Shown: piece by piece, positions 1 through 64,000 of the stretch | Position numbering within the stretch: position 1 is the stretch's first letter | Layout of the letters: each line of letters starts with the position of its first letter | Assembly (NCBI GenBank): GCA_950097015.1 | Contig: CATNEN010000007.1 | Span: 4,588,001-4,652,000 of the forward strand | Length of the DNA stretch: 64,000 nucleotides | Source of the DNA: Macrostomum hystrix | Taxonomy: Eukaryota > Animalia > Platyhelminthes | Direction: 5' to 3' | The notes under the pieces: model-generated | Told to the model about the DNA's origin: nothing | Database searches by the model: none | What the model saw: only the letters and a program-made list of their open reading frames with translations | Position numbers and translations under genes: made by a program

Positions 1-295
1 AATTGCTTCAATTCCTTTTATTTAAGAGAAAAATGCTTTGTCGTTTTGCTTCATTTTCTAGATAAGCTGTTCGTGTAGCTTAACATCAGAGAACTTTAAA
101 ATACGGAAAATGAAACTAGAAAAGGTTGACGATCTCTAAAACTTGACGATTTAGTGTTATTTCGTTAACGATAAAACATCTTGTTTCAAACCACGGACCA
201 CCAGTAGTATTTAGTTTAGAAGTCTAGAAAGTATATACTCGTAGAAGTCCTTGTGTTGAACACCAGTGTTTCCGCAATACAAAACCTAAGCTCAC

Positions 296-2231
296 CTGTC
301 TTTGAGGACACAACGGCACTGCGGAAGCACCTGAGCCGGGTCTGGTAGGACTCGATCTCACCGCCAATAAGCTTCGCGTCGGCCTGTGGCGAGTCGCTTT
401 TGCAGAACACCAGAATCTTCATGGCTGCAGTGCGAGGGTTGTCGAATTGCTGTTTTATTATAAGTATAGAATAGAATAGAATTTATTTCTGGCCAAGTTG
501 AGCGCACACACCCACGCATTTTTGTCACGCATCAAAAGGCTGTGTACGACTGTTCAGTCCATGGACTGGGAAGGCCGCCACACCCACGAAAGTTTCTTTC
601 CCATCTAACGCTAGTACCCATTTTACAGCTGGAGTAATTGAAACGATAAATAATTTTTAAGTCTCTTTCTTAAGGACACAAGAAAGTTGATCTGAGAAGC
701 GAACTCCCGACCTCTAGGTTAAAAGTGCGAAGCTCTAACGGCTGGGCTATGGTAGGGGGGGTCGGTGGCAGAGCGGTTTACGCGTTTGCCTCTCGCACCA
801 AGGACTCTAAGTTCGATTTCACGGCGAGGCCACATTTACGCTCGTATTTGTCGCTTGTCGTGCAACTTACGCCCTTGAGGGCCAACCTCCAAGGCACAGT
901 AAGAGTGTACACTGCCTGACGATGAGAAAGTCAGGTCAGATGTACACACTTGTGTGAGCGTATGCCTGCGTACAGTATCTGTGTGCGTGTGTTCTCAGGA
1001 GTCAGCGAAATGGGCAGAATTGCCTTCCCGCTGGCTGCGGATCTAGTGTCACCAAATGATGTGCCACTGCCCGTAGCCATGTTGCAACGAGTAATCAATT
1101 TGTTCTCACTTGACTTTAATTAATCGAGTCTGAATCTCAGCCCACGGAAAACCAATAATGTCCTGAGTAAGACTGGACAGTCCGGAGGGGGGTTGAAAAT
1201 TTGGTGGGTGTGGCGCCGCCCCCCCCAGTCCGTGGACTGAATAGCCATACGCAGCTAAATAAGAAAATCTTCCACTGCGCCGACAAACTTGATGCGTTTC
1301 TCACCGTCCGGAGCGTAGCACTCGGCCTCCAGATTCCAGTGCTCCAGACTGCTCACCGACTGCAAGTTAGATGCATCGGCCACCAGAATGACGCAGGTGG
1401 AGCCTCGGTAATAACTGTTCGTGAGGGACCTGTTGAAACGCTCCATGCTGCAGGTGTCGTGCAGATGCGCCTGCGGAGACGAAGTTGGACTGATGTTTTA
1501 CTGTTGCATCTTCTGTTAAAATGTGTGTTTTGCGTACTTATCGTCCGGATTACTTTTATCGAAAATGGAGACTACTTTGACAGCCTAAGCCGTACCGATG
1601 CATGCTCTCAGAGTTTTCAGAGTTTTCCACCAACCTGATTAGTAGAAGGAAATGCTTGCCTCTGCCCCAGCGCGCTGATTGGTCAGCGAGGGAGTTGGGG
1701 TGGGTGGGGTCGGTGTGGGGTAGGCAGGGGTATGAGGTGTTGTGCGGAGGTGTTGGCTTGGGTATGTGGGGGTCGGTGTGAGGGGTGTGTGGGGTATGTG
1801 GGGGTAATAGAATACCCACCCACTCCCTCGCCGACCAATCAGGGCGCTGGGCAGAGTAAAGCATTTTCCTACTACTCTGATTTATCAAGCTTTCGGTCCA
1901 GCGTTGTCCTGACGTCCTTGACTCTCTGTGCTCATTGGCTTTTCTTAATTCCAACAAATACTTCGATTGCTAATCAATTTAAAAACAAAATTCAAACCTT
2001 AGTATTGTCCGGCAGTCTGATGATTGTCGATGGAGCTGAACTAGGAGAAATTTGTGTCGCAGGTGTCTGCCACGCTTCAGGATTAGCTTCGTCGTAGTAC
2101 ACGCCTCGTGCCAGCCGGTGAAACAGGACTGTTTTGCCCGAACCGAAGTCTCCAAGGAGCACCAGCTTTGGCGGCCTTCCTGTCGCCAGAGCCGGCATCT
2201 CCGGGTGGACGGTGGACTTGGAAGAGGACAT
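296..2231 (-). CDS. Rab-like small GTPase, spliced (exons 2231-1998, 1470-1305, 424-296; probably continues beyond the window start, or reads through to the stop at 216)
   Basis: G1 GDFGSGKT, G3-like HDTCSMERF, SLTNSYYRG (RabF-like), G4-like CKSD and G5-like SSK. Introns are GT-AG with matching phases (0, then 1). A further AG acceptor lies just upstream at 2261-2260. Confidence 0.8.
539..752 (-). mobile_element. tRNA-derived SINE, family 2 (tRNA-Lys-like head)
   Basis: The minus-strand head TAGCCCAGCCGTTAGAGC...CTTTTAA...GGGAGTTCGCTTC has A/B-box-like motifs. The tail with palindrome CAGTCCATGGACTG is shared, with minor variation, with the copies at 3175, 9972 and 36296. Confidence 0.6.
754..1090 (+). 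mobile_element. tRNA-derived SINE, family 1
   Basis: A box GTGGCAGAGCGG and B box GTTCGATT. The body is shared with copies at about 3310, 21952, 36822 and 47710. Confidence 0.75.
1641..1876. mobile_element. Miniature inverted-repeat element with Polinton/Maverick-like termini
   Basis: Imperfect TIRs of about 70 bp beginning AGTAG and ending ACTACT, flanked by a 6-bp direct repeat CTGATT (1635-1640 and 1877-1882). Confidence 0.65.
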
Positions 2232-2298
2232 TGCTGTAGAGGAGGCTGTCTTTGACACCCTGAAATTCGATTTATGCTAGACTTATTTCCTGGCCGTA

Positions 2299-2511
2299 CA
2301 TGATGCTACTCCTACCAGCTCAGTACTGACATGATGCTACTCCTACCAGCTCAGTACTGACCTGATGCTACTCCTACCAGCTCAGTACTGACATGATGCT
2401 ACTCCTACCAGCTCAGTACTGACATGATGCTACTCCTACCAGCTCAGTACTGACATGATGCTACTCCTACCAGCTCAGTACTGACATGATGCTACTCCTA
2501 CCAGCTCAGTA
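2299..2511. repeat. 31-bp minisatellite, about 7 copies
   Basis: Unit CATGATGCTACTCCTACCAGCTCAGTACTGA. Confidence 0.95.
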
Positions 2512-3309
2512 TATCCGCACAAATACAGTACAATGTCTTACTGTGCCGTCACAAGGGCCTGAAGAAACTGCTGACGCTCGTGCTGATCCTCTCTTACGGA
2601 GCAATCTCTGACTGATTAAAGGGTCGCTTTTGCATTTTTTACCCGTATATATAGTTTCTCGCACTGTAGGCGGTTGAGTCCTCCCCAATTATAGTCACTT
2701 GTGAGCGGCCCAGGTTGTTGAGGCTCTAAATGCGGATTGTGCTGTATTTTTTGTCACATTTGGGTCAGTGGTGTTTCAGAGCTTGTGAGGCCGCTTGTGA
2801 GCTCCTTATCAGCCGCTGCCCCCTTCCGCTAGCTCCACAGTCCGCCTACAGCGAGTCACTTGGATCAGGTGTAAGAAGAAAATATAGCAGGTCTATTTAA
2901 AGTTGCACGGGTTCTTATTTTTTAAGTTTCACATCCTGCAGAAATAAACACAAAATGTCAGCACCACCCGAGGGTGCGGTTTGGCCTACAATGGTTAAAC
3001 GGTGGCTGGCTCACGCATTAGCTAAATACGAATTCACCAATGAGCATTTTACCCGCCACATCCTTCTGGCCAGAGACACCAAGTCCAATTCCAACAAATG
3101 CGCTCATCCTCCACCGAACTCAAATTAAAACACACTCAAGTAGCCGCAGCTATTTTGCGGCCATCCGAAGACGGTGTACAGCTGTTCAGTCCATGGACAA
3201 AGTAGGCTTTAACACTCACTAAAATTCTGCCATAACTAATGCTGGTAACAATTCTACAGGTGGGGTAACTGGTGATGCACTGAGGAATTAAGTGTCAAGC
3301 TTTAACCAA

Positions 3310-3520
3310 ACTCTGAGCACTCATACAGGTGTGTACACTTGCCTTGACTTTCTAAAGTTTCTCATTGTCAGGCAGTGTGCACCATCACTGTGCCTTCTAG
3401 CTTGCATTGCTGTAAGTCGCATGACAGGCCTCTCCGCGGCTGCGCCCCAAATGAGATTGGCCTCGCCTGCGGATTCGAGCGCAGGGACCAGTGAGAGCCG
3501 GCTGGAGCAATTGGCCGGGC
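3310..3520 (-). mobile_element. Diverged SINE family 1 copy, preceded by a family 2 tail fragment at about 3175-3275
   Basis: The reverse complement contains GGCGAGGCCA...TTTGGGGCGCAGCCGCGGAGAG and GTGTACACACCTGT, shared with the 47710 copy. Confidence 0.55.
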
Positions 3521-4129
3521 AGCTCAAATTCTCACAATTTCCTGACATCAAGGGGCAGAAGGAAAACTGCTTAATAGCCAAAGTGGACTCTAACGATTCA
3601 CACAGCTACTGACGCATGCGTGTCTAGGGTATTACATTTTTTAAGAAGAAAACATATTTTAGTAAATGTTTGATTTTCGAGTGCATAGGCCAAAGTGTGG
3701 CCCCGAGATAATGACAACGATAGGAGCGATCTCATGATCTGTGCCTGCAGTTTACATAATAGCAAACCAAAGAGTAACCTGAGCTGTTACAGATAAGGTC
3801 TAACATGAGAGTTGGGCATTCTGCCATCGGCTCATCAGAAGCTATTGCCCCATTTAAATAATTTCTTGAGTCCATTTTTTAGCCGCCAACCGAACTACTT
3901 AGCGAAATAAAAGTTTAATTGCTAGATTTGAATTTACCACAGTCTCAACTACTGTAAGTAGCACACGAGTTTTTTACTTCTGATTACTTCTAATGCCCAG
4001 AAGTTTTTTACTTCTGTGTGGCATAGCTTAAAAAAGTGAGAATGGGATAATATTAGTGTGACTGGGGATATGGGATGACTATGGCTGACGATTCTTGGGA
4101 AGACAAATAACAATAGAGTATTTTTGGAT

Positions 4130-4425
4130 CAGTCATGTTCATGTATGCTGGGTCATTCGTAGATGTTGGGTCATTCATGTATGCTGGGTCATTCATGGAT
4201 AATGGGTCATTCATGGATGTTGGGTCATTCATGTATGCTGGGTCATTCATGGATAATGGGTCATTCATGGATAATGGGTCATTCGTAGATGTTGGGTCAT
4301 TCGTAGATGCTGGGTCATTCATGGATGTTGGGTCATTCGTAGATGCTGGGTCATTCATGGATGTTGGGTCATTCGTAGATGCTCGGTCATTCGTAGATGC
4401 TGGGTCATTCATGGATGTCGGCTCA
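4130..4425. repeat. 18-bp minisatellite
   Basis: Unit GGGTCATTCATGGATGTT and variants. Confidence 0.9.
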
Positions 4426-4645
4426 ATCGGGTATTCAAGGGCAGAAAGTTGCTCTATCGAATGCGCCGACAAACAGCTTACACTTTTATCATGCTGTTTG
4501 GCGATAGGCGATTCACAGTTCGCAAGTTAAATTAACTGTTTGTGGCGAAGGAGTTGCACGCTATCTTTTAATTATAGCCCATTGAGCCACATATAAGAGC
4601 AAAATGATCGTGACAAGATAATTATAATCTCTCTTGCAAGCAATA

Positions 4646-4764
<119 letters not shown>

Positions 4765-5104
4765 CATCTGATTCTCGTAGCATTTATTGTAAATGCTATT
4801 TTAGCATTGAGGTCTCTGCTCAGCATTGTGTATTGGGCATAAAAGAGGAAAGGCGAAAAAAAGAAATTGACAAGAACTTGAGAACCTGCAGCTTCTGCAA
4901 GTATTAGACTTGAGCATCCTGTATGACGCATCGGACAGCAGCTCAGTGCCTTCCTGAAGCAGCAATATATTCTCCGCTGAATGCTGATCAAAGGAATGCC
5001 TCGTAGCTGCCTCTGGCTTTGAACGTTTGTTACGAGCTTCAGCAATGCAAAAATAACTTGCTATATCCGCCCATACCCACCCACGCAGTTCGCATCCGCT
5101 CGCC

Positions 5105-5850
5105 CAATCTCCATCCACCCCATCTCCATCTCCATCCACCCATCTCCATCTCCTTCCACCCATCTCCATCCACCCATCTCCATCCACCCATCTCCATCCA
5201 CCCATCTCCATCCACCCATCTCCATCCACCCATCTCCATCCACCTATCTCCATCCACCCATCTCCATCCACCCATCTCCATCCACCCATCTCCATCCACC
5301 CATCTCCATCCACCCATCTGCTTCCACCCCATCTCCATCTCCTTCCACCCCCATCTCCATCTTCATCCACCCCATCTCCATCTCCTTCCACCCCATCTCC
5401 ATCTCCTTCCATCCCCATCTCCATCTTCATCCGCCCCATCTCCATCTCCTTCCATACCCATCTCCTTCTCCTTCCACCCCATCTCCGTCTCCTTCCATAC
5501 CCATCTCCTTCTCCTTCCACCCCATCCCATCTCCTTCCACCCCATTCCATCTCCTTCCACCCCATCCCATCTCCTTCCACCCCATCCCATCTTCATCCGC
5601 CCCATCTCCATCCGCCCCATCCTCATCCGCCCTATCGCCATCCGCCCTGTCTCCATCCGCCCCATCTCCATCTCCTTCCACCCCCATCTCCATCTTCATC
5701 CGCCCCATCTCCATCTCCTTCCACCCCATTCCATCTCCTTCCACCCCATCCCATCTTCATCCGCCCCATCTTCATCCGCCCCATCTTCATCCGCCCCATC
5801 TTCATCCGCCCTATCGCCATCCGCCCTGTCTCCATCCCGCCTCTTCGCCC
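5105..5850. repeat. C-rich low-complexity repeat (CCATCT / CCACC units)
   Basis: Nearly G-free plus strand built from CCATCTCCATCCACC-like units. Confidence 0.9.
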
Positions 5851-6714
5851 AGCTGGCAGCCTCATGATATTCCTTTAGGCCTTTGAATAAGGCACAAAAT
5901 GTCTCTTTTGTTCTCTCATCGCCTTTTCGCCAGCTCCTCCCTCCCCCTCCTTGCCAGCCTGTCTGGCCGCAGAGCCACTCAAAAATGCAAGTGTAAATAC
6001 CGAAAGCGGTGCTTAAAGTGGCAAGCAGCCGCAGTACCCAAACAGAAGTATACCAGAGTTGAAACCAGCATCAAATTGAAATGGCTGAATTATGAATGCA
6101 CTGGGAGGAGAGAAGCTATGAGGTTGATGCGGAGCGGATACAGACTCTATTCTCCTTGAATGCCAGGATATGCTCTAAATTCCTTTCTTGGGAGTCACTA
6201 ACTCGGCACAGCGCTTCAACTGCAGATTTTTGGAATTTGAGAAATTAGTGATTTTGTTTAAATGGCAGTTACCGTAAAATTCTCGAAAGAATGAACTCGA
6301 GGTGAGTTTAGGCTAGCAACACGTTCACTCTAATTAATAATAGTAACAGTTGACTAGCAACCAACACCCCCTTTGGGGGAAGAAAATCACGCCGTATAGA
6401 GGAGAAAAAATGATCAACAAGATTGAACTTGAATGCCATACTTATATCTTCTCGATATTGCAATCATGCTGCCCCTTTCATATATCATGCCATCCTTCGA
6501 CAAAGCATGCAACCCCCTCGACAAAGCATGCCTTCTCAACCTTCTCAAAAAAGCTTGCCACCCCTCGATAATTAATGCTCCCGTCAAATTATGCGACTCT
6601 TAACATTGAATGAAGTTTCCGCAATAATTGACGCTGTTCCCTCGAAAATGTATGCTTTCCGTCAATAATATATGCTGCACCCTAAATTAATTATGCTGCC
6701 CCATTGACAAATTA

Positions 6715-9700
6715 ATTCGATAATTCATGCTTCCCCCCAGGATAATTCATACTTCCCCCCAGGATAATTCATACTTCCCCCCAGGATAATTCATACTTCC
6801 CCCCAGGATAATTCATACTTCCCCCCAGGATAATTCATGCTTCCCCCCAGGATAATTCATGCTTCCCCTCAATAATTCATGCTTCCCCTCGATAATTCAT
6901 GCTTTCCCTCGTTAATTCATGCTTTCCCCAGGATAATTCATGCTTCCCCTCGTTAATTCATGCTTTCCCCAGGATAATTCATGCTTCCCCTCGTTAATTC
7001 ATGCTTTCCCCAGGATAATTCATGCTTCCCCTCGTTAATTCATGCTTTCTCCAGAATAATTCATGCTTCCCCTCGTTAATTCATGCTTTCCCCAGGATAA
7101 TTCATGCTTCCCCTCGTTAATTCATGCTTTCCCCAGGATAATTCATGCTTCCCCCCATGTTAATTCATGCTTTCCCCAGGATAATTCATGCTTCCCCTCG
7201 TTAATTCATGCTTTCTCCAGAATAATTCATGCTTCCCCCCATGTTAATTCATGCTTTCCCCAGGATGATTCATGCTTCCCCCAGGATGATTCATGCTTCC
7301 CCCAGGATGATTCATGCTTTCCCCAGGATGATTCATGCTTTCCCCAGGATGATTCATGCTTTCCCCAGGATGATTCATGCTTTCCCCAGGATGATTCATG
7401 CTTTCCCCAGGATGATTCATGCTTTCCCCAGGATGAGTCATGCTTCCCCCAGGATGAGTCATGCTTCCCCCAGGATGAGTCATGCTTCCCCCAGGATGAT
7501 TCATGCTTTCCCCAGGATGATTCATGCTTTCCCCAGGATGAGTCATGCTTCCCCCAGGATGATTCATGCTTCCCCCAGGATGATTCATGCTTTCCCCAGG
7601 ATGATTCATGCTTTCCCCAGGATGATTCATGCTTTCCCCAGGATGAGTCATGCTTCCCCCAGGATGAGTCATGCTTTCCCCAGGATGAGTCATGCTTCCC
7701 CCAGGATGATTCATGCTTTCCCCAGGATGATTCATGCTTTCCCCAGGATGATTCATGCTTTCCCCAGGATGATTCATGCTTTCCCCAGGATGATTCATGC
7801 TTTCCCCAGGATGAGTCATGCTTCCCCCAGGATGAGTCATGCTTTCCCCAGGATGAGTCATGCTTCCCCCAGGATGATTCATGCTTTCCCCAGGATGATT
7901 CATGCTTTCCCCAGGATGATTCATGCTTTCCCCAGGATGATTCATGCTTTCCCCAGGATGATTCATGCTTTCCCCAGGATGAGTCATGCTTCCCCCAGGA
8001 TGAGTCATGCTTCCCCCAGGATGATTCATGCTTTCCCCAGGATGAGTCATGCTTCCCCCAGGATAATTCATGCTTTCCGCAGGATAATTCATGCTTCCCC
8101 TCGATAATTCATGCTTCTCCCAGGATAATTCATGCTTCCCCCAGGATAATTCATGCTTTCCCCAGGATAATTCATGCTTTCCCCAGGATAATTCATGCTT
8201 CCCAGGATAGTTCATGCTTCCCCCAGGATAATTCATGCTTTCCCCAGGATAATTCATGCTTCCCCCAGGATAATTCATGCTTTCCTCGATAACTTATGCT
8301 TCCCCCAGGATAATTCATGCTTCCCCTCGTTAATTCATGCTTTCCGCATGATAATTCATGCTTCCCACAGGATAATTCATGCTTCCCCCAGGATAATTCA
8401 TGCTTTCCGCAGGATAATTCATGCTTCCCCCAGGATAATTCATGCTTTCCGCAGGATAATTCATGCTTCCCCCAGGATAATTCATGCTTTCCCCAGGATA
8501 ATTCATGCTTCCCCCTCGATAATTCATGCTTCCCCCAGGATAATTCATGCTTTCCGCAGGATAATTCATGCTTCCCCCAGGATAATTCATGCTTTCCCCA
8601 GGATAATTCATGCTTCCCCCAGGATAATTCATGCTTCCCCCAGGATAATTCATGCTTTCCCCAGGATAATTCATACTTCCCCCAGGATAATTCATGCTTC
8701 CCCCAGGATAATTCATGCTTTCCCCAGGATAATTCATGCTTCCCCCAGGATAATTCATGCTTCCCCCAGGATAATTCATGCTTTCCCCAGGATAATTCAT
8801 GCTTTCCCCAGGATAATTCATGCTTTCCCCAGGATAATTCATGCTTCTCCTCGTTAATTCATGCTTCCCCTCGTTAATTCATGCTTTCCGCAGGATAATT
8901 CATGCTTCCCCCAGGATAATTCATGTTTTTCCCCAGGATAATTCATGCTTCCCCCAGGATAATTCATGTTTTTCCCCAGGATAATTCACGCTTCCCCCTC
9001 GTTAATTCATGCTTCCCATCAATATTTCATGCTTCCCCTCGATAATTTATACTTTTCCCTCGATAATTCATGCTTCCCCCAGGATAATTCAAGCTTCCCC
9101 CAGGATGATTCATGCTTTCCTCGATAACTTATGCTTCCCCCAGGATAATTCATGCTTCCCATCGTTAATTCATGCTTTCCCTCGATAATTCATGCTTCCA
9201 CCAGGATATTCATGCTTCCCCCAGGATAATTCATGTTTTCCCCAGGATAATTCATGCTTCCCCCTCGTTAATTCATGCTTCCCATCAATATTTCATGCTT
9301 CCCCTCGATAATTTATACTTTTCCCTCGTTAATTCATGTTTCCCCCTCGATAATTCATGCTTCCCCCAGGATAATTCATGCTTCCCCTCGTTAATTCATG
9401 CTTTCTCCAGAATAATTTATGCTTCCCCTCGATAATTCATGCTTCCCCCTCGATAATTCATGCTTTCCCCAGGATAGTTCATGCTTCCCCTCGATATTTC
9501 ATGCTTTCCGCAGGATAATTCATGCTTCCCCTCGTTAATTCATGCTTTCTCCAGAATAATTCATGCTTCCCCCAGGGTGATTCATGCTTCCCCCAGGATA
9601 TTTCATGCTTTCCGCAGGATAATTCATGCTTCCCCTCGTTAATTCATGCTTTCTCCAGAATAATTCATGCTTTCCCCAGGATGATTTATGCTTCCCCCAG

Positions 9701-9800
9701 GATAATTCATGCTTCTCCTCGACAAATCATGCTTTCCGCAGGATAATTTATGCTTCCCCCTCGATAATTCATGCTTCCCCCTCGATAATTCATGCTGTCC
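6715..9800. repeat. 21-bp satellite, about 3 kb, with degenerate flanks
   Basis: Unit CCCCAGGATAATTCATGCTTC/T. The central part is homogenised to a GGATGA(T/G)TC variant. Confidence 0.97.
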
Positions 9801-9971
9801 TCGATAACTTATGCTTCCCTTGATACTTCAATAACAATTCAAGTAGTTAATTTTAACCCTCTCGAAAATGCATGGTTCCTCCTCGATAATTTGTGCTACA
9901 CCACAATAAACCATGCTACCCCTCGACAATACCTGCAACACCTCTACCCCCTCAATATGAATAATTATGAA

Positions 9972-10185
9972 CTGCGCACAGCTGTTCAGTTCATGGACTT
10001 GAGGGACGCCAGACCCAACCCTCAGTTACCCCAGCTTATGCTGTCACCCATTGAACAGCTGGGTGAACTGAAGCAATGCAGAGTTAAGTGTCTTGCTAAA
10101 GTAAACAAATTGTTCCAGTGGAGTCGGGAATCGAACCCCTGACCTTCTAGCCATGAGTCCGACGCACTATCCAATGGGTTACAAC
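9972..10185 (-). mobile_element. tRNA-derived SINE, family 2
   Basis: Minus-strand head TGGATAGTGCGTCGGACTCATGG...GGGGTTCGATTCCC plus the shared tail. Confidence 0.7.
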
Positions 10186-11962
10186 CTTGATTACCTCTCA
10201 ATTACTAAAAGGCACAGATTACGCACGTGGTACAGTAGTTTAAATCCAGTGTACACCCCAAGGCTGGCCTATTTTATTCTTATATTTTTTTTAGAAGTAT
10301 AATGTTATTTTTCTGCGCAGCTCTAATAGTCTATTGATTCCCCCCAGCGGTTCTACTGCGTCTAGACTTTGCTCACTTGAAGATCTGGGACTGCCTGTCA
10401 GCCTCTCCTGACCTGGGAGCCAACGATCTGCCCACCTTCAGCGTCACATCTGGTATCGATTGGGCACACCTGGCTCTTTACTACTCACCCACCCCCTAGC
10501 GCATATCTGGCGACTATTGAGTAAACTTGAGCGGGACAATCAATCCTCTTTAGCGATTCTTGTCTTCCAGGAGCATCCCCAGGTCAGAGCAGGCCACTTC
10601 TGTCCGTCTGTTTGCTCCCCCCGCTATCGTCCTTGAACACTGGAAGAATTTTGGCCCGCTTTCCTTTCCGCTGTTTTCTAGGAATTGAAGCAGTTTGAAC
10701 TTGCGCCCTACCCCCCACCAGCCCAGCTTGAGCAGCTTCTTGGGCTGGCTCGGGCTTACTCGCATCTTCCTTCCTGGCAATACAAAAGCTGGTCTGAGAG
10801 TGCGAAAATGGCGGGGCAACAACACCCACCAACGGATGACAATGCCTGCACCTGGGCCTTTTAGCCCAAAGAGAAAACTCTGATTCCATGCAGACTGCGG
10901 CTTTTCGACTCAATCTACTACAGAGGACCGGGGCTGCCATTTGGATGCTGTTTGCGATTCAAAGGCAGCAGGCAAAACTCCCCTGTTAGTGATGTGAATG
11001 CATGTAACAGACACACCTTGCAACTGAGTAGCGACTCAACTGACTAGGGCTCAGAGGGGAATTGGATTGCACCCGGCCCGGCCACCAATGGGATCTTTCA
11101 AAAGAAATAACAAACCCTGTAAAACCCCGGCCAACTCCTGGCCTGAGCTGCCACACCTCCCCCAGTATATTCTCAAACAAATCTCTACTGGCACCCGCAA
11201 GGCCTAGCGCTTCTCGAGTGGGACCAGGTGAGAATTCAACACAGGTTTCAACAAGTAAAAACGTTTCTAAGAACATCAACTGCTTCCCTGAGCCATTGTC
11301 GGTCCTAGCGAGACCGAGCGAAAAAATCCACTTCCTAATCCTAAAACATTCCTAAATCCCAATCACTACTCCCTCCATCGAGTTATCAGAATGCGCGGGG
11401 CCGCTAGGCAGCAACAATGCTCTTCCTGTTTTGCATGGCTTCCATTCAGCACCAGCCGTTGCGGGGGTGACATAATCAAAGATGCATCTTGTCAGCGGTG
11501 CTAAGTGAAAAAACTGCTCAAACAATGAGTCCAGACTCAAAGACGCCACCGTGATCAGTTCCCCTTCTACCCGCTCCCCACCCGAGTTTTTCCCACCCGC
11601 AGCCGGCTCCTAAAACTGGCTTCCGGTCGCATTGGCCAAGAAATAAAATCTGGCGCGAGCTGAGTTCCGCGAGCAAAAAAATGCCCGATCGGAGCGGCTC
11701 TCTGGCCATCCACCCCACCTGCTGAGCTCAGGTGAGAAAAAGCTCATCCCGCTGGTTTCAGCAGTCCGGAAGTTGTCGCTGAGGCTGGCGCATGCGGGGA
11801 CCGGGTGAGCAGACTCACTGGCCCCGGTAGGCAGGGGCTCCATGACAAGCCGAGCATTTGAAAGCGAGCTGGAGCTGAATGGAGCTGAAAAAAATCTTCG
11901 CGCTCTGAGATTTTCCTGTCGATCCACTCCCCACCTGTCCTGCGGCCCGGGAACACCTGGGC

Positions 11963-11969
11963 TATATAG
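11963..11969 (+). promoter_or_regulatory. Candidate TATA box of the neuropeptide gene
   Basis: TATATAG about 120 nt upstream of the ATG at 12087. Confidence 0.4.
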
Positions 11970-12086
11970 TGCCTACCTGAGCGCACTGCTGAAGCGCACG
12001 GTGAAATCTGGCGAATCTAGCAACTGCTCAATCACCAATCAATTCAGGCTATAAACTGACAGCAGACCTGAGCCTGAGCTTCAAGC

Positions 12087-12505
12087 ATGATGGGCGTTTG
12101 GACACTCGCGCTGGTCAGTGCCGCTCTGCTGGCCTCAGCTCACAGCTCTCCAGTTGACTCACAGCGTGAGTGCCTCAGCCCAAGCCTAGCTTGGCATTGC
12201 AATTTTTGTTCTCCCATCACTGTGGAATCCCGAAACCTCTTGCAGATCAGCGCGCGGACGTGATGGATTCCTCCGACCATAGCGAACTACTCAACCAGGA
12301 GAAGCGCTACGCCGACTTTAAGAAGCGCTACGCCGATTTTAGGAAGCGCTACGCCGATTTTAAGCGCTACACCGACTTCGGGAAGCGCTACGCCGATTTT
12401 AGGAAGCGCTACGCCGACTTTAAGCGCTACACCGAATTCGGGAAGCGCTACGCCGATTTTAGGAAGCGCTACGCCGACTTTAAGCGCAACGGCGACGACG
12501 AGTGA
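12087..12505 (+). CDS. Neuropeptide precursor (exons 12087-12165 and 12246-12505)
   Basis: Exon 1 encodes signal peptide MMGVWTLALVSAALLASAHS. A phase-1 GTGAGT...TTGCAG intron joins in frame to KR-flanked YADF(K/R) x7, YTDFG and YTEFG, followed by an acidic tail NGDDE. Confidence 0.87.
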
Positions 12506-12781
12506 GGACCTAGGATTGACAGAACATTTTAACAGGTCCTGACTCAAGTGATCACAATTTAGCAGACCCGATGGCAAATGCAAAATATAAACTTGAAAGC
12601 TGAGCCGAACTTCAGGGGCATTGTACTGAGTTTCATTATGAGCACGGCCGAGGCCTTCTCTGACTCTTCTGACGCTCTCGCTTATAAAATGCAATCTAAA
12701 GTAAACGCTTGTCTGGTCACTTTGTTGATAAACTTAAACAGTTCCAAAGCCAGTATAAACTTTATAGTACAGTGAGATTAT

Positions 12782-13250
12782 CAGGTTGGTTGGTGTTGAG
12801 TGGGGTTGGTGTGGAGTGAGGTTGGTGTTGAGTGGGGTTGGTGTGGAGTGAGGTTGGTGTTGAGTGGGGTTGGAGTGGAGTGAGAGTGGTGTGGAGTGAG
12901 GTTGGTGTGGAGTGGGGTTGGTGTGGAGTGAGGTTGGTGTTGAGTGGGGTTGGTGTGGAGTGAGAGTGGTGTGGAGTGGGGTTGGTGTGGAGTGGGGTTG
13001 GTGTGGAGTGAGGTTGGTGTTGAGTGGGGTTGGAGTGGAGTGAGAGTGGTGTGGAGTGAGGTTGGTGTGGAGTGGGGTTGGTGTGGAGTGGGGTTGGTGT
13101 GGAGTGAGAGTGGTGTGGAGTGGGGTTGGTGTGGAGTGAGGTTGATGTTGAGTGGGGTTGGTGTGGAGTGAGAGTGGTGTGGAGTGAGGTTGGTGTGGAG
13201 TGAGGTTGGTGTGGATTGAGGTTGGTGTGGAGTGAGGCTGGTGTGGCGTT
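12782..13250. repeat. G/T-rich minisatellite (about 15-bp units)
   Basis: GGTGTGGAGTGAGGTT / GGTGTGGAGTGGGGTT variants. Confidence 0.9.
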
Positions 13251-14930
13251 AGGTTAGCATGTGATCTTGATCTGTGTAGTGAGTTTGATCTTGAGTATCA
13301 CATTGATTCGGTGTCCCAATGATTTTCTTTAGAACCAGTTGACGCACCAAACTGGTAAAATCGAATGGGCCAATTCTGCTACTCACAAGTAGCAAAACGC
13401 GACAACAGCGGCTGAAAATACTTCCTCACTCCTACAAAGAAGCTAGTCGCGTTCCGAGAGAAGAAATAAGAATTGAAGCGACCAAGAAAGAGCGAGTGGG
13501 GCCATTGCAGGCCAGGAGCGCAACAGCTGCGCATTTGTAGTAAAAAACCGCAGCAGGCCCGCCAAGCACACTTCAGCTGCCGCATCCGCCACCAGCTGAC
13601 CCGTTTCGCTACGCAGCCAGCGCTTCTAACAGGGCTAAAATTAGGCATCTCAGAGCCTCCCCCTCCAGTGAGTGACAGCTTTGACGCTCGCAGTAGCGTG
13701 ATTGAGCTGTTCCATTACTGACGGAGCTCACCAGAAAGCAGGAGGTACTACTGAGGTGCTGCAGGAACGTTAGAATTCCGGCCCAGAGGGTCAATTAAAG
13801 TCACTGTTTTGCTACAAAACATCGCAGCTTGCCGGGAGGAATTTATTTTTTTCTGTCGCAAATCTTGCTACAGCTGGGCAGAGCGAGTGCGAGTTTGTTT
13901 TCATTCCATGAAAAAGCAAGGCTGTAATTCGACATTTCGTAGATCTAGTCGCGAATCGACTGTCTCGGGCTCGCACCGGGGCTTCTGCAGTTAAACAAGT
14001 TTCAGGGCTGGAGCAGCCAGATGATGCTCGACTAGTCGGCCGGGATATTCTGGGATACAGCGATTTACAGGGAGCCACTGCTATCAGCTGGGTGGCAATC
14101 GGCGATATAGTTCGCTGGAAAATTGCCCTAAATATTGGGATTTTATTTCTTCAGCTACGCTAACCGTTCGCCTCCGCGATTCCTGCTTATCCCATCCGAT
14201 CCTCTCTGACCTTTCCACCGCGCGGCCTAGTTGAGGGGCCTGAGGGGAAGATGGGGGACTTGACTAAATTTACAACGAGCTGCTGCTGCTGCTGCGTAGG
14301 GAAAGCATAGAGAATGTAAGCGACTGGAGGGAGGCTGGCCAGGTTGCGGGATCGTTCAGCCCGCCGATGATGGCAAAGTTAGAACGCATTGAGGAACTGC
14401 ATAAACAATGCTGGAAACTGGAACGGCGAAACTGCGAAGCCCAGATCCCGATTTTCCTCGCTCTCCCCACTCCTTTGCGAGTTCGCCTGGCTTTCGTGCG
14501 ACCAGGGAGAGAGGAGGGAAGGGAGAGGAGGCGGATGGGGAGAAAGTCCGCTGCTAGGAAAAAGAGCGGATGAGGAGATGCGGGAGGCCAGCACAGCTGC
14601 GCGGAGGCATGGCAAGGCGATGGAGGGCCAGCGGCAGCAGCGGCAGGGCTGCCTTGGCTCACTGCCAGGACTTTGCAGAATCCATCAGCTGGTTGGGAGC
14701 CTGGGTCGCTGCGCACTTTGGTGGCAGGCCAGCTGTTGCTGGGGGACTGGTGTATGTAGGTGGGGTTAGGAACAGAAACTGGAAAGCTTTGGCCTGCTTG
14801 CAGTTGGAGATCGCTTCAATCAGTTTAGGGACTGACTGCTTTTTCTTCGCCAATGTCCTACCTGGTTTTGTGCCTTCACTCGACAGAAACACGGGTTCGA
14901 TCACTTCGCATTTCATTACCACCGCGGCGG

Positions 14931-15580
14931 ACTAGCAACTTACTGCTGCAGCTAGCAACTTACTGCTGCAGCTAGCAACTTACTGCTGATGGTAGCAACT
15001 TACTGCTGCAGCTAGCAACTTACTGCTGCAGCTAGCAACTTACTGCTGATGGTAGCAACTTACTGCTGCAGCTAGCAACTTACTGCTGATGGTAGCAACT
15101 TACTGCTGCAGCTAGCAACTTACTGCTGATGGTAGCAACTTACTGCTGCAGCTAGCAACTTACTGCTGATGGTAGCAACTTACTGCTGCAGCTAGCAACT
15201 TACTGCTGATGGTAGCAACTTACTGCTGCAGCTAGCAACTTACTGCTGATGGTAGCAACTTACTGCTGCAGCTAGCAACTTACTGCTGATGGTAGCAACT
15301 TACTGCTGCAGCTAGCAACTTACTGCTGATGGTAGCAACTTACTGCTGCAGCTAGCAACTTACTGCTGATGGTAGCAACTTACTGCTGCAGCTAGCAACT
15401 TACTGCTGATGGTAGCAACTTACTGCTGCAGCTAGCAACTTACTGCTGATGGTAGCAACTTACTGCTGCAGCTAGCAACTTACTGCTGATGGTAGCAACT
15501 TACTGCTGCAGCTAGCAACTTACTGCTGCAGCTAGCAACTTACTGCTGATGGTAGCAACTTACTGCTGCAGCTAGCAACT
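14931..15580. repeat. 20-bp minisatellite with A/B alternation (40-bp higher-order unit)
   Basis: GCTAGCAACTTACTGCTGAT alternates with GGTAGCAACTTACTGCTGCA. Confidence 0.95.
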
Positions 15581-17500
15581 TGTTTCAACATGAAATAAAT
15601 AACAGAAGAGATTTTAGTTTCGCGCTCCCGCCAAAAGTGCCATGATTTCTGAATCCATCTGAACAGCACATTATTACACATGAAACAGAACAATAGCAGC
15701 AAAGCCCTATAAAAAATAGCAACTCAGCTTTGCCAAGCGAACATTTTGCGCAATGCAGCACTTAAGATTCCTAAGAATGCAAGGTCAGCCAATGACGGCG
15801 CTGAGTGGTCAACTGGTTCAGTGCAACCCCTGATTTGCTCATTTAAAGACCATTTGATAGGAAAATAGTTCAGAGTCATGAAGCAGACACTAACACAGAC
15901 TGACTCTGAGCTGAGTTATGCAAACATGATTTTACTGCTCAACTCAAGCTGATGTTGCACATACTGGGAAAAATACGGTGAAAGAAAACAGCAATGGACT
16001 AAATCAAATTAAGGCGGCAAACACTTTTGTTGAGGTGATGAAGGACAATAAAAAATGAGCAGCGGAGTCATTCGGGGCATGCGGGTGGAGGAAATAAAAA
16101 TCTCACTCATTCTGTTTTCGGATCGGAGCAACGGCAGTCCACAGCAAGCAGCTGAGCAGTTCTCTCTGTGAGGAGCTTGGATCCAATGGAAGATCAACTC
16201 ACCAAACTGCTCAGGTCAGTGCTCATCTAACCCGAGTTCTCAGCTCAAGCTGAAATTTCGCTCTTCCAAGGATTCCCGCTACTCTGCGAACCTCCTAGCA
16301 AAATTAGAAACGGACAATCTGATTGCAAAGTAAATCTAACGAAACGGGTGCAACTTCAGTGAAAGGAAAATGTTGAAAAATTAGCGAAATTGCGGAAGAA
16401 ATTACAATACAATCAAGCCTCCAGCCCAAGAGGAAGACAATTATTTTAACAAAAAGTGCATAAATAAGTAAACAAACAAAATAGACAAATTGGTCGGCTT
16501 TGATGCAGCGGAATTGAATCTGGAGGAGACTCAAATCGATGAGATTGCAAGTCAACCTGACGAAAACTTTTTGTATGACAGAATGACACCAGCTGCGATT
16601 TCTGTGGCCTCCATTCGAGCTGTTGACAGCACCAACCGCTACAGTCTCTACTAATCCAACGGCTTTTTGCCAGAATTTTTAGTGTCACGCTGTCACTTTG
16701 ACAGCCAGTTTGGTGGCCTCTCAAACGAGTGCATCGATGACAGGCGACTAATGAGGCGAAAAAAGTCGAGGCAGCGTGAGAGAGTGGGCGAGAAAAATTT
16801 AGAGCGAAAATTCGATTCAAAAGCGCAATAAACGGTGAGCTAAGAGTACATACACCAGGGCTACTTGTACCGGACAAGCGTCGATGACGTCAGCATGCTA
16901 GCAGAGGCGAGGCAGAAAAGCGACAGCAGAGGAGAGCGATGGTAGCAATGACCGCAATGGCGAGCATGCATTGTTTAATGTGCTCAGAGCTGTCTCCGGC
17001 ACGGCGGATTTTCCACATTCAAATCGCTGAGTCATGGAATTTTATGTACAACGAGTTGGGTTGATCGATAGTTTCAGGGATGGTGGGGAAAAGCGATAAA
17101 AAGGGAAAACGAACGAGAAGAAAAAATTGCCCTGGTCACGTTTATAACTGGAAGAAGCACCATTTTGCTTGTGTGACAGAAAGGTCACCACCAGGAGTCC
17201 TCAGCAAGCAGAAAAAGGAGCGCACAAAAGTCGTGCTCCGCTTGCCCGAGGCCCGGTGGCGACAGAAAGTCAGTGACAAAAAAGTTTCTGAAAAAGCAGA
17301 AAGTCGTTGCGTGCAGAAAAAAGCGCCGGCCACAGAGAGGCATCGGAGGCGAGAAAGTGTCGCCGAGGCTGCGTTGCGTCGTCCGCGATGCGTAGAAAGT
17401 GAGAAAAACTCTGAAAAAGCAGAACATCGACTAGCGGCTCAGCCGGCACTTTCTCGTTCGCTTCCCCCGTCTCTCTCTGTGTGAGGCCAGCTGGCTCGCA

Positions 17501-19490
17501 TCAAATGGAGCCCTGAAAGTCGGTTCGAAACGACGGCAGATCGATGTCAGCCGCCAAAAGGAGGTCGGCTTCCTTCAGGCTGGACAAGAGGCCGTCAACG
17601 CTCGTGTCGGAGGCGTCAGTGTCCATCTGGCACGGACCGCCATCTGGAGGAGTTGGAAGGAGGCATTCTTGCTGGCATCGAGAGACCGTTGGGCTAATGA
17701 TATCCCAGACACTGGAACATGTGTCAGAGCATCACACCGATACTTGAATGGGTGTCAGACTTGAATGGGTATCAGACTTGAATGGGTGTCAGACTTGAAT
17801 GGGTGTCACACTTGAATGGGTGTCACACTTGAATGGGTGTCACACTTGAATGGGTGTCACACTTGAATGGGTGTCACTCTTGAATGGGTGTCAGACTTGA
17901 ATGGGTGTCACACTTGAATGGGTGTCACACTTGAATGGGTGTCAGACTTGAATGGGTGTCACACTTGAATGGGTGTCACACTTGAATGGGTATCAGACTT
18001 GAATGGGTGTCACACTTGAATGGGTGTCACACTTGAATGGGTGTCACACTTGAATGGGTGTCACACTTGAATGGGTATCAGACTTGAATGGGTGTCAGAC
18101 TTGAATGGGTGTCACACTTGAATGAGTGTCAGAGCATCACACCGATACTTCCATGCATCCGATACACCGATACATCCCATGGTAAACCCAAAGCTTTGTA
18201 CAGAAGAATTCGAGTAGTTTGCCGAAGTAAGCTTCACTCACCGAGCTCTAACAGCGGCGGCGTTGCCACAGACTCTGGCGCCAGTCCTGAGTCCGAGGAC
18301 TCCTGCCTGCGGTGATCGATGCCGAACACGCACTGGAGCGTTGGATCAGAGGCGACTCCACCGCTGCCACTGCTGCCTCCACTGTGATGGTGCTGCTTTA
18401 ACATCTCCTGCCGCATCAGCTGCTCCTGATGCAGCGAACGGTGGAAATAAATTCAAGAATAAGAAAACTGCAGACTCAAACAGAAAACACGGCTCAAAAG
18501 TGTCCACTCACATTCCTGGTGGCCATCTCCAGTTTGCGCCGCAGCTGCTCCTTCTGGGCGGTCAAGCAGCTCAGCTTACGGTGAGCGTTGCACCTGGCCA
18601 GGTAGTCCAGGTGCAGGCGGCAGACCTCGCTGGCTGACTGACCCCAGCCCGACTGCAGCTGGCGCGGAATGCGTGGGTCGTACCAACTGGTCGACTTGCT
18701 GTTGTGGTCCACAAAGTAGATCTTGTTCTCGTCGTTGAAGGCCATCTCCCAGCCGGCTGGCAGAGGGTGGATTTCGAACTCGGGCGGGCATGCGGGCGAC
18801 TCAGTGAACCTGCAGGCAAGACAAAAAGGAAAGCATGGAAACCGTATCGGAGTTTCAGTTTCTTTAATAATAGTTCACTTACGGCTCCCGCATGCCAGCG
18901 TCGGTAACGCTGGTCTGACGTTGCTGATGGTAGAAGGTCTGCTGACCGAGGCTAAATTGCTGCTGCTGCTGTTGCTGCATTGCCGCAGCCGCAGCCGCCG
19001 CAGCAGCCGCAGCAGCCTGGTTGGATATCTTGGCAGGAGAGGAATGAGCTCGCGTGTGTGATACGGAGGCCGCACCAGCAGCTGCAGAGTTAAAGGACAT
19101 TGCGGCAGCGTCGGTCCGCTGCATTAGCACGTTCGAGCCCGTTTCCATAGCAACTGACGATACAACGGCTGCAACAGCCGGCTGAAAAGAATTCCGCTGC
19201 ATCGGGGCCACCCCGGAGGCGCTGCGAAAGTGGCACCCCCCGATTGGGGGCGACACGCTCGGCTGCAGCACCACCGACTGGGGACTCGGGTCGAAAAAGG
19301 ATCGCGGCAGCTTCCTGTCCTTCAGTGGTTTGGCTGACGAAAGGGAGCAAGAGGGATCGTCGACTACCCTGAACATTTCTTCAAGGCTTTTGCTTGAGTC
19401 CTCTCTTGTGTGCACTTGGATATGGCCAGCATTGGCGGTGCTGGAACAGCCTCCACCGAGTTCCTCAGAGTACTGAGGAGGAAGCGCCAT
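17501..19490 (-). CDS. yap: Yorkie/YAP transcriptional co-activator (exons 19490-18883, 18809-18512, 18425-18242, 17643-17501)
   Basis: TEAD-binding segment (VHTREDS...LEEMF...RKLPRSFFDP), HTRAHSSPA (S127-type 14-3-3 site), one WW domain (LPAGWEM...YFVDHNSKSTSWYDPR), a coiled-coil segment, HRRQESSDSGL phosphodegron and an acidic C-terminus. Intron phases 2, 0, 1 are consistent. Confidence 0.92.
17752..18135. repeat. 17-bp minisatellite in YAP intron 3
   Basis: Unit ACTTGAATGGGTGTCAC/G, bracketed by a direct repeat GTGTCAGAGCATCACACCGATACTT. Confidence 0.95.
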
Positions 19491-20324
19491 TTTGCGTCTG
19501 CGAAAATAAAGATCTGACCGCTGGAGCGAACGGTGCGACTTTTAAATAACCCGCGGCTTTTGACGAACGTATTATAACAAAGGTGTGTTATTTATAATGT
19601 TGAATTAGCATGGTATAAAAACTTATTACACAAAAATGCAAAATGCTGCTAATTTTTTTTATATCCTGTTTGCTTTCTAGTACAAAATAAAAGCATTTTT
19701 TTATTTTCACCGAAAAAATCACGCCACAAGCATTACAATAAGCGGCTTGATTTTTTAACCTTCCTTCAGACAATCTTTCGAATCAACACAGCTTTCTGTG
19801 AAGGAAAAATATGATCAGAAAAATGGGAGCAGTGAGAGAACAAAAAATGAAAAAATTAAATTGGCTGGCTAAAGCCTTAGTGAGAATTATTTCAATAATG
19901 AATTGTCAATAAATTATCAATAATTATTTTAGCAATACATAAAGCTTAATTTATTACTGTAATTTTTTAATTTGCAGTAAAGAATAGAATGCCATCTACA
20001 AGAACCAAACATTAGTATAAATTTTATCCATTTTTTTTATTTGTCAAACATATTTTGTTTAACCTTTAAACTTTATTTATTAGATAGTCATTTTATTATC
20101 AAAACGTACATTACAAAATATACCATAGAAAAAAAGAAAACGAAAAAAGAGAATCAGAAAATTTATCTTTAAATGATATATGAATATGATTCATTTAAAA
20201 ATATTTGTGCTAAACAAGATGTACATGCCCTATATAGTGCGAACAATACACTAATACCTACGAGAATTGACACAAAAGTTATCATATCACTGCTGACAAC
20301 AGCTAAGCTAAAATAGTTGTAGAG

Positions 20325-21060
20325 GATGGACACCCAGTAGCAGATGATGGACACCGAATAGCTGAGAATGGACACCCAGTAGCAGAGGACGGACACCCAG
20401 TAGCAGAGGATGGACACTCGGTAGCAGCTGATGGACACCCAGTAGCAGATGATGGACACCCAGTAGCATATGATGGACACCGAATAGCTGAGGATAGACA
20501 CCCAGTAGCAGAGGATGGACACCCAGTAGCAGAGGATGGACACCCAGTAGCAGATGGTGGACACCCAGTAGCAGATGATGGACACCCAGTAGCAGAGGAT
20601 GGACACCCAGTAGCAGATGGTGGACACCCAGTAGCAGATGATGGACACCCAGTAGCAGAGGATGGACACCCAGTAGCAGATGATGGACACCGAATAGCTG
20701 AGGATGGACACCCAGTAGCAGAGGATGGACACCGAATAGCTGAGGATAGACACCCAGTAGCAGATGGTGGACACCCAGTAGCAGATGGTGTACACCCAGT
20801 AGCAGATGGTGGACACCCAGTAGCAGATGATGGACACCCAGTAGCAGAGGATGGACACCCAGTAGCAGATGATGGACACCGAATAGCTGAGGATGGACAC
20901 CCAGTAGCAGAGGATGGACACCGAATAGCTGAGGATGGACACCCAGTAGCAGATGGTGGACACCCAGTAGCAGATGGTGGACACCCAGTAGCAGATGGTG
21001 GACACCCAGTAGCAGATGGTGGACACCCAGTAGCAGATGGTGGACACCCAGTAGCAGATA
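20325..21060. repeat. 21-bp minisatellite
   Basis: Unit GGACACCCAGTAGCAGATGGT and variants. Confidence 0.95.
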
Positions 21061-21699
21061 TAAGACAGTTCCAATTTTGTTGAGAATCAGTTTTCACGTC
21101 AGTTGTCATGAAGCTTATTACTCGCTAAACTATTTTAATTGGGAGGCGTAATTTTGCGTCCGCTGAGATGAGGCGTGAATGTGGCTCACCTGTGGCTAAT
21201 CTAAAGTTAGCAACAAACAAACGTGACGAACAAACATTCTACCCAGATGACGCACTTGCTTCAAGACATTTCGATGAAAAGGTTAAACAATAGGTGGGCC
21301 AGTCTGGGTGAGAGATTGAGAACTACAATTCTCAGAAATCTGCTGCTCATGAAGCAATCTTCTCACCATAGATGATGAGCCGGGAATTCCGAAATTATGT
21401 ACAGCCACGTCGTGTAATTACTGTTTTCCATAGTTTAAAATAAGCTTTTTGAGTTCTGTTGTTGGAATTCATTTTACTCGTACTTAAAAGCATTAAAATG
21501 GCACATTGTATATACATTTCCAGGAAATTTGTGCGGTAATGAAACTGCTACCTGTGAAAAATTATAGGTGGAAAATATCCATGACATAATCAATTTCACG
21601 ATATAGACTTCAGAACTGTCATAATAGCTTTTCAGTTGAACCGTTTTTTAATTCCAAACACTTTCTTTTTCGCGACAAAATAGGTTGTTTTAAGTTTTA

Positions 21700-21780
21700 A
21701 GATGAGTACCTGAGGTGTCAGATGAGTACCTGAGGTGTCAGATGAGTACCTGAGGTGTCAGCTGAGTACCTGATATGTCA
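21700..21780. repeat. 20-bp tandem repeat, about 4 copies
   Basis: GATGAGTACCTGAGGTGTCA. Confidence 0.85.
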
Positions 21781-21951
21781 TAGGAGCTCGTACGTCTTTT
21801 GATTTGTCAAAGCGCCGGACATTGTCAACGGGGTGGACTTTTCACTCGCTGGCTCTGAAGCGCGCCATCCGACGCTGCCCTCATCTGTTACTTGTTGTTT
21901 TATCTCTACACTGCAGGAATAGGGTTAGGCCATAGACAGAAGCAGTCGGAA

Positions 21952-22280
21952 GGGGCCGTGGCAGAGCGGTTTAACGCGTTTCGAACCAAGTTCCCTAAAC
22001 TCGATTCTGCAGCGAGGCCGCATTCATTTGGGGTGCAGCAGCCGAGAGAAGGTTTGCTGGCCTGTCGTGCAATTCGCGCCCCCCTTTAGGGCCAACCTCC
22101 AAGGCACACTGAAAGTGTATACTGCCCGACAATGTAAAAGTCACACCTGTGTGAGCGTGTGCCTGCGTACAGTATCTGTGCGTGTGTGCTCAGGAGTCAG
22201 CGGAATGGGCAGAACCGCATCCTCACTGGCTGCGAGTCTAGTGTCACCAAACGATGTGCCAATGCCTGTAACCCTTCTAT
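21952..22280 (+). mobile_element. SINE family 1 copy
   Basis: GTGGCAGAGCGG A box, CTCGATTC B-box remnant, body shared with the 754 copy. Confidence 0.75.
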
Positions 22281-22365
22281 AGTTTTTTTTATTCTCGGCG
22301 GTGAAATCTCAGGTAGCAATGAACATTTGTTTCTCGGCCTTCCTAGTAGCCGCGACGGCACCCGC

Positions 22366-22663
22366 CTAGCAGACATCGAGCTGGCCGCCGCTGTCAGCCT
22401 GCTGCCCATCACCACGCCTGGGACCTGCGATTGCAGGGAGCCGCTTGATGCCTCGGGCGACCGCGCCCTGACTTTTCATCGCGGAGTCGAGCGGTTCCGG
22501 TGGCATGACGAGCTCAATGCGCGAATCCGTTGACCAGCTGGGTGAAGCTGGCTTCCCGGCGGTCCTGGAGCTCGCTGGCCTGTCCGGGAGCGACTCCTGC
22601 CTGTTCGAGGGCGTCACTGTGGTGGCACGAGCGGGATCTGCCGTTGGCCTGGGCGCCTGTCCG
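22366..22663 (-). CDS. Candidate terminal exon of an unidentified minus-strand gene
   Basis: GC-rich open frame after a TTTTCAG acceptor, TAG stop at 22366 and AATAAA about 75 nt downstream. No family recognised. Confidence 0.35.
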
Positions 22664-23174
22664 CTGAAAAAATTTTGACTTATTTTCACAGACCTTCACT
22701 TCTATAAAGTTGTGAAGTATAAGAAATGTTAACTAAAAACATCCTATTTTGTTTCATTCCTTTAAAAAAAATTAAGAGAAGATCACTTAAAACGATAATT
22801 AAGAAAACTCCCATACTTAGCTTGCTCAAACTTTATGCACATGTCTCCAGAATTTTCTATTCTAGCACCTGCAAAAGCAGGAATCAGACCCCGAAAATAG
22901 AATCAAAGGGGCAGGATAGGAATGGAAATTCCTTCCAACACAGCCGCAGGACTGCAGCTCAAACTTCTTCGCCATTGGATAGAAGGATTCATTATTGTTG
23001 TTATTAAACGAAAACAGCTGGACCACACTAGCACTGTCCTTCGAAAACTGAGTAGCCATTAGTAGGTGCTAACCCGCCTGAGCTCTGTGTGCGAGATCTG
23101 AACTGAAAACTGGAAGCTTGCCAACAACACTTGGAATTACCGACGGGTTAACCGACACCCCGACAAGGAATTCT

Positions 23175-23182
23175 TATAAATA
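23175..23182 (+). promoter_or_regulatory. TATA box of the secreted helical protein gene
   Basis: TATAAATA about 90 nt upstream of the ATG at 23264. Confidence 0.55.
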
Positions 23183-23263
23183 GCAGCCATCCTGTATGGC
23201 TAGCCAACACCAACCCGAAAGCCTGAGCCAGAAACTGCAGCCCCGAACAGAGAAGCTCGAGCC

Positions 23264-23857
23264 ATGCCAAGACACTCAGTTCTCGTGTTCGTGATTCTCG
23301 GCATCGCATTTTTGGCCACAACAGTCACAATGTCCGATGATTGTCTGCGACGCCTGCAAGGCGAAGCCGCCGAAATGCTGGTTGACGTGGTCGACGGCCT
23401 GCAAAGCATCGCGCGCCAACTGGAGCAGCGGCTGCCATCGGATTCGTCCTGCGGGCACCGGAAAAAGACTCTCCTGCCGACTGCGCCGCCCGCTGCAGCA
23501 GCCGAGTCCGCGGGCTCGGCCAATCGGAGGGCGCTGAGCACAGCGCTGGCCACGATGCAGTTTCTGAAAGCATTCGGACAGGCCGAGCAACACGAAGGCC
23601 TCCGGTCGTTGGCTGCAAACTCGGTGAAGACCGGGCGGCGCCTGTACGTGGCTTCCTGCCTGCTGGGACAGCTCAGCGGCGTCGGGGACTCTGCTCTGGC
23701 ACCGACGTCGCCACCACGGTGGCTCAGGCGGAATCCGCGGAGCACGGATCGGTACGTGCAGGACTACATCCTGTGCTGGAACTTGGCAAGGGTGCTGCTC
23801 AGATCGGCCAACGAGTTGGTGAACGGCACTCTGAGTGAGTATGCGCTGCAGCAATGA
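23264..23857 (+). CDS. Secreted 197-aa protein, putative long-chain four-helix cytokine (IL-6/CNTF/CLCF1-like)
   Basis: Hydrophobic signal peptide, four amphipathic segments with long AB and CD loops and a short BC loop, helix-D-like DYILCWNLARVLLRSANEL, four Cys, GC-rich coding composition and an upstream TATA box. Confidence 0.7.
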   Translation: MPRHSVLVFVILGIAFLATTVTMSDDCLRRLQGEAAEMLVDVVDGLQSIARQLEQRLPSDSSCGHRKKTLLPTAPPAAAAESAGSANRRALSTALATMQFLKAFGQAEQHEGLRSLAANSVKTGRRLYVASCLLGQLSGVGDSALAPTSPPRWLRRNPRSTDRYVQDYILCWNLARVLLRSANELVNGTLSEYALQQ

Positions 23858-25360
23858 GAATTCATAAATTCCTATTATAAATTATACGATTTCGTAAAAC
23901 CAGAGAATGTCCGCAAGAGACTACTTATGAGCGTCCTAAGTAGAATGTGATGAACATGAACTCCGCTTCTCAAACATTTCAGCCTACAGCCTGGCTGAGG
24001 CCTGCAAGTAGGGGTGCTGGATTTGCACGCGAGTTGGACAGATGAAATGAGATGCTTTGAGCTTGCTAACTTTTATGCGCCGTGACAGCACTGCTCTCGT
24101 GCGCAACCTATCTATTCAGATGGCACTGTTGTTGCATTACAGCCAATGCATGAACAAGGTTATATTTGAATTTATCACAGCAAGTACTTTGCCCACTCTA
24201 TGCTTTCCTCTGCAGGGATGTTCTTGTAATAGCTGGACTTCTTCAGGATTTTGTCAAACTACCGTGTGCTTATTAAACTGTACAGAGTAATTGTATTGTA
24301 GAGTACTCACAGCATTGTACATGTCCCCGTGAGCCTGTTAAGTCCTGTATTTGTGCTTCAATTAACTAAGCACATTGCTGCACAATCATTCAAAAAGAGT
24401 ATTCCAATTAAACTTCTTTGACTGAATTCCAATACATTATTTTATAGTTAATACCACAATATTATTTCACTCGTAATTTAGGCATAGGTGCATTACTTTC
24501 TAATAATAAGAAAGGCCAGATTCCAATAGGATATGATGAAGAGTGCTATTTTTCATTTGCTAGTAAACAATTCAGATCGTCTATATTTAAATAACACTGC
24601 ACTTATTGGGTAACAACGAAATCAACTTATTTGTCAGAGCAACTTTAAAAACAAATTCAATTTGACTAACTCGAAGATGACTGAAGCCATGGAAACGGAA
24701 AATTAACGTTAAATCGCTAAATTGTTGTCACGATTATATAGACAAGCTAAAAACACAATTGACAGGAGGATAAAAACGTGACGCGTCATTGGACACGCGT
24801 GACAACAGGCTAAAATCTGCTTATTTACAAAACCTGCAGCCCGCAGAATCTCTGAGAAACTGCAGACTCAGCCTCGGGATAAAATATAACAAATGGCTAA
24901 AATGATAGCAAAGATTTACTCAATTTAATATTAAGATAGTATTTACATTCATTCAAGACAAACTACATGTAAAAGACTGACACGAACTGCAATATTTCCA
25001 GCAGGTTATAACGAATTGTTAATTCGATGCCTCATTGTATAATGCAGATGCTTATTTTACCTTACCATTAAAAGCACTTTAATATATCAAACTAAAAATT
25101 GGTTGCCTGTTTATAGGCCCCCAAAAGCAACAAGTCACTATTGCTTGATAAAAAGCGGTCCTATAGTTTTGCCCATTCTGAACATGCAGACAGAAAAAAA
25201 CAAAGAAAACAAATTTTAAAAGAAAACAGGAACACAGATCTCGCAGTGAATGCTGTACACTTGTATGTAGCGAGAGAATTACTGAAGATTAAAGTATTTT
25301 TCTCTTTTGCAAGTTGTTTCTAAACTTGTTTAATAAAATCAGCTCTAAACTATATTATGA

Positions 25361-25768
25361 TTAGTTACCTGCCAGGTAGGATTCCGGAAACTGTCGGCCA
25401 TTTCGAAGGCAATAATAGCGGAATAGCAGCTGCAGTGTGGCTCGCACAGTGCTCAGACAACTGTTGAGCATGCCGCATTGGTCTGGCTGGTTGAGCTCGG
25501 TGGCCAGTGCGAGCCTGTCGGTTAGCAGCTGCTTGTACTCACGCAGGGCGGCGATTTCGCCAAGGAGGAGTCGCAGGCGCTGTTTTGACAAGCGCGTTGT
25601 TGTTGTCCCGGCTACCGTTTTGCCGTCGCTTGGTCGTCGACTCGCCGGCACTGCGGCGGGCTGCTTGCGGGACAGTCGCGAGACGGCACCGCTTCCAGGA
25701 CTCCGGGAACTGCGCGGAGGAGTGCGGTCTTGGCCGCCGCTGCTGACATGTCGACTGACTGGCTGCAT
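25361..25768 (-). CDS. Hypothetical 135-aa protein (S/R/P-rich N-terminus, helical-hairpin-like C-terminus)
   Basis: ATG-initiated GC-rich ORF in AT-rich surroundings with amphipathic LRLLLGEIAALREYKQLL...LSTVRATLQLLF. Confidence 0.45.
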   Translation of the reverse strand: MQPVSRHVSSGGQDRTPPRSSRSPGSGAVSRLSRKQPAAVPASRRPSDGKTVAGTTTTRLSKQRLRLLLGEIAALREYKQLLTDRLALATELNQPDQCGMLNSCLSTVRATLQLLFRYYCLRNGRQFPESYLAGN

Positions 25769-26970
25769 GGTTCGCTGTTAAATGAGCTAAGCCTGTTTTC
25801 TTGGTAGTTGCCGATTCCAATTCACTATAAGCCAAGCCAACCAGCTGGGGGCTGAGAGACCGCGCATTAAAAAGCCATGCCACCTCCATTTGGGGTTGGC
25901 GCTCTTCACCTCTATCCACTTTTCAGCCAATGTACATTCACCCCGTGTCTCTCATCCCTTTCCAAACCCCAACCCTTGTTCTATGCCCCTCGCTCTGATT
26001 GGCTTGGCTTTTCGTGGGCAGAGGTTTCGCCAAATTTTTGTTATCATTAAAAACTTTAAGTTAACGCAATGAGAAAATACATTGTGATGAAAACAATGTG
26101 TTTTACTCGTAAAAACTAAAAAAATTCGAAAGTAAAGTTGATGAAAAATATACATTAAAGCCCCGTGATTATGCTTTGTATTTTAACTGAATCATTTTTA
26201 GTCATATGTAGTCAGGCAATACTACAGGCTTTAATAAAGGAAACACTAAACGATTAGATCATTTAAATGATCTAATCTACTAGATGGGGCGTACTGATGA
26301 TGCAATTATGGATTGAATGGAAGGAACTGATGATGTAATGATAATAAAGTCAATTTTAAAAAACCGTTATCGGGAGAAAAATGTTTCTGGAATAAAGAAA
26401 GCTGAATTCGTTTAAACAACCGAGGTTAAAATGCCCTCTTTGCTCTTCACGAACGCTTCGATTCCGAACCTGTGTATTCACTCCACTTCCACTTGAACAA
26501 GTACAGGTTCACGACTCCCATGGCATGTGTACCTACTACTTGTAGAGCAAACTGGGTGTCACAGGTGGCAAGTGTGCAGTCAGTGTCCATTGCAAGCGAG
26601 AGTAACATTGCTGAGTCTACAGACGCCGGTGCAATGTGATGCAGATAAGAATAAATAATGAGAATTTCAATGCCAATAAAATATCCTTCGCTCAGTAACA
26701 AGTAAAACAGCAACACATCTGGACAAGCTTAAGGTACTCTTGAAACAAGGAGCTACGAATGTAACAAAGAATGAATGCAAATAATAATGCTTTCTGAACA
26801 ATAGCACTTTGGACAAGGACAGCCCTTAAAGTCGACCCTAATTGAAATATACCGACCTAAAAAGCCAGTAAACATTTATGCAACCAGAAAAGTATAATTA
26901 GGGTCGATTGTCAATTCATTCTCAAGCCATTGTTGAAAGGCCCACCACCAAATGGCTTCATAAACTCAAA

Positions 26971-28221
26971 TCAGTCGACGGCTTCTTCAAATGCCACCGC
27001 GTACGCGTCGACACGACAGTCCCCGTTTGATGGACAGCTCAGCAGCAGCAGCAACGCCTGGGCTCCATCGCCGACAAGGCGAACCGCGGCAGGCCGCTGG
27101 CCAGCCGTGCTGGCCCCGGTAGCCGCTGCAAGAGCCGCATTGGCAGCCCGCGTGCTGGCGGCCGCCAGACCCATGCTGCTGGCGTGGTAGACTAGCACGA
27201 GGCCGGCTCCAATGTCCGTGACGTACAGCTGGTCGCCACGCTCATCCAGGTGTAGGCCACAGGGCGATTGGCCTGCGTCGAAGGCCAGGTGGCAGAGCGG
27301 CATCAAAGTGAGCCAGTCGAACTTCACCACCCGGCGAGTCTCGGGGAAGGAGACCCACAGGCTGGTGAGGCCGTGGCTGTGCACGGTGAGGTAGTAGGGC
27401 ACGCCAAACTGGGCAACGTCTATGCTGCGAATTCTCTTCAACGCGGGCGCGGGTGTGTAGTGGTCGACGGCGAGACGGCGCGGGTTCGTCACCCAGCATT
27501 CGCCGCGGAAGTTAACTCGAACAGCAAACATGCCCGGCCTGGTCGGTCGAGTAGATTTTCCCTCGCTTTTCTGAACTGTCTGCCGCCGTTTTGGCGATGG
27601 TTCTTGTCGAGAGGCGACCAGTCGGCCGGTCCGATCGAACACGAATAGGCCGCAGCGTCCGGAGGCGCCGACTGCGGTGACGTAGACCAGGCCCGGCGTG
27701 GCGTCGATGCACAGCGGCACGCGCCTGCCAAGCTGCGCAGGCCAGCAGGCAGTGCCCGCAGTCCGGCCGTGCGGGGTCAGCGAGAATTCGGCCACATCCA
27801 AGCCGGGGACCAGCAGGCGGTCAGCTTGCACAGCGAAGTCGTAGGGGCAGCTCCAGGCGTTGAGGCGCATCGAGGCAAACGCCGCGGCGCTGCGAAGCCT
27901 GCGGCCAGGCGGAGGCAGTGGACGAAGATCGTAGGCGCCAGGCGAGCCGGAGCCGTCAACAAAGTCATCGTCAGTGGCCTCGCTGTCGCTGCGAGGACGC
28001 GAAGGACTGCGCGTCGTCTGACGTCGCCGGTCTCGGCTGCGGCTGCGGCTTTTGCCTAGCAGTCTTCGGCGCAGCTTGATTCTCTTGAAGAAGCCAACGA
28101 TAGCTGGCTGCTTTTTCTTTTTCTTTTGCTGCTGGGGATTTTCGTTGATTGGCCTCTCATCGTCGCTAGCTGGCTTGGCTTCTGGCCGCTCCTTGGTTCG
28201 GGAGCGCCAGGGCTTCAGCAT
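26971..28221 (-). CDS. NHL-repeat / beta-propeller protein with a basic RS-rich N-terminus
   Basis: 416-aa GC-rich ORF with blade-like motifs (PCGLHLDERGDQLYVTDIGAGLVLVY; PYYLTV...LWVSFPETRRVVKF; GLVYVTA). The true 5' end is uncertain. Confidence 0.72.
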   Translation of the reverse strand: MLKPWRSRTKERPEAKPASDDERPINENPQQQKKKKKQPAIVGFFKRIKLRRRLLGKSRSRSRDRRRQTTRSPSRPRSDSEATDDDFVDGSGSPGAYDLRPLPPPGRRLRSAAAFASMRLNAWSCPYDFAVQADRLLVPGLDVAEFSLTPHGRTAGTACWPAQLGRRVPLCIDATPGLVYVTAVGASGRCGLFVFDRTGRLVASRQEPSPKRRQTVQKSEGKSTRPTRPGMFAVRVNFRGECWVTNPRRLAVDHYTPAPALKRIRSIDVAQFGVPYYLTVHSHGLTSLWVSFPETRRVVKFDWLTLMPLCHLAFDAGQSPCGLHLDERGDQLYVTDIGAGLVLVYHASSMGLAAASTRAANAALAAATGASTAGQRPAAVRLVGDGAQALLLLLSCPSNGDCRVDAYAVAFEEAVD

Positions 28222-28745
28222 CCTCCGAGCCTGGAGATACTGGTCGTGACCTCAGCCTTTATCTAACTCGACATGAGCGTTCAAATTTGTGTATTGTGCG
28301 AGCACTTGCGCTGAAACTTTCTGTTAGGCCATTTTGCTGGCTCTCTTCTGGGGCCGGAGTTGCTTTTGTACCTTTTTTACTTCCTTTCCTTCTTCTGCTC
28401 GCTCGTTTCCGTCGAATCTTCTGGAATTGGAATGGCCCTGGCCTGCTTGCCGACCTGAATTTGCGAACAGTTCTCCTTTTCCTATTAAATTTGCAACGAA
28501 AGTTCTTAACGATAATGTGGGAAAGCTGCGCCCGATCTGCACTCTAGAGCCTCAGAGTAAATAAACTTCAACTCGCAGATTGAGGAGCAGCTGCCACGAG
28601 AGTTTGACCTGGCCAAGGAAAGCGATAGATTTAGTGACGAGAAATCTTGTTGACCGAACAGTGCCTGTTTGCAGACCGAAACTCTCCTATTATTCTCTGC
28701 TCTCCGGCTGATGAGAACTAATGAGAGCGGGCAGAGGTGATCTGG

Positions 28746-29068
28746 AAGAAAGCGAGCGAAAAAAAGGCTGCTACAATCCTTAGCTCATGCGCAAAATAGT
28801 GCACAGCGCTAGACGCAATTCACCTTTGGGTGAGGACGAAACGGTCGGAGCGGAGGGAGGGTCTGCTGTTTCATCAAGTGGCGAGGGACTGGCCGAGACA
28901 GAATGAGAAAAAGATTGGGCCTAAGTCAAACAGATTCACGGCTGAATGAGCTGTTTTTCATTTGGAAAGCCACTGTGGGTCAATAAAGATGAAGCTTCAA
29001 TATAATTTCTGCACCATAACCCGCCAGATAAGTACCTGCCTTTACCTTTGTCACGCTATATGCATATA
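28746..29068 (+). repeat. About 323-bp repeat, left copy (inverted partner at 37542-37864)
   Basis: Near-identical to the reverse complement of 37542-37864, with a few substitutions by eye. Confidence 0.9.
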
Positions 29069-30316
29069 ATAGGCCCAGTCTTGAAGGTGCAGTAGTGGCC
29101 AGGGAAATAATAATAGAACAGTTAGTCTATGTGTACATTTGTAATATTCTGCGTGCCGTCTAAACTGCATCTGACTGGCGCACTCAAACTGATACAATGG
29201 CTAGGGCGTACGGCGAGATATTGTGAAGCTGGATGGAGAGAATAGCTGGCTCAGGCATAGTACAATTCTTCTAAATTAAAGCAACGGGGTGCATATAGGT
29301 GCTTGAGCCCAGATTGACAAACCGCAACACGAAAACTGCGACGCCTGAAGTCATCGATTTATAAAAAATTTCCAATTGGGAAGGCTAATTTCGAAACTAA
29401 GTAAAGTAACATTTGTGCCTCCTTTTATTTCAGCCATCCGAAACCCTCCTTTGATTTTCCATACTGACGCAGTTTTCGAGCTGTAAAATGTATTTATTCA
29501 TGCATGGAATAGCAGCTATATAGCAGGTTTAGCCTGTACTGAATATGGCTGCAGTAAATGACGACATTAAAAGGAAACTACATATATTTTTGGCCGCATA
29601 TTCCGCAGCCCAGGTGTAACCCGCAGAGCAAAAATGTGCTGTCAAAATTAAAAAGATATACGAGAAATTGTGATCATCCCTACTCTATAAGTGAATAAAA
29701 ACTTGTAAAGGTTTCCAAAATTATCGCAAGAAGGTGAATCAGAGACGGCTTGAATGTAGCATAAAAAGTCACTAATCAAAAAGTAAATATAGCCGAGCCA
29801 TTTCTGTAAACTAAATATTTATATGAAAAAATTGAACGTACCGATCAATAAACATAAATGTACAGTGCTTATATATGCTATCTTTATTAGAAAGTTGAAA
29901 TTGTTTAGGACTTCAGTGCGCAAAAATTCAATCCAATAAAACAAAATAAGAAAAGAAACTTGTGCATGATTTTCTGTCCATTTTTTTCGAAGCAGTTGGC
30001 GCTTTATAAAAATTACTTACCAATTTAAGAAACGTTCTTCTTTATTACTCATCTTACACGTTTCATCGACATCTTTAAATTGTCTAGAATATATAATAAT
30101 TATCGCGGTGATAAATGTATGCTCTGCGCAACGTCACATGAATGGTTGACTCCATTTAGCTTTTAACTATTTGACAGCTATTTGCTCTCATTGCATTCAT
30201 TAAGTTTTAATAAGTGAAAATTATCAATCAAGCATCAGCTGGATTGAGGGTTTTTACTTTCAGAGTTTATGTCTGCTTCAAGAATCCTGACAGTCATACG
30301 TATACAACTGTGCAAA

Positions 30317-33300
30317 ATGCGAACGATAGCTACAGCTTTAGGCTTATGCGTGATTGTTGTGTTGCTTTTCACACGATTTCACCTTGGTGCATCAGCAAAG
30401 GGACCAAAAGTTACAGACAAGGTAATTAGCTCTCGCTATTGCACTCCATTTCTAAATTAACTTTGATTTAATGATTTCATGTTTTAATTTCTTAATTAGT
30501 TTCATATTACCTCTTGATTTCTTATTACTCAAGGTGAATATAATCAGTTAGCCTAGCCTTTACTATCTTTACTTGTGTTTATATTTGTACTTATTTCCTA
30601 AAATTACCTAGCTAGACAACCTGTCCAGACAGTAGCTAGCCAATTCTGTTTGTGGCTCCTAATCTTGGTGTAAGTGCTTATTCCCATGGTCCCATTCCGA
30701 TATTTACAATTTTATCCACACGGATCCATGCCAATAATTTTCTGCTTATCTACATGTCAGCTTGTATAAATAGGTCTACCCTACCTATTCTTCTCTCAGC
30801 ATAAGGCTTTTGCTTCATAGTATAGTGTATACTGTACACCATCAATGCATAGTGTAAAAGAATAAAAATGATATATAATATGTGTGACAAGTTTGGTGCT
30901 GACTAGTAAGTAAGAAGACTGCAGTCTTTTACGTGGGGGCGAACATAAAGGGATTTCTACTCACTGCTATATTCTTTCCTGCATTTAGATGCACAAAAAA
31001 TGCACAAACGGAATATGCACTTGTTTTAATAAAAGCTATTCAAAAATCTCGACGCAAGCACTTTCTGCAAGGCGGTCGTTTTATCAATAAAAAGAAAAAC
31101 ATTTTTCTATGAATTGAACCTTTCCCTTTAGGCTCGAATTGAACAAATGTATTCGCGAAAACCAATGAAGGAACTATGGGTGAATAGAGACAGAAAGGTG
31201 GCATATGATATAAACAGCATAGTAAAGCATATTTCCCCTTAAATCGCAAGTCGACGGAAAAACGGCTCAAACAGAGGAACAAAATGCTCAATAAAAGAGT
31301 CAAAATCGTTTGGAAGCATTTAGAAGCTATATGGCTGCCTTGTGCCCCTAATCATACACACAACTGCAGTAAACTATGCCAATTTCAAGTTACACCACTA
31401 CACTGCAATTGACGAAACAATGCAACAACTGGACTGCAATCAAGGCAACAATTCAACAAACAGAGTGCAATCAACGGAATGATTCAACCACTGAAGTACA
31501 ATCAAAGAAATTTAATGCAAAAAATGTAATGCAAACGGAGCAGCAACATACTCGTATTAATTGCAATCTAAGCAAACGAATGCAACTGACATGTCAACAA
31601 GGGAACGTACGATATGAAATACAAACAAGCCAGCCATTTATTAAACTTGAATGAAATTCCAAATTACTGCATGCAACTGGAATACAATCAGCGAAATTTA
31701 CACAATTAAAAAGCGATTCGATGACTTAAAAAGTGGAGGCTATATGCACAGCATATAAGCAGCAATTAAATGCAATTTAAATGCAAAATTAAATTGACTA
31801 GGCCTATTGAGGGCTGGCTAAGACATTTTTTTAATTAGATTAAAACTAATCTTACAATAGCACCATTATGTGCTAGAGCAAATTTATAAAGGAGAATAAT
31901 GATTCATATGACTGGCCAAGTACATTAAAAGCAATTAAGTATAAATGCATAGAAAAGATAGGGAAAATATTACACAGCTTGAAGCAGACTTTTTGACCTG
32001 AATTTAAATATCTAAGATGTCATCACTTGCACAAAATTTGTGATGACTGTAACATAGTGTTAATTCAATAAAAAGGCATCCTACGTATTGAACATTATTA
32101 ATAAGACTTTGTAAGAGAATATAAATGCACTTTTTGTGCATATGGCATATACTTTCGAATACTGCAAGAAGTGAGTCAATAAAAGAGTATAATCAACATT
32201 ATCAACACGACAATGAAGACCGACATTTAAATGCGCATCAATTACATTATCCATGCAAAAGTAAAAAAAACCAGACAAATCAAAGGCCTGCGCGTGTGTG
32301 ATGTGACAAGCGTCAAAACACGTCCTGAAAGGCGATAATGTTCAAATAAAAAGTTTCAACGACACAAAGACGTGCGCGCTAAAAGGAAATGCAACATAAG
32401 GTGATTTCTACTGACTGCTACATTCCTTCCTGCATTTAGATGCACAAAAAATGCAGAAACTGAATATGCACTTGTTTTAATAAAAGCAATTCAAAAATCT
32501 CGACGCAAGCATTTTCTGCAAGGCGGTCGGTTTATCAATGAAGAAGCTAAAAAAGTTGCAATCATTTAGGATTTAATCATCAAAATGAAAACCGTTTGCC
32601 AAACGGCAAGCAACCAAAAAAAGTTTAACTACCACAGATACTGTTTATCATCAACGGAACTTGCAAAATCTTTCAATAGCAAATAACGGATGCTTCAAAA
32701 ATGATAGTGTCCAAAATTTGTACCCCTTACCTTCATGTACTCAATAGGATCCAGACACGACACACGTTAACCAATCTAGCCGTGTGAGATGTCGTTGGAA
32801 TGTAGACAACATTCCGCGTCGATTGAAGCCATCCGCGCTTAAAGCCATCAGGAATTCGCAGACTTATACACAAAAGTACACACAAATATGCACAATGTAC
32901 ACGCTGTGCATAATTACATTTTCAGGTACTAATCCTAACAGGTAATACGTGTATCGACGGCAGTATTTTTTCCATATACCCACATGGGATGTGCATCTTT
33001 AAATACCAAGCTCAAGGAGTATTACGCCCTTTTCGCCTCCAGCCGTAGGTTTGAGCACAGCAAAGTCTGCACCGGTCCCGAACCCGACCTTTCACCAGTC
33101 TGGGTGGACTTTCTCAGCCCGGGTAGGGCCGAAAGGTGCGCGCAATATCTTGTTAGACGCAAAACAATATTTCCAGTAGATTGACGCATCATTCGACAAA
33201 TTCGGAGCCGGATTTCGCGAAATGCGCGCGTCGAAAGGAGAAAAATACAAATTTTTCACGAAAGTGTATGTGCACTATTATGTACTTTTAATACACTTGC

Positions 33301-35561
33301 GATGTACTTTTATCAACGCCGACTCAGTATGTCATGTGCCCTAATGTTGTGCATACTACATCGCTTGCGGCTAAGCTGTCCGACTGTTTGTCTTCGAAAA
33401 AAAAATTTTTGACTCCACCAAGGTCGGCATGCATTTTCGAGAAAACGGCAAAAAATGCACGTTTTGCACTGCATTTCCCAGTACTGCTTGATAACCGTGC
33501 ATTGCATAGAGTCGCCTTGCATAGCGTCGTGTAGCAGGCATCCGTGCCGAATTTTTGACACCACTTGCGCAGTGCAACTACCTGCCATTCAGCTGCAGTA
33601 CCGTGCAGCACGCAAGTGTAAAATCTGGCTGCGCCATATTTTACACTTGCTTCATCAGATATCAGGCGCGCGGTACACTCGCAGTCCATTGAGTCACACC
33701 TCGCTGGAAAGAACTCACCGAGTAGGAAAAAAAGACACCACCCGCGTGACAATCGATTCAGCCCTTGGGGAGCTGCGCTGGAAAATGTAACCCAAAAAAT
33801 CAGTACCTAAAAGTATGTTTTTTGCACTTTTATCATAGACTATGAGGAAATTGAAAAATCGCTTTCCTGCCTCGCCTGGGCCAGGCCTGCCCGCAACTTT
33901 TGTGTCTCAACTTTTCTCCGTGCCAGAAAAAATGTGCGCTGGAAATGAGTTTGCGTAAAATCGATTTCCAAAAAATGGCAGTTTTACGTTGCCATGGCAA
34001 CCCTCACGGGTTGCCATGGCAACCAACCGCCATAAATCGGATAACCCTATAAGTTACCTACCCAACGACACCACCCGCGAGGCAAACGGTTGAGGCAGTC
34101 TCAAATGGCGCCCAATATGCATTGAAAATGCGTGATTTTCGAGGTGTTTTCTATCTCACTACGTACGCTGGATCTTAGGTGGGGCTCACTCCGATTTCGC
34201 CCCTCGGCCTCTACCGAGGCCTCGGTGCTCGGCGCTTCGCGCCTCGCGACTCAATACTACGTTCGCCCCCAACTAGAATTCTGCTGGTTGACTCGTATGA
34301 TTTTCTTTGTAGACTTCTTACTTTTTAAGCCAATACAATTCGAATGAAAACACGTAATGATGACAAAATATTTAGTAAGTTGTTATTACAATAATTAAAA
34401 AGGATGACATTAATGTCAATTAATGAATGTGTAGGTCGAAATGTAGAACACTGTCATAACACTGGCAACTTTGTCGATCTATTGGCTCAAGGGTTCAACA
34501 AAACGTTCAAACCTGAAAGGGCCTCGTTTCAAATAACAGAATGGTGTGGATAAAATTGAAATTAATGGCACAGCATATATAAATAGTTGTAGACCTATTC
34601 ATACAAGCTGCCATGTGGATAAGCAGAAAATTATTGGCATGGATCCATGTGGATAAAATTGAAATTATCTGCATGGGACTGTGGGAATTAGCTCTGCCAA
34701 TCTTGGTGACTTAAAATGATATATATGCAATTTTATGACAGGCATAAAGAACAAATACCTAACTCATGTATTCTGTCATATCTTTTACAAACCATATTTT
34801 GGTTTCTATTTTTAGGAAGCTAGGCTTTGAAATTTTTTGTTGTACTATGCAAAGCTTAATGGGAATTAGAGTTTGATAAGAATTAAGAAAATTCAACCCA
34901 GTGTTTTATTCAGTACATGGTTTATAATAAAGTATTTTTCTACTAATATAGTTTTTTATTATATAATTAAGCTAAGAAATGGAGGCCGAAATTTAGACAA
35001 TGACCACTGCAAACCTGGCAGGTGTTCTTCGACATCACAATTGGTGGCAAGCCAGCTGGTCGCATTGTGATTGGCCTATTCGGCGGCAGCGTGCCAAAGA
35101 CTGTGAAGAACTTCAAGTCCTTAGCCGAGGGCGTCAGCCAGGAGTCAGGCGGCATCATGGGCTACAAGGGATCTAAATTTCATCGCGTCATCAAGGGCTT
35201 CATGATCCAGGGCGGCGACTTCACCAAGGGCGACGGCACTGGCGGCAAGTCCATCTACGGCGACAAGTTCAAGGATGAGAACTTCAAGCTGAAGCACTAC
35301 GGCGCCGGCTGGTGCTCGATGGCCAACGCCGGTCCGGACACCAACGGCAGCCAGTTCTTCATCACCGTGGCGCGCACCCAGTGGCTGGACGGACGTCACG
35401 TTGTGTTCGGCAAAGTGCTGGAAGGCATGAGTGTCGTGCGCCAGATTGAGACCACGCCAACCAATCAGAATGACCGGCCGGCTGAGGACGTGATCATTGC
35501 CGATTGCGGCTCGCTGCCAGTTGACGAGCCATTCGCTGTGGAGAAGGCGCCCTCAGATTGA
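30317..35561 (+). CDS. ppib: Cyclophilin B, peptidyl-prolyl cis-trans isomerase (exons 30317-30421 and 35022-35561)
   Basis: Signal peptide + KGPKVTDK spliced in phase 0 to VFFDITIGG...[16 protein letters not shown]...[16 protein letters not shown]...[18 protein letters not shown] at 35746. Confidence 0.95.
30945..32540 (+). repeat. About 150-bp direct repeat pair (30945-31090 and 32392-32540) inside the MULE-like element
   Basis: Shared CCTGCATTTAGATGCACAAAAAATGCA...TCAAAAATCTCGACGCAAGCA...GCAAGGCGGTCG. Confidence 0.85.
33313..34256 (-). mobile_element. Hairpin-rich nested insertion, possibly a non-autonomous Helentron/Helitron-like element
   Basis: Minus-strand start TATTGAGTCGCGAGGCGCGAAGCGCC, related end TACTGAGTCGGCG, 13-bp perfect stem at 33612-33650 and two GTTGCCATGGCAAC palindromes. 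Confidence 0.4.
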
Positions 35562-36295
35562 AATTGCTGAGCTGCGCAGGGCTGAGTCACGTGACTTTTA
35601 GATTCTTGCTCATATTTGTATACCATCTTGCTTCATAGGAGAAAACTTGTCGGTCAACAATTAAAATTCCGAAAATAACAGTACCTAGCTATGTGTCAAC
35701 CTGAGCTTTTCAATTATCTGTCAGTGCGTTCTGTCGTGTTATTGAAATAAAAAACTTTTTGCTTTAGGTTAGTTGGTCGCCGATAGCCATTAACGAATGT
35801 CAAGCTTTTTTACATTTTTTTCTGTCAGGCAGTTTTTCTAGGTCCTAGTTTCCTGTTTCATTCTGTGGACAAAGTCCTGTGCCAATGAGCAGTAAACCTC
35901 GAGCCCTTCTCATCGAGAATGGCTGTATTATTTTGTGGCTTTAGTACACTATATCGCTATCAGTGCACATCTCGCTCCGGTTATTGACATGGTTTCATTT
36001 ACTTTAATTATATAACAATTGATTCAATATTGGCTTTTTCTGGTGAGATTTCTGCTTCTAATTTATTAAAACAATCTGATCAGATTTAAATACAAGCATT
36101 GCTATTGGTGTGTAATAATGATTATAACAAAAGCTCCAGATAATATGACTCGTGTTTTGAGATAGACGGCTCTGAATATATAATATTTTTTCTGTTTTCT
36201 AATTCAGGTTATCAGTGTTATAAAAAGAAGCTATCCGTGTTTTTCTACAAGTGCACACAAATCTGCCCAGTGTAAATGTGGCGCAGTCAATAAGC

Positions 36296-36511
36296 CGCAG
36301 CTGTGTACGGCTGCTCAGTCCATGGACTGGGGGACAACTCACCCTATCAATTACCCCAGCTAAAGCTGTTACTAATTTAACGGCTGGGCGAACTGAAGCA
36401 ATCCATTTTCAGCTGTCTTTTTAAGGGACGCAAAATGTTCCAGTGGAGTCAGGAATAGAACCCCCGACCTTCAAGTCGTGAGTCCGACGGTCTAATCACC
36501 TAGGTTACAAC
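36296..36511 (-). mobile_element. SINE family 2 copy
   Basis: Same head and tail as the 9972 copy. Confidence 0.7.
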
Positions 36512-36821
36512 TTCATGAGGCGTATTTTGAGTACATACCGTGCCTTTTCAATCTCGACTTAGGCAAAAGTGATTTCAAATTTGACAGCCCACAGAGAAAG
36601 CTACAGCTGTGTCATCGCGTCATGTCGATGTCAAATGTGGTAGGAGTCGGTTAATGCGTGTACTCAGATTGTGGCATCACATGTGATTGAGGTCAAACGA
36701 TTTTATTAATGGCAATACTTTGTAGTCTATGGCACAAAACCATGTATTCAACCCGTTCCACAGTCTACCGTATAATACATATACCATTGCAGAAATGACG
36801 AATTTGAGTGCAAAAAGGTGT

Positions 36822-37175
36822 AGTTGCAAGGACTATGGGCTCTGGGGCAATGGCACATCACTTGGTGACAGTGGACCCGCAGCCAGCGAGGGGCTGATGC
36901 TGCCCATTTCGCTGACTTCTGCAGAGCACACAAGCACACTGATACTGTACGAAGGCTCACACAGGAGTGTACATCTGCCTTGACTTTCTCATCGTCAGGC
37001 AGTGTACACTTTCGTGCACTGTGCCTTGGAGGTTGGCCCTCAAGGAGCGTAAATTGTACGATTGCAAGTTTCAAATTGCCTCAGGCCTCCTCTCCACTGA
37101 GGAAAGCGAGGAAAGCCCATGGAATCGAGCTCAGGGACCTTGATGCGAGAGACAAACGCGTTAACCCCACGCGCT
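36822..37175 (-). mobile_element. SINE family 1 copy
   Basis: The reverse complement matches the 754 copy (AACGCGTTTGTCTCTCGC...GAGGGCCAACCTCCAAGGCACAGT). Confidence 0.75.
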
Positions 37176-37541
37176 CTATCGATAAATTTTAAAGAAAATC
37201 TTTAAATATTTTTGATCATACACTCTGGGGTAGGAAGTTCTGTCTTAAAGAAAAATGTGCAAGAAAAGTGGCGCGATTAACAGCTAGAAGAGAACAGCAG
37301 AACTGTAGTGGGCAAATCTCGGCGGGACAAGTGCCTGCAGGATAAATCCCGAGACCCAACTACTTGTATGTGCAGAGAGCTGATGTGCATTCCACTTAAG
37401 GCTAGCTTGTTAATTAGTTTTTTGTATGCGATATAACAAAAGTACTTTCTTATCGTAGATTCTGTGCGTCTCTACGTAGCACAGAAAGATTTCTCTGCAG
37501 AAAGCATGTGCAACATTTTACCAGCTGTAATTGCTATAGCG

Positions 37542-37864
37542 TATATGCATATAGCGTGACAAAGGTAAAGCAGGTACTTATCTGGCGGGTTATGGTGCAG
37601 AAATTATATTGAAGCTTCATCTTTATTGACCCACAGTGACTTTCCAAATGAAAAACAGCTCATTCAGCCGTGAATCTGTTTGACTAAGGCCCAATCTTTT
37701 TCTCATTCTGTCTCGGCCAGTCCCTCGCCACTTTATGAAACAGCAGGACCCTCCCTCCGCTCCGACCGTTTCGTCCTCACCCAAAGGTGAATTGCGTCTA
37801 GCGCTGTGCACTATTTTGCGCATGAGCTAAGGATTGTAGCAGCCTTTTTTTCGCTCGCTTTCTT
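37542..37864 (-). repeat. About 323-bp repeat, right (inverted) copy
   Basis: Reverse complement of 28746-29068. Confidence 0.9.
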
Positions 37865-38068
37865 CTTATGATCACCCCTCAGTACAAACAAGTACATTTG
37901 AACTAGGAACGAACGTTGTACATGGGCTTGGACTAGCTTATATTCTTACCATAATCTAGTTTGCTAGTCTACAAGCAGTATTCGTCTGTACCTGAGCTGC
38001 AACTGGCATGCGTTAGTTGCTAGTGATTCTCAACTAGCAACAGTATAGTTAACTTCTTTCCTGCACCT

Positions 38069-41000
38069 ATGGAGCCGCCACGCAAAGATCATCTGTATAA
38101 AAATATTCCCCAGGTACGAGTATAAATTAATTGTTCTATTTCACCCAATTCTCTTCTTCACTTTCTTCCAGAATTTTAGTTCACATCTGTCAGCAAAAGA
38201 TAGAGTATTATAGCTGGTAATATTTGAAAGATGCTCGAAACCCAAATACGAAAATTTTTGTTTCAAGTAAAAAGCAAACAATCAGTGCTCATGCCACTGA
38301 TCAAATGGCACGAGATTAAATGTTAGAGTGCCAAATCAAATAAGTTCTGAACATTTAGCATTCCCAGTAAATCATAATTAGCATTTGAAACAGCTTAGAT
38401 AAAGATTTCCTTTCTAGAATTTTTTAATATGTAGTTCATATTTTCACTAGAAATTTTTATAACCACTAAATTTATATTTTAAAATCTGCTAGCTTGAATG
38501 CTTACCTTTCACTTTAAACCTTAACCCACTAGAAACTGACTAGATACAATTAGAATATTAATGAATAGCATTAGAATTACATGGAGTAGAATTTATAGCC
38601 AATCCATGGACATATCAGCTGTGCGCTGCTTTTGTTGAAAAAATGCGCATGTGGTAGTGTGTTTTAAAGGTTTTCATTTTTGTATATACGTTTTATCATT
38701 TCTTACATTATAAAATTAGTAAAAATTTAAATATCAAAAATGTGCCAAAAAATATTTTGTTTTACTATTTACCGTCATAAAAAAATAATGCTGTAATAAA
38801 TATTTTGTTTTACTTTCTACCATGTAAATATTATTATGTAAAATGTTTCAATTTAAACAAACGCTAAGTTTTACTGTATATAAATAGCCGCAATCTGTGA
38901 CCAAAAATAAAGGAGGCCGTTCGAAAGCGCTATTCGCTGGCTACTTGCTTTACAGTGCTTTAAGAATCAGAATCATAAGTGTGTTCAAGACATAAAAAAG
39001 AGTGCCTTGTGAAAGGAGTATATTGCATTGTTCATTTTATAAGAGAGGAGAATATTGAGAACTATACTCAGAACCATACTCAGAACCATACTCAGAACCA
39101 TACTCAGAACCATCCTTAGAATTATACTCAGAATTATACTAAGAATTATACTAAGAATATTACAGAAGGGAACCTGCTAAACTCTAATCTCGGGGACGCC
39201 TAATTGACTGGAAACGCATACAGTTGCCTAATTACCGCTCGTGCAAACATATATGCTACCATTTAAGAAGTTAAAACGGCCCATTTAAGGACCGCCAGTT
39301 AAATATCTATTAAATTAAGTCAACAGCGGTGGGATCTTAATTAATAATTTTGCCCTACAACAACTTTGGTAGCATTCGGTGAAATTAGATAATTAATTAG
39401 CTTAAGAAGTAAAGACCTGGTACAACTTTGGTGGCATCATGAGATAAATACATAACAAAGAAAATAGCCCTATAACAACTTTGGTAACAGCGGTGGGATA
39501 GTTAATTTCCACCTATAACACGCATAATAGGTGCTATTGTGCCACAGACTGTCCATGGAGATCAACTAAGCTAGGTATAAATTTTCCTTCCTATCGATCG
39601 CTTATACTAAGCCAATTCCTAATATCAGTGGGTCTAGTTATCTAATATAAGATAATATAAGATATAATATAAGATAAGTTAATATAATAATATAATATAT
39701 AATATAAGTATCTAATATAAGAAATTAATTTCAAATACAATTATTCTCCTAAATGCCAACTTTACCTCGAAAATTTTGCCAGCAGCCACTGGTGCCACAC
39801 AAAGACCATCATGGACAAAGACCTGAGGTACACTGCTTTATTATTTCAATATTTTTTGCAGACGTAACATTAATGTTTGAAGGGTGACGCCTTTGTCTCA
39901 AGCTGAAGTGAATGTTTCATTCCCGCAGGTGCGTGAGATCGCAGAGAGGCTAAGAGACGGTGATTACAATTTGCTGCTGGAGCTGGTCACCAATGCTGCC
40001 CTGACCACAACCGACTGTCGAACTGTGCTGGCATTGTGCGCCAAGAGTTCGAATCTTCGTTCGCGCTGCTCAAAGAGCATTGAGTACCTGATCAGGCGGG
40101 CAGCCGATGTGCTGGGCAGTCAGGACGAGGGCGGAGACTCCGTGGCCCAGCTGGCCGCAAGAAGCGGCAACCTGGCGCTGCTGGCCCTGCTGCCAGACGA
40201 GGCGAAGTTCGTCGGCAACGGCAAGGGCGTCACCCCGCTGATGGAGGCTGCGAGGTTCAACCAACTGCGGTGCGTCAAGCACCTGATGCACCGGTTCAGG
40301 CAGAAGCGCCCAGACTTTGGCCGCTGGGAGGAGAAGCTCTGCGCCAGGAATGCCGATGGACTGACTGCGCTGGACATCGCCAAGCAGTGCGAACGACATG
40401 GACTGGCGACTGTTATTGAGATGTGAGTGCAGAGCATGGACTGGCGACTGTTATTGAGCTGTGAGTGCAGAGCATGGACTGGTGACTGTTATTGAGCTGT
40501 GAGTGCAGAGCATGGACTGGTGACTGTTATTGAGCTATGAGTGCAGAGCATGGACTGGCGACTGTTATTGAGCTGTGAGTGCAGAGCATGGACTGGCGAC
40601 TGTTGTTCAGTTGGTGTATGGTGTACTTAGGAACAGTTTAAACAGATGGTGCAGTGAGTACCAGTTTGAACAGATGGTGCAGTGAGTACCAGTTTGAACA
40701 GATGGTGCAGTGAGTACCAGTTTGAACAGATGGTGCAGTGAGTACCAGTTTGAATAGATGGTGCAGTGAGTACCAGTTTGAATAGATAGTGCAGTGAGTA
40801 CCAGTTTGAATAGATAGTGCAGTGAGTACCAGTTTGAATAGATGGTGCAGTGAGTACCAGTTTGAATAGATGGTGCAGTGAGTACCAGTTTGAATAGATG
40901 GTGCAGTGAGTACCAGTTTGAATAGATGGTGCAGTGAGTACCAGTTTGAATAGATGGTGCAGTGAGTACCAGTTTGAATAGATAGTGCAGTGAGTACCAG

Positions 41001-44000
41001 TTTGAATAGATGGTGCAGTGAGTACCAGTTTGAATAGATGGTGCAGTGAGTACCAGTTTGAATAGATAGTGCAGTGAGTACCAGTTTGAATAGATGGTGC
41101 AGTGAGTACCAGTTTGAATAGATGGTGCAGTGAGTACCAGTTTGAATAGATGGTGCAGTGAGTACCAGTTTGAATAGATGGTGCAGTGAGTACCAGTTTG
41201 AATAGATGGTGCAGTGAGTACCAGTTTGAATAGATGGTGCAGTGAGTACCAGTTTGAATAGATGGTGCAGTGAGTACCAGTTTGAATAGATGGTGCAGTG
41301 AGTACCAGTTTGAATAGATGGTGCAGTGAGTACCAGTTTGAATAGATGGTGCAGTGAGTACCAGTTTGAATAGATGGTGCAGTGAGTACCAGTTTGAATA
41401 GATAGTGCAGTGAGTACCAGTTTGAATAGATGGTGCAGTGAGTACCAGTTTGAATAGATGGTGCAGTGAGTACCAGTTTGAATAGATGGTGCAGTGAGTA
41501 CCAGTTTGAATAGATGGTGCAGTGAGTACCAGTTTGAATAGATGGTGCAGTGAGTACCAGTTTGAATAGATGGTGCAGTGAGTACCAGTTTGAATAGATG
41601 GTGCAGTGAGTACCAGTTTGAATAGATGGTGCAGTGAGTACCAGTTTGAATAGATGGTGCAGTGAGTACCAGTTTGAATAGATGGTGCAGTGAGTACCAG
41701 TTTGAATAGATGGTGCAGTGAGTACCAGTTTGAATAGATGGTGCAGTGAGTACCAGTTTAAACAGATGGTGCAGTGAGTACCAGTTTGAATAGATGGTGC
41801 AGTGAGTACCAGTTTGAATAGATAGTGCAGTGAGTACCAGTTTGAATAGATGGTGCAGTGAGTACCAGTTTGAATAGATGGTGCAGTGAGTACCAGTTTG
41901 AATAGATGGTGCAGTGAGTACCAGTTTGAATAGATGGTGCAGTGAGTACCAGTTTGAATAGATGGTGCAGTGAGTACCAGTTTGAATAGATGGTGCAGTG
42001 AGTACCAGTTTGAATAGATGGTGCAGTGAGTACCAGTTTGAATAGATGGTGCAGTGAGTACCAGTTTGAATAGATAGTGCAGTGAGTACCAGTTTGAATA
42101 GATGGTGCAGTGAGTACCAGTTTGAATAGATGGTGCAGTGAGTACCAGTTTGAATAGATAGTGCAGTGAGTACCAGTTTGAATAGATGGTGCAGTGAGTA
42201 CCAGTTTGAATAGATGGTGCAGTGAGTACCAGTTTGAATAGATGGTGCAGTGAGTACCAGTTTGAATAGATGGTGCAGTGAGTACCAGTTTGAATAGATG
42301 GTGCAGTGAGTACCAGTTTGAATAGATGGTGCAGTGAGTACCAGTTTGAATAGATGGTGCAGTGAGTACCAGTTTGAATAGATGGTGCAGTGAGTACCAG
42401 TTTGAATAGATGGTGCAGTGAGTACCAGTTTGAATAGATGGTGCAGTGAGTACCAGTTTGAATAGATGGTGCAGTGAGTACCAGTTTGAATAGATGGTGC
42501 AGTGAGTACCAGTTTGAATAGATGGTGCAGTGAGTACCAGTTTGAACAGATGGTGCAGTGAGTACCAGTTTGAACAGATGGTGCAGTGAGTACCAGTTTG
42601 AACAGATGGTGCAGTGAGTACCAGTTTGAATAGATGGTGCAGTGAGTACCAGTTTGAACAGATGGTGCAGTGAGTACCAGTTTGAACAGATGGTGCAGTG
42701 AGTACCAGTTTGAACAGATGGTGCAGTGAGTACCAGTTTGAACAGATGGTGCAGTGAGTACCAGTTTGAACAGATGGTGCAGTGAGTACCAGTTTGAACA
42801 GATGGTGCAGTGAGTACCAGTTTGAACAGATGGTGCAGTGAGTACCAGTTTGAACAGATGGTGCAGTGAGTACCAGTTTGAACAGATGGTGCAGTGAGTA
42901 CCAGTTTGAACAGATGGTGCAGTGAGTACCAGTTTGAACAGATGGTGCAGTGAGTACCAGTTTGAACAGATGGTGCAGTGAGTACCAGTTTGAACAGATG
43001 GTGCAGTGAGTACCAGTTTGAACAGATGGTGCAGTGAGTACCAGTTTGAACAGATGGTGCAGTGAGTACCAGTTTGAACAGATGGTGCAGTGAGTACCAG
43101 TTTGAACAGATGGTGCAGTGAGTACCAGTTTGAATAGATGGTGCAGTGAGTACTAGTGTGCATTCCTTTTCATTTACTGAGCATTGAAAGTGAGTGTAAG
43201 TTTCTATTCAAATCCCTATTGTTGAAGTGCTGCCTTAAATTACTACAGAGAGCTGGAGCTGCTGAAGAATGGATTAACGCAAGAAGTAAGCGGGCCATTT
43301 TCGTCTTTCTAGTTATTTTTAATTTAATGAAAAATCTATATTTTTTGCTTTCTGTGAGAAATTCCGCGGGAGAGTCTGTGAGGAATTCCATGGGAGATTC
43401 TGTGAGGAATTCCATGGGAGATTCTGTGAGGAATTCCATGGGAGATTCTGATTTAAATTGCGAGCTAGTTTAAAGGCTCTCTGCTCAGACCTGACCTTGG
43501 CATTCCAGCAACAGAAAATTCGCGAGCTTCTCGAGCAGCTTGCAACAAATGGCAACTTCGCGGAGCTCAAGAAGCTGGCTAACTCATCTAACTGCGACTT
43601 GCCCGACAGTGGCGGCAAGACGGTGCTGATGCGAGTCGCCGAGAGAAAGTCGTCCGGTCTGGAGGTGCTGAAGCTGTTTGCCAGCTTTGGCGATCCCACG
43701 GCGCCAGATGCGAATGGCTGGACCAGCCTGCACTCGGCCGCATCGGTCGGCTGGGAGGACGCCGTACGCGCTCTGACGGACGCCGGGGCGGCCGTTAACT
43801 GCGGCGACCACCGCCGCTGGACGGCCCTGATGCAGGCAGCGAGCGGCGACCACGTGGCCACCGTCAAGCTACTGCTGGATCTCGACGCCAACTGGGAGCT
43901 TCGCGATGCAGCCGAGAGCACAGCGATGTACGCTGCAGACAGGAATCGCTGCAGTTCAGCCTCCAAGCTGCTGAGCCAGTGAGAATCTTCCAGAGAAAAT

Positions 44001-46060
44001 TCCCTGAATTATTATTTTTTAATTATTACTTTATAAATTGTTTATTTCAGATTCCATGGAAAATCATTCTTTAATCCGAAGGTTGTAAAAATTTCGTAAG
44101 TCCCTTTCGCGTTTCTTTTGATTTTTGTTAATTGAGATCGATGAGCCATGTTTTCAGAGCAACTGTGGCATCAATCTCGGCCCCCTTTCATTTCAAAACC
44201 CTTTGTATACTTTCTCATGCGTTGCATACACAAGTATACTGACCATACTACTATTAGTATTTCCCCGAACTCTTACAGACCAGCCGCAATCATGGACCCA
44301 GCAGCACCGAGCGACCTTCCACAGCCAATGCCCGCTAAAACTCATCAGGCTCCGAAAATCCCAGAGCAGCCTGCGAAACCTGTTCCTACAAGGCCGGAGG
44401 AAGAATCGAAACCGTAAGTCTAGCTTAGTCTAATCTAAAACTATCCGAATAGGGACTCCAAGCCAGTCGTCGTTTCTAAATGGGTGCGGGGGTCTTCACC
44501 CAGGTGGAGAGTGTGGGGGGGGGCGAAACCCTACATTTTTTCCATCAATTTGACAACAGCCGAGGTTACTTATGATAATATCTTGAATGAACTAACGGAT
44601 AATCAACAGGGTCCTGGGTGTCGTGGGTCCTGGGTGTCGTGGGTCCTGGGTGTCGTGGGTCCTGGGTGTCGTGGGTCCTGGGTGTCGTGGGTCCTGGGTG
44701 TCGTGGGTCCTGGGTGTCGTGGGTCCTGGGTGTCGTAGGTCCTGGGTGTCGTGGGTCCTGGGTGTCGTGGGTCCTGGGTGTCGTGGGTCCTGGGTGTCGT
44801 AGGTCCTGGGTGTCGTAGGTCCTGGGTGTCGTGGGTCCTGGGTGTCGTGGGTCCTGGGTGTCGTAGGTCCTGGGTGTCGTGGGTCGTGGGTCCTGGGTGT
44901 CGTGGGTCCTGGGTGTCGTGGGTCCTGGGTGTCGTGGGTCCTGGGTGTCGTGCGTCCTGGGTTTCGTGGGTCCTGGGTGTCGTGGGTCCTGGGTGTCGTT
45001 CTTCCAAGCCATCAAGTTCCATGTGCCTCTAAGCATTTTCGAGCGCGATTGCTACTAAGCAATGCTACTAATATTGACATTGCTACTAAATGGTGAAATA
45101 TTCACATTTTCAGGGAGTCCACCTTGGCATCCCTCAAGATTGACGATCTCATCGGGCGCGGGGCTTTCGGAACAGTTTACAAGATAGATGACAGACGCTG
45201 CGTCAAGTGCATCAAAGTTCCCATAAATGCAGGAGAAGAGCCCAGCGCCAGGAAAAAATCTGTCCTGGACTCAATCGATGCCGAACTAAACCTGTGCGAC
45301 CTGGAGCACAAGAATATTGTGAAGTTCTTCGAGATTCGCTACAAAGGGAAAGACGATGTGATCATGGTAGTCATGGAGTATGTGCAGTACAGCAAGACAC
45401 TCACTGTATTCCTGAAGGGCAAGCCTATCCAAGTCGCAGTGAATCGTGAAATTTCTGCTCAGGTGAGAGAATTTCTGGCAATTGAAGGGGAAAATGAGAA
45501 GAGAAAATTAACGGATATATTCGTAACTATCTGAGCAATTCCCTCGTGACCTATTTACGCCTCTGCAGATTTGCGACGCGCTGAGTTACATCCACTTGAA
45601 GAGAATTGTCCATCGAGACCTGCACGGCGACAACATTCTCATCACTGGAGACAACTACCACGTGAAGCTCATCGACTTTGGCCTGTCTCGGCGGCTCTGC
45701 AGCTCAACGTCGCACTTTCTGGAGAGCGGCGTTCAGCCAAAAGGAGTCGTCAACTTTCTGGCGCCAGAGAGATTCGGCTCGGCCTCGGATAATAGCAGTG
45801 GTCGCATCTGTCCGAAGTCGGATGTGTGGGCGCTTGGCTGCGCCGTCTACTTCATGGCCACTGGCACAGTGCCCTACGAGGAGGTGAAAAACATTTGCTT
45901 TCTCAGTATGAAGATCGCACAGTTTGGTGCTCCGCCATTGTCAGAGCCTTGTGACGGCCATATGGCCGACTTCTACGCAAAGTGCACAGAGAAGGATTAT
46001 CGCAGCCGCATGTCCGCTACTGACCTGCTGGAACATGCCTTTCTTAAACACAGTAAGTAA
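38069..46060 (+). CDS. Ankyrin-repeat Ser/Thr protein kinase (exons: tentative 38069-38113 and 39783-39827; then 39929-40422, 43249-43285, 43509-43978, 44279-44413, 45114-45462, 45569-46060)
   Basis: Two ankyrin blocks (GVTPLMEAA, GLTALDIA, GWTSLHSAA, RWTALMQAA), a Pro-rich linker, then a kinase domain with GRGAFG, CVK, HRDLHGDN, DFG, APE and KSDVWALGC. Splice phases are consistent (0,0,2,0,2,2,0). A GTAAG after 46054 may indicate a further exon. Confidence 0.86.
40397..40604 (+). repeat. 38-bp tandem repeat spanning an exon end and splice donor, about 5.5 copies
   Basis: Unit CATGGACTGGCGACTGTTATTGAG(A/C)TGTGAGTGCAGAG. The first copy contains the real exon end. Confidence 0.9.
40638..43153. 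repeat. 28-bp intronic satellite, about 90 copies
   Basis: Unit GTTTGAA(T/C)AGATGGTGCAGTGAGTACCA, highly homogeneous. Confidence 0.98.
44608..45000. repeat. 16-bp G-rich intronic minisatellite
   Basis: Unit GTGGGTCCTGGGTGTC. Confidence 0.95.
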
Positions 46061-46544
46061 GAAATTACACAAAACCAAAGAGTATAGAGGTCGCCTAGTA
46101 TAGAGTTCCAATAAGGGCGAAAATCTGAAGCCGGTTTTTAGAATCCACCCACACCCTCCGGTCACCAAACTTTTTAGTCTATGGCACAAGTTGTGGCTAG
46201 AATGGTGTACAAAGCCAATGCTCAGAAATATAAGACATTTCACGCTTAGAAAATGCATGTATCAAATAAGCAAGACAACATCGCTCAGTCACCAGACTCA
46301 GTTGCCGTCGTCGATACAACTCCGTAACAGCCATGCCATAGCCCTTACGTCTGAACAACAGCCATGCCACTTCCTGCTTATTTGCTCATAGTACTGTTTT
46401 CTGTCGCTCTGCCTGTTTATTACTTATGTTTTTTGCTTTTCCCACTGCTGCACCTTCACTCTGCCTGTTTATCACTTATTTTTTTGTCTTTCCGACTGCT
46501 GCAAGAATCCTGCTCAACTTCTTTTCTCCTTACACAATACAATC

Positions 46545-47709
46545 ACGGATCGGGGAGGTTTATGAGAGAGGATCGGGGAGGTTTATGAGAGAGGATCGGG
46601 AATATTTAGGAGAGAGGATCGGGAAGATTAAAGAGAGAGGATCGGGAAGATTAAAGAGAGAGGATCGGGAAGATTAAGGAGAGAGGATCGGGAAGATTTA
46701 GGAGAGAGGATCGGTAAGATTAAAGAGAGAGGATCGGGAAGATTAAAGAGAGAGGATCGGGAAGATTAAGGAGAGGATCGGGGAGATTTAGGAGAGAGGA
46801 TCGGGAAGATTAAAGAGAGAGGATCGGGAAGATTAAAGAGAGAGGATCGGGAAGATTAAAGAGAGAGGATCGGGAAGATTAAAGAGAGAGGATCGGGAAG
46901 ATTAAAGAGAGAGGATCGGGAAGATTAAAGAGAGAGGATCGGGAAGATTAAAGAGAGAGGATCGGGAAGATTAAAGAGAGAGGATCGGGAAGATTAAAGA
47001 GAGAGGATCGGGAAGATTAAAGAGAGAGGATCGGGAAGATTAAAGAGAGAGGATCGGGAAGATTAAAGAGAGAGGATCGGGAAGATTAAAGAGAGAGGAT
47101 CGGGAAGCTTAAAGAGAGAGGATCGGGAAGATTTAGGAGAGAGGATCGGGAAGATTTAGGAGAGAGGATCGGGGAGATTTGGGAGGGAGGATCGGGAGGT
47201 TTATGAGAGAGGATCGGGAAGATTTAGGAGAGAGGATCAGGAAGATTAAGGAGAGAGGATCGGGGAGATTTAGGAGAGAGGATCGGGGAGATTTAGGAGA
47301 GAGGATCGGGAAGATTAAAGAGAGAGGATCGGGGAGATTAAAGAGAGAGGATCGGGGAGATTAAAGAGAGAGGATCGGGAAGATTAAAGAGAGAGGATCG
47401 GGAAGATTAAAGAGAGAGGATCGGGAAGATTAAAGAGAGAGGATCGGGAAGATTAAAGAGAGAGGATCGGGAAGATTAAAGAGAGAGGATCGGGAAGATT
47501 AAAAAGAGAGGATCGGGAAGATTAAAGAGAGAGGATCGGGGAGATTTAGGAGAGAGGATCGGGGAGATTTAGGAGAGAGGATCGGGAAGATTAAAGAGAG
47601 AGGATCGGGAAGATTAAAGAGAGAGGATCGGGAAGATTAAAGAGAGAGGATCGGGAAGATTAAAGAGAGAGGATCGGGGAGATTTAGGAGAGAGGATCGG
47701 GGAGATTTA
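46545..47709. repeat. 23-bp purine-rich minisatellite
   Basis: Unit GAGAGAGGATCGGGAAGATTAAA. Confidence 0.96.
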
Positions 47710-48045
47710 GGGGGATGAGTGGCAGAGCGGCTAACGCGTTTGCCTCTCGCACCAAGGTCCCTGAGCTAGATTCCACGGCGAGGCCACATTTGGGGCGCAG
47801 CCGCGGAGAGAATGCTACGGGTTTTTTCGTGCAATTTACGCCCTTGAGGGCCAACCTCTAACGCACAGTGAGAGTGTACACCGCCTGATGATTAGAAAGT
47901 CAGTGCAGATGTACACACCTGTACTCCCAGTACTTATGTGCGTGTGCGCTTAGGAGTCAGCTGAGTGGGCAGAATTGCCTCCTCGCTGGCTGCGGGTCTA
48001 GTGTCACCGAATGATGCTCCAAGGCCCGCAGCCCTCCTGCAATCA
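47710..48045 (+). mobile_element. SINE family 1 copy
   Basis: GTGGCAGAGCGG A box, body shared with the other copies. Confidence 0.75.
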
Positions 48046-50678
48046 TTATTTTTGTTCTTTAGTATCGCGAAGATTTTGGACAGTGAATCGGGAAGATTTG
48101 GGAGTTAGGATCGGGGCCTTCGATTATGTATATTTATATATTTTCAAAGTCTAGTTGGTACTACTATCTAATTAGGCTGCTTTCTTTCATATGTAATTGT
48201 CTTCTTTTCTCAATCCTGTAAATTTTTCTACAACAAGCATGCAGAGTGCACCAAGCAACAAGTCTATTTTTAGATGAGCGATTGATAGATTTCTAACGAA
48301 TCTGTCAATCTTTTACGCATAATTTACGCAATTAATCATATTGATATTTTACACAAAATATAGTTTAAGACAATTTTTCCTAGGCCTAATTTAAATTATA
48401 GAATAGAATAATATGAATCACAACATTTTACATTTCATGCAATCTAGCTGGGTTTGACTTTCAAAGGAAAAAGAAACACAGTAGTATATTTTACAATATT
48501 GTATGTTTATAATTTATGATACTTTTGTAATACTCATTTTAGTGATCTTCAGCCAATTCTGTTCCTTTGGTTTAAAAAAGTGTCTATTCGTATTTACTTT
48601 AGTTTAATCTAAAATATTATGTCAATAGGCCTAATCTATAAATCTATAAGACAAAGCAAAACAGAAAAGTCCTTGATTTCATTTTTTAAACAAAACCAAC
48701 TTTCCTTTAACTTTGACTTCAGGACTTTTAGAATAGTTAGAATTCACTTATAAGTTCAATTAGGCCTATAAGGTCTTATTTTACACTTTACAAAGCACTA
48801 GGCCTATACAGCATAAACATATGGTGTATAGGCCTAGCCTACTGAAAAAGCTGATTATGCTAGGCCAAACTATAAGATTTCAGACTTAAGTGCAAGTGGT
48901 TATTCAAAAAAGATTTTGGTAGTGGTTTACAATTATAGACTATAGTGTTTTTAATCTAGAATTAAGCAATTAAGCAACTTAGCAACCATATCTTTGTGGC
49001 AATAGCAAATAGTGTAGTTCCATTGGAAAACTAATTTTTAAGTTGAACTTGCGCCAGATACACATGGGAATTTAAAAAATTTATTAACTGATCTGGCATT
49101 GAAGCTTTCTCCTATGAAACTTTATATGAAATAGTTCCAGTTTTAGTGGGTGTATAAATATGTCTATAAATGTTTTTGGGGTTGTTAAGTTCAGAAAAGA
49201 AACCAGTTTGTTCCATCTACAACCACTTTCTATTGAATGGCTTCCCTGTCATGAGATAAACATACTTTGTGGTGCATAGGGAATGAGGAATTTTTTTAAG
49301 AAAAAAAATTGTTGGGTGCTTTATTTTTGGAAAAATGCAAATAAATAGGATCAAACTTCAATAGAGTCAAGGGGACCTATTGAAGATTACTCTTATTTAT
49401 GATTGGATGGCCTTTAGTCTAAAGGCTTTTGTAGGAACCCCAATACAGCAATACATAGGAATACCATACTAAGCAGGACATGGTGATTGATGGGTATGGG
49501 TCAGGTAAATTTTGTGTGAATAATAAATAGGATTAACCTTCAATAGAGTCAGGGGGACTTATTGAAGATTAATACTATTTATTAGGGCCTATTATGCGAG
49601 CTTAACTGCCTAAGGACTTTTTTGTGGATATCCAAATATATATGATTGAGTCACCATGACAATGATGACTAATGACAGCAACAACTACATTCTTGCAATA
49701 TATCTCATATTTTTGTTAATTTATTGATCCATATATAATTGCTGTTCGTAAAAGAATGTAAATCAAGACTATTTTTAATTAACTTTTCATAAAAAAGGTT
49801 AACAAACTTGTATTAATTACTTCACATATATGTTTTTAAAGTTACAGCCTATAGGCAAGCTAAAAACTTATAAAATATAGTCAGTCAACAACCCACTGTT
49901 TTCTAGTGGGTCTATGACTCAGTTGGTGAAGTTTCAAGTGTAATGGAAAACCTACAAGCGTAAAGTATTTTATAGGATCAAAGCTCATGAAGCCACTTTC
50001 TACCTTGAAGTGTCTATGGTAGAAAGTGAAAAAATAAAACAAATGGTAGTCAGTACTTAGTAGTAGTTTGTATTTTTCAGTCTTGGAGGTCATCCAGCCA
50101 TGTTAACTGTAGTTTATTGAAGTTAGTAGAGGTTAGTAGAAGCAGAAGTTGATACAGCCACATTTCTACCATAGACACTTCTTGAATTCTGAGAGAGGAT
50201 CGGTAAGATTCGATGTCAGTTATGTATATCTAAATTTCCCATGCATAGCTAGTGCAAATTAAAATAAAAAAATCACAAATGGAAATGCACTATTGCCTTT
50301 TATCTTTCTGTGCTTTTGGTTGGTATGATCATGAATTAGGCCTATCTTGACTTGATCTATGTATTTTGTAGGGGAAAACTTAGTTATATATATATTTATA
50401 GTAGGCCCCTATAACTTAAAAACAGATAACTATTTTATTTTAGTTGCATTGCTATTAATTCAAAAGTCCATCACATAACAGCAAGGTCTATGCCTTTGAA
50501 GAACTTGGATCTGATATATTGTCATTTTCCTCCTAACACTGAACCTTAGCATATTTTTTTTTCTGATAACAGCAGTTGCCATATTTGGCAAGTCAATTAT
50601 AAATTGCCTGCACGAATCCAGTGGACCAGCTAACAACTGCTTTTCCAGGTGTTCCGTTCTCCCACCCACGCAGCGTCC

Positions 50679-51572
50679 ATGTCGGCAGTGGCAGCCGCCT
50701 CGACGGCCGCTGTCATTGGCGACTCACCTCCAGTGTCGCCGCCGCCAATGTCGATTCCAATGTCGCCACTGCCTCCGCTTCCTTCGCTGACTGTGCCGGA
50801 CGAATTCCGTCGCAGTTTCGGCGTCTTTCAGCAGCGACAGCTTCTTGGCAAAGCGGCGACTTCCTCCGCCTCAGCAGCCACCAACTTACTCATCAATGGT
50901 GGCGGCGCCCGCATCGGTCCTCGCCGAGCCCGCCTCCGGGCCCGCCTGGGCCAGGAGCTGACGGAGGCCGTCAACCGGCGCCAGTCGGTGAGGGTTCGAC
51001 GCCTGCTGGAGGCCGGCGCGCCGCCCAACGTGGCGGACGGCAAGGGCCGCACGCCGCTGCACGTCGCATCGGCCAGAGGCGACCTCGACCTCGTTGACTG
51101 CCTGCTGAATTGCGGCGCTGATCCCGGCCGGGTGGACTGCGTTGGCAACACGCCGGCCAGGCTGGCGGCGGTCACCGGCCGTCTGGACCTGGTCACTCGC
51201 TACCTGGCCGCCGGTGCCACCCAGGCAGAGCTAGGCCGCAGCCCGGTGGCCCTGGCACGCGATGGCCTGGTCCGGGCCAAGCGGGCGTTCAGCCTCACCG
51301 GCGACGCTGCAGCCCTCCTGCAGGCCTACAGGGACGCTCGGTCGCTGCTGCGCACCTGCCTGGCCATTCACGAGCGCCGACCATCGTCGCCAACTTTGCC
51401 AGCTTCGGCAACGTCGGCGTTGGCATCTCTGCAGCCTCCGGAGCCGCCGCCGCGTCTGGCCTCGTCCTCGTCCTCCTCTTCGTCTACCATCTCCACCGGC
51501 GGCGGCACCACCGTCGTTGAAGCTGAAGAAGTCGACCATCTGCTGCTGCGGCTTGAAGGCTTCCGATTTTAA
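50679..51572 (+). CDS. Ankyrin repeat domain-containing protein 54-like
   Basis: GADP/GAPP-type repeats (ADGKGRTPLHVAS; DCVGNTPARLAA; LGRSPVALA) and a C-terminal EEVDHLL...F helix resembling ANKRD54 as recalled. An AG acceptor at 50647-50648 suggests an upstream exon or trans-splice site. Confidence 0.75.
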   Translation: MSAVAAASTAAVIGDSPPVSPPPMSIPMSPLPPLPSLTVPDEFRRSFGVFQQRQLLGKAATSSASAATNLLINGGGARIGPRRARLRARLGQELTEAVNRRQSVRVRRLLEAGAPPNVADGKGRTPLHVASARGDLDLVDCLLNCGADPGRVDCVGNTPARLAAVTGRLDLVTRYLAAGATQAELGRSPVALARDGLVRAKRAFSLTGDAAALLQAYRDARSLLRTCLAIHERRPSSPTLPASATSALASLQPPEPPPRLASSSSSSSSTISTGGGTTVVEAEEVDHLLLRLEGFRF

Positions 51573-52028
51573 CAGATAAATTTAAATATATTTCAAAGTT
51601 AAAGTTTTGGGAGATTCACATATAATCATGCATCGATTCGGATATATTTCTATGTAAAAAAACCACGTTTCTTAACAGTAGAACTACCAAGGGAGATTTT
51701 TGGCCCCAGAAAATTTTTTGCTGCACCGAACGAGCAGCACAAGCACACGAAACATAAAAACACGCGCCAACTTTTTGTTGTGCTTCTTCTAAAGCAAGAA
51801 TCAAGTCGCCAACTCTTCAGACGGTCGAATTTTTCAATGGCTCTGGCCGAAGGTCTGATTCATCCCATAAGCGCTAGTGTATTTTATACACCCCTATACA
51901 CGAATTTGCACTGCGCCTCAGTGCGGCCTTGCCAGGCCTTCAAAATTTATCAGTATGTCACCCGAATGCGCCTGCATCATCTCCGTCTTCGGTTGTCACC
52001 TACCTTTATCTAGACGGATTTGCTGGAC

Positions 52029-53735
52029 CTAAACACCACACTCCCAGGCACGACGGCAGACAGAGACAGCAGTTGCGACACAGCAGAGAGCGAACGAGGG
52101 AAGGGCACCGTCTATGGCCCACATGCAATATATTCAAAATGCACACAAAAAGGCTAAAGCAAGAAAAAAGGAAGCAAGGAAAAAGAAAAATTTTCACACC
52201 ACGCAGCGCGAAGAGATAAGGCTGGGCAGTACGCGGGCGCCGGCTGAAATACAACCCAGCTCAAAGCGGAGGGATGGGTGTCTGGGGTGGGTGTTTACAC
52301 CCAATCAGCGAGCGCCGATTGGGCACTAAACACCACACTCCCAGGCACGACGGCAGACAGAGACAGCAGTTGCGACACAGCAGAGAGCGAACGAGGGAAG
52401 GGCACCGTCTATGGCCCAAACCCAAAAAAAGAAGAGGAAGGGGGGAGGCACGCATCATAAAATGCAAACGAGTGTGACGCCGGTACGCACTTAAAACAGA
52501 GCTAAAACATAAAACACAAAATGGTTGAAAGCGTAAAGAAGTTACAAGCAAGACCAGCGAGCGTAGCAAACAACAACTAAACGTAAAAGCAAAAAAAATA
52601 CAGAAGACAGAAGTCGCCAGCACTTCGTCCACAGCGAGTACAAAAGAAAGAGGTCACAAAGAATGTTTGAGCGACATATCAAGGGTCAAACGCACGCTGA
52701 TGGCGAAGGCGAAGAGATGGGCTGAAGCAGGGACGGGCTGGTTGGCATGCAGGTGGTGTCGCAGCGCTGCCACCGGACAGAGCGGGTGCTGCGCCTCGCG
52801 TCGAAGGCGTGGCAGGACCACGCGGTGCACTCGCTCACGGAACTGGTTGGTCTTGGACTTGCGGACATGCTGGATTGCCAGGTCCGAGCCCAACCGTAGG
52901 CCTTCAACAATGATGGCCTCTCCCGGTGGCGGCATTGGGGTCGGGCAGCACAGGTTTGCGCGGCGCAGCAGGCCCCAGAATCCGACCAGGACAGCCGCCC
53001 AGAAGGCTGCGTCCTCCAGAATATGCAGCTGCAGTACTCCCCGCAGTTTGAGAAGGTGGTTTGGCTTGATTGGAGCCTTGCGCGCGGGTGGCCTAGCCAG
53101 CTTGCGTCGCACGCCGCGGAGGAGCAGGTCGATGCGAGGGTCGCTTGGGAGGCTGCGGCCAGTCTGCAGCTTGCAGTACAGGTCGGCGGCGTTAAGGTAT
53201 GCGCCTATGCTGGCATGCGATGTGAGGCGGTCGGCCAGCACGATGACGTAATGCGCGAACTGCTGTGCTGACGGTCTGGTGCTGTCGATGCGCGTTCGCT
53301 TACAGAAGCGTTGCCAGGAGGCAATCTGGCAGCGGTAGGAGCGCGCTGTCGTGCCTGCGAAGGCCAGGCTGCAGAGCTCGTGGTAGCGGCGGCTGAGGTG
53401 CGAACCCGGGACCGTAGGCGAGCGATCTGCAAAGAAAGGAATTGGCGAAAAGGGTGTGCTCATGAAGGTTGTCAGTTTCAATGTCCACTGTGCCGTAGAG
53501 CCGGAGCAGAAAATTTGCCAGCTCGCTGGTGTCATCTGCGCGACTGCCGCTGTCCGCAAAGATCTGGAACGTCCCAGGCACATGGAAGGCTTTTCATTGG
53601 AATGGAAGGAAAATTTTCACACCACGCTGCGCCAAGAGATAAGGCTGGGCAGTACGCGGGCGCCGGCTGAAATACAACCCAGCTCAAACGGAGGGGTGGG
53701 TGTTTACACCCAATCAGCGAGCGCCGATTGGACAC
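52029..53735 (-). mobile_element. Internally deleted Ngaro-type (DIRS order) tyrosine-recombinase retrotransposon
   Basis: Minus-strand order is A1 (53735-53610), internal region, B1 (52418-52326), A2 (52327-52187), B2 (52121-52029). The B copies are identical over 93 bp. The internal ORF is tyrosine recombinase. Confidence 0.88.
52654..53583 (-). pseudogene. Truncated DIRS/Ngaro tyrosine recombinase
   Basis: TARSYRCQIASWQRFC, DLLLRGVRR, FWAAVLVGFWGLLRRANL (catalytic R), RKSKTNQ (K) and LCPVAAL. It stops before the HxxR and catalytic Tyr segments. Confidence 0.85.
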
Positions 53736-54212
53736 TTCAAGGGCTACAACAGGTAAACTAAGCCACTATGGACACCCTGACACGAATTTTTCCAATTTCA
53801 CTGATCAAGCCTAAATACTAGGCGCAGCTCAACTACAGAACACCATCGCCTAGTCTGTCAACCAATCAGGCACCACCCAACGCTCTTAGAATTTTTGGGC
53901 GCCGCCAGAAAAGTTTTCTTTTGATCCTACCAATTCTCTGTTTTGTTTCATAAAAATACTTTTTAACTGTTAATATCCAAAAACTTGAGCCTGCGGTCGA
54001 ACTGTTTATTGCTTCAAATATTCAGTATTGTTTTATTTTATAGTCCTATTTAGTTCGCATTCTCTGGAATTCTCACCTCAGTTTAGACCATTGTGCATCA
54101 GTAATTATCTCACTGTTATCTGCTGTTTGTTGGTACCGCTTCAATGGAATGGAAAGCAGATAATGGAATCACCGCTTCTGACACTATTATATTTCCCTTG
54201 TCCTCTTTCTCT

Positions 54213-54722
54213 GTTCCCAAAATGAGACTGCGCCATTCCCCGTATCCCAAAATGAGACTGGGCCATTCCCCGTATCCCAAAATGAGACTGGGCCATTCCC
54301 CGTATCCCAAAATGAGACTGGGCCATTCCCCGTATCCCAAAATGAGACTGCGCCATTCCCCGTATCTCAAAATGAGACTGCGCCATTCCCCGTATCCCAA
54401 AATGAGACTGGGCCATTCCCCGTATCCCAAAATGAGACTGGGCCATTCCCCGTATCCCAAAATGAGACTGGGCCATTCCCCGTATCCCAAAATGAGACTG
54501 GGCCATTCCCCGTATCCCAAAATGAGACTGGGCCATTCCCCGTATCTCAAAATGAGACTGGGCCATTCCCCGTATCCCAAAATGAGACTGGGCCATTCCC
54601 CGTATCCCAAAATGAGACTGGGCCATTCCCCGTATCCCAAAATGAGACTGGGCCATTCCCCGTATCCCAAAATGAGACTGGGCCATTCCCCGTATCCCAA
54701 AATGAGACTGGGCCATTCCCCG
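54213..54722. repeat. 30-bp minisatellite, about 17 copies
   Basis: Unit CCCAAAATGAGACTGGGCCATTCCCCGTAT. Confidence 0.97.
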
Positions 54723-55481
54723 TGGGATTTGCCCCTTCAACAGATCCAAATAGAATCTTTCCGCAGATCTCGAAGAGGGACTTATTATTTTCGTCGGGCA
54801 AGAAAGCTCTATATTTTTTTACAATACTTGTGTTTCGCTGTTCTATATGAAAGATTTTATGGATTATCTTGATACAAATACATTACTCACTACTCATTCG
54901 CTAATTAATTAGTAGTGTTTTGTGGAAATCGCCACCAAATTAGTTGCAATTTTTTAGACAAGAGAGATTTTCCTGGCAATCTATTTAGCCTATGCTTACT
55001 GTCATAATGGTTTATCATCGGTTCAGAATTAAATTCGTCATGTCAACCTAGTTGACTGCATTTAACTAACTGCAACTGCGAAACAACTGAGACCCAGTAG
55101 CCCAACAGTTTCGTATTATCATTTATTCATCTACCTGTTAATTATTGCCGCGCGATTCGTTTATACTCTCAGCAGCTCATTAATTTTTGTCTCTACTGTT
55201 TTTGTGTGATAACAAAATGAACTCTTAGTCGTGCTATGTGACCGTTGTCGCTCTTTAGTACTTTGTAATCATGAAGATTTGTTTTTTTCATCAAAGTAAA
55301 TAGATGGCAAGTAGTCCCAGCTAAATATGATTTTTCTGATTCATGTGCAGAAAGTATCTCGTACTTTGTACAGAGAATCTGCTGCAAAAATCAACATAAC
55401 TTGCTGATTTTTTAATTTACTAATCTTGTGTTATTTTACTAATTTTAATTTATTTCTAACATGCACTGAATCAGTATAACC

Positions 55482-56195
55482 CCTCAGGTACAGCATGACT
55501 GAATCAGGTACATGGCCGAGTGATCAGGTGTAGCATGACCCACTCGGGTGAAACATGACCCACTCAGGTACAACATGACCCACTCAGGTACAACATGACC
55601 CACTCAGGTGCAACATGACCCACTCAGGTGCAACATGACCCACTCAGGTGCAACATGACCCACTCAGGTACAACATGACCCACTCAGGTAAAACATGACC
55701 CACTCAGGTGCAAGATGACCCACTCAGGTACAACATGACCCACTCAGGTACAACATGACCCACTCAGGTAAAACATGATCCACTCAGGTGCAAGATGACC
55801 CACTCAGGTGCAACATGACCCACTCAGGTGCAACATGACCCACTCAGGTACAACATGACCCACTCAGGTAAAACATGACCCACTCAGGTAAAACATGACC
55901 CACTCAGGTACAACATGACCCACTCAGGTACAACATGATCCACTCAGGTAAAACATGACCCACTCAGGTACAACATGACCCACTCAGGTGCAACATGACC
56001 CACTCAGGTGCAACATGACCCACTCAGGTACAACATGACCCACTCAGGTGCAACATGACCCACTCAGGTACAACATGATCCACTCAGGTGCAACATGACC
56101 CACTCAGGTACAACATGACCCACTCAGGTGCAACATGACCCACTCAGGTACAACATGAACCACTCAGGTGCAACATGACCTACTCAGGTGCAACA
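55482..56195. repeat. 20-bp minisatellite, about 35 copies, running into the SLC35F ORF
   Basis: Unit CATGACCCACTCAGGT(A/G)CAA. Confidence 0.96.
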
Positions 56196-57914
56196 TTCGA
56201 TTGTCCTTTCCAGCAGCGGCATCGGCGTGACCTGTCGTCGACTACGACTGAAAACGGCGCCGGCAGTGGCAGCGTCGACGACTTCGAAAGTCCCTTCGGC
56301 CCGCCGGCTGTCTTTGGCAAATTTTCCTCATCAGCACCGGTTTCAACCCACATGCAGTCTAGCGATGCCTTATCAGCAGCGGCCGAACCCGTCGTCGAGT
56401 CCGACCCATTGTCATCCTGGACTATTCAGTGCTGCGGCGCCACCGTCAGCATCGGCGGCGTTGTTGGCGGAGCCCGGCCGTCGACGCGTCGCCTGCTGTT
56501 GTCGCTGGCGCTTGGCCAGCTGCTGTCGCTGTTTATCTGCGGCACGGCTGTCACATCCGGCTACCTGCAGCGCTACGGCGTGAACGCCCCGACGGCGCAG
56601 TGCTTTCTCAACTACCTGCTGCTGGGACTCACCTTCGGCTCCGCGGCCTTCTACCGGCTTGGCCGCGCCGCCAGTCTGAGGGCCGCAGCCCGACGGCTCT
56701 GGTGGCGATACCTGCTGGCAGCGCTGCTCGATGTTGAAGCCAACTATCTGGTGGTCAAGGTCAGTGAAACATAACTTGTTTTCGCGAGATTAGTAATTGA
56801 TAATCCACTCGACTAATCTAGCTTCATTTTATTCTCTTAATCTGTTTCTTTACATTCCCCTTAGTCGTCTCCTTCATTCCCTTAATCCAACTCCATCTCT
56901 GTGCCTAATCCGTTTCCTTCACTTTGGGTATCCCTTTCGCTAATCTGTATCCTTTCCTACCCCTAATCCGTCTCTTTTTCTTCCCCTATTCCCTCTAATT
57001 TCCTTCTCCAATCCATTTCCCTAAATCCGTTCCCCTAATCCGTCTCCTCCAAAATCCCTTAATCCGTCTCCTCCCGTTCCCCTAATCCGCAGGCGTACGC
57101 GTACACCAGCGTGACCAGCGTGCAGCTGCTGGACTGCGCCAGCATCCCCGTGGCTCTTATCAGCTCCTGGCTGCTGCTCGGTGCCAGATTCGGCGCCTGC
57201 CACTACATCGGCGTGGCGGCCTGCGTGCTTGGCGCCGGTGGCATGGCCCTGGCGGACGTGCTGGCTGCTCAGCACGCCGGTGACGCTGCTCCGCCGGCCC
57301 CGTTGCTAGGTGACGCTCTGGTGCTAGCGGGCGGGGCTCTCTACGGCCTCTCCAACGTGTGGCAGGAGCGCCTGGTCCGCCGCTACGAGCGGCTCCTCTA
57401 CATCGGCTGCGTCGGCATCCTCGGCGCCCTGATTGGCGGAGTTCAACTGCTGCTGCTTGAGCGCAACGAGCTGGGCGCCCTGCTGGCTGGCCGGTTCGCT
57501 CCGGGCGCATCGCCAGCCGCGGCTGCTGGCGCCGCTGTCGGCTTCGCCCTGTGCATGTACGCCCTGTACTCTCTGATGCCCCTGGCGATGACCGCGGGCA
57601 GCGCCGTGCTGGTCAACCTGTCCCTGCTCACCGCTGATCTCTACGCCCTGTTCGTGGGTGTCTACCTGTTCGGCTACAGCTTTCATCCGCTGTACTTTGT
57701 AGCCTACGGAGCCATTCTGCTAGGTCTGGCCGCTTACGCCATCCGGCAGCCCCGGCTAGTGCAGGACCCGCCCGTCAGGCGTCGGTTTCTGCGGCCAACG
57801 CCCACCATCGGACCGGTTGGCACCGCTGCTGCTGCTGGCGGCGGAGTCGGTGTTCGAGGCATCAGGCGCTTCGGCAGCATCGAGGAAGGCATCGACTGTG
57901 CCAGGAGTAGCTAG
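56175..57914 (+). CDS. slc35f: Solute carrier family 35 member F1/F2-like transporter (exons about 56175-56759 and 57093-57914)
   Basis: LGQLLSLFICGT, NAPTAQCFLNY, DVEANYLVVK|AYAYTSVTSVQLLDC, GDALVL.G..LYGLSNVWQE and NLSLLTADLY. The intron is phase 0. The start is uncertain because it lies in the last repeat unit. Confidence 0.9.
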
Positions 57915-58024
57915 TCTGTGCTTGACTACCGCTTTCAAAGTTTTTATATCGCATGCCTGCATTCCTACCTATTTTAGACTATTTTTACGGCTCAGATTCT
58001 CTGAAATAACCGAAATTTCATTTC

Positions 58025-58935
58025 ACCTAGATCCTCAAATGAACTGGCCCTTTCTCCCAGATCCTCAAATTAAATGGTCCTTTCTCCCAGATCCTCAAAT
58101 GAACTGGCCCTTTCTCCCAGATCCTCAAATTAAATGGTCCTTTCTCCCAGATCCTCAAATGAACTGGCCCTTTCTCCCAGATCCTCAAATTAAATGGTCC
58201 TTTCTCCCAGATCCTCAAATGAACTAGCCCTTTCTCCCAGATCCTCAAATTAAATGGTCCTTTCTCCCAGATCCTCAAATTAACTGGCCTTTTTTTCCAA
58301 ATCCTCAAATTAAATGGCCCTTTCTCCCAGATCCTCAAATTAACTGGCCCTTTCTCCCAGATCCTCAAATTAACTGGCCCTTTCTCCCAGATCCTCAAAT
58401 TAACTGGCCCTTTCTCCCAGATCCTGAAATTAACAGGCCCTTTCTCCCGGATCCTCAAATTAACTGGCCCTTTCTCCCAGATCCTCAAATTAAATGGCCA
58501 TTTTTTTCCAAATCCTCAAATTAACTGGCCCTTTCTCCCAGATCCTCAAATTAACAGGCCCTTTCTCCCGGATCCTCAAATTAACTGGCCCTTTCTCCCA
58601 GATCCTCAAATTAAATGGCCATTTTTTTCCAAATCCTCAAATTAACTGGCCCTTTCTCCCAGATCCTCAAATTGAACGGTCATTTCTCGCAGATCCTCAA
58701 ATTGAACGGTCATTTCTCCCAGATCCTCAAATTGAACGGTCATTTCTCCCAGATCCTCAAATTGAACGGTCATTTCTCCCAGATCCTCAAATTGAACGGT
58801 CATTTCTCCCAGATCCTCAAATTGAACGGTCATTTCTCCCAGATCCTCAAATTGAACGGTCATTTCTCCCAGATCCTCAAATTGAACGGTCATTTCTCGC
58901 AGATCCTCAAATTGAATGGTCATTTCTCCCAGATC
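58025..58935. repeat. 30-bp minisatellite with variant sub-domains
   Basis: Unit CAGATCCTCAAATTAACTGGCCCTTTCTCC, with A/B alternation at the 5' end and a TTGAACGGTCA variant at the 3' end. Confidence 0.95.
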
Positions 58936-59389
58936 GTCAAAATGGAGCAAATTGAGCAAACAGATTTTGCACTATTTGCCAGTTGTTGTGCAACCCCCAG
59001 AAATCTCAGAAATATCAGATTTTATGTCTAAAATTATCGGACCTTAAGTTATTATAATCACGAATCGTTTTAGCGACTCAGTTGACGTGAGCGCCATTAA
59101 TTGAAAAGAAATATTGAGCAAGGAACATTTATAGTTGCATTTTTGTTCTGCTTTTGAGTTATTTAAGTCATTCAGATTTTGTGCTCTTTGCATGTCTGCT
59201 TGTTTCCGCAGTGATTTTATTTCAACGCCTTCAAATTGACTGCTTGATTACTATTGATTGCTTGATTTGTTTGAATAATTTTTTAATGCTAAATATAGGC
59301 GTGCAGAGTTTAATACATTTTTTCAACTATTATAGGAATGGAATAAAACCTCTTTGCTAATCTGCTTGTTTCATTTTTCATTCACGCCG

Positions 59390-60155
59390 TCAGTCATTAC
59401 CCACTAATCCTCCATTCAGTCAGTCATTACCCACTAATCCTCCATTCAGTCAGTCATTACCCACTAATCCTCCATTCAGTCAGTCATTACCCACTAATCC
59501 TCCACTCAGTCAGTCATTACCCACTAATCCTCCACTCCGTCAGAGATTACCCACTAATCCTCCATTCAGTCAGTCATTACCCACTAATCCTCCATTCAGT
59601 CAGTCATTACCCACTAATCCTCCACTCCGTCAGAGATTACCCACTAATCCTCCATTCAGTCAGTCATTACCCACTAATCCTCCATTCAGTCAGTCATTAC
59701 CCACTAATCCTCCATTCAGTCAGTCATTACCCACTAATCCTCCACTCCGTCAGAGATTACCCACTAATCCTCCACTCAGTCAGTCATTACCCACTAATCC
59801 TCCATTCAGTCAGTCATTACCCACTAATCCTCCACTCAGTCAGTCATTACCCACTAATCCTCCACTCAGTCAGTCATTACCCACTAATCCTCCATTCAGT
59901 CAGTCATTACCCACTAATCCTCCATTCAGTCAGTCATTACCCACTAATCCTCCACTCAGTCAGTCATTACCCACTAATCCTCCATTCAGTCAGTCATTAC
60001 CCACTAATCCTCCACTCAGTCAGTCATTACCCACTAATCCTCCATTCAGTCAGTCATTAACCACTCAGTCAGTCATTACCCACTAATCCTCCATTCAGTC
60101 AGTCATTACCCACTAATCCTCCACTCACTCAGTCATTACCCACTAATCCTTCATT
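59390..60155. repeat. 30-bp minisatellite
   Basis: Unit CAGTCAGTCATTACCCACTAATCCTCCATT. Confidence 0.96.
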
Positions 60156-60476
60156 CAGTGACTTATCGAGAAGCATGAAGCATGACTTATCGAGACGGAC
60201 GCATGAATTATCGAGTAGGTTGCATACATTAAAGAGGGTAAAGTATGACTTATCAAGGGGGAAGCATCAGTAGGGTTGCCTAAATTATCGAGGGGATTAT
60301 CGTGCTATGATATGGCAGTCCATGCACAGTCCTGTGATAGATCAGTTACTGACAGTAGGCTGCAGAGGGAGTGCTATGATATGGCAGTCCATGCACAGTC
60401 CTGTGATAGATCAGCTACTGACAGTAGGCTGCAGAGGATGTCACTGAATCTGTTTGCACTGACTAAAACAATCCAG

Positions 60477-60948
60477 ATTGGCTGCACATCAAAAGGTCAT
60501 TCTATGGTAGGGAACAAAATACGGGTGCGACTTACCGCAAATGGCTGAGCCGGGAACTTGCCATGGCTCACGACGGTAACAGGCGAGAGAACTCAACCAA
60601 GATGAACGACACCCGAGGCGCCAACTCCATGGTGTTCTTGTTTCCCAGCATGGACAGGCCGCAGAACGTGGAGGAAATTCTGATCTGGAAGAAGCTGGGC
60701 TGCGCCTACAATGCCAGCCACTATAACTTTCGTGTACTGGACATAAAGTGGCGAGATTCCGAGTGCCATCCGACTGACGAGGGCCGCTACATCAGCGTTG
60801 TTTGCGAATGGATGTACCATTCGCGTTCAAAATCAGGCTGCAATCGACCACCGAACTCAGCGACTGCGACATCCCGGCGGAGGTCGAGGTCTTCGGCAAC
60901 GGAGGAGCCCAGCTTAACGAGCTTGAACATCAGCGAGTTTGGCCCTAG
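60477..60948 (+). pseudogene. Paralogue A exon of a divergent C-type-lectin-like protein, with a 1-nt frameshift at about 60820
   Basis: Acceptor ATCCAG|AT TGG gives DWLHIKRS, as in paralogue B. After VVCEWMY the frame shifts; restoring one T gives HFAFKIRLQSTTELSDCDIPAEVEVFG...WP*. The first exon was not located. Confidence 0.65.
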
Positions 60949-61049
60949 ACAGACCGCTAGTGGTGTTGGACGTTGTAGAAACTTTCATTACAAAACTTTA
61001 AAACTCTTAACTTGTAGAAACTTTAAACCACACCGTACTGGTGGAAAAA

Positions 61050-61900
61050 TACACAAAACGGGAGGACAAACACAAAGACAAGTGGACAAAGACACAAAAC
61101 AGGTGGACAAACACAATACAGATAGGCAAACTCACAAAACAGGTGGAAAAATACAGAAGATTGGACAAATACACAGAACAGATCAACGAGCACACAGAAC
61201 AGTTGGAGAAACACCCAGAACAGGTAGACAAACACAGAAAAGGTGGACAAACACACAGAAGAGGTGGACAAACGCACATAACAGGTAGACAAACACAGAA
61301 AAGGTGGACAAACACACAGAACAGGTGGACAAACACCCAGAACAGGTAGACAAACACAGAAAAGGTGGACAAACACACAGAAGAGGTGGACAAACGCACA
61401 TAACAGGTAGACAAACACAGAAAAGGTGGACAAACACACAGAAGAGGTGGACAAACGCACATAACAGGTAGACAAACACAGAAAAGGTGGACAAACACAC
61501 AGAACAGGTGGACAAACACCAAGAACAGGTAGACAAACACCCAGAACAGGTAGACAAACACAGAAAAGGTGGACAAACACACAGAAGAGGTGGACAAACG
61601 CACATAACAGGTAGACAAACACAGAAAAGGTGGACAAACACACAGAACAGGTGGACAAACACCAAGAACAGGTAGACAAACACCCAGAACAGGTAGACAA
61701 ACACAGAAAAGGTGGACAAACACACAGAAGAGGTGGACAAACGCACATAACAGGTAGACAAACACAGAAAAGGTGGACAAACACACAGAACAGGTGGACA
61801 AACACCCATAACAGGTAGACAAACACAGAAAAGGTGGACAAACACACAGAACAGGTGGACAAACGCACAAAACAGATCAAGAAGAGCATACATAACAGGT
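61050..61900. repeat. Composite 21-bp minisatellite with higher-order structure
   Basis: Units ACAGGTGGACAAACACACAGA / ACAGGTAGACAAACACAGAAA / AGAGGTGGACAAACGCACATA. Confidence 0.93.
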
Positions 61901-62287
61901 GGAAAAAACATGCAGAACTGACAAGAACACCGAACAGGCAAACACGAACCGTTAAGAATATTTACTTTTTTGCATCGGCATCAGAATAATAAAATACACA
62001 TAGAATTTTGTTTGAATTCTTGCACTGAATTTCAGTGGTGATGCTGGTTTTCAGTTTATTTTGCAGCATGCAAAATAGACAGTTATCAGAGTTTAATCGG
62101 TGCTGAACCCAGCAAGCAACTAATTACACAAATCCATGCACAATGTGAATTTGTCTCCAAATCTTCTACGCGCTAAAATATCAAGTTTTGTTTATTTCGA
62201 CGCAGGAAATAAATGCTCTCTAGCAGGTTGTAAATCTGCATAACATTGTAGCCACTAAAGCATTGATTCAGCAGTTTAGATCTCGCT

Positions 62288-63159
62288 ATGGTCCACATCA
62301 ATACTCACCTTTTGCTGCTAGTGTCTGCAGTGCTCGTGCACTCAATGGACTCAGTAAGCTATTGGGCAAGCAAGTGCACACCGTTTCAGAAGGCCTCTAA
62401 AAATGAAATAATTTGTGTCGACTGTCCGCATCAGGGCCTGGCCTTGCCGAGGGGCGAGAGCTGCTACGGTGAGCGGGGTGTCTGCCTGTCCGTTCGGGGT
62501 GTCTGCCCGTCCGTTTTTGGTGTCTGCCTGTCCGTTCAAGGTGTCTGTCTGCCTGCCTGTCTTTTCAGGGTGTCTACAATTTAAAGGTGTCTGTTTGTCT
62601 GTTCTAGGTTTTCTGAGTGTGTCTGCCTCTCCGTACAGTCTGTTCTGGATATTATTCAGTCTGTGACTGCTGACGGTCCGGATGCCGAGGCTCACACTAT
62701 CTGGCTGTTTCAGACTGGCTGCATATCAAGCGCTCGCTGTTCTGCCGGAGGGAGTATTTTGCCTGCCACCAGCGCTCCGACCTGGCCAGGTCGCATGACG
62801 GCCAGCGATTCGAGCTGGCAAACAACTCTAGCGACACCGCGTTGGGCAGCTGGAATATGATGTTTATCTTCTCTAGCGCTGACAGGCCCCTGCAGGCAGA
62901 ATACTTTCTGGTCTGGAAGAAGCAGGACTGCGCATTCAACGCCAGCGACTACGAGTTTGGCACGTTCAGCGGGCCGCGGACCAGCTTCAACTCGGAATGC
63001 TATCCGACAGACGAGGGCGAGTACGTCAGCGTGGTGTGCAAGTTTATGAACGGCCACGCATTCGGCATGGCGCCGAGGTCGAGAACATCGAAGCTGATCA
63101 GGGACTGCGACATCCCGGCTGAGGTGGAGGCGTTCGGCGAGAGGAAAGTCCCAGTCTAG
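62288..63159 (+). CDS. Secreted Cys-containing protein, divergent C-type-lectin-like domain, paralogue B (exons 62288-62468 and 62714-63159)
   Basis: Signal peptide MVHINTHLLLLVSAVLVHS, CP-x12-CY, then a phase-1 intron and LVWKKQDC...Y.F...SECYPTDEG...VVC...DCDIP. Possible 36-nt in-frame mini-intron in exon 1. Confidence 0.68.
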
Positions 63160-64000
63160 CTGGGTGGGAAGGCTAAATTTTTCTCGGTGATTATATGCAA
63201 ACCGATTGCCAATTGATTTATTATGTGCTATCAAATCTAATAACCAAACTGAATTACTAAACATTGGGTAAGGGTAAGGGAAATCAAGTTGGCGCGAGTC
63301 AATGCCCGCATGTACATTGGGTAAGAAAAATCAAAGTTGGTATGAGTCAGCGCGCGTATGTACATTGGGTAAGGAAAATCAAGTTGTGTGAGTGAGTGCC
63401 TGGATGTACAATAGTAAGGAAACAAAGGGGATTGCGTTGACCTAATGTTAAATCGCACTTTCGGAAACTGAATTGTTTCATAAATTAAGTAGAAAAAATT
63501 TAAGCCCATCTTTGCAACCAAACATGATAATTTCAGTACCCATCATTCTGAAAGAATATGCTTTGCCTTAGTTTTAGTTCTTAATAAAATGAGAACACGG
63601 ATTTTTGTTATGCGCTAATAAAACGTTAAGTTGTCTCCTTATTAAAGCGCAAAGAAAGGATTCATTTTTAACTTTAATCACTATCTTTTCAGGAATCAAA
63701 ATATTTTGATTCTATGGCGCAAACAGAGGAGTGGCTGTGCCACTGGCTTTACATCAAGCCAAGGACTTCTATATAATAGCATAATATATATATAGTATAA
63801 TATAATATATAATCATATAATAGATGCTATTATATAGAAGTCCTTGATCAAGCCCTTTGGTGTCATTTCTTTGCTTTGGCATTTTTCGCCATAGACAAAA
63901 CCCTGACAGCCCCCGCATAGATAAGAAGTGATGCTTGCCAACTCTGAGTGAAAAGTCTGAGTTTTATGTTTTCATTTTTATTAATGGCTGGTAAAATATC

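What the first reader, a model, noticed from the sequence alone, without database searches (positions are those of the whole stretch)
12087..12505. Neuropeptide precursor releasing the tetrapeptides YADF, YTDFamide and YTEFamide, invisible to the ORF track
The signal peptide sits on a separate 79-nt exon, so the ORF track mis-starts this gene. The spliced product has nine KR-delimited peptides: YADF x7 (four with an extra basic residue that carboxypeptidase E would trim) plus YTDF-G and YTEF-G (amidation signals). They are built from a 60-nt module repeated about 2.7 times. One precursor would therefore co-release free-acid and amidated versions of the same Y-x-(D/E)-F core. I do not recognise this as a named family (it is not RFamide, allatostatin A or similar).
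Basis: partly seen in the sequence, partly recalled or inferred. Interest (0 to 1): 0.75.

Follow-up and report, generated by a model that had tools for sequence, protein, structure and literature searches.

The report
Flatworm YADF tetrapeptide precursor gene
This is very probably a real small flatworm gene for a secreted precursor that is cut into nine tiny signalling peptides, one of at least three sister genes, and its nearest described relatives are the little-studied 'AxxxDF' peptides of ribbon worms and lamp shells.

Summary
A 79-nt signal-peptide exon (12087-12165), an 80-nt GT..AG intron and a 260-nt exon (12246-12505) join in frame. The product carries nine peptides flanked by basic residues: YADF x7, YTDF-Gly and YTEF-Gly. 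They lie in exactly three 60-nt modules.

The genome matches the published Macrostomum hystrix assembly (220 Mb, 42 contigs).

The splice model has no RNA evidence. It is supported by two intact paralogues on other contigs, found here: FADY/FANY/FADF x5 on C38, and about 32 copies, mostly FADF, on C1. Both have the same layout: a 76-79-nt signal exon, a phase-1 intron, an acidic spacer, then repeats. Their signal peptides and spacers have diverged, but the [FY]-A-D-[FY] peptide and its basic flanks are kept.

No relative turned up in three word searches, one full HMMER search or Pfam.

It is neither the achatin nor the fulicin/EFLamide gene; canonical genes for both lie elsewhere in this genome. 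The closest named family is AxxxDF (ASWLDF, AKFNDF) of nemerteans and brachiopods (Thiel et al. 2021). That family is also multi-copy, non-amidated and ends in aromatic-x-D-F, but its peptides are hexapeptides starting with Ala.

Verdict: a new variant of a known kind. Expression, processing and neuronal function are inferred, not shown.

The parts
12050..12055 (+). TATAAA motif 31 nt before the ATG; a possible core promoter element
   Evidence: Read. A motif match only; no test of function. The two paralogues were not checked for a matching element.
12087..12165 (+). Exon 1 (coding part): start codon plus a 26-residue signal peptide, ending in a phase-1 donor (C|GTGAGT)
   Evidence: The hydrophobic core has a 12-residue Kyte-Doolittle mean of 2.23. 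Ala-Ser-Ala at residues 16-18 fits the -3/-1 rule for signal peptidase (by inspection; no predictor was run). Exon 1 is 79 nt in the C38 paralogue and 76 nt in C1a, and the intron is phase 1 in both.
12166..12245 (+). 80-nt intron, GTGAGT...TTGCAG
   Evidence: Canonical splice sites. Removing it joins the signal peptide in frame to the repeat exon. Splicing is inferred, not seen in RNA.
12246..12301 (+). Acidic pro-region (spacer) between the signal peptide and the first KR
   Evidence: translation. It is rich in D, E and S and contains no peptide copy. It aligns loosely with the spacers of the paralogues (alignment A1).
12302..12361 (+). Module 1: KR-YADF, K-KR-YADF, R-KR-YADF
12362..12421 (+). 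Module 2: KR-YTDF-G (amidation donor), KR-YADF, R-KR-YADF
   Evidence: The pattern R-[FY]-x-[DE]-F-G-K-R has only four matches in the genome. Two are in this gene; the other two are chance matches, one reading Ser for Arg and one holding a stop.
12422..12481 (+). Module 3: KR-YTEF-G (amidation donor), KR-YADF, R-KR-YADF
12482..12505 (+). Last KR, five-residue acidic tail (NGDDE) and TGA stop

Best explanation
A real two-exon gene of a Macrostomum flatworm (the assembly statistics match M. hystrix) encodes a 112-residue secreted precursor of the prohormone type.

Inferred mechanism:
1. The signal peptide from exon 1 takes the chain into the secretory pathway.
2. Proprotein convertases cut after each KR.
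3. A carboxypeptidase E-type enzyme trims the leftover K or R.
4. Peptidylglycine alpha-amidating enzyme converts the two Gly-extended copies.

The expected products are seven copies of YADF (free acid), one YTDF-amide and one YTEF-amide.

The gene belongs to a family of at least three intact genes in this genome. All release [F/Y]-A-D-[F/Y] tetrapeptides: YADF here, FADY/FANY/FADF on contig C38, and about 32 copies, mostly FADF, on contig C1.

The most likely role is a neuropeptide or peptide hormone acting on an unknown receptor. The family is plausibly the flatworm form of the spiralian AxxxDF peptides, shortened at the N-terminus.

Shown: the sequence anatomy, the paralogues, the selective conservation of the peptide, and the presence of the processing-enzyme domains in the genome.

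Inferred: splicing, expression, cleavage, amidation, the cell type, and the link to AxxxDF.
For: 1. Anatomy: canonical splice sites, an in-frame join, a signal peptide, an acidic spacer, and nine copies each preceded by KR.

2. Paralogues with the same structure.
- C38: a 79-nt signal exon with a GTGAG donor, phase 1, a 1,022-nt intron, then a spacer plus five KR/RKR-flanked peptides ending in a stop.
- C1a: a 76-nt signal exon with a GTGAGT donor, phase 1, a 1,362-nt intron, then 32 copies, 21 of them FADF.

3. Selective conservation. The signal peptides are only 24-25% identical. The six-codon unit K-R-[FY]-A-D-[FY] is kept, with differences at Arg and Asp synonymous sites (CGC/CGA/AGA, GAC/GAT) and Y/F swaps. 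This is the usual signature of a peptide precursor.

4. A decayed sister array shows what happens without constraint. C1b has 105 units, 47 linkers with an in-frame TAG and 6 with a 1-nt deletion. The window gene has none of these defects.

5. The motif is confined to these loci in 220 Mb, with 0 hits for the reversed control.

6. The genome encodes PHM-type Cu2_monooxygen domains and proprotein-convertase P domains.

7. The nearest clusters in the ESM Atlas are mainly multi-copy neuropeptide precursors: MIP/prothoracicostatic peptide, allatostatin A, tachykinin, FLP-1, PBAN and pro-TRH. Scores are 0.78-0.84, so this is a lead only.

8. AxxxDF precursors of nemerteans and brachiopods share the design. 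Mass spectrometry supports that precursor in Lineus longissimus.
Against: - No RNA or peptide evidence of any kind.
- No homologue outside this genome in any search, so conservation across species is untested.
- This genome is full of 16-24-nt minisatellites that give open periodic frames, and the family itself has spawned one (C1b).
- The three modules are 95% identical, so within-gene variation says little about selection.
- Only 2 of 9 copies carry Gly.
- Linkers such as KKKR and KER in the C1a paralogue are unusual for neuropeptide precursors.
- Signal-peptide cleavage was judged by eye; no predictor was run.
- The link to AxxxDF rests on a four-residue core.
Confidence: 0.65

Rival explanations
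1. The precursor is real and is processed as described, but the peptides are not neuronal. They would be products of a gland or the reproductive tract, for example a seminal-fluid, pheromonal or defensive secretion, made with the same convertase machinery.
For: Nothing in the sequence fixes the cell type. The very high copy number and Lys-rich linkers of the C1a paralogue fit bulk secretion as well as signalling. The family expands and decays fast (C1b), as lineage-specific secreted products often do. No orthologue was found outside this genome.
Against: Multi-copy short peptides between dibasic sites with Gly amidation donors are overwhelmingly neuropeptides or hormones in animals (established knowledge). 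The nearest language-model neighbours are neuropeptide precursors. The closest described family, AxxxDF, was found in neuropeptide surveys (PMC8557429).
Confidence: 0.18
2. There is no functional gene. The repeat would be one more translated minisatellite, or a young pseudogene, that happens to lie behind an ATG with a hydrophobic stretch.
For: Most 'matches' to the exon-2 protein in this genome are 21-nt minisatellites read as protein. A 16-nt minisatellite starts 280 nt downstream (12788-13255). The sister array C1b is clearly degenerate. The opposite strand is also open across the repeat (12287-12694).
Against: - Three loci on three contigs share a 76-79-nt signal exon, a phase-1 intron and a repeat exon, while differing at synonymous sites.
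- Unit lengths of 18 and 21 nt vary but always keep the frame.
- The window gene has no stop and no frameshift.
- The array ends cleanly in a stop five codons after the last KR.
Confidence: 0.07
3. It is a secreted structural repeat protein rich in Lys, Tyr, Asp and Phe, for example an eggshell or adhesive component. It would be used intact and not cut into peptides.
For: The composition is periodic and rich in charged and aromatic residues. Flatworm eggshell and adhesive proteins are repetitive and rich in Tyr and Lys (my own knowledge; not tested here).
Against: Every unit carries a perfect KR site. Two units have Gly directly before KR. The paralogues replace Tyr by Phe freely (C1a is almost all FADF), which argues against cross-linking through modified tyrosine (DOPA). 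The window protein is only 112 residues long.
Confidence: 0.05
4. It is this flatworm's orthologue of a classic D-amino-acid peptide family, either achatin (G-F-A-D type) or fulicin/EFLamide ([FY]-x-E-F-[VL]-amide, TRH-type).
For: FADF shares the F-A-D core with achatin-I. YTEF-amide resembles the x-[ST]-E-F core of the fulicin-type peptides. Fulyal is Y-dA-E-F-L-amide (recalled from memory; the references are listed in PMC4721866).
Against: Both slots are filled by canonical genes elsewhere in the same genome.
- MSEFV-G x8 on C14 and [G/E]PVSEFL-G x23 on C34.
- R-GYFN-KR and R-GFFN-KR 36 nt apart on C30.
In addition, the N-terminal Gly of achatin and the C-terminal aliphatic amide of fulicin are both missing here.
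Confidence: 0.04

Closest known systems
AxxxDF peptides (ASWLDF in nemerteans; AKFNDF, AKFVDF and AKFFDF in the brachiopods Lingula and Glottidia), Thiel et al. 2021, PMC8557429, supplementary proneuropeptide list
   Same: - A signal peptide, an acidic pro-region and many copies between KR sites.
- No Gly, so the peptides are free acids ending in Asp-Phe.
- An aromatic residue three positions before the end: F-N-D-F and W-L-D-F there, F/Y-A-D-F here.
- Brachiopod copies are packed head to tail in 8-residue units (KRAKFNDF), the same unit length as the KKKRFADF unit of paralogue C1a.
- The animals are spiralians.

   Different: - Their peptides are hexapeptides that start with Ala. Here the two N-terminal positions are basic residues, so the product is a tetrapeptide.
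- The window gene adds two amidated variants with Thr and Glu.
- The C38 paralogue ends in Tyr.
- The conserved C-terminal domain of the nemertean precursors is absent.
- The paper describes the peptide from nemerteans and brachiopods only.
Fulicin / FVamide / FLamide / EFLGamide (protostome TRH-type) peptides
   Same: Short, multi-copy peptides with an acidic residue followed by Phe. YTEF-amide and YTDF-amide resemble the x-[ST]-E-F core of MSEFV-amide in this same genome. PMC11004728 groups TRH and fulicin as one receptor family. PMC3890597 lists 'fulicin related' FLa and FVa/EFLGa precursors.
   Different: Those peptides are all amidated and end in an aliphatic residue after Phe. Seven of the nine copies here are free acids ending in Phe. 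Canonical family members exist elsewhere in the genome.
Achatin (G-[FY]-x-[DN] tetrapeptides with a D-residue at position 2)
   Same: A non-amidated acidic tetrapeptide between dibasic sites, in several copies. FADF shares the F-A-D core with achatin-I.
   Different: No N-terminal Gly. The aromatic residue is at position 1, not 2. There is an extra C-terminal aromatic residue. A separate achatin-type locus lies on C30. Only GdFFD, not all-L GFFD, is active in Aplysia (PMC4721866). Whether any residue here is isomerised is unknown.
Other multi-copy tetrapeptide precursors noted in this genome (APFW x22, note s1-344301)
   Same: A non-amidated tetrapeptide in many copies, in the same animal.
   Different: An unrelated peptide sequence. 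I did not examine that locus.

Membership tests
Multi-copy prohormone / neuropeptide precursor (general kind) | N-terminal signal peptide | tested here: met
   Hydrophobic core and an A-x-A site in exon 1. Judged by inspection and hydropathy only. The paralogues have the same feature.
Multi-copy prohormone / neuropeptide precursor (general kind) | Each copy flanked by dibasic convertase sites; Gly before the site where the peptide is amidated | tested here: met
   All nine copies are preceded by KR and followed by (K/R/G)KR or KR. Two of the nine carry Gly.
Multi-copy prohormone / neuropeptide precursor (general kind) | Processing enzymes present in the organism | tested here: met
   PF01082 (PHM-type monooxygenase domain) has 8 matches and PF01483 (convertase P domain) has 13 matches in the genome. 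The domain matches do not tell PHM from dopamine beta-hydroxylase-like enzymes.
Multi-copy prohormone / neuropeptide precursor (general kind) | Transcribed and spliced, with peptides detectable in neurons or secretory cells | not testable with these tools
AxxxDF (ASWLDF/AKFNDF) family | Multi-copy, KR-flanked, non-amidated peptide ending in Asp-Phe, with an aromatic or hydrophobic residue at -4 | tested here: met
   Seven YADF copies here and 21 FADF copies in C1a, compared by eye with the sequences listed in PMC8557429 supplement 1.
AxxxDF (ASWLDF/AKFNDF) family | Hexapeptide with N-terminal Ala (A-x-x-x-D-F) | tested here: not met
   The peptides here are tetrapeptides. The two positions in front are K or R.
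AxxxDF (ASWLDF/AKFNDF) family | Sequence homology of the precursor outside the peptide, such as the conserved C-terminal domain of nemertean precursors | tested here: not met
   The window protein stops five residues after the last KR. Brachiopod sequences in the list are incomplete at the C-terminus, so this domain may not define the whole family.
AxxxDF (ASWLDF/AKFNDF) family | No other, canonical AxxxDF gene in the same genome (which would make orthology unlikely) | tested here: met
   The pattern R-A-x-[F/W...]-x-D-F-K-R gives one match in 220 Mb, with a stop inside it; the reversed control gives 1. The pattern is strict and catches only this exact form of a copy, so absence is not proven.
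Fulicin / EFLamide (TRH-type) | x-x-E-F-[L/V/I]-amide: an amidated C-terminal aliphatic residue in every copy | tested here: not met
   The copies end in Phe, and 7 of 9 have no Gly. Canonical genes lie on C14 and C34.
Achatin | G-[F/Y]-x-[D/N] with N-terminal Gly | tested here: not met
   No Gly at position 1. A separate locus on C30 has R-GYFN-KR and R-GFFN-KR. The stricter Asp form is absent from the genome.
Achatin / fulicin-type D-amino-acid peptides | L-to-D isomerisation of residue 2 | not testable with these tools
   This needs peptide chemistry.
FMRFamide-like / RFamide peptides | C-terminal Arg-Phe-amide | tested here: not met
   The C-termini are D-F-OH, D-F-amide and E-F-amide.
Fungal Kex2-processed repeat (RiPP or pheromone) precursors | Fungal genome with neighbouring tailoring enzymes | tested here: not met
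   The assembly size and contig number match a flatworm assembly. Pfam scans of 20 neighbouring ORFs show no such enzymes.

The most novel reading that the evidence does not exclude
The [F/Y]-A-D-[F/Y] genes of Macrostomum are true orthologues of the AxxxDF peptides. That family would then be an ancestral spiralian signalling system that reaches flatworms, not a nemertean and brachiopod innovation.

In flatworms the two N-terminal residues would have turned into basic residues, moving the cleavage site and shrinking a hexapeptide to a tetrapeptide.

In the window gene the residue just after the peptide reads Lys (AAG), Arg (AGG) or Gly (GGG), codons one step apart. It would therefore catch the birth of amidated peptides (YTDF-amide, YTEF-amide) from free-acid ones inside a single precursor. 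The new amidated forms converge on the [ST]-E-F core of the fulicin-type peptides and might address a second receptor.
Probability: 0.3. Interest if true: 0.6.

Novelty: new variant of a known kind. Interest (0 to 1): 0.45.

Why it matters
Flatworm neuropeptide catalogues are still incomplete, and the short precursor genes are often missed by gene callers; this one is invisible as a simple ORF. A three-to-four-gene family of free-acid tetrapeptides would add an uncharacterised signalling system to a transgenic model genus.

If the link to AxxxDF holds, a peptide described so far only from nemerteans and brachiopods becomes an old spiralian system. That would give receptor deorphanisation a comparative handle.

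The locus also shows a coding repeat turning into a minisatellite (array C1b). And it shows amidated and free-acid versions of one core side by side, a possible route by which new peptide chemistries arise.

None of this is surprising in kind: multi-copy precursors are textbook. The value is as a well-defined candidate, not a new principle.

Tried and rejected
- **Word searches.** Three runs: window exon 2; C1a exon 2, whose only hit P0001 is a KSRT(M/T)DF repeat from a metagenome and not related; and the three-paralogue alignment A1. No relatives.
- **Full HMMER search of 1.84 billion representatives**. It gave 68 hits at E <= 0.001. The 15 whose repeat regions I read, and a motif screen of all 68, showed periodic repeats or translated minisatellites without dibasic-flanked aromatic-x-acid-aromatic peptides. 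P0044 (KR-PSEFL-KR x ~12, with a signal peptide) is another peptide precursor with a different motif.
- **Pfam on both exons:** nothing.
- **Own-genome protein search:** 169 'matches', but apart from C38 and C1 the ones I translated are 21-nt minisatellites.
- **Literature string searches** for YADF, YTEFamide, KRYADF, FADF and similar returned only unrelated uses, such as the E. coli yadF gene and personal names.
- **Planarian prohormone paper** PMC2953531: the main text has no ADF, TDF, TEF or AEF string, and the 8 supplements have none of RYADF, ADFK, DFKR or EFGKR.
- **Platynereis catalogue** PMC3890597: no ADF or ADY in the text.
- **Tandem achatin pattern:** swamped by minisatellites, with the reversed control higher than the real count.
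- **Fungal ustiloxin-like RiPP precursor:** considered early because of the Kex2-like repeats and the short intron. Dropped once the genome proved to be a flatworm's.
- **Opioid-like reading** (Tyr1...Phe4 as in YGGF): noted from memory. The paralogues replace Tyr1 by Phe, so it was not pursued.
- **Bacterial-type promoter and terminator scan:** uninformative for a eukaryote.
- **Structure prediction:** not run, because a 112-residue cleaved repeat precursor has no fold to compare.
- **Joined exon1+exon2 protein:** never submitted to any tool. The exons were searched separately by reference.

Full report
**What is in the sequence**

- An ATG at 12087 opens a 79-nt exon that ends C|GTGAGT at 12165/12166.
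- An 80-nt intron ends TTGCAG at 12245.
- A 260-nt exon runs to a TGA at 12503-12505.
- The two exons sum to 339 nt, so the join is in frame. The intron is phase 1 and the junction codon is C|AT.

Exon 1 codes for 26 residues with a hydrophobic core and an Ala-x-Ala site. Exon 2 codes for an acidic spacer and then exactly three 60-nt modules (12302-12361, 12362-12421, 12422-12481). Each module holds three peptides. Module 1 gives YADF x3. Modules 2 and 3 give YTDF-Gly or YTEF-Gly, then YADF x2.

Every peptide is preceded by Lys-Arg. The residue between a peptide and the next KR is absent, Lys (AAG), Arg (AGG) or Gly (GGG).

Tandem Repeats Finder reports period 60, 3.1 copies and 95% matches. 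The mechanical ORF list does split the gene.

**What genome this is**

The window is C7:4588001-4652000 of a 220,453,370-base assembly in 42 contigs. The abstract of Wiberg et al. 2023 gives about 220 Mb in 42 contigs for Macrostomum hystrix (PMC10468722). Notes of other agents on this genome also call it a Macrostomum flatworm. I take the taxon as M. hystrix on that basis. I did not test it phylogenetically.

**Is it a gene or a translated minisatellite?**

This was the main risk. A six-frame search of the genome with exon 2 gave 169 matches, and most of those I translated are 21-nt minisatellites read as protein. Two loci are different.

- **C38.** A 79-nt exon codes for a start codon plus a signal peptide and ends G|GTGAG. 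It is followed by a 1,022-nt intron filled with a minisatellite, and then an exon that continues in phase 1. That exon codes for an acidic spacer and KR-FANY, RKR-FADY, RKR-FADY, KR-FADF and RKR-FADY, then RKR and a stop.
- **C1 ('C1a').** A 76-nt signal exon ends G|GTGAGT. It is followed by a 1,362-nt intron and then a phase-1 exon of 282 codons with 32 copies: FADF x21, FANF x3, FTDF x2, one YADF and a few variants. The linkers are mostly KKKR or KKR.

So three genes on three contigs share the layout of signal exon, phase-1 intron and a single repeat exon. Their signal peptides are only 24-25% identical. Their spacers align loosely. Yet the unit K-R-[FY]-A-D-[FY] is kept, while the Arg codons (CGC, CGA, AGA) and Asp codons (GAC, GAT) differ.

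A strict DNA pattern for two adjacent R-[FY]-A-D-[FY] units hits 98 times at these loci only, and never for the reversed control.

A fourth array just downstream of C1a ('C1b', C1:4881509-4884110) shows what the repeat looks like without coding constraint. It has 105 units of 24 nt, of which 47 linkers carry an in-frame TAG and 6 a one-base deletion. The window gene has no such defect.

Together this makes the splice model and the coding status well supported in silico. No RNA evidence was obtainable.

**How it most likely works**

The architecture is that of a prohormone. The sequence of events, all inferred, would be:
1. Signal peptide removal.
2. Cleavage after KR by proprotein convertases.
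3. Trimming of C-terminal K or R by a carboxypeptidase.
4. Amidation of the two Gly-extended copies.

The expected products are YADF x7, YTDF-amide and YTEF-amide.

The genome carries the domains this needs: PHM-type Cu2_monooxygen with 8 matches and the convertase P domain with 13 matches. The protein language model places exon 2 nearest to clusters of prothoracicostatic peptide/MIP, allatostatin A, tachykinin, FLP-1, PBAN and pro-TRH precursors. The scores are only 0.78-0.84, which the tool rates as a lead only.

Cell type and receptor are unknown. A glandular or reproductive secretion made by the same machinery cannot be excluded.

**Relatives elsewhere**

- Pfam finds nothing.
- Three word-index searches of 5.8 billion clusters found no relative: window exon 2, C1a exon 2 and the three-paralogue alignment.
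- The full HMMER scan of 1.84 billion representatives returned 68 hits. The ones I inspected, and a motif screen of all 68, show periodic repeats or minisatellite translations with no dibasic-flanked aromatic-x-acid-aromatic peptides.
- Even the window's own protein is absent from these collections. The blank therefore partly reflects missing annotation of small flatworm genes, not proven rarity.

**Comparison with known families**

*Fulicin/EFLamide (TRH-type).* The amidated copies resemble x-[ST]-E-F. But this genome has canonical genes of that family: MSEFV-Gly x8 on C14 and [G/E]PVSEFL-Gly x23 on C34. This agrees with earlier notes s1-262252 and s1-316771. PMC3890597 lists FLa and FVa/EFLGa as fulicin-related precursors, and PMC11004728 groups TRH and fulicin as one receptor family. 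The window gene lacks the C-terminal aliphatic amide, and 7 of its 9 copies are free acids.

*Achatin.* FADF shares F-A-D with achatin-I. But the N-terminal Gly is missing, and an achatin-type locus with R-GYFN-KR and R-GFFN-KR lies on C30 (note s1-313522). The Asp form KR-G[FY]xD-KR is absent.

*AxxxDF.* This is the closest described family. Thiel et al. [quoted passage not shown] Their supplementary list shows multi-copy precursors with KR-ASWLDF-KR in nemerteans (variants ATWLDF, ASWLDM and ASWIDT) and KR-AKFNDF-KR in Lingula and Glottidia (variants AKFVDF, AKFFDF and AKVNDF).

These share several features with the Macrostomum genes:
- the free-acid C-terminus Asp-Phe;
- an aromatic residue three positions earlier (F-N-D-F, W-L-D-F versus F/Y-A-D-F);
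- acidic spacers;
- in brachiopods, head-to-tail 8-residue units (KRAKFNDF), the same length as C1a's KKKRFADF.

They also differ:
- they carry an N-terminal Ala-x dipeptide, so they are hexapeptides and not tetrapeptides;
- nemertean precursors have a conserved C-terminal domain that is absent here;
- they have no amidated or Tyr-ending variants.

A strict search for R-A-x-[F/W]-x-D-F-K-R found no canonical AxxxDF gene in this genome: one match with a stop inside it, against one for the control. The slot is therefore not visibly filled by another gene.

Homology therefore rests on a short core and on architecture, and I put it at about 0.3-0.4.

**Verdict**

The interpretation as a spliced, secreted multi-copy peptide precursor is well supported by comparative anatomy within the genome, but it is unproven at the RNA and peptide level. 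It is not a lone orphan: it is one of three intact paralogues plus one decayed array. It is distinct from achatin and from fulicin/EFLamide. It is best filed as a new variant of a known kind, with the AxxxDF peptides as the nearest relatives.

Interest is moderate. It is a clean candidate for a flatworm signalling system, possibly an old spiralian one, with a nice internal contrast between free-acid and amidated copies. It is not a new principle.

Noticed in passing
G000:C1:4881509-4884110 (L026): A decayed sister array ('C1b') lies about 1.7 kb downstream of paralogue C1a. It has 105 units of 24 nt reading RFADFKKK, with an in-frame TAG in 47 linkers and a 1-nt deletion in 6. Only the first seven copies are open, behind a phase-1-type acceptor, and no signal exon was found within 1.8 kb. 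A coding peptide repeat seems to have become a minisatellite or pseudogene.
   Followed up: partly
G000:C34:~1846120-1846980, minus strand (L033): An open frame of 286 codons holds 23 copies of KR-[G/E]PVSEFL-G-KR, giving predicted GPVSEFL-amide and EPVSEFL-amide. This is an EFLamide/fulicin (TRH-type) precursor. Its signal exon was not located.
   Followed up: partly
G000:C14:1158045-1158441 (L034:5046-5441): Eight copies of KR-MSEFV-G-KR, some separated by HADRKR, giving predicted MSEFV-amide (fulicin-like). Already noted by the scan (s1-262252).
   Followed up: partly
G000:C30:2227041-2227096, minus strand: R-GYFN-KR and R-GFFN-KR lie 36 nt apart. This is an achatin-type precursor with Asn in place of Asp.
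   Followed up: partly
window 12788-13255: A 16-nt minisatellite (GGTTGGTGTGGAGTGA, 29 copies, 86% matches) starts about 280 nt after the stop codon of the gene. The introns of both paralogues also hold minisatellites.
   Followed up: no
window 35022-35561 (+), 57111-57914 (+), 50649-51572 (+): ORFs with clear Pfam matches: cyclophilin (E 2e-50), SLC35F solute carrier (E 2e-55) and ankyrin repeats. They are ordinary neighbours with no evident link to the peptide gene.
   Followed up: no
window 40638-43163 (-): An 841-aa ORF scores on DUF2157, FmdE and DUF5714, but no single matched stretch passes on its own. Together with the strong GC skew at 40-44 kb, this looks like a low-complexity or repeat artefact and not those domains.
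   Followed up: no
P0044 (public protein, 196 aa, source not shown): It has a signal peptide and about 12 copies of KR-PSEFL-KR (variants PSGFM and PSTFI). This is an unannotated multi-copy peptide precursor with a non-amidated x-S-E-F-L core, found by chance in the HMMER search.
   Followed up: no

What the first reader, a model, noticed from the sequence alone, without database searches (positions are those of the whole stretch)
23264..23857. Candidate invertebrate IL-6/CNTF/CLCF1-type long-chain helical cytokine
Seen in the sequence: a TATA box, an intronless ORF, a signal peptide and a mature region of about 175 aa. It has four amphipathic segments separated by a long Pro/Ala loop, a very short loop and a long Pro loop, which is the spacing expected of the up-up-down-down cytokine bundle. 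The last segment QDYILCWNLARVLLRSANEL matches the helix-D pattern of the gp130 family (as I recall it, CLCF1 DDFWLLKELQTWLWRSAKDF and CNTF ...RSIHDL), including RS-x-x-(D/E)-hydrophobic. JAK/STAT ligands outside vertebrates and insect Unpaired are poorly characterised, so this may be a missing ligand for a spiralian Domeless/gp130-like receptor.
Basis: partly seen in the sequence, partly recalled or inferred. Interest (0 to 1): 0.85.

Follow-up and report, generated by a model that had tools for sequence, protein, structure and literature searches.

The report
Flatworm secreted four-helix cytokine-like gene
A real, expressed and previously unannotated gene of a Macrostomum flatworm encodes a small secreted all-helical protein that a protein language model places next to the IL-6/LIF/growth-hormone cytokines. 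Neither sequence searches nor structure prediction could confirm that it is one.

Summary
The ORF at 23264-23857(+) is a real gene, but it is not intronless. Contigs from three public runs join 23834 to 23983 across a GT..AG intron of 148 nt. This replaces the last 7 codons with TYSLAEACK, giving 199 aa and a fifth cysteine.

The genome is a Macrostomum flatworm. A collinear, intact, unannotated ortholog lies in M. lignano: 53% identity, same intron phase, same five cysteines, signal peptide, dibasic HRK[KR] and NGT site. dN/dS is about 0.32. The helices are conserved and the loops are not.

No homolog turned up in Pfam, PDB, a 5.8-billion-protein word search or an exhaustive phmmer of 1.84 billion representatives.

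Three language-model searches (window protein, its mature part, the M. lignano ortholog) each returned only long-chain four-helix cytokine clusters: LIF/OSM, IL-6/G-CSF, CT-1/CNTF, IL-11, IL-12A, IL-23A and GH, at scores 0.90-0.94.

AlphaFold2 gave four long helices with long-short-long connections, but pLDDT was only 44-48, and fold searches returned generic helical bundles. The fold test is therefore inconclusive.

Verdict: a lineage-restricted secreted helical protein and a plausible but unproven class-I helical cytokine. The scan found similar unproven candidates elsewhere in this genome.

The parts
23123..23147 (+). Conserved upstream non-coding block; its core CTTGGAATT is at 23130-23138
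   Evidence: It aligns with both M. lignano copies about 40 nt upstream of their TATA box, while the surrounding DNA is poorly alignable. Its function was not tested.
23175..23182 (+). TATA box (TATAAATA)
   Evidence: M. lignano has TATATAAT at the aligned place, about 100 nt upstream of its ATG. Caveat: run contigs reach upstream to 23071, and an out-of-frame ATG lies at 23196-23198.
23264..23332 (+). Signal peptide, residues 1-23 (inferred)
   Evidence: Sequence inspection: a basic n-region, a 14-residue hydrophobic core and small residues at -3/-1. The M. lignano ortholog has a diverged but equivalent segment ending GQA|S. No predictor was run.
23264..23834 (+). Coding exon 1: codons 1-190 plus the first base of codon 191
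   Evidence: ORF. Contigs of three runs cover it. tblastn to M. lignano L002 gives E=2.7e-50. Third-position identity is 0.46 against 0.62 and 0.68 at positions 1 and 2.
23336..23431 (+). Predicted helix A (residues 25-56); Cys27 at its start
   Evidence: DSSP of both AF2 models. 62% identical to M. lignano. Amphipathic, P=0.003.
23432..23518 (+). Long AB connection (residues 57-85) with conserved Cys63 and the dibasic HRK[KR] motif
   Evidence: Low pLDDT and non-helical in both models. 38% identity with indels. SSC-x-HRK[KR]-x-LLP is conserved.
23519..23575 (+). Predicted helix B (residues 86-104)
   Evidence: NRRAL...QFL..F is conserved.
23600..23674 (+). Predicted helix C (residues 113-137); Cys132
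   Evidence: The most conserved segment, 76% identity.
23675..23734 (+). Long CD connection (residues 138-157) with the conserved RWL
   Evidence: 30% identity, and indels between the species lie here.
23735..23833 (+). Predicted helix D (residues 158-190); Cys171, the conserved DYILCW and LVNGTL (N-glycosylation sequon), and the RSANEL motif
   Evidence: RS of the motif is TA in M. lignano.
23835..23982 (+). Intron, 148 nt, GTGAGT...TTTCAG, phase 1
   Evidence: A joint 23834->23983 appears in contigs of runs X1 and X3, and the skipped part has no depth. M. lignano has the same donor context and phase, with a 302-nt intron.
23983..24011 (+). Coding exon 2: ...(T)YSLAEACK plus the stop TAG at 24009-24011
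   Evidence: M. lignano reads SYILPDDCP plus a stop at the same position, and the penultimate Cys is conserved.
24012..24394 (+). 3' UTR, at least to 24394. ATTAAA at 24272-24277 and 24407-24412
   Evidence: Contigs 24083-24394 and 24159-24383. Motif scan. The end of the RNA is not determined.

Best explanation
This is a two-exon, TATA-associated gene, so far seen only in the genus Macrostomum. It encodes a 199-aa precursor. After removal of a signal peptide of about 23 residues, the product is a secreted, N-glycosylated, disulfide-bonded protein of about 176 aa. It is built of four long amphipathic helices joined by a long, a short and a long connection.

It most likely folds as an up-up-down-down four-helix bundle and acts as an extracellular signalling ligand of the long-chain class-I helical cytokine or hormone kind (IL-6/LIF/G-CSF/GH-like). 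Such a ligand would presumably engage a receptor with a cytokine-binding homology region.

Shown here: the gene, its splicing, its presence in run contigs that look like RNA, its conservation and selective constraint, and the helix/loop conservation pattern. Inferred: secretion, the bundle topology and the disulfides. One plausible pairing is Cys63 in the AB loop with Cys171 in helix D, as I recall for GH, prolactin, LIF and OSM. Another is Cys27 with Cys132 or Cys198. The receptor and any JAK/STAT output are also inferred.
For: Gene reality. ORF and GC3. A spliced GT..AG joint in 2 of 3 runs, with depth over genes only. An intact collinear ortholog in M. lignano contig NIVC01002292.1 with the same intron phase. 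dN 0.44 and dS 1.36, omega about 0.32, against omega about 0.17 for the neighbouring gene.

Architecture. Two AF2 runs place helices at about 25-56, 86-111, 113-137 and 158-190. Helices are 53-76% identical and loops 30-38%, and indels lie only in the signal peptide and the AB and CD loops. Five Cys, the NGT sequon and HRK[KR] are conserved.

Cytokine likeness. ESM-Atlas feature searches with the window protein (0.94, 214/256 shared), its mature part (0.93, 208/256) and the 53%-identical M. lignano ortholog (0.93, 209/256) were consistent. Every named family shown belongs to the long-chain 4-helix cytokines: LIF_OSM, IL6, GCSF, IL11, CNTF, IL12, IL23, Hormone_1. A mollusc cluster with IL6 hits in 11% of members also appears.
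Against: No sequence or profile similarity to any cytokine or any other protein. Pfam gave 0 families at E<=10. PDB phmmer and a two-sequence profile found no cytokine. The 5.8-billion word search and the profile search gave nothing. Exhaustive phmmer gave only a spurious tandem-repeat hit.

The Atlas 'recognition' values (2056 and 2113) are below the 2300 that 91% of known-family proteins reach. The tool warns that scores of 0.9 or more arise for 4-10% of shuffled proteins. A Leu/Ala/Arg/Ser-rich composition could drive the neighbours.

The helix-D motif is not conserved. Helices B and C are not significantly amphipathic.
Confidence: 0.45

Rival explanations
1. It is a secreted helical protein with a function that is not cytokine-like, for example a lipid or ligand carrier, a reproductive or seminal-fluid protein, an adhesive or a defence protein. 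It evolves fast in Macrostomum, and its likeness to cytokines is only that of any ~180-aa secreted Leu-rich helical protein.
For: No homology to any cytokine. dN is 2.6 times that of the neighbouring gene. The fold is not confirmed. Atlas recognition is below the level of known families. Earlier follow-ups of two other 'cytokine-like' helical gene pairs in this genome also found no proof.
Against: None of the named feature neighbours in three searches belongs to a carrier, apolipoprotein, saposin or other helical family. All are long-chain cytokines. The long-short-long loop pattern, with Cys in the AB loop and in helix D, is what the cytokine topology needs.
Confidence: 0.38
2. It is a prohormone cut at the conserved dibasic site after Cys63 (HRKK in this species, HRKR in M. 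lignano). Cutting would give either a two-chain disulfide-linked hormone or a separate N-terminal helical peptide of about 40 aa.
For: The SSC-x-HRK[KR]-x-LLP motif is conserved inside an otherwise diverging loop. Cysteines lie on both sides of the site: 27 and 63 on one side, 132, 171 and 198 on the other.
Against: Conservation is spread over all four helices, not confined to one peptide flanked by cleavage sites. There is only one dibasic site and no amidation signal. Basic clusters in cytokine AB loops are common (my own knowledge). Cleavage would not exclude a bundle held together by disulfides.
Confidence: 0.12
3. It is a chance ORF in a GC-rich island, or a non-coding transcript.
For: Long ORFs also occur on the opposite strand (192 and 181 aa). 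No homolog is known outside the genus.
Against: The intron's GT..AG fixes the + strand. The ORF, intron phase, stop position and five Cys are kept across dS of about 1.4, with omega about 0.32 and the most change at third positions.
Confidence: 0.02

Closest known systems
IL-6/gp130 family long-chain helical cytokines (IL-6, IL-11, LIF, OSM, CNTF, CT-1, CLCF1; Pfam IL6, IL11, LIF_OSM, CNTF)
   Same: A size of about 175 aa once mature. A signal peptide. Four long helices with long AB, short BC and long CD connections. Cys in the AB loop and in helix D. Nearest language-model neighbours.
   Different: No detectable sequence or profile similarity. The RS-x-x-D/E helix-D motif is not conserved between the two Macrostomum species. 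No F-x-x-K at the start of helix D, a motif I recall from the LIFR-binding members. A different intron position: a single phase-1 intron 9 codons before the stop. The fold is unconfirmed.
Growth hormone/prolactin family (Pfam Hormone_1) and G-CSF
   Same: These are also among the feature neighbours; clusters carrying Hormone_1 account for 12-16 of the 60 nearest hits in each search. A possible AB-loop to helix-D disulfide, as I recall for GH and prolactin.
   Different: No Pfam match. No second small C-terminal disulfide loop. Known only from chordates.
Drosophila Unpaired (Upd1-3), the only well-established protostome ligands of a gp130-like receptor (Domeless)
   Same: They are secreted, glycosylated, predicted helical, fast-evolving and undetectable by sequence outside a narrow clade. 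If this gene is a cytokine it has the same status in flatworms.
   Different: The Upd proteins are about twice as long and very basic (my own knowledge). No similarity was tested or seen here.
Other 'cytokine-like' secreted helical gene pairs noted by this scan in the same Macrostomum genome (s1-084982, s1-085004)
   Same: Unannotated, expressed, conserved in M. lignano, secreted and all-helical, with no relatives elsewhere.
   Different: They lie on other pieces of the genome. Whether they are paralogs is unknown.

Membership tests
IL-6/gp130-type cytokines (Pfam IL6, IL11, LIF_OSM, CNTF; clan 4H_Cytokine) | A significant match to a family profile or to a solved member | tested here: not met
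   Pfam gave 0 families at E<=10. PDB phmmer and the 2-sequence profile gave no cytokine at E<=10.
IL-6/gp130-type cytokines | An up-up-down-down four-helix bundle with two long crossover connections | tested here: inconclusive
   RSANEL is present at residues 180-185 of the window protein, but the M. lignano ortholog reads TAANDL. The shuffle probability in the last 45 aa is 0.008, but the motif was chosen after the fact.
LIFR-binding subgroup (LIF, CNTF, CT-1, CLCF1, OSM) | F-x-x-K at the N-terminal end of helix D (site III; recalled from the literature, not retrieved here) | tested here: not met
   The start of helix D reads DRYVQDYILCW in the window and QRYKRDYILCW in M. lignano. Neither has F-x-x-K.
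IL-6/gp130-type cytokines | Binds a receptor with a cytokine-binding homology region and activates JAK/STAT | not testable with these tools
   First-stage notes list gp130/Domeless-like, JAK-like and STAT candidates on other pieces of this genome. None of them has been checked.
Secreted protein | A cleavable N-terminal signal peptide and no other membrane segment | tested here: met
   By inspection only. Both orthologs have an n-h-c organisation despite 13% identity in that segment. No dedicated predictor was available.
Growth hormone/prolactin (Pfam Hormone_1) | A match to the family profile | tested here: not met
   No Pfam hit. It appears only as a language-model neighbour.

The most novel reading that the evidence does not exclude
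This is a genuine flatworm class-I long-chain helical cytokine. It would be the first such ligand recognised in Platyhelminthes, and the first in Spiralia as far as the literature found here shows. It would signal through one of the gp130/Domeless-like receptors of Macrostomum to JAK/STAT. Helical cytokine ligands would then be ancestral to bilaterians and simply too fast-evolving to be seen by sequence.
Probability: 0.25. Interest if true: 0.85.

Novelty: new variant of a known kind. Interest (0 to 1): 0.55.

Why it matters
Outside vertebrates, the only well-established helical ligands of gp130-like receptors are the insect Unpaired proteins. A 2026 survey states that IL-6-like ligands have still not been found in most invertebrates, and that the JAK/STAT status of Platyhelminthes is unclear (PMC13203501). 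Planarians do have a STAT that is induced in the dsRNA response, and the authors of that work ask whether a secreted interferon-like factor exists (PMC8797187).

A testable ligand candidate in Macrostomum lignano would make that question directly addressable. M. lignano is, to my knowledge, a transgenic and RNAi-tractable regeneration model, and it carries an intact ortholog. Even if the protein is not a cytokine, it is a conserved secreted protein that the M. lignano annotation misses.

Tried and rejected
1. Word-based homolog search with the protein and with the two-species profile: nothing.

2. Exhaustive phmmer of 1.84 billion representatives: one hit, P0001. It is a 976-aa tandem-repeat ORF that matches 12 times over a 29-residue low-complexity stretch, and I rejected it as spurious.

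3. Exact look-up of the protein in public assemblies: not on record.

4. Pfam and PDB by sequence, for the whole protein, the profile and the helix-D and helix-A/AB pieces: no cytokine. The only hit was a chance 39-residue match to a carbohydrate-binding protein at E=0.54.

5. AF2 from the single sequence and from the 2-sequence alignment of the mature parts: pLDDT 44 and 48. Foldseek/PDB, VIA-align wide and Atlas shape searches on both or either model: generic helices only. I do not count this as evidence against the cytokine fold, because the models are unreliable.

6. tblastn for paralogs inside the window: none.

7. The first M. lignano copy found (L001) looked like a pseudogene with three frame breaks. 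I rejected that reading. Over the coding exon it differs from the intact L002 copy only by four single-base deletions, with no substitution, which is the signature of consensus indel errors.

8. Rfam over the whole window: nothing.

9. A search of the scan's findings by sequence: blank.

10. I did not run profile-profile comparison with cytokine families. No tool gave me cytokine sequences, and I did not type any from memory.

Full report
**Observation**

The window holds an ATG ORF of 197 aa at 23264-23857 on the + strand. It sits in a GC-rich island (0.56) within a repeat-rich, AT-poorer eukaryotic sequence. Its GC3 is 0.74, close to the 0.77 of the cyclophilin gene at 35022-35561. TATAAATA lies at 23175-23182. 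The N-terminus (MPRH, then SVLVFVILGIAFLA, then TTVT|M) has the form of a signal peptide.

**Transcript and gene model**

Three public runs of one study hold the stretch. Laid on 21000-26900, their contigs cover only 23071-24394 and 26157 onward, plus a high-copy element at about 21985-22378. They do not cover the intergenic DNA. In two of the three runs a contig joins 23834 to 23983. The skipped 148 nt begin GTGAGT and end TTTCAG, and the depth in the bin over the intron is fully explained by the flanking exon parts.

The record does not say that the runs are RNA, but this pattern is that of RNA. The GT..AG fixes the + strand. The gene is therefore not intronless. Splicing replaces the last seven codons of the ORF, and the product is 199 aa ending ...LVNGTL-TYSLAEACK, with a stop at 24009-24011. 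The contigs reach upstream of the TATA box to 23071. An out-of-frame ATG lies at 23196, so the transcription start is unsettled.

**Organism and ortholog**

Earlier notes of the scan call this genome a Macrostomum flatworm. I checked this. The neighbouring 416-aa protein (26971-28221, - strand) is 73% identical to M. lignano BOX15_Mlig007223g3.

I fetched the two M. lignano contigs that carry that gene. tblastn found the candidate's ortholog on both, in the expected place and orientation. The region is collinear over about 12 kb: candidate, a 135-aa ORF, the 416-aa gene, then cyclophilin.

On L002 (NIVC01002292.1) the ortholog is intact, an unspliced ORF of 205 aa at 18302-18919(-). It has the same donor context (TTA A|GTGAGT), the same phase and a 302-nt intron. 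Its second exon reads SYILPDDCP followed by a stop at the same position. No gene is called there in the M. lignano record.

The L001 copy at first looked broken. Over the coding exon it differs from L002 only by four single-base deletions and no substitution. I read these as assembly errors.

**Conservation**

The two proteins are 53% identical. dN is 0.44 and dS 1.36, so omega is about 0.32. For the neighbouring gene dN is 0.168 and dS 1.01. Identity at codon positions 1, 2 and 3 is 0.62, 0.68 and 0.46. This is a protein-coding gene under purifying selection that evolves about 2.6 times faster than its neighbour.

The following are conserved:
- All five cysteines (27, 63, 132, 171, 198).
- The dibasic motif after Cys63 (SSC-x-HRK[KR]-x-LLP).
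- RWL before helix D.
- DYILCW.
- The LVNGTL sequon.

The predicted helices are 53-76% identical and the two long loops 30-38%. Indels lie only in the signal peptide and in the AB and CD loops. Upstream, the TATA box and a block around CTTGGAATT (23130-23138) are also conserved.

**Searches for relatives**

- Pfam: nothing at E<=10.
- Word-based search of 5.8 billion proteins: nothing.
- The same search with the two-species profile: nothing at E<=1.
- Exhaustive phmmer over 1.84 billion representatives: one hit, a tandem-repeat artefact.
- PDB by sequence, for the whole protein, the profile, the helix-D piece and the helix-A/AB piece: no cytokine at E<=10.

By sequence the family has no detectable relatives outside Macrostomum.

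**Fold**

AlphaFold2 was run on the single sequence and on the two-sequence alignment of the mature parts. It gives long helices at about 25-56, 86-111, 113-137 and 158-190, with non-helical stretches at about 57-85 and 138-157. That is the long-short-long connection pattern an up-up-down-down bundle needs. Confidence is low, however: pLDDT 44 and 48, pTM 0.33-0.34.

**Language-model features**

I made three searches of the ESM Atlas by features:
- The window protein: first hit 0.94, 214 of 256 features shared.
- Its mature part without the signal peptide: 0.93, 208 shared.
- The 53%-identical M. lignano ortholog: 0.93, 209 shared.

Among named clusters they returned only long-chain four-helix cytokines: LIF/OSM, IL-6-like, G-CSF-like, IL-11, CT-1/CNTF, IL-12A, IL-23A and GH/Hormone_1. 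They also returned a mollusc cluster in which 11% of members hit Pfam IL6, and an unnamed arthropod cluster.

This is the only positive evidence for cytokine likeness, and it is lead-grade. The tool's 'recognition' values (2056 and 2113) are below the level that known families usually reach. Scores of 0.9 or more arise for 4-10% of shuffled proteins. The three searches are not independent. A Leu/Ala/Arg/Ser-rich secreted helical composition could contribute. The result does not separate the gp130 type from the GH/prolactin type.

**The helix-D motif**

RSANEL (residues 180-185) fits RS-x-x-[DE]-hydrophobic, and shuffles place such a motif in the last 45 residues in 0.8% of trials. But the motif was picked after seeing the sequence. 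The M. lignano ortholog reads TAANDL, and no cytokine helix D is found by phmmer. The F-x-x-K motif that I recall for the LIFR-binding members is absent in both species. I give the motif no weight.

**Interpretation**

The gene-level facts are solid. The most likely reading (0.45) is a secreted, disulfide-bonded four-helix ligand of the long-chain helical cytokine or hormone kind.

The cysteine layout would allow an AB-loop to helix-D disulfide (63-171), as I recall for GH, prolactin, LIF and OSM. It would also allow a tie from the N-terminus to the end of helix C or to the C-terminus (27-132 or 27-198), leaving one cysteine free or available for a dimer. This is inference only.

The main rival (0.38) is a secreted helical protein of unrelated function. 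A processed two-chain prohormone cut at HRK[KR] (0.12) is a variant worth testing. A chance ORF is excluded in practice.

**Context**

A 2026 survey reports no IL-6-like ligand in invertebrates apart from Upd and a shrimp lectin, and unclear JAK/STAT status in Platyhelminthes (PMC13203501). Planarians have a dsRNA-induced STAT, and a secreted upstream factor has been asked for (PMC8797187).

First-stage notes of this scan list gp130/Domeless-like, JAK-like and STAT candidates elsewhere in this genome. They also list two other 'cytokine-like' helical gene pairs that follow-up agents found real but unproven. I tested none of these.

**Limits**

- I had no way to obtain cytokine family alignments for profile-profile comparison and typed none from memory.
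- No signal-peptide predictor was available.
- The runs are contigs, so transcript ends, strand and expression level cannot be read from them.

Noticed in passing
window 25361-25768 (-): A 135-aa ORF with no Pfam match is conserved with M. lignano (blastn 71% over 202 nt; tblastx 67%). It corresponds to a called 147-aa gene on L001 at 13547-13990. None of the three runs covers it.
   Followed up: partly
window 26971-28221 (-), transcript to about 26157: A 416-aa protein with no Pfam domain is 73% identical to M. lignano hypothetical BOX15_Mlig007223 (copies g1 and g3). Contigs of all three runs cover it at higher depth than the candidate.
   Followed up: partly
window 21985-22378: Short contigs at very high depth (hundreds to about 1,700x), with many different loose ends, pile up at 22142-22214. 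This looks like a high-copy, transcribed repeat family. There is no Rfam match.
   Followed up: no
L001 19392-19971 (-) against L002 18337-18919 (-): The two M. lignano copies of the gene are identical in the coding exon except for four single-base deletions in L001. These break the frame three times. They are probably consensus indel errors of the long-read assembly, not a pseudogene.
   Followed up: yes
window 23123-23147: A conserved non-coding block (core CTTGGAATT) lies about 40 nt upstream of the conserved TATA box in both species. It could be a transcription-factor site. No motif test was done.
   Followed up: partly
window 30265-30429 and 35021-35559 (+): The cyclophilin ORF at 35022-35561 is not a whole intronless gene. 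tblastx to the M. lignano Pro_isomerase gene (230-aa product) also matches a further exon about 4.6 kb upstream, at 30265-30429.
   Followed up: partly
L001 12131-13057 and L002 12141-13099: M. lignano has a WSC-domain gene between the 416-aa gene and the 147-aa gene. tblastx finds no counterpart in the window at E<1e-6, so it has been lost, has diverged or was never gained.
   Followed up: no
window 4800-8900, 20170-21110, 40640-43160, 44570-45040, 54120-54870, 58030-58960, 61000-61940: Long tandem-repeat arrays give open reading frames in several frames on both strands. All of the longest 'ORFs' in the window are of this kind.
   Followed up: no
window 18879-19490 (-): A 203-aa Ala/Gln-rich ORF has a weak match (E=4e-4, below Pfam's cut-off) to the TEAD-interacting motif TEADIR3. 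It could be a Vestigial/Tondu-like cofactor.
   Followed up: no
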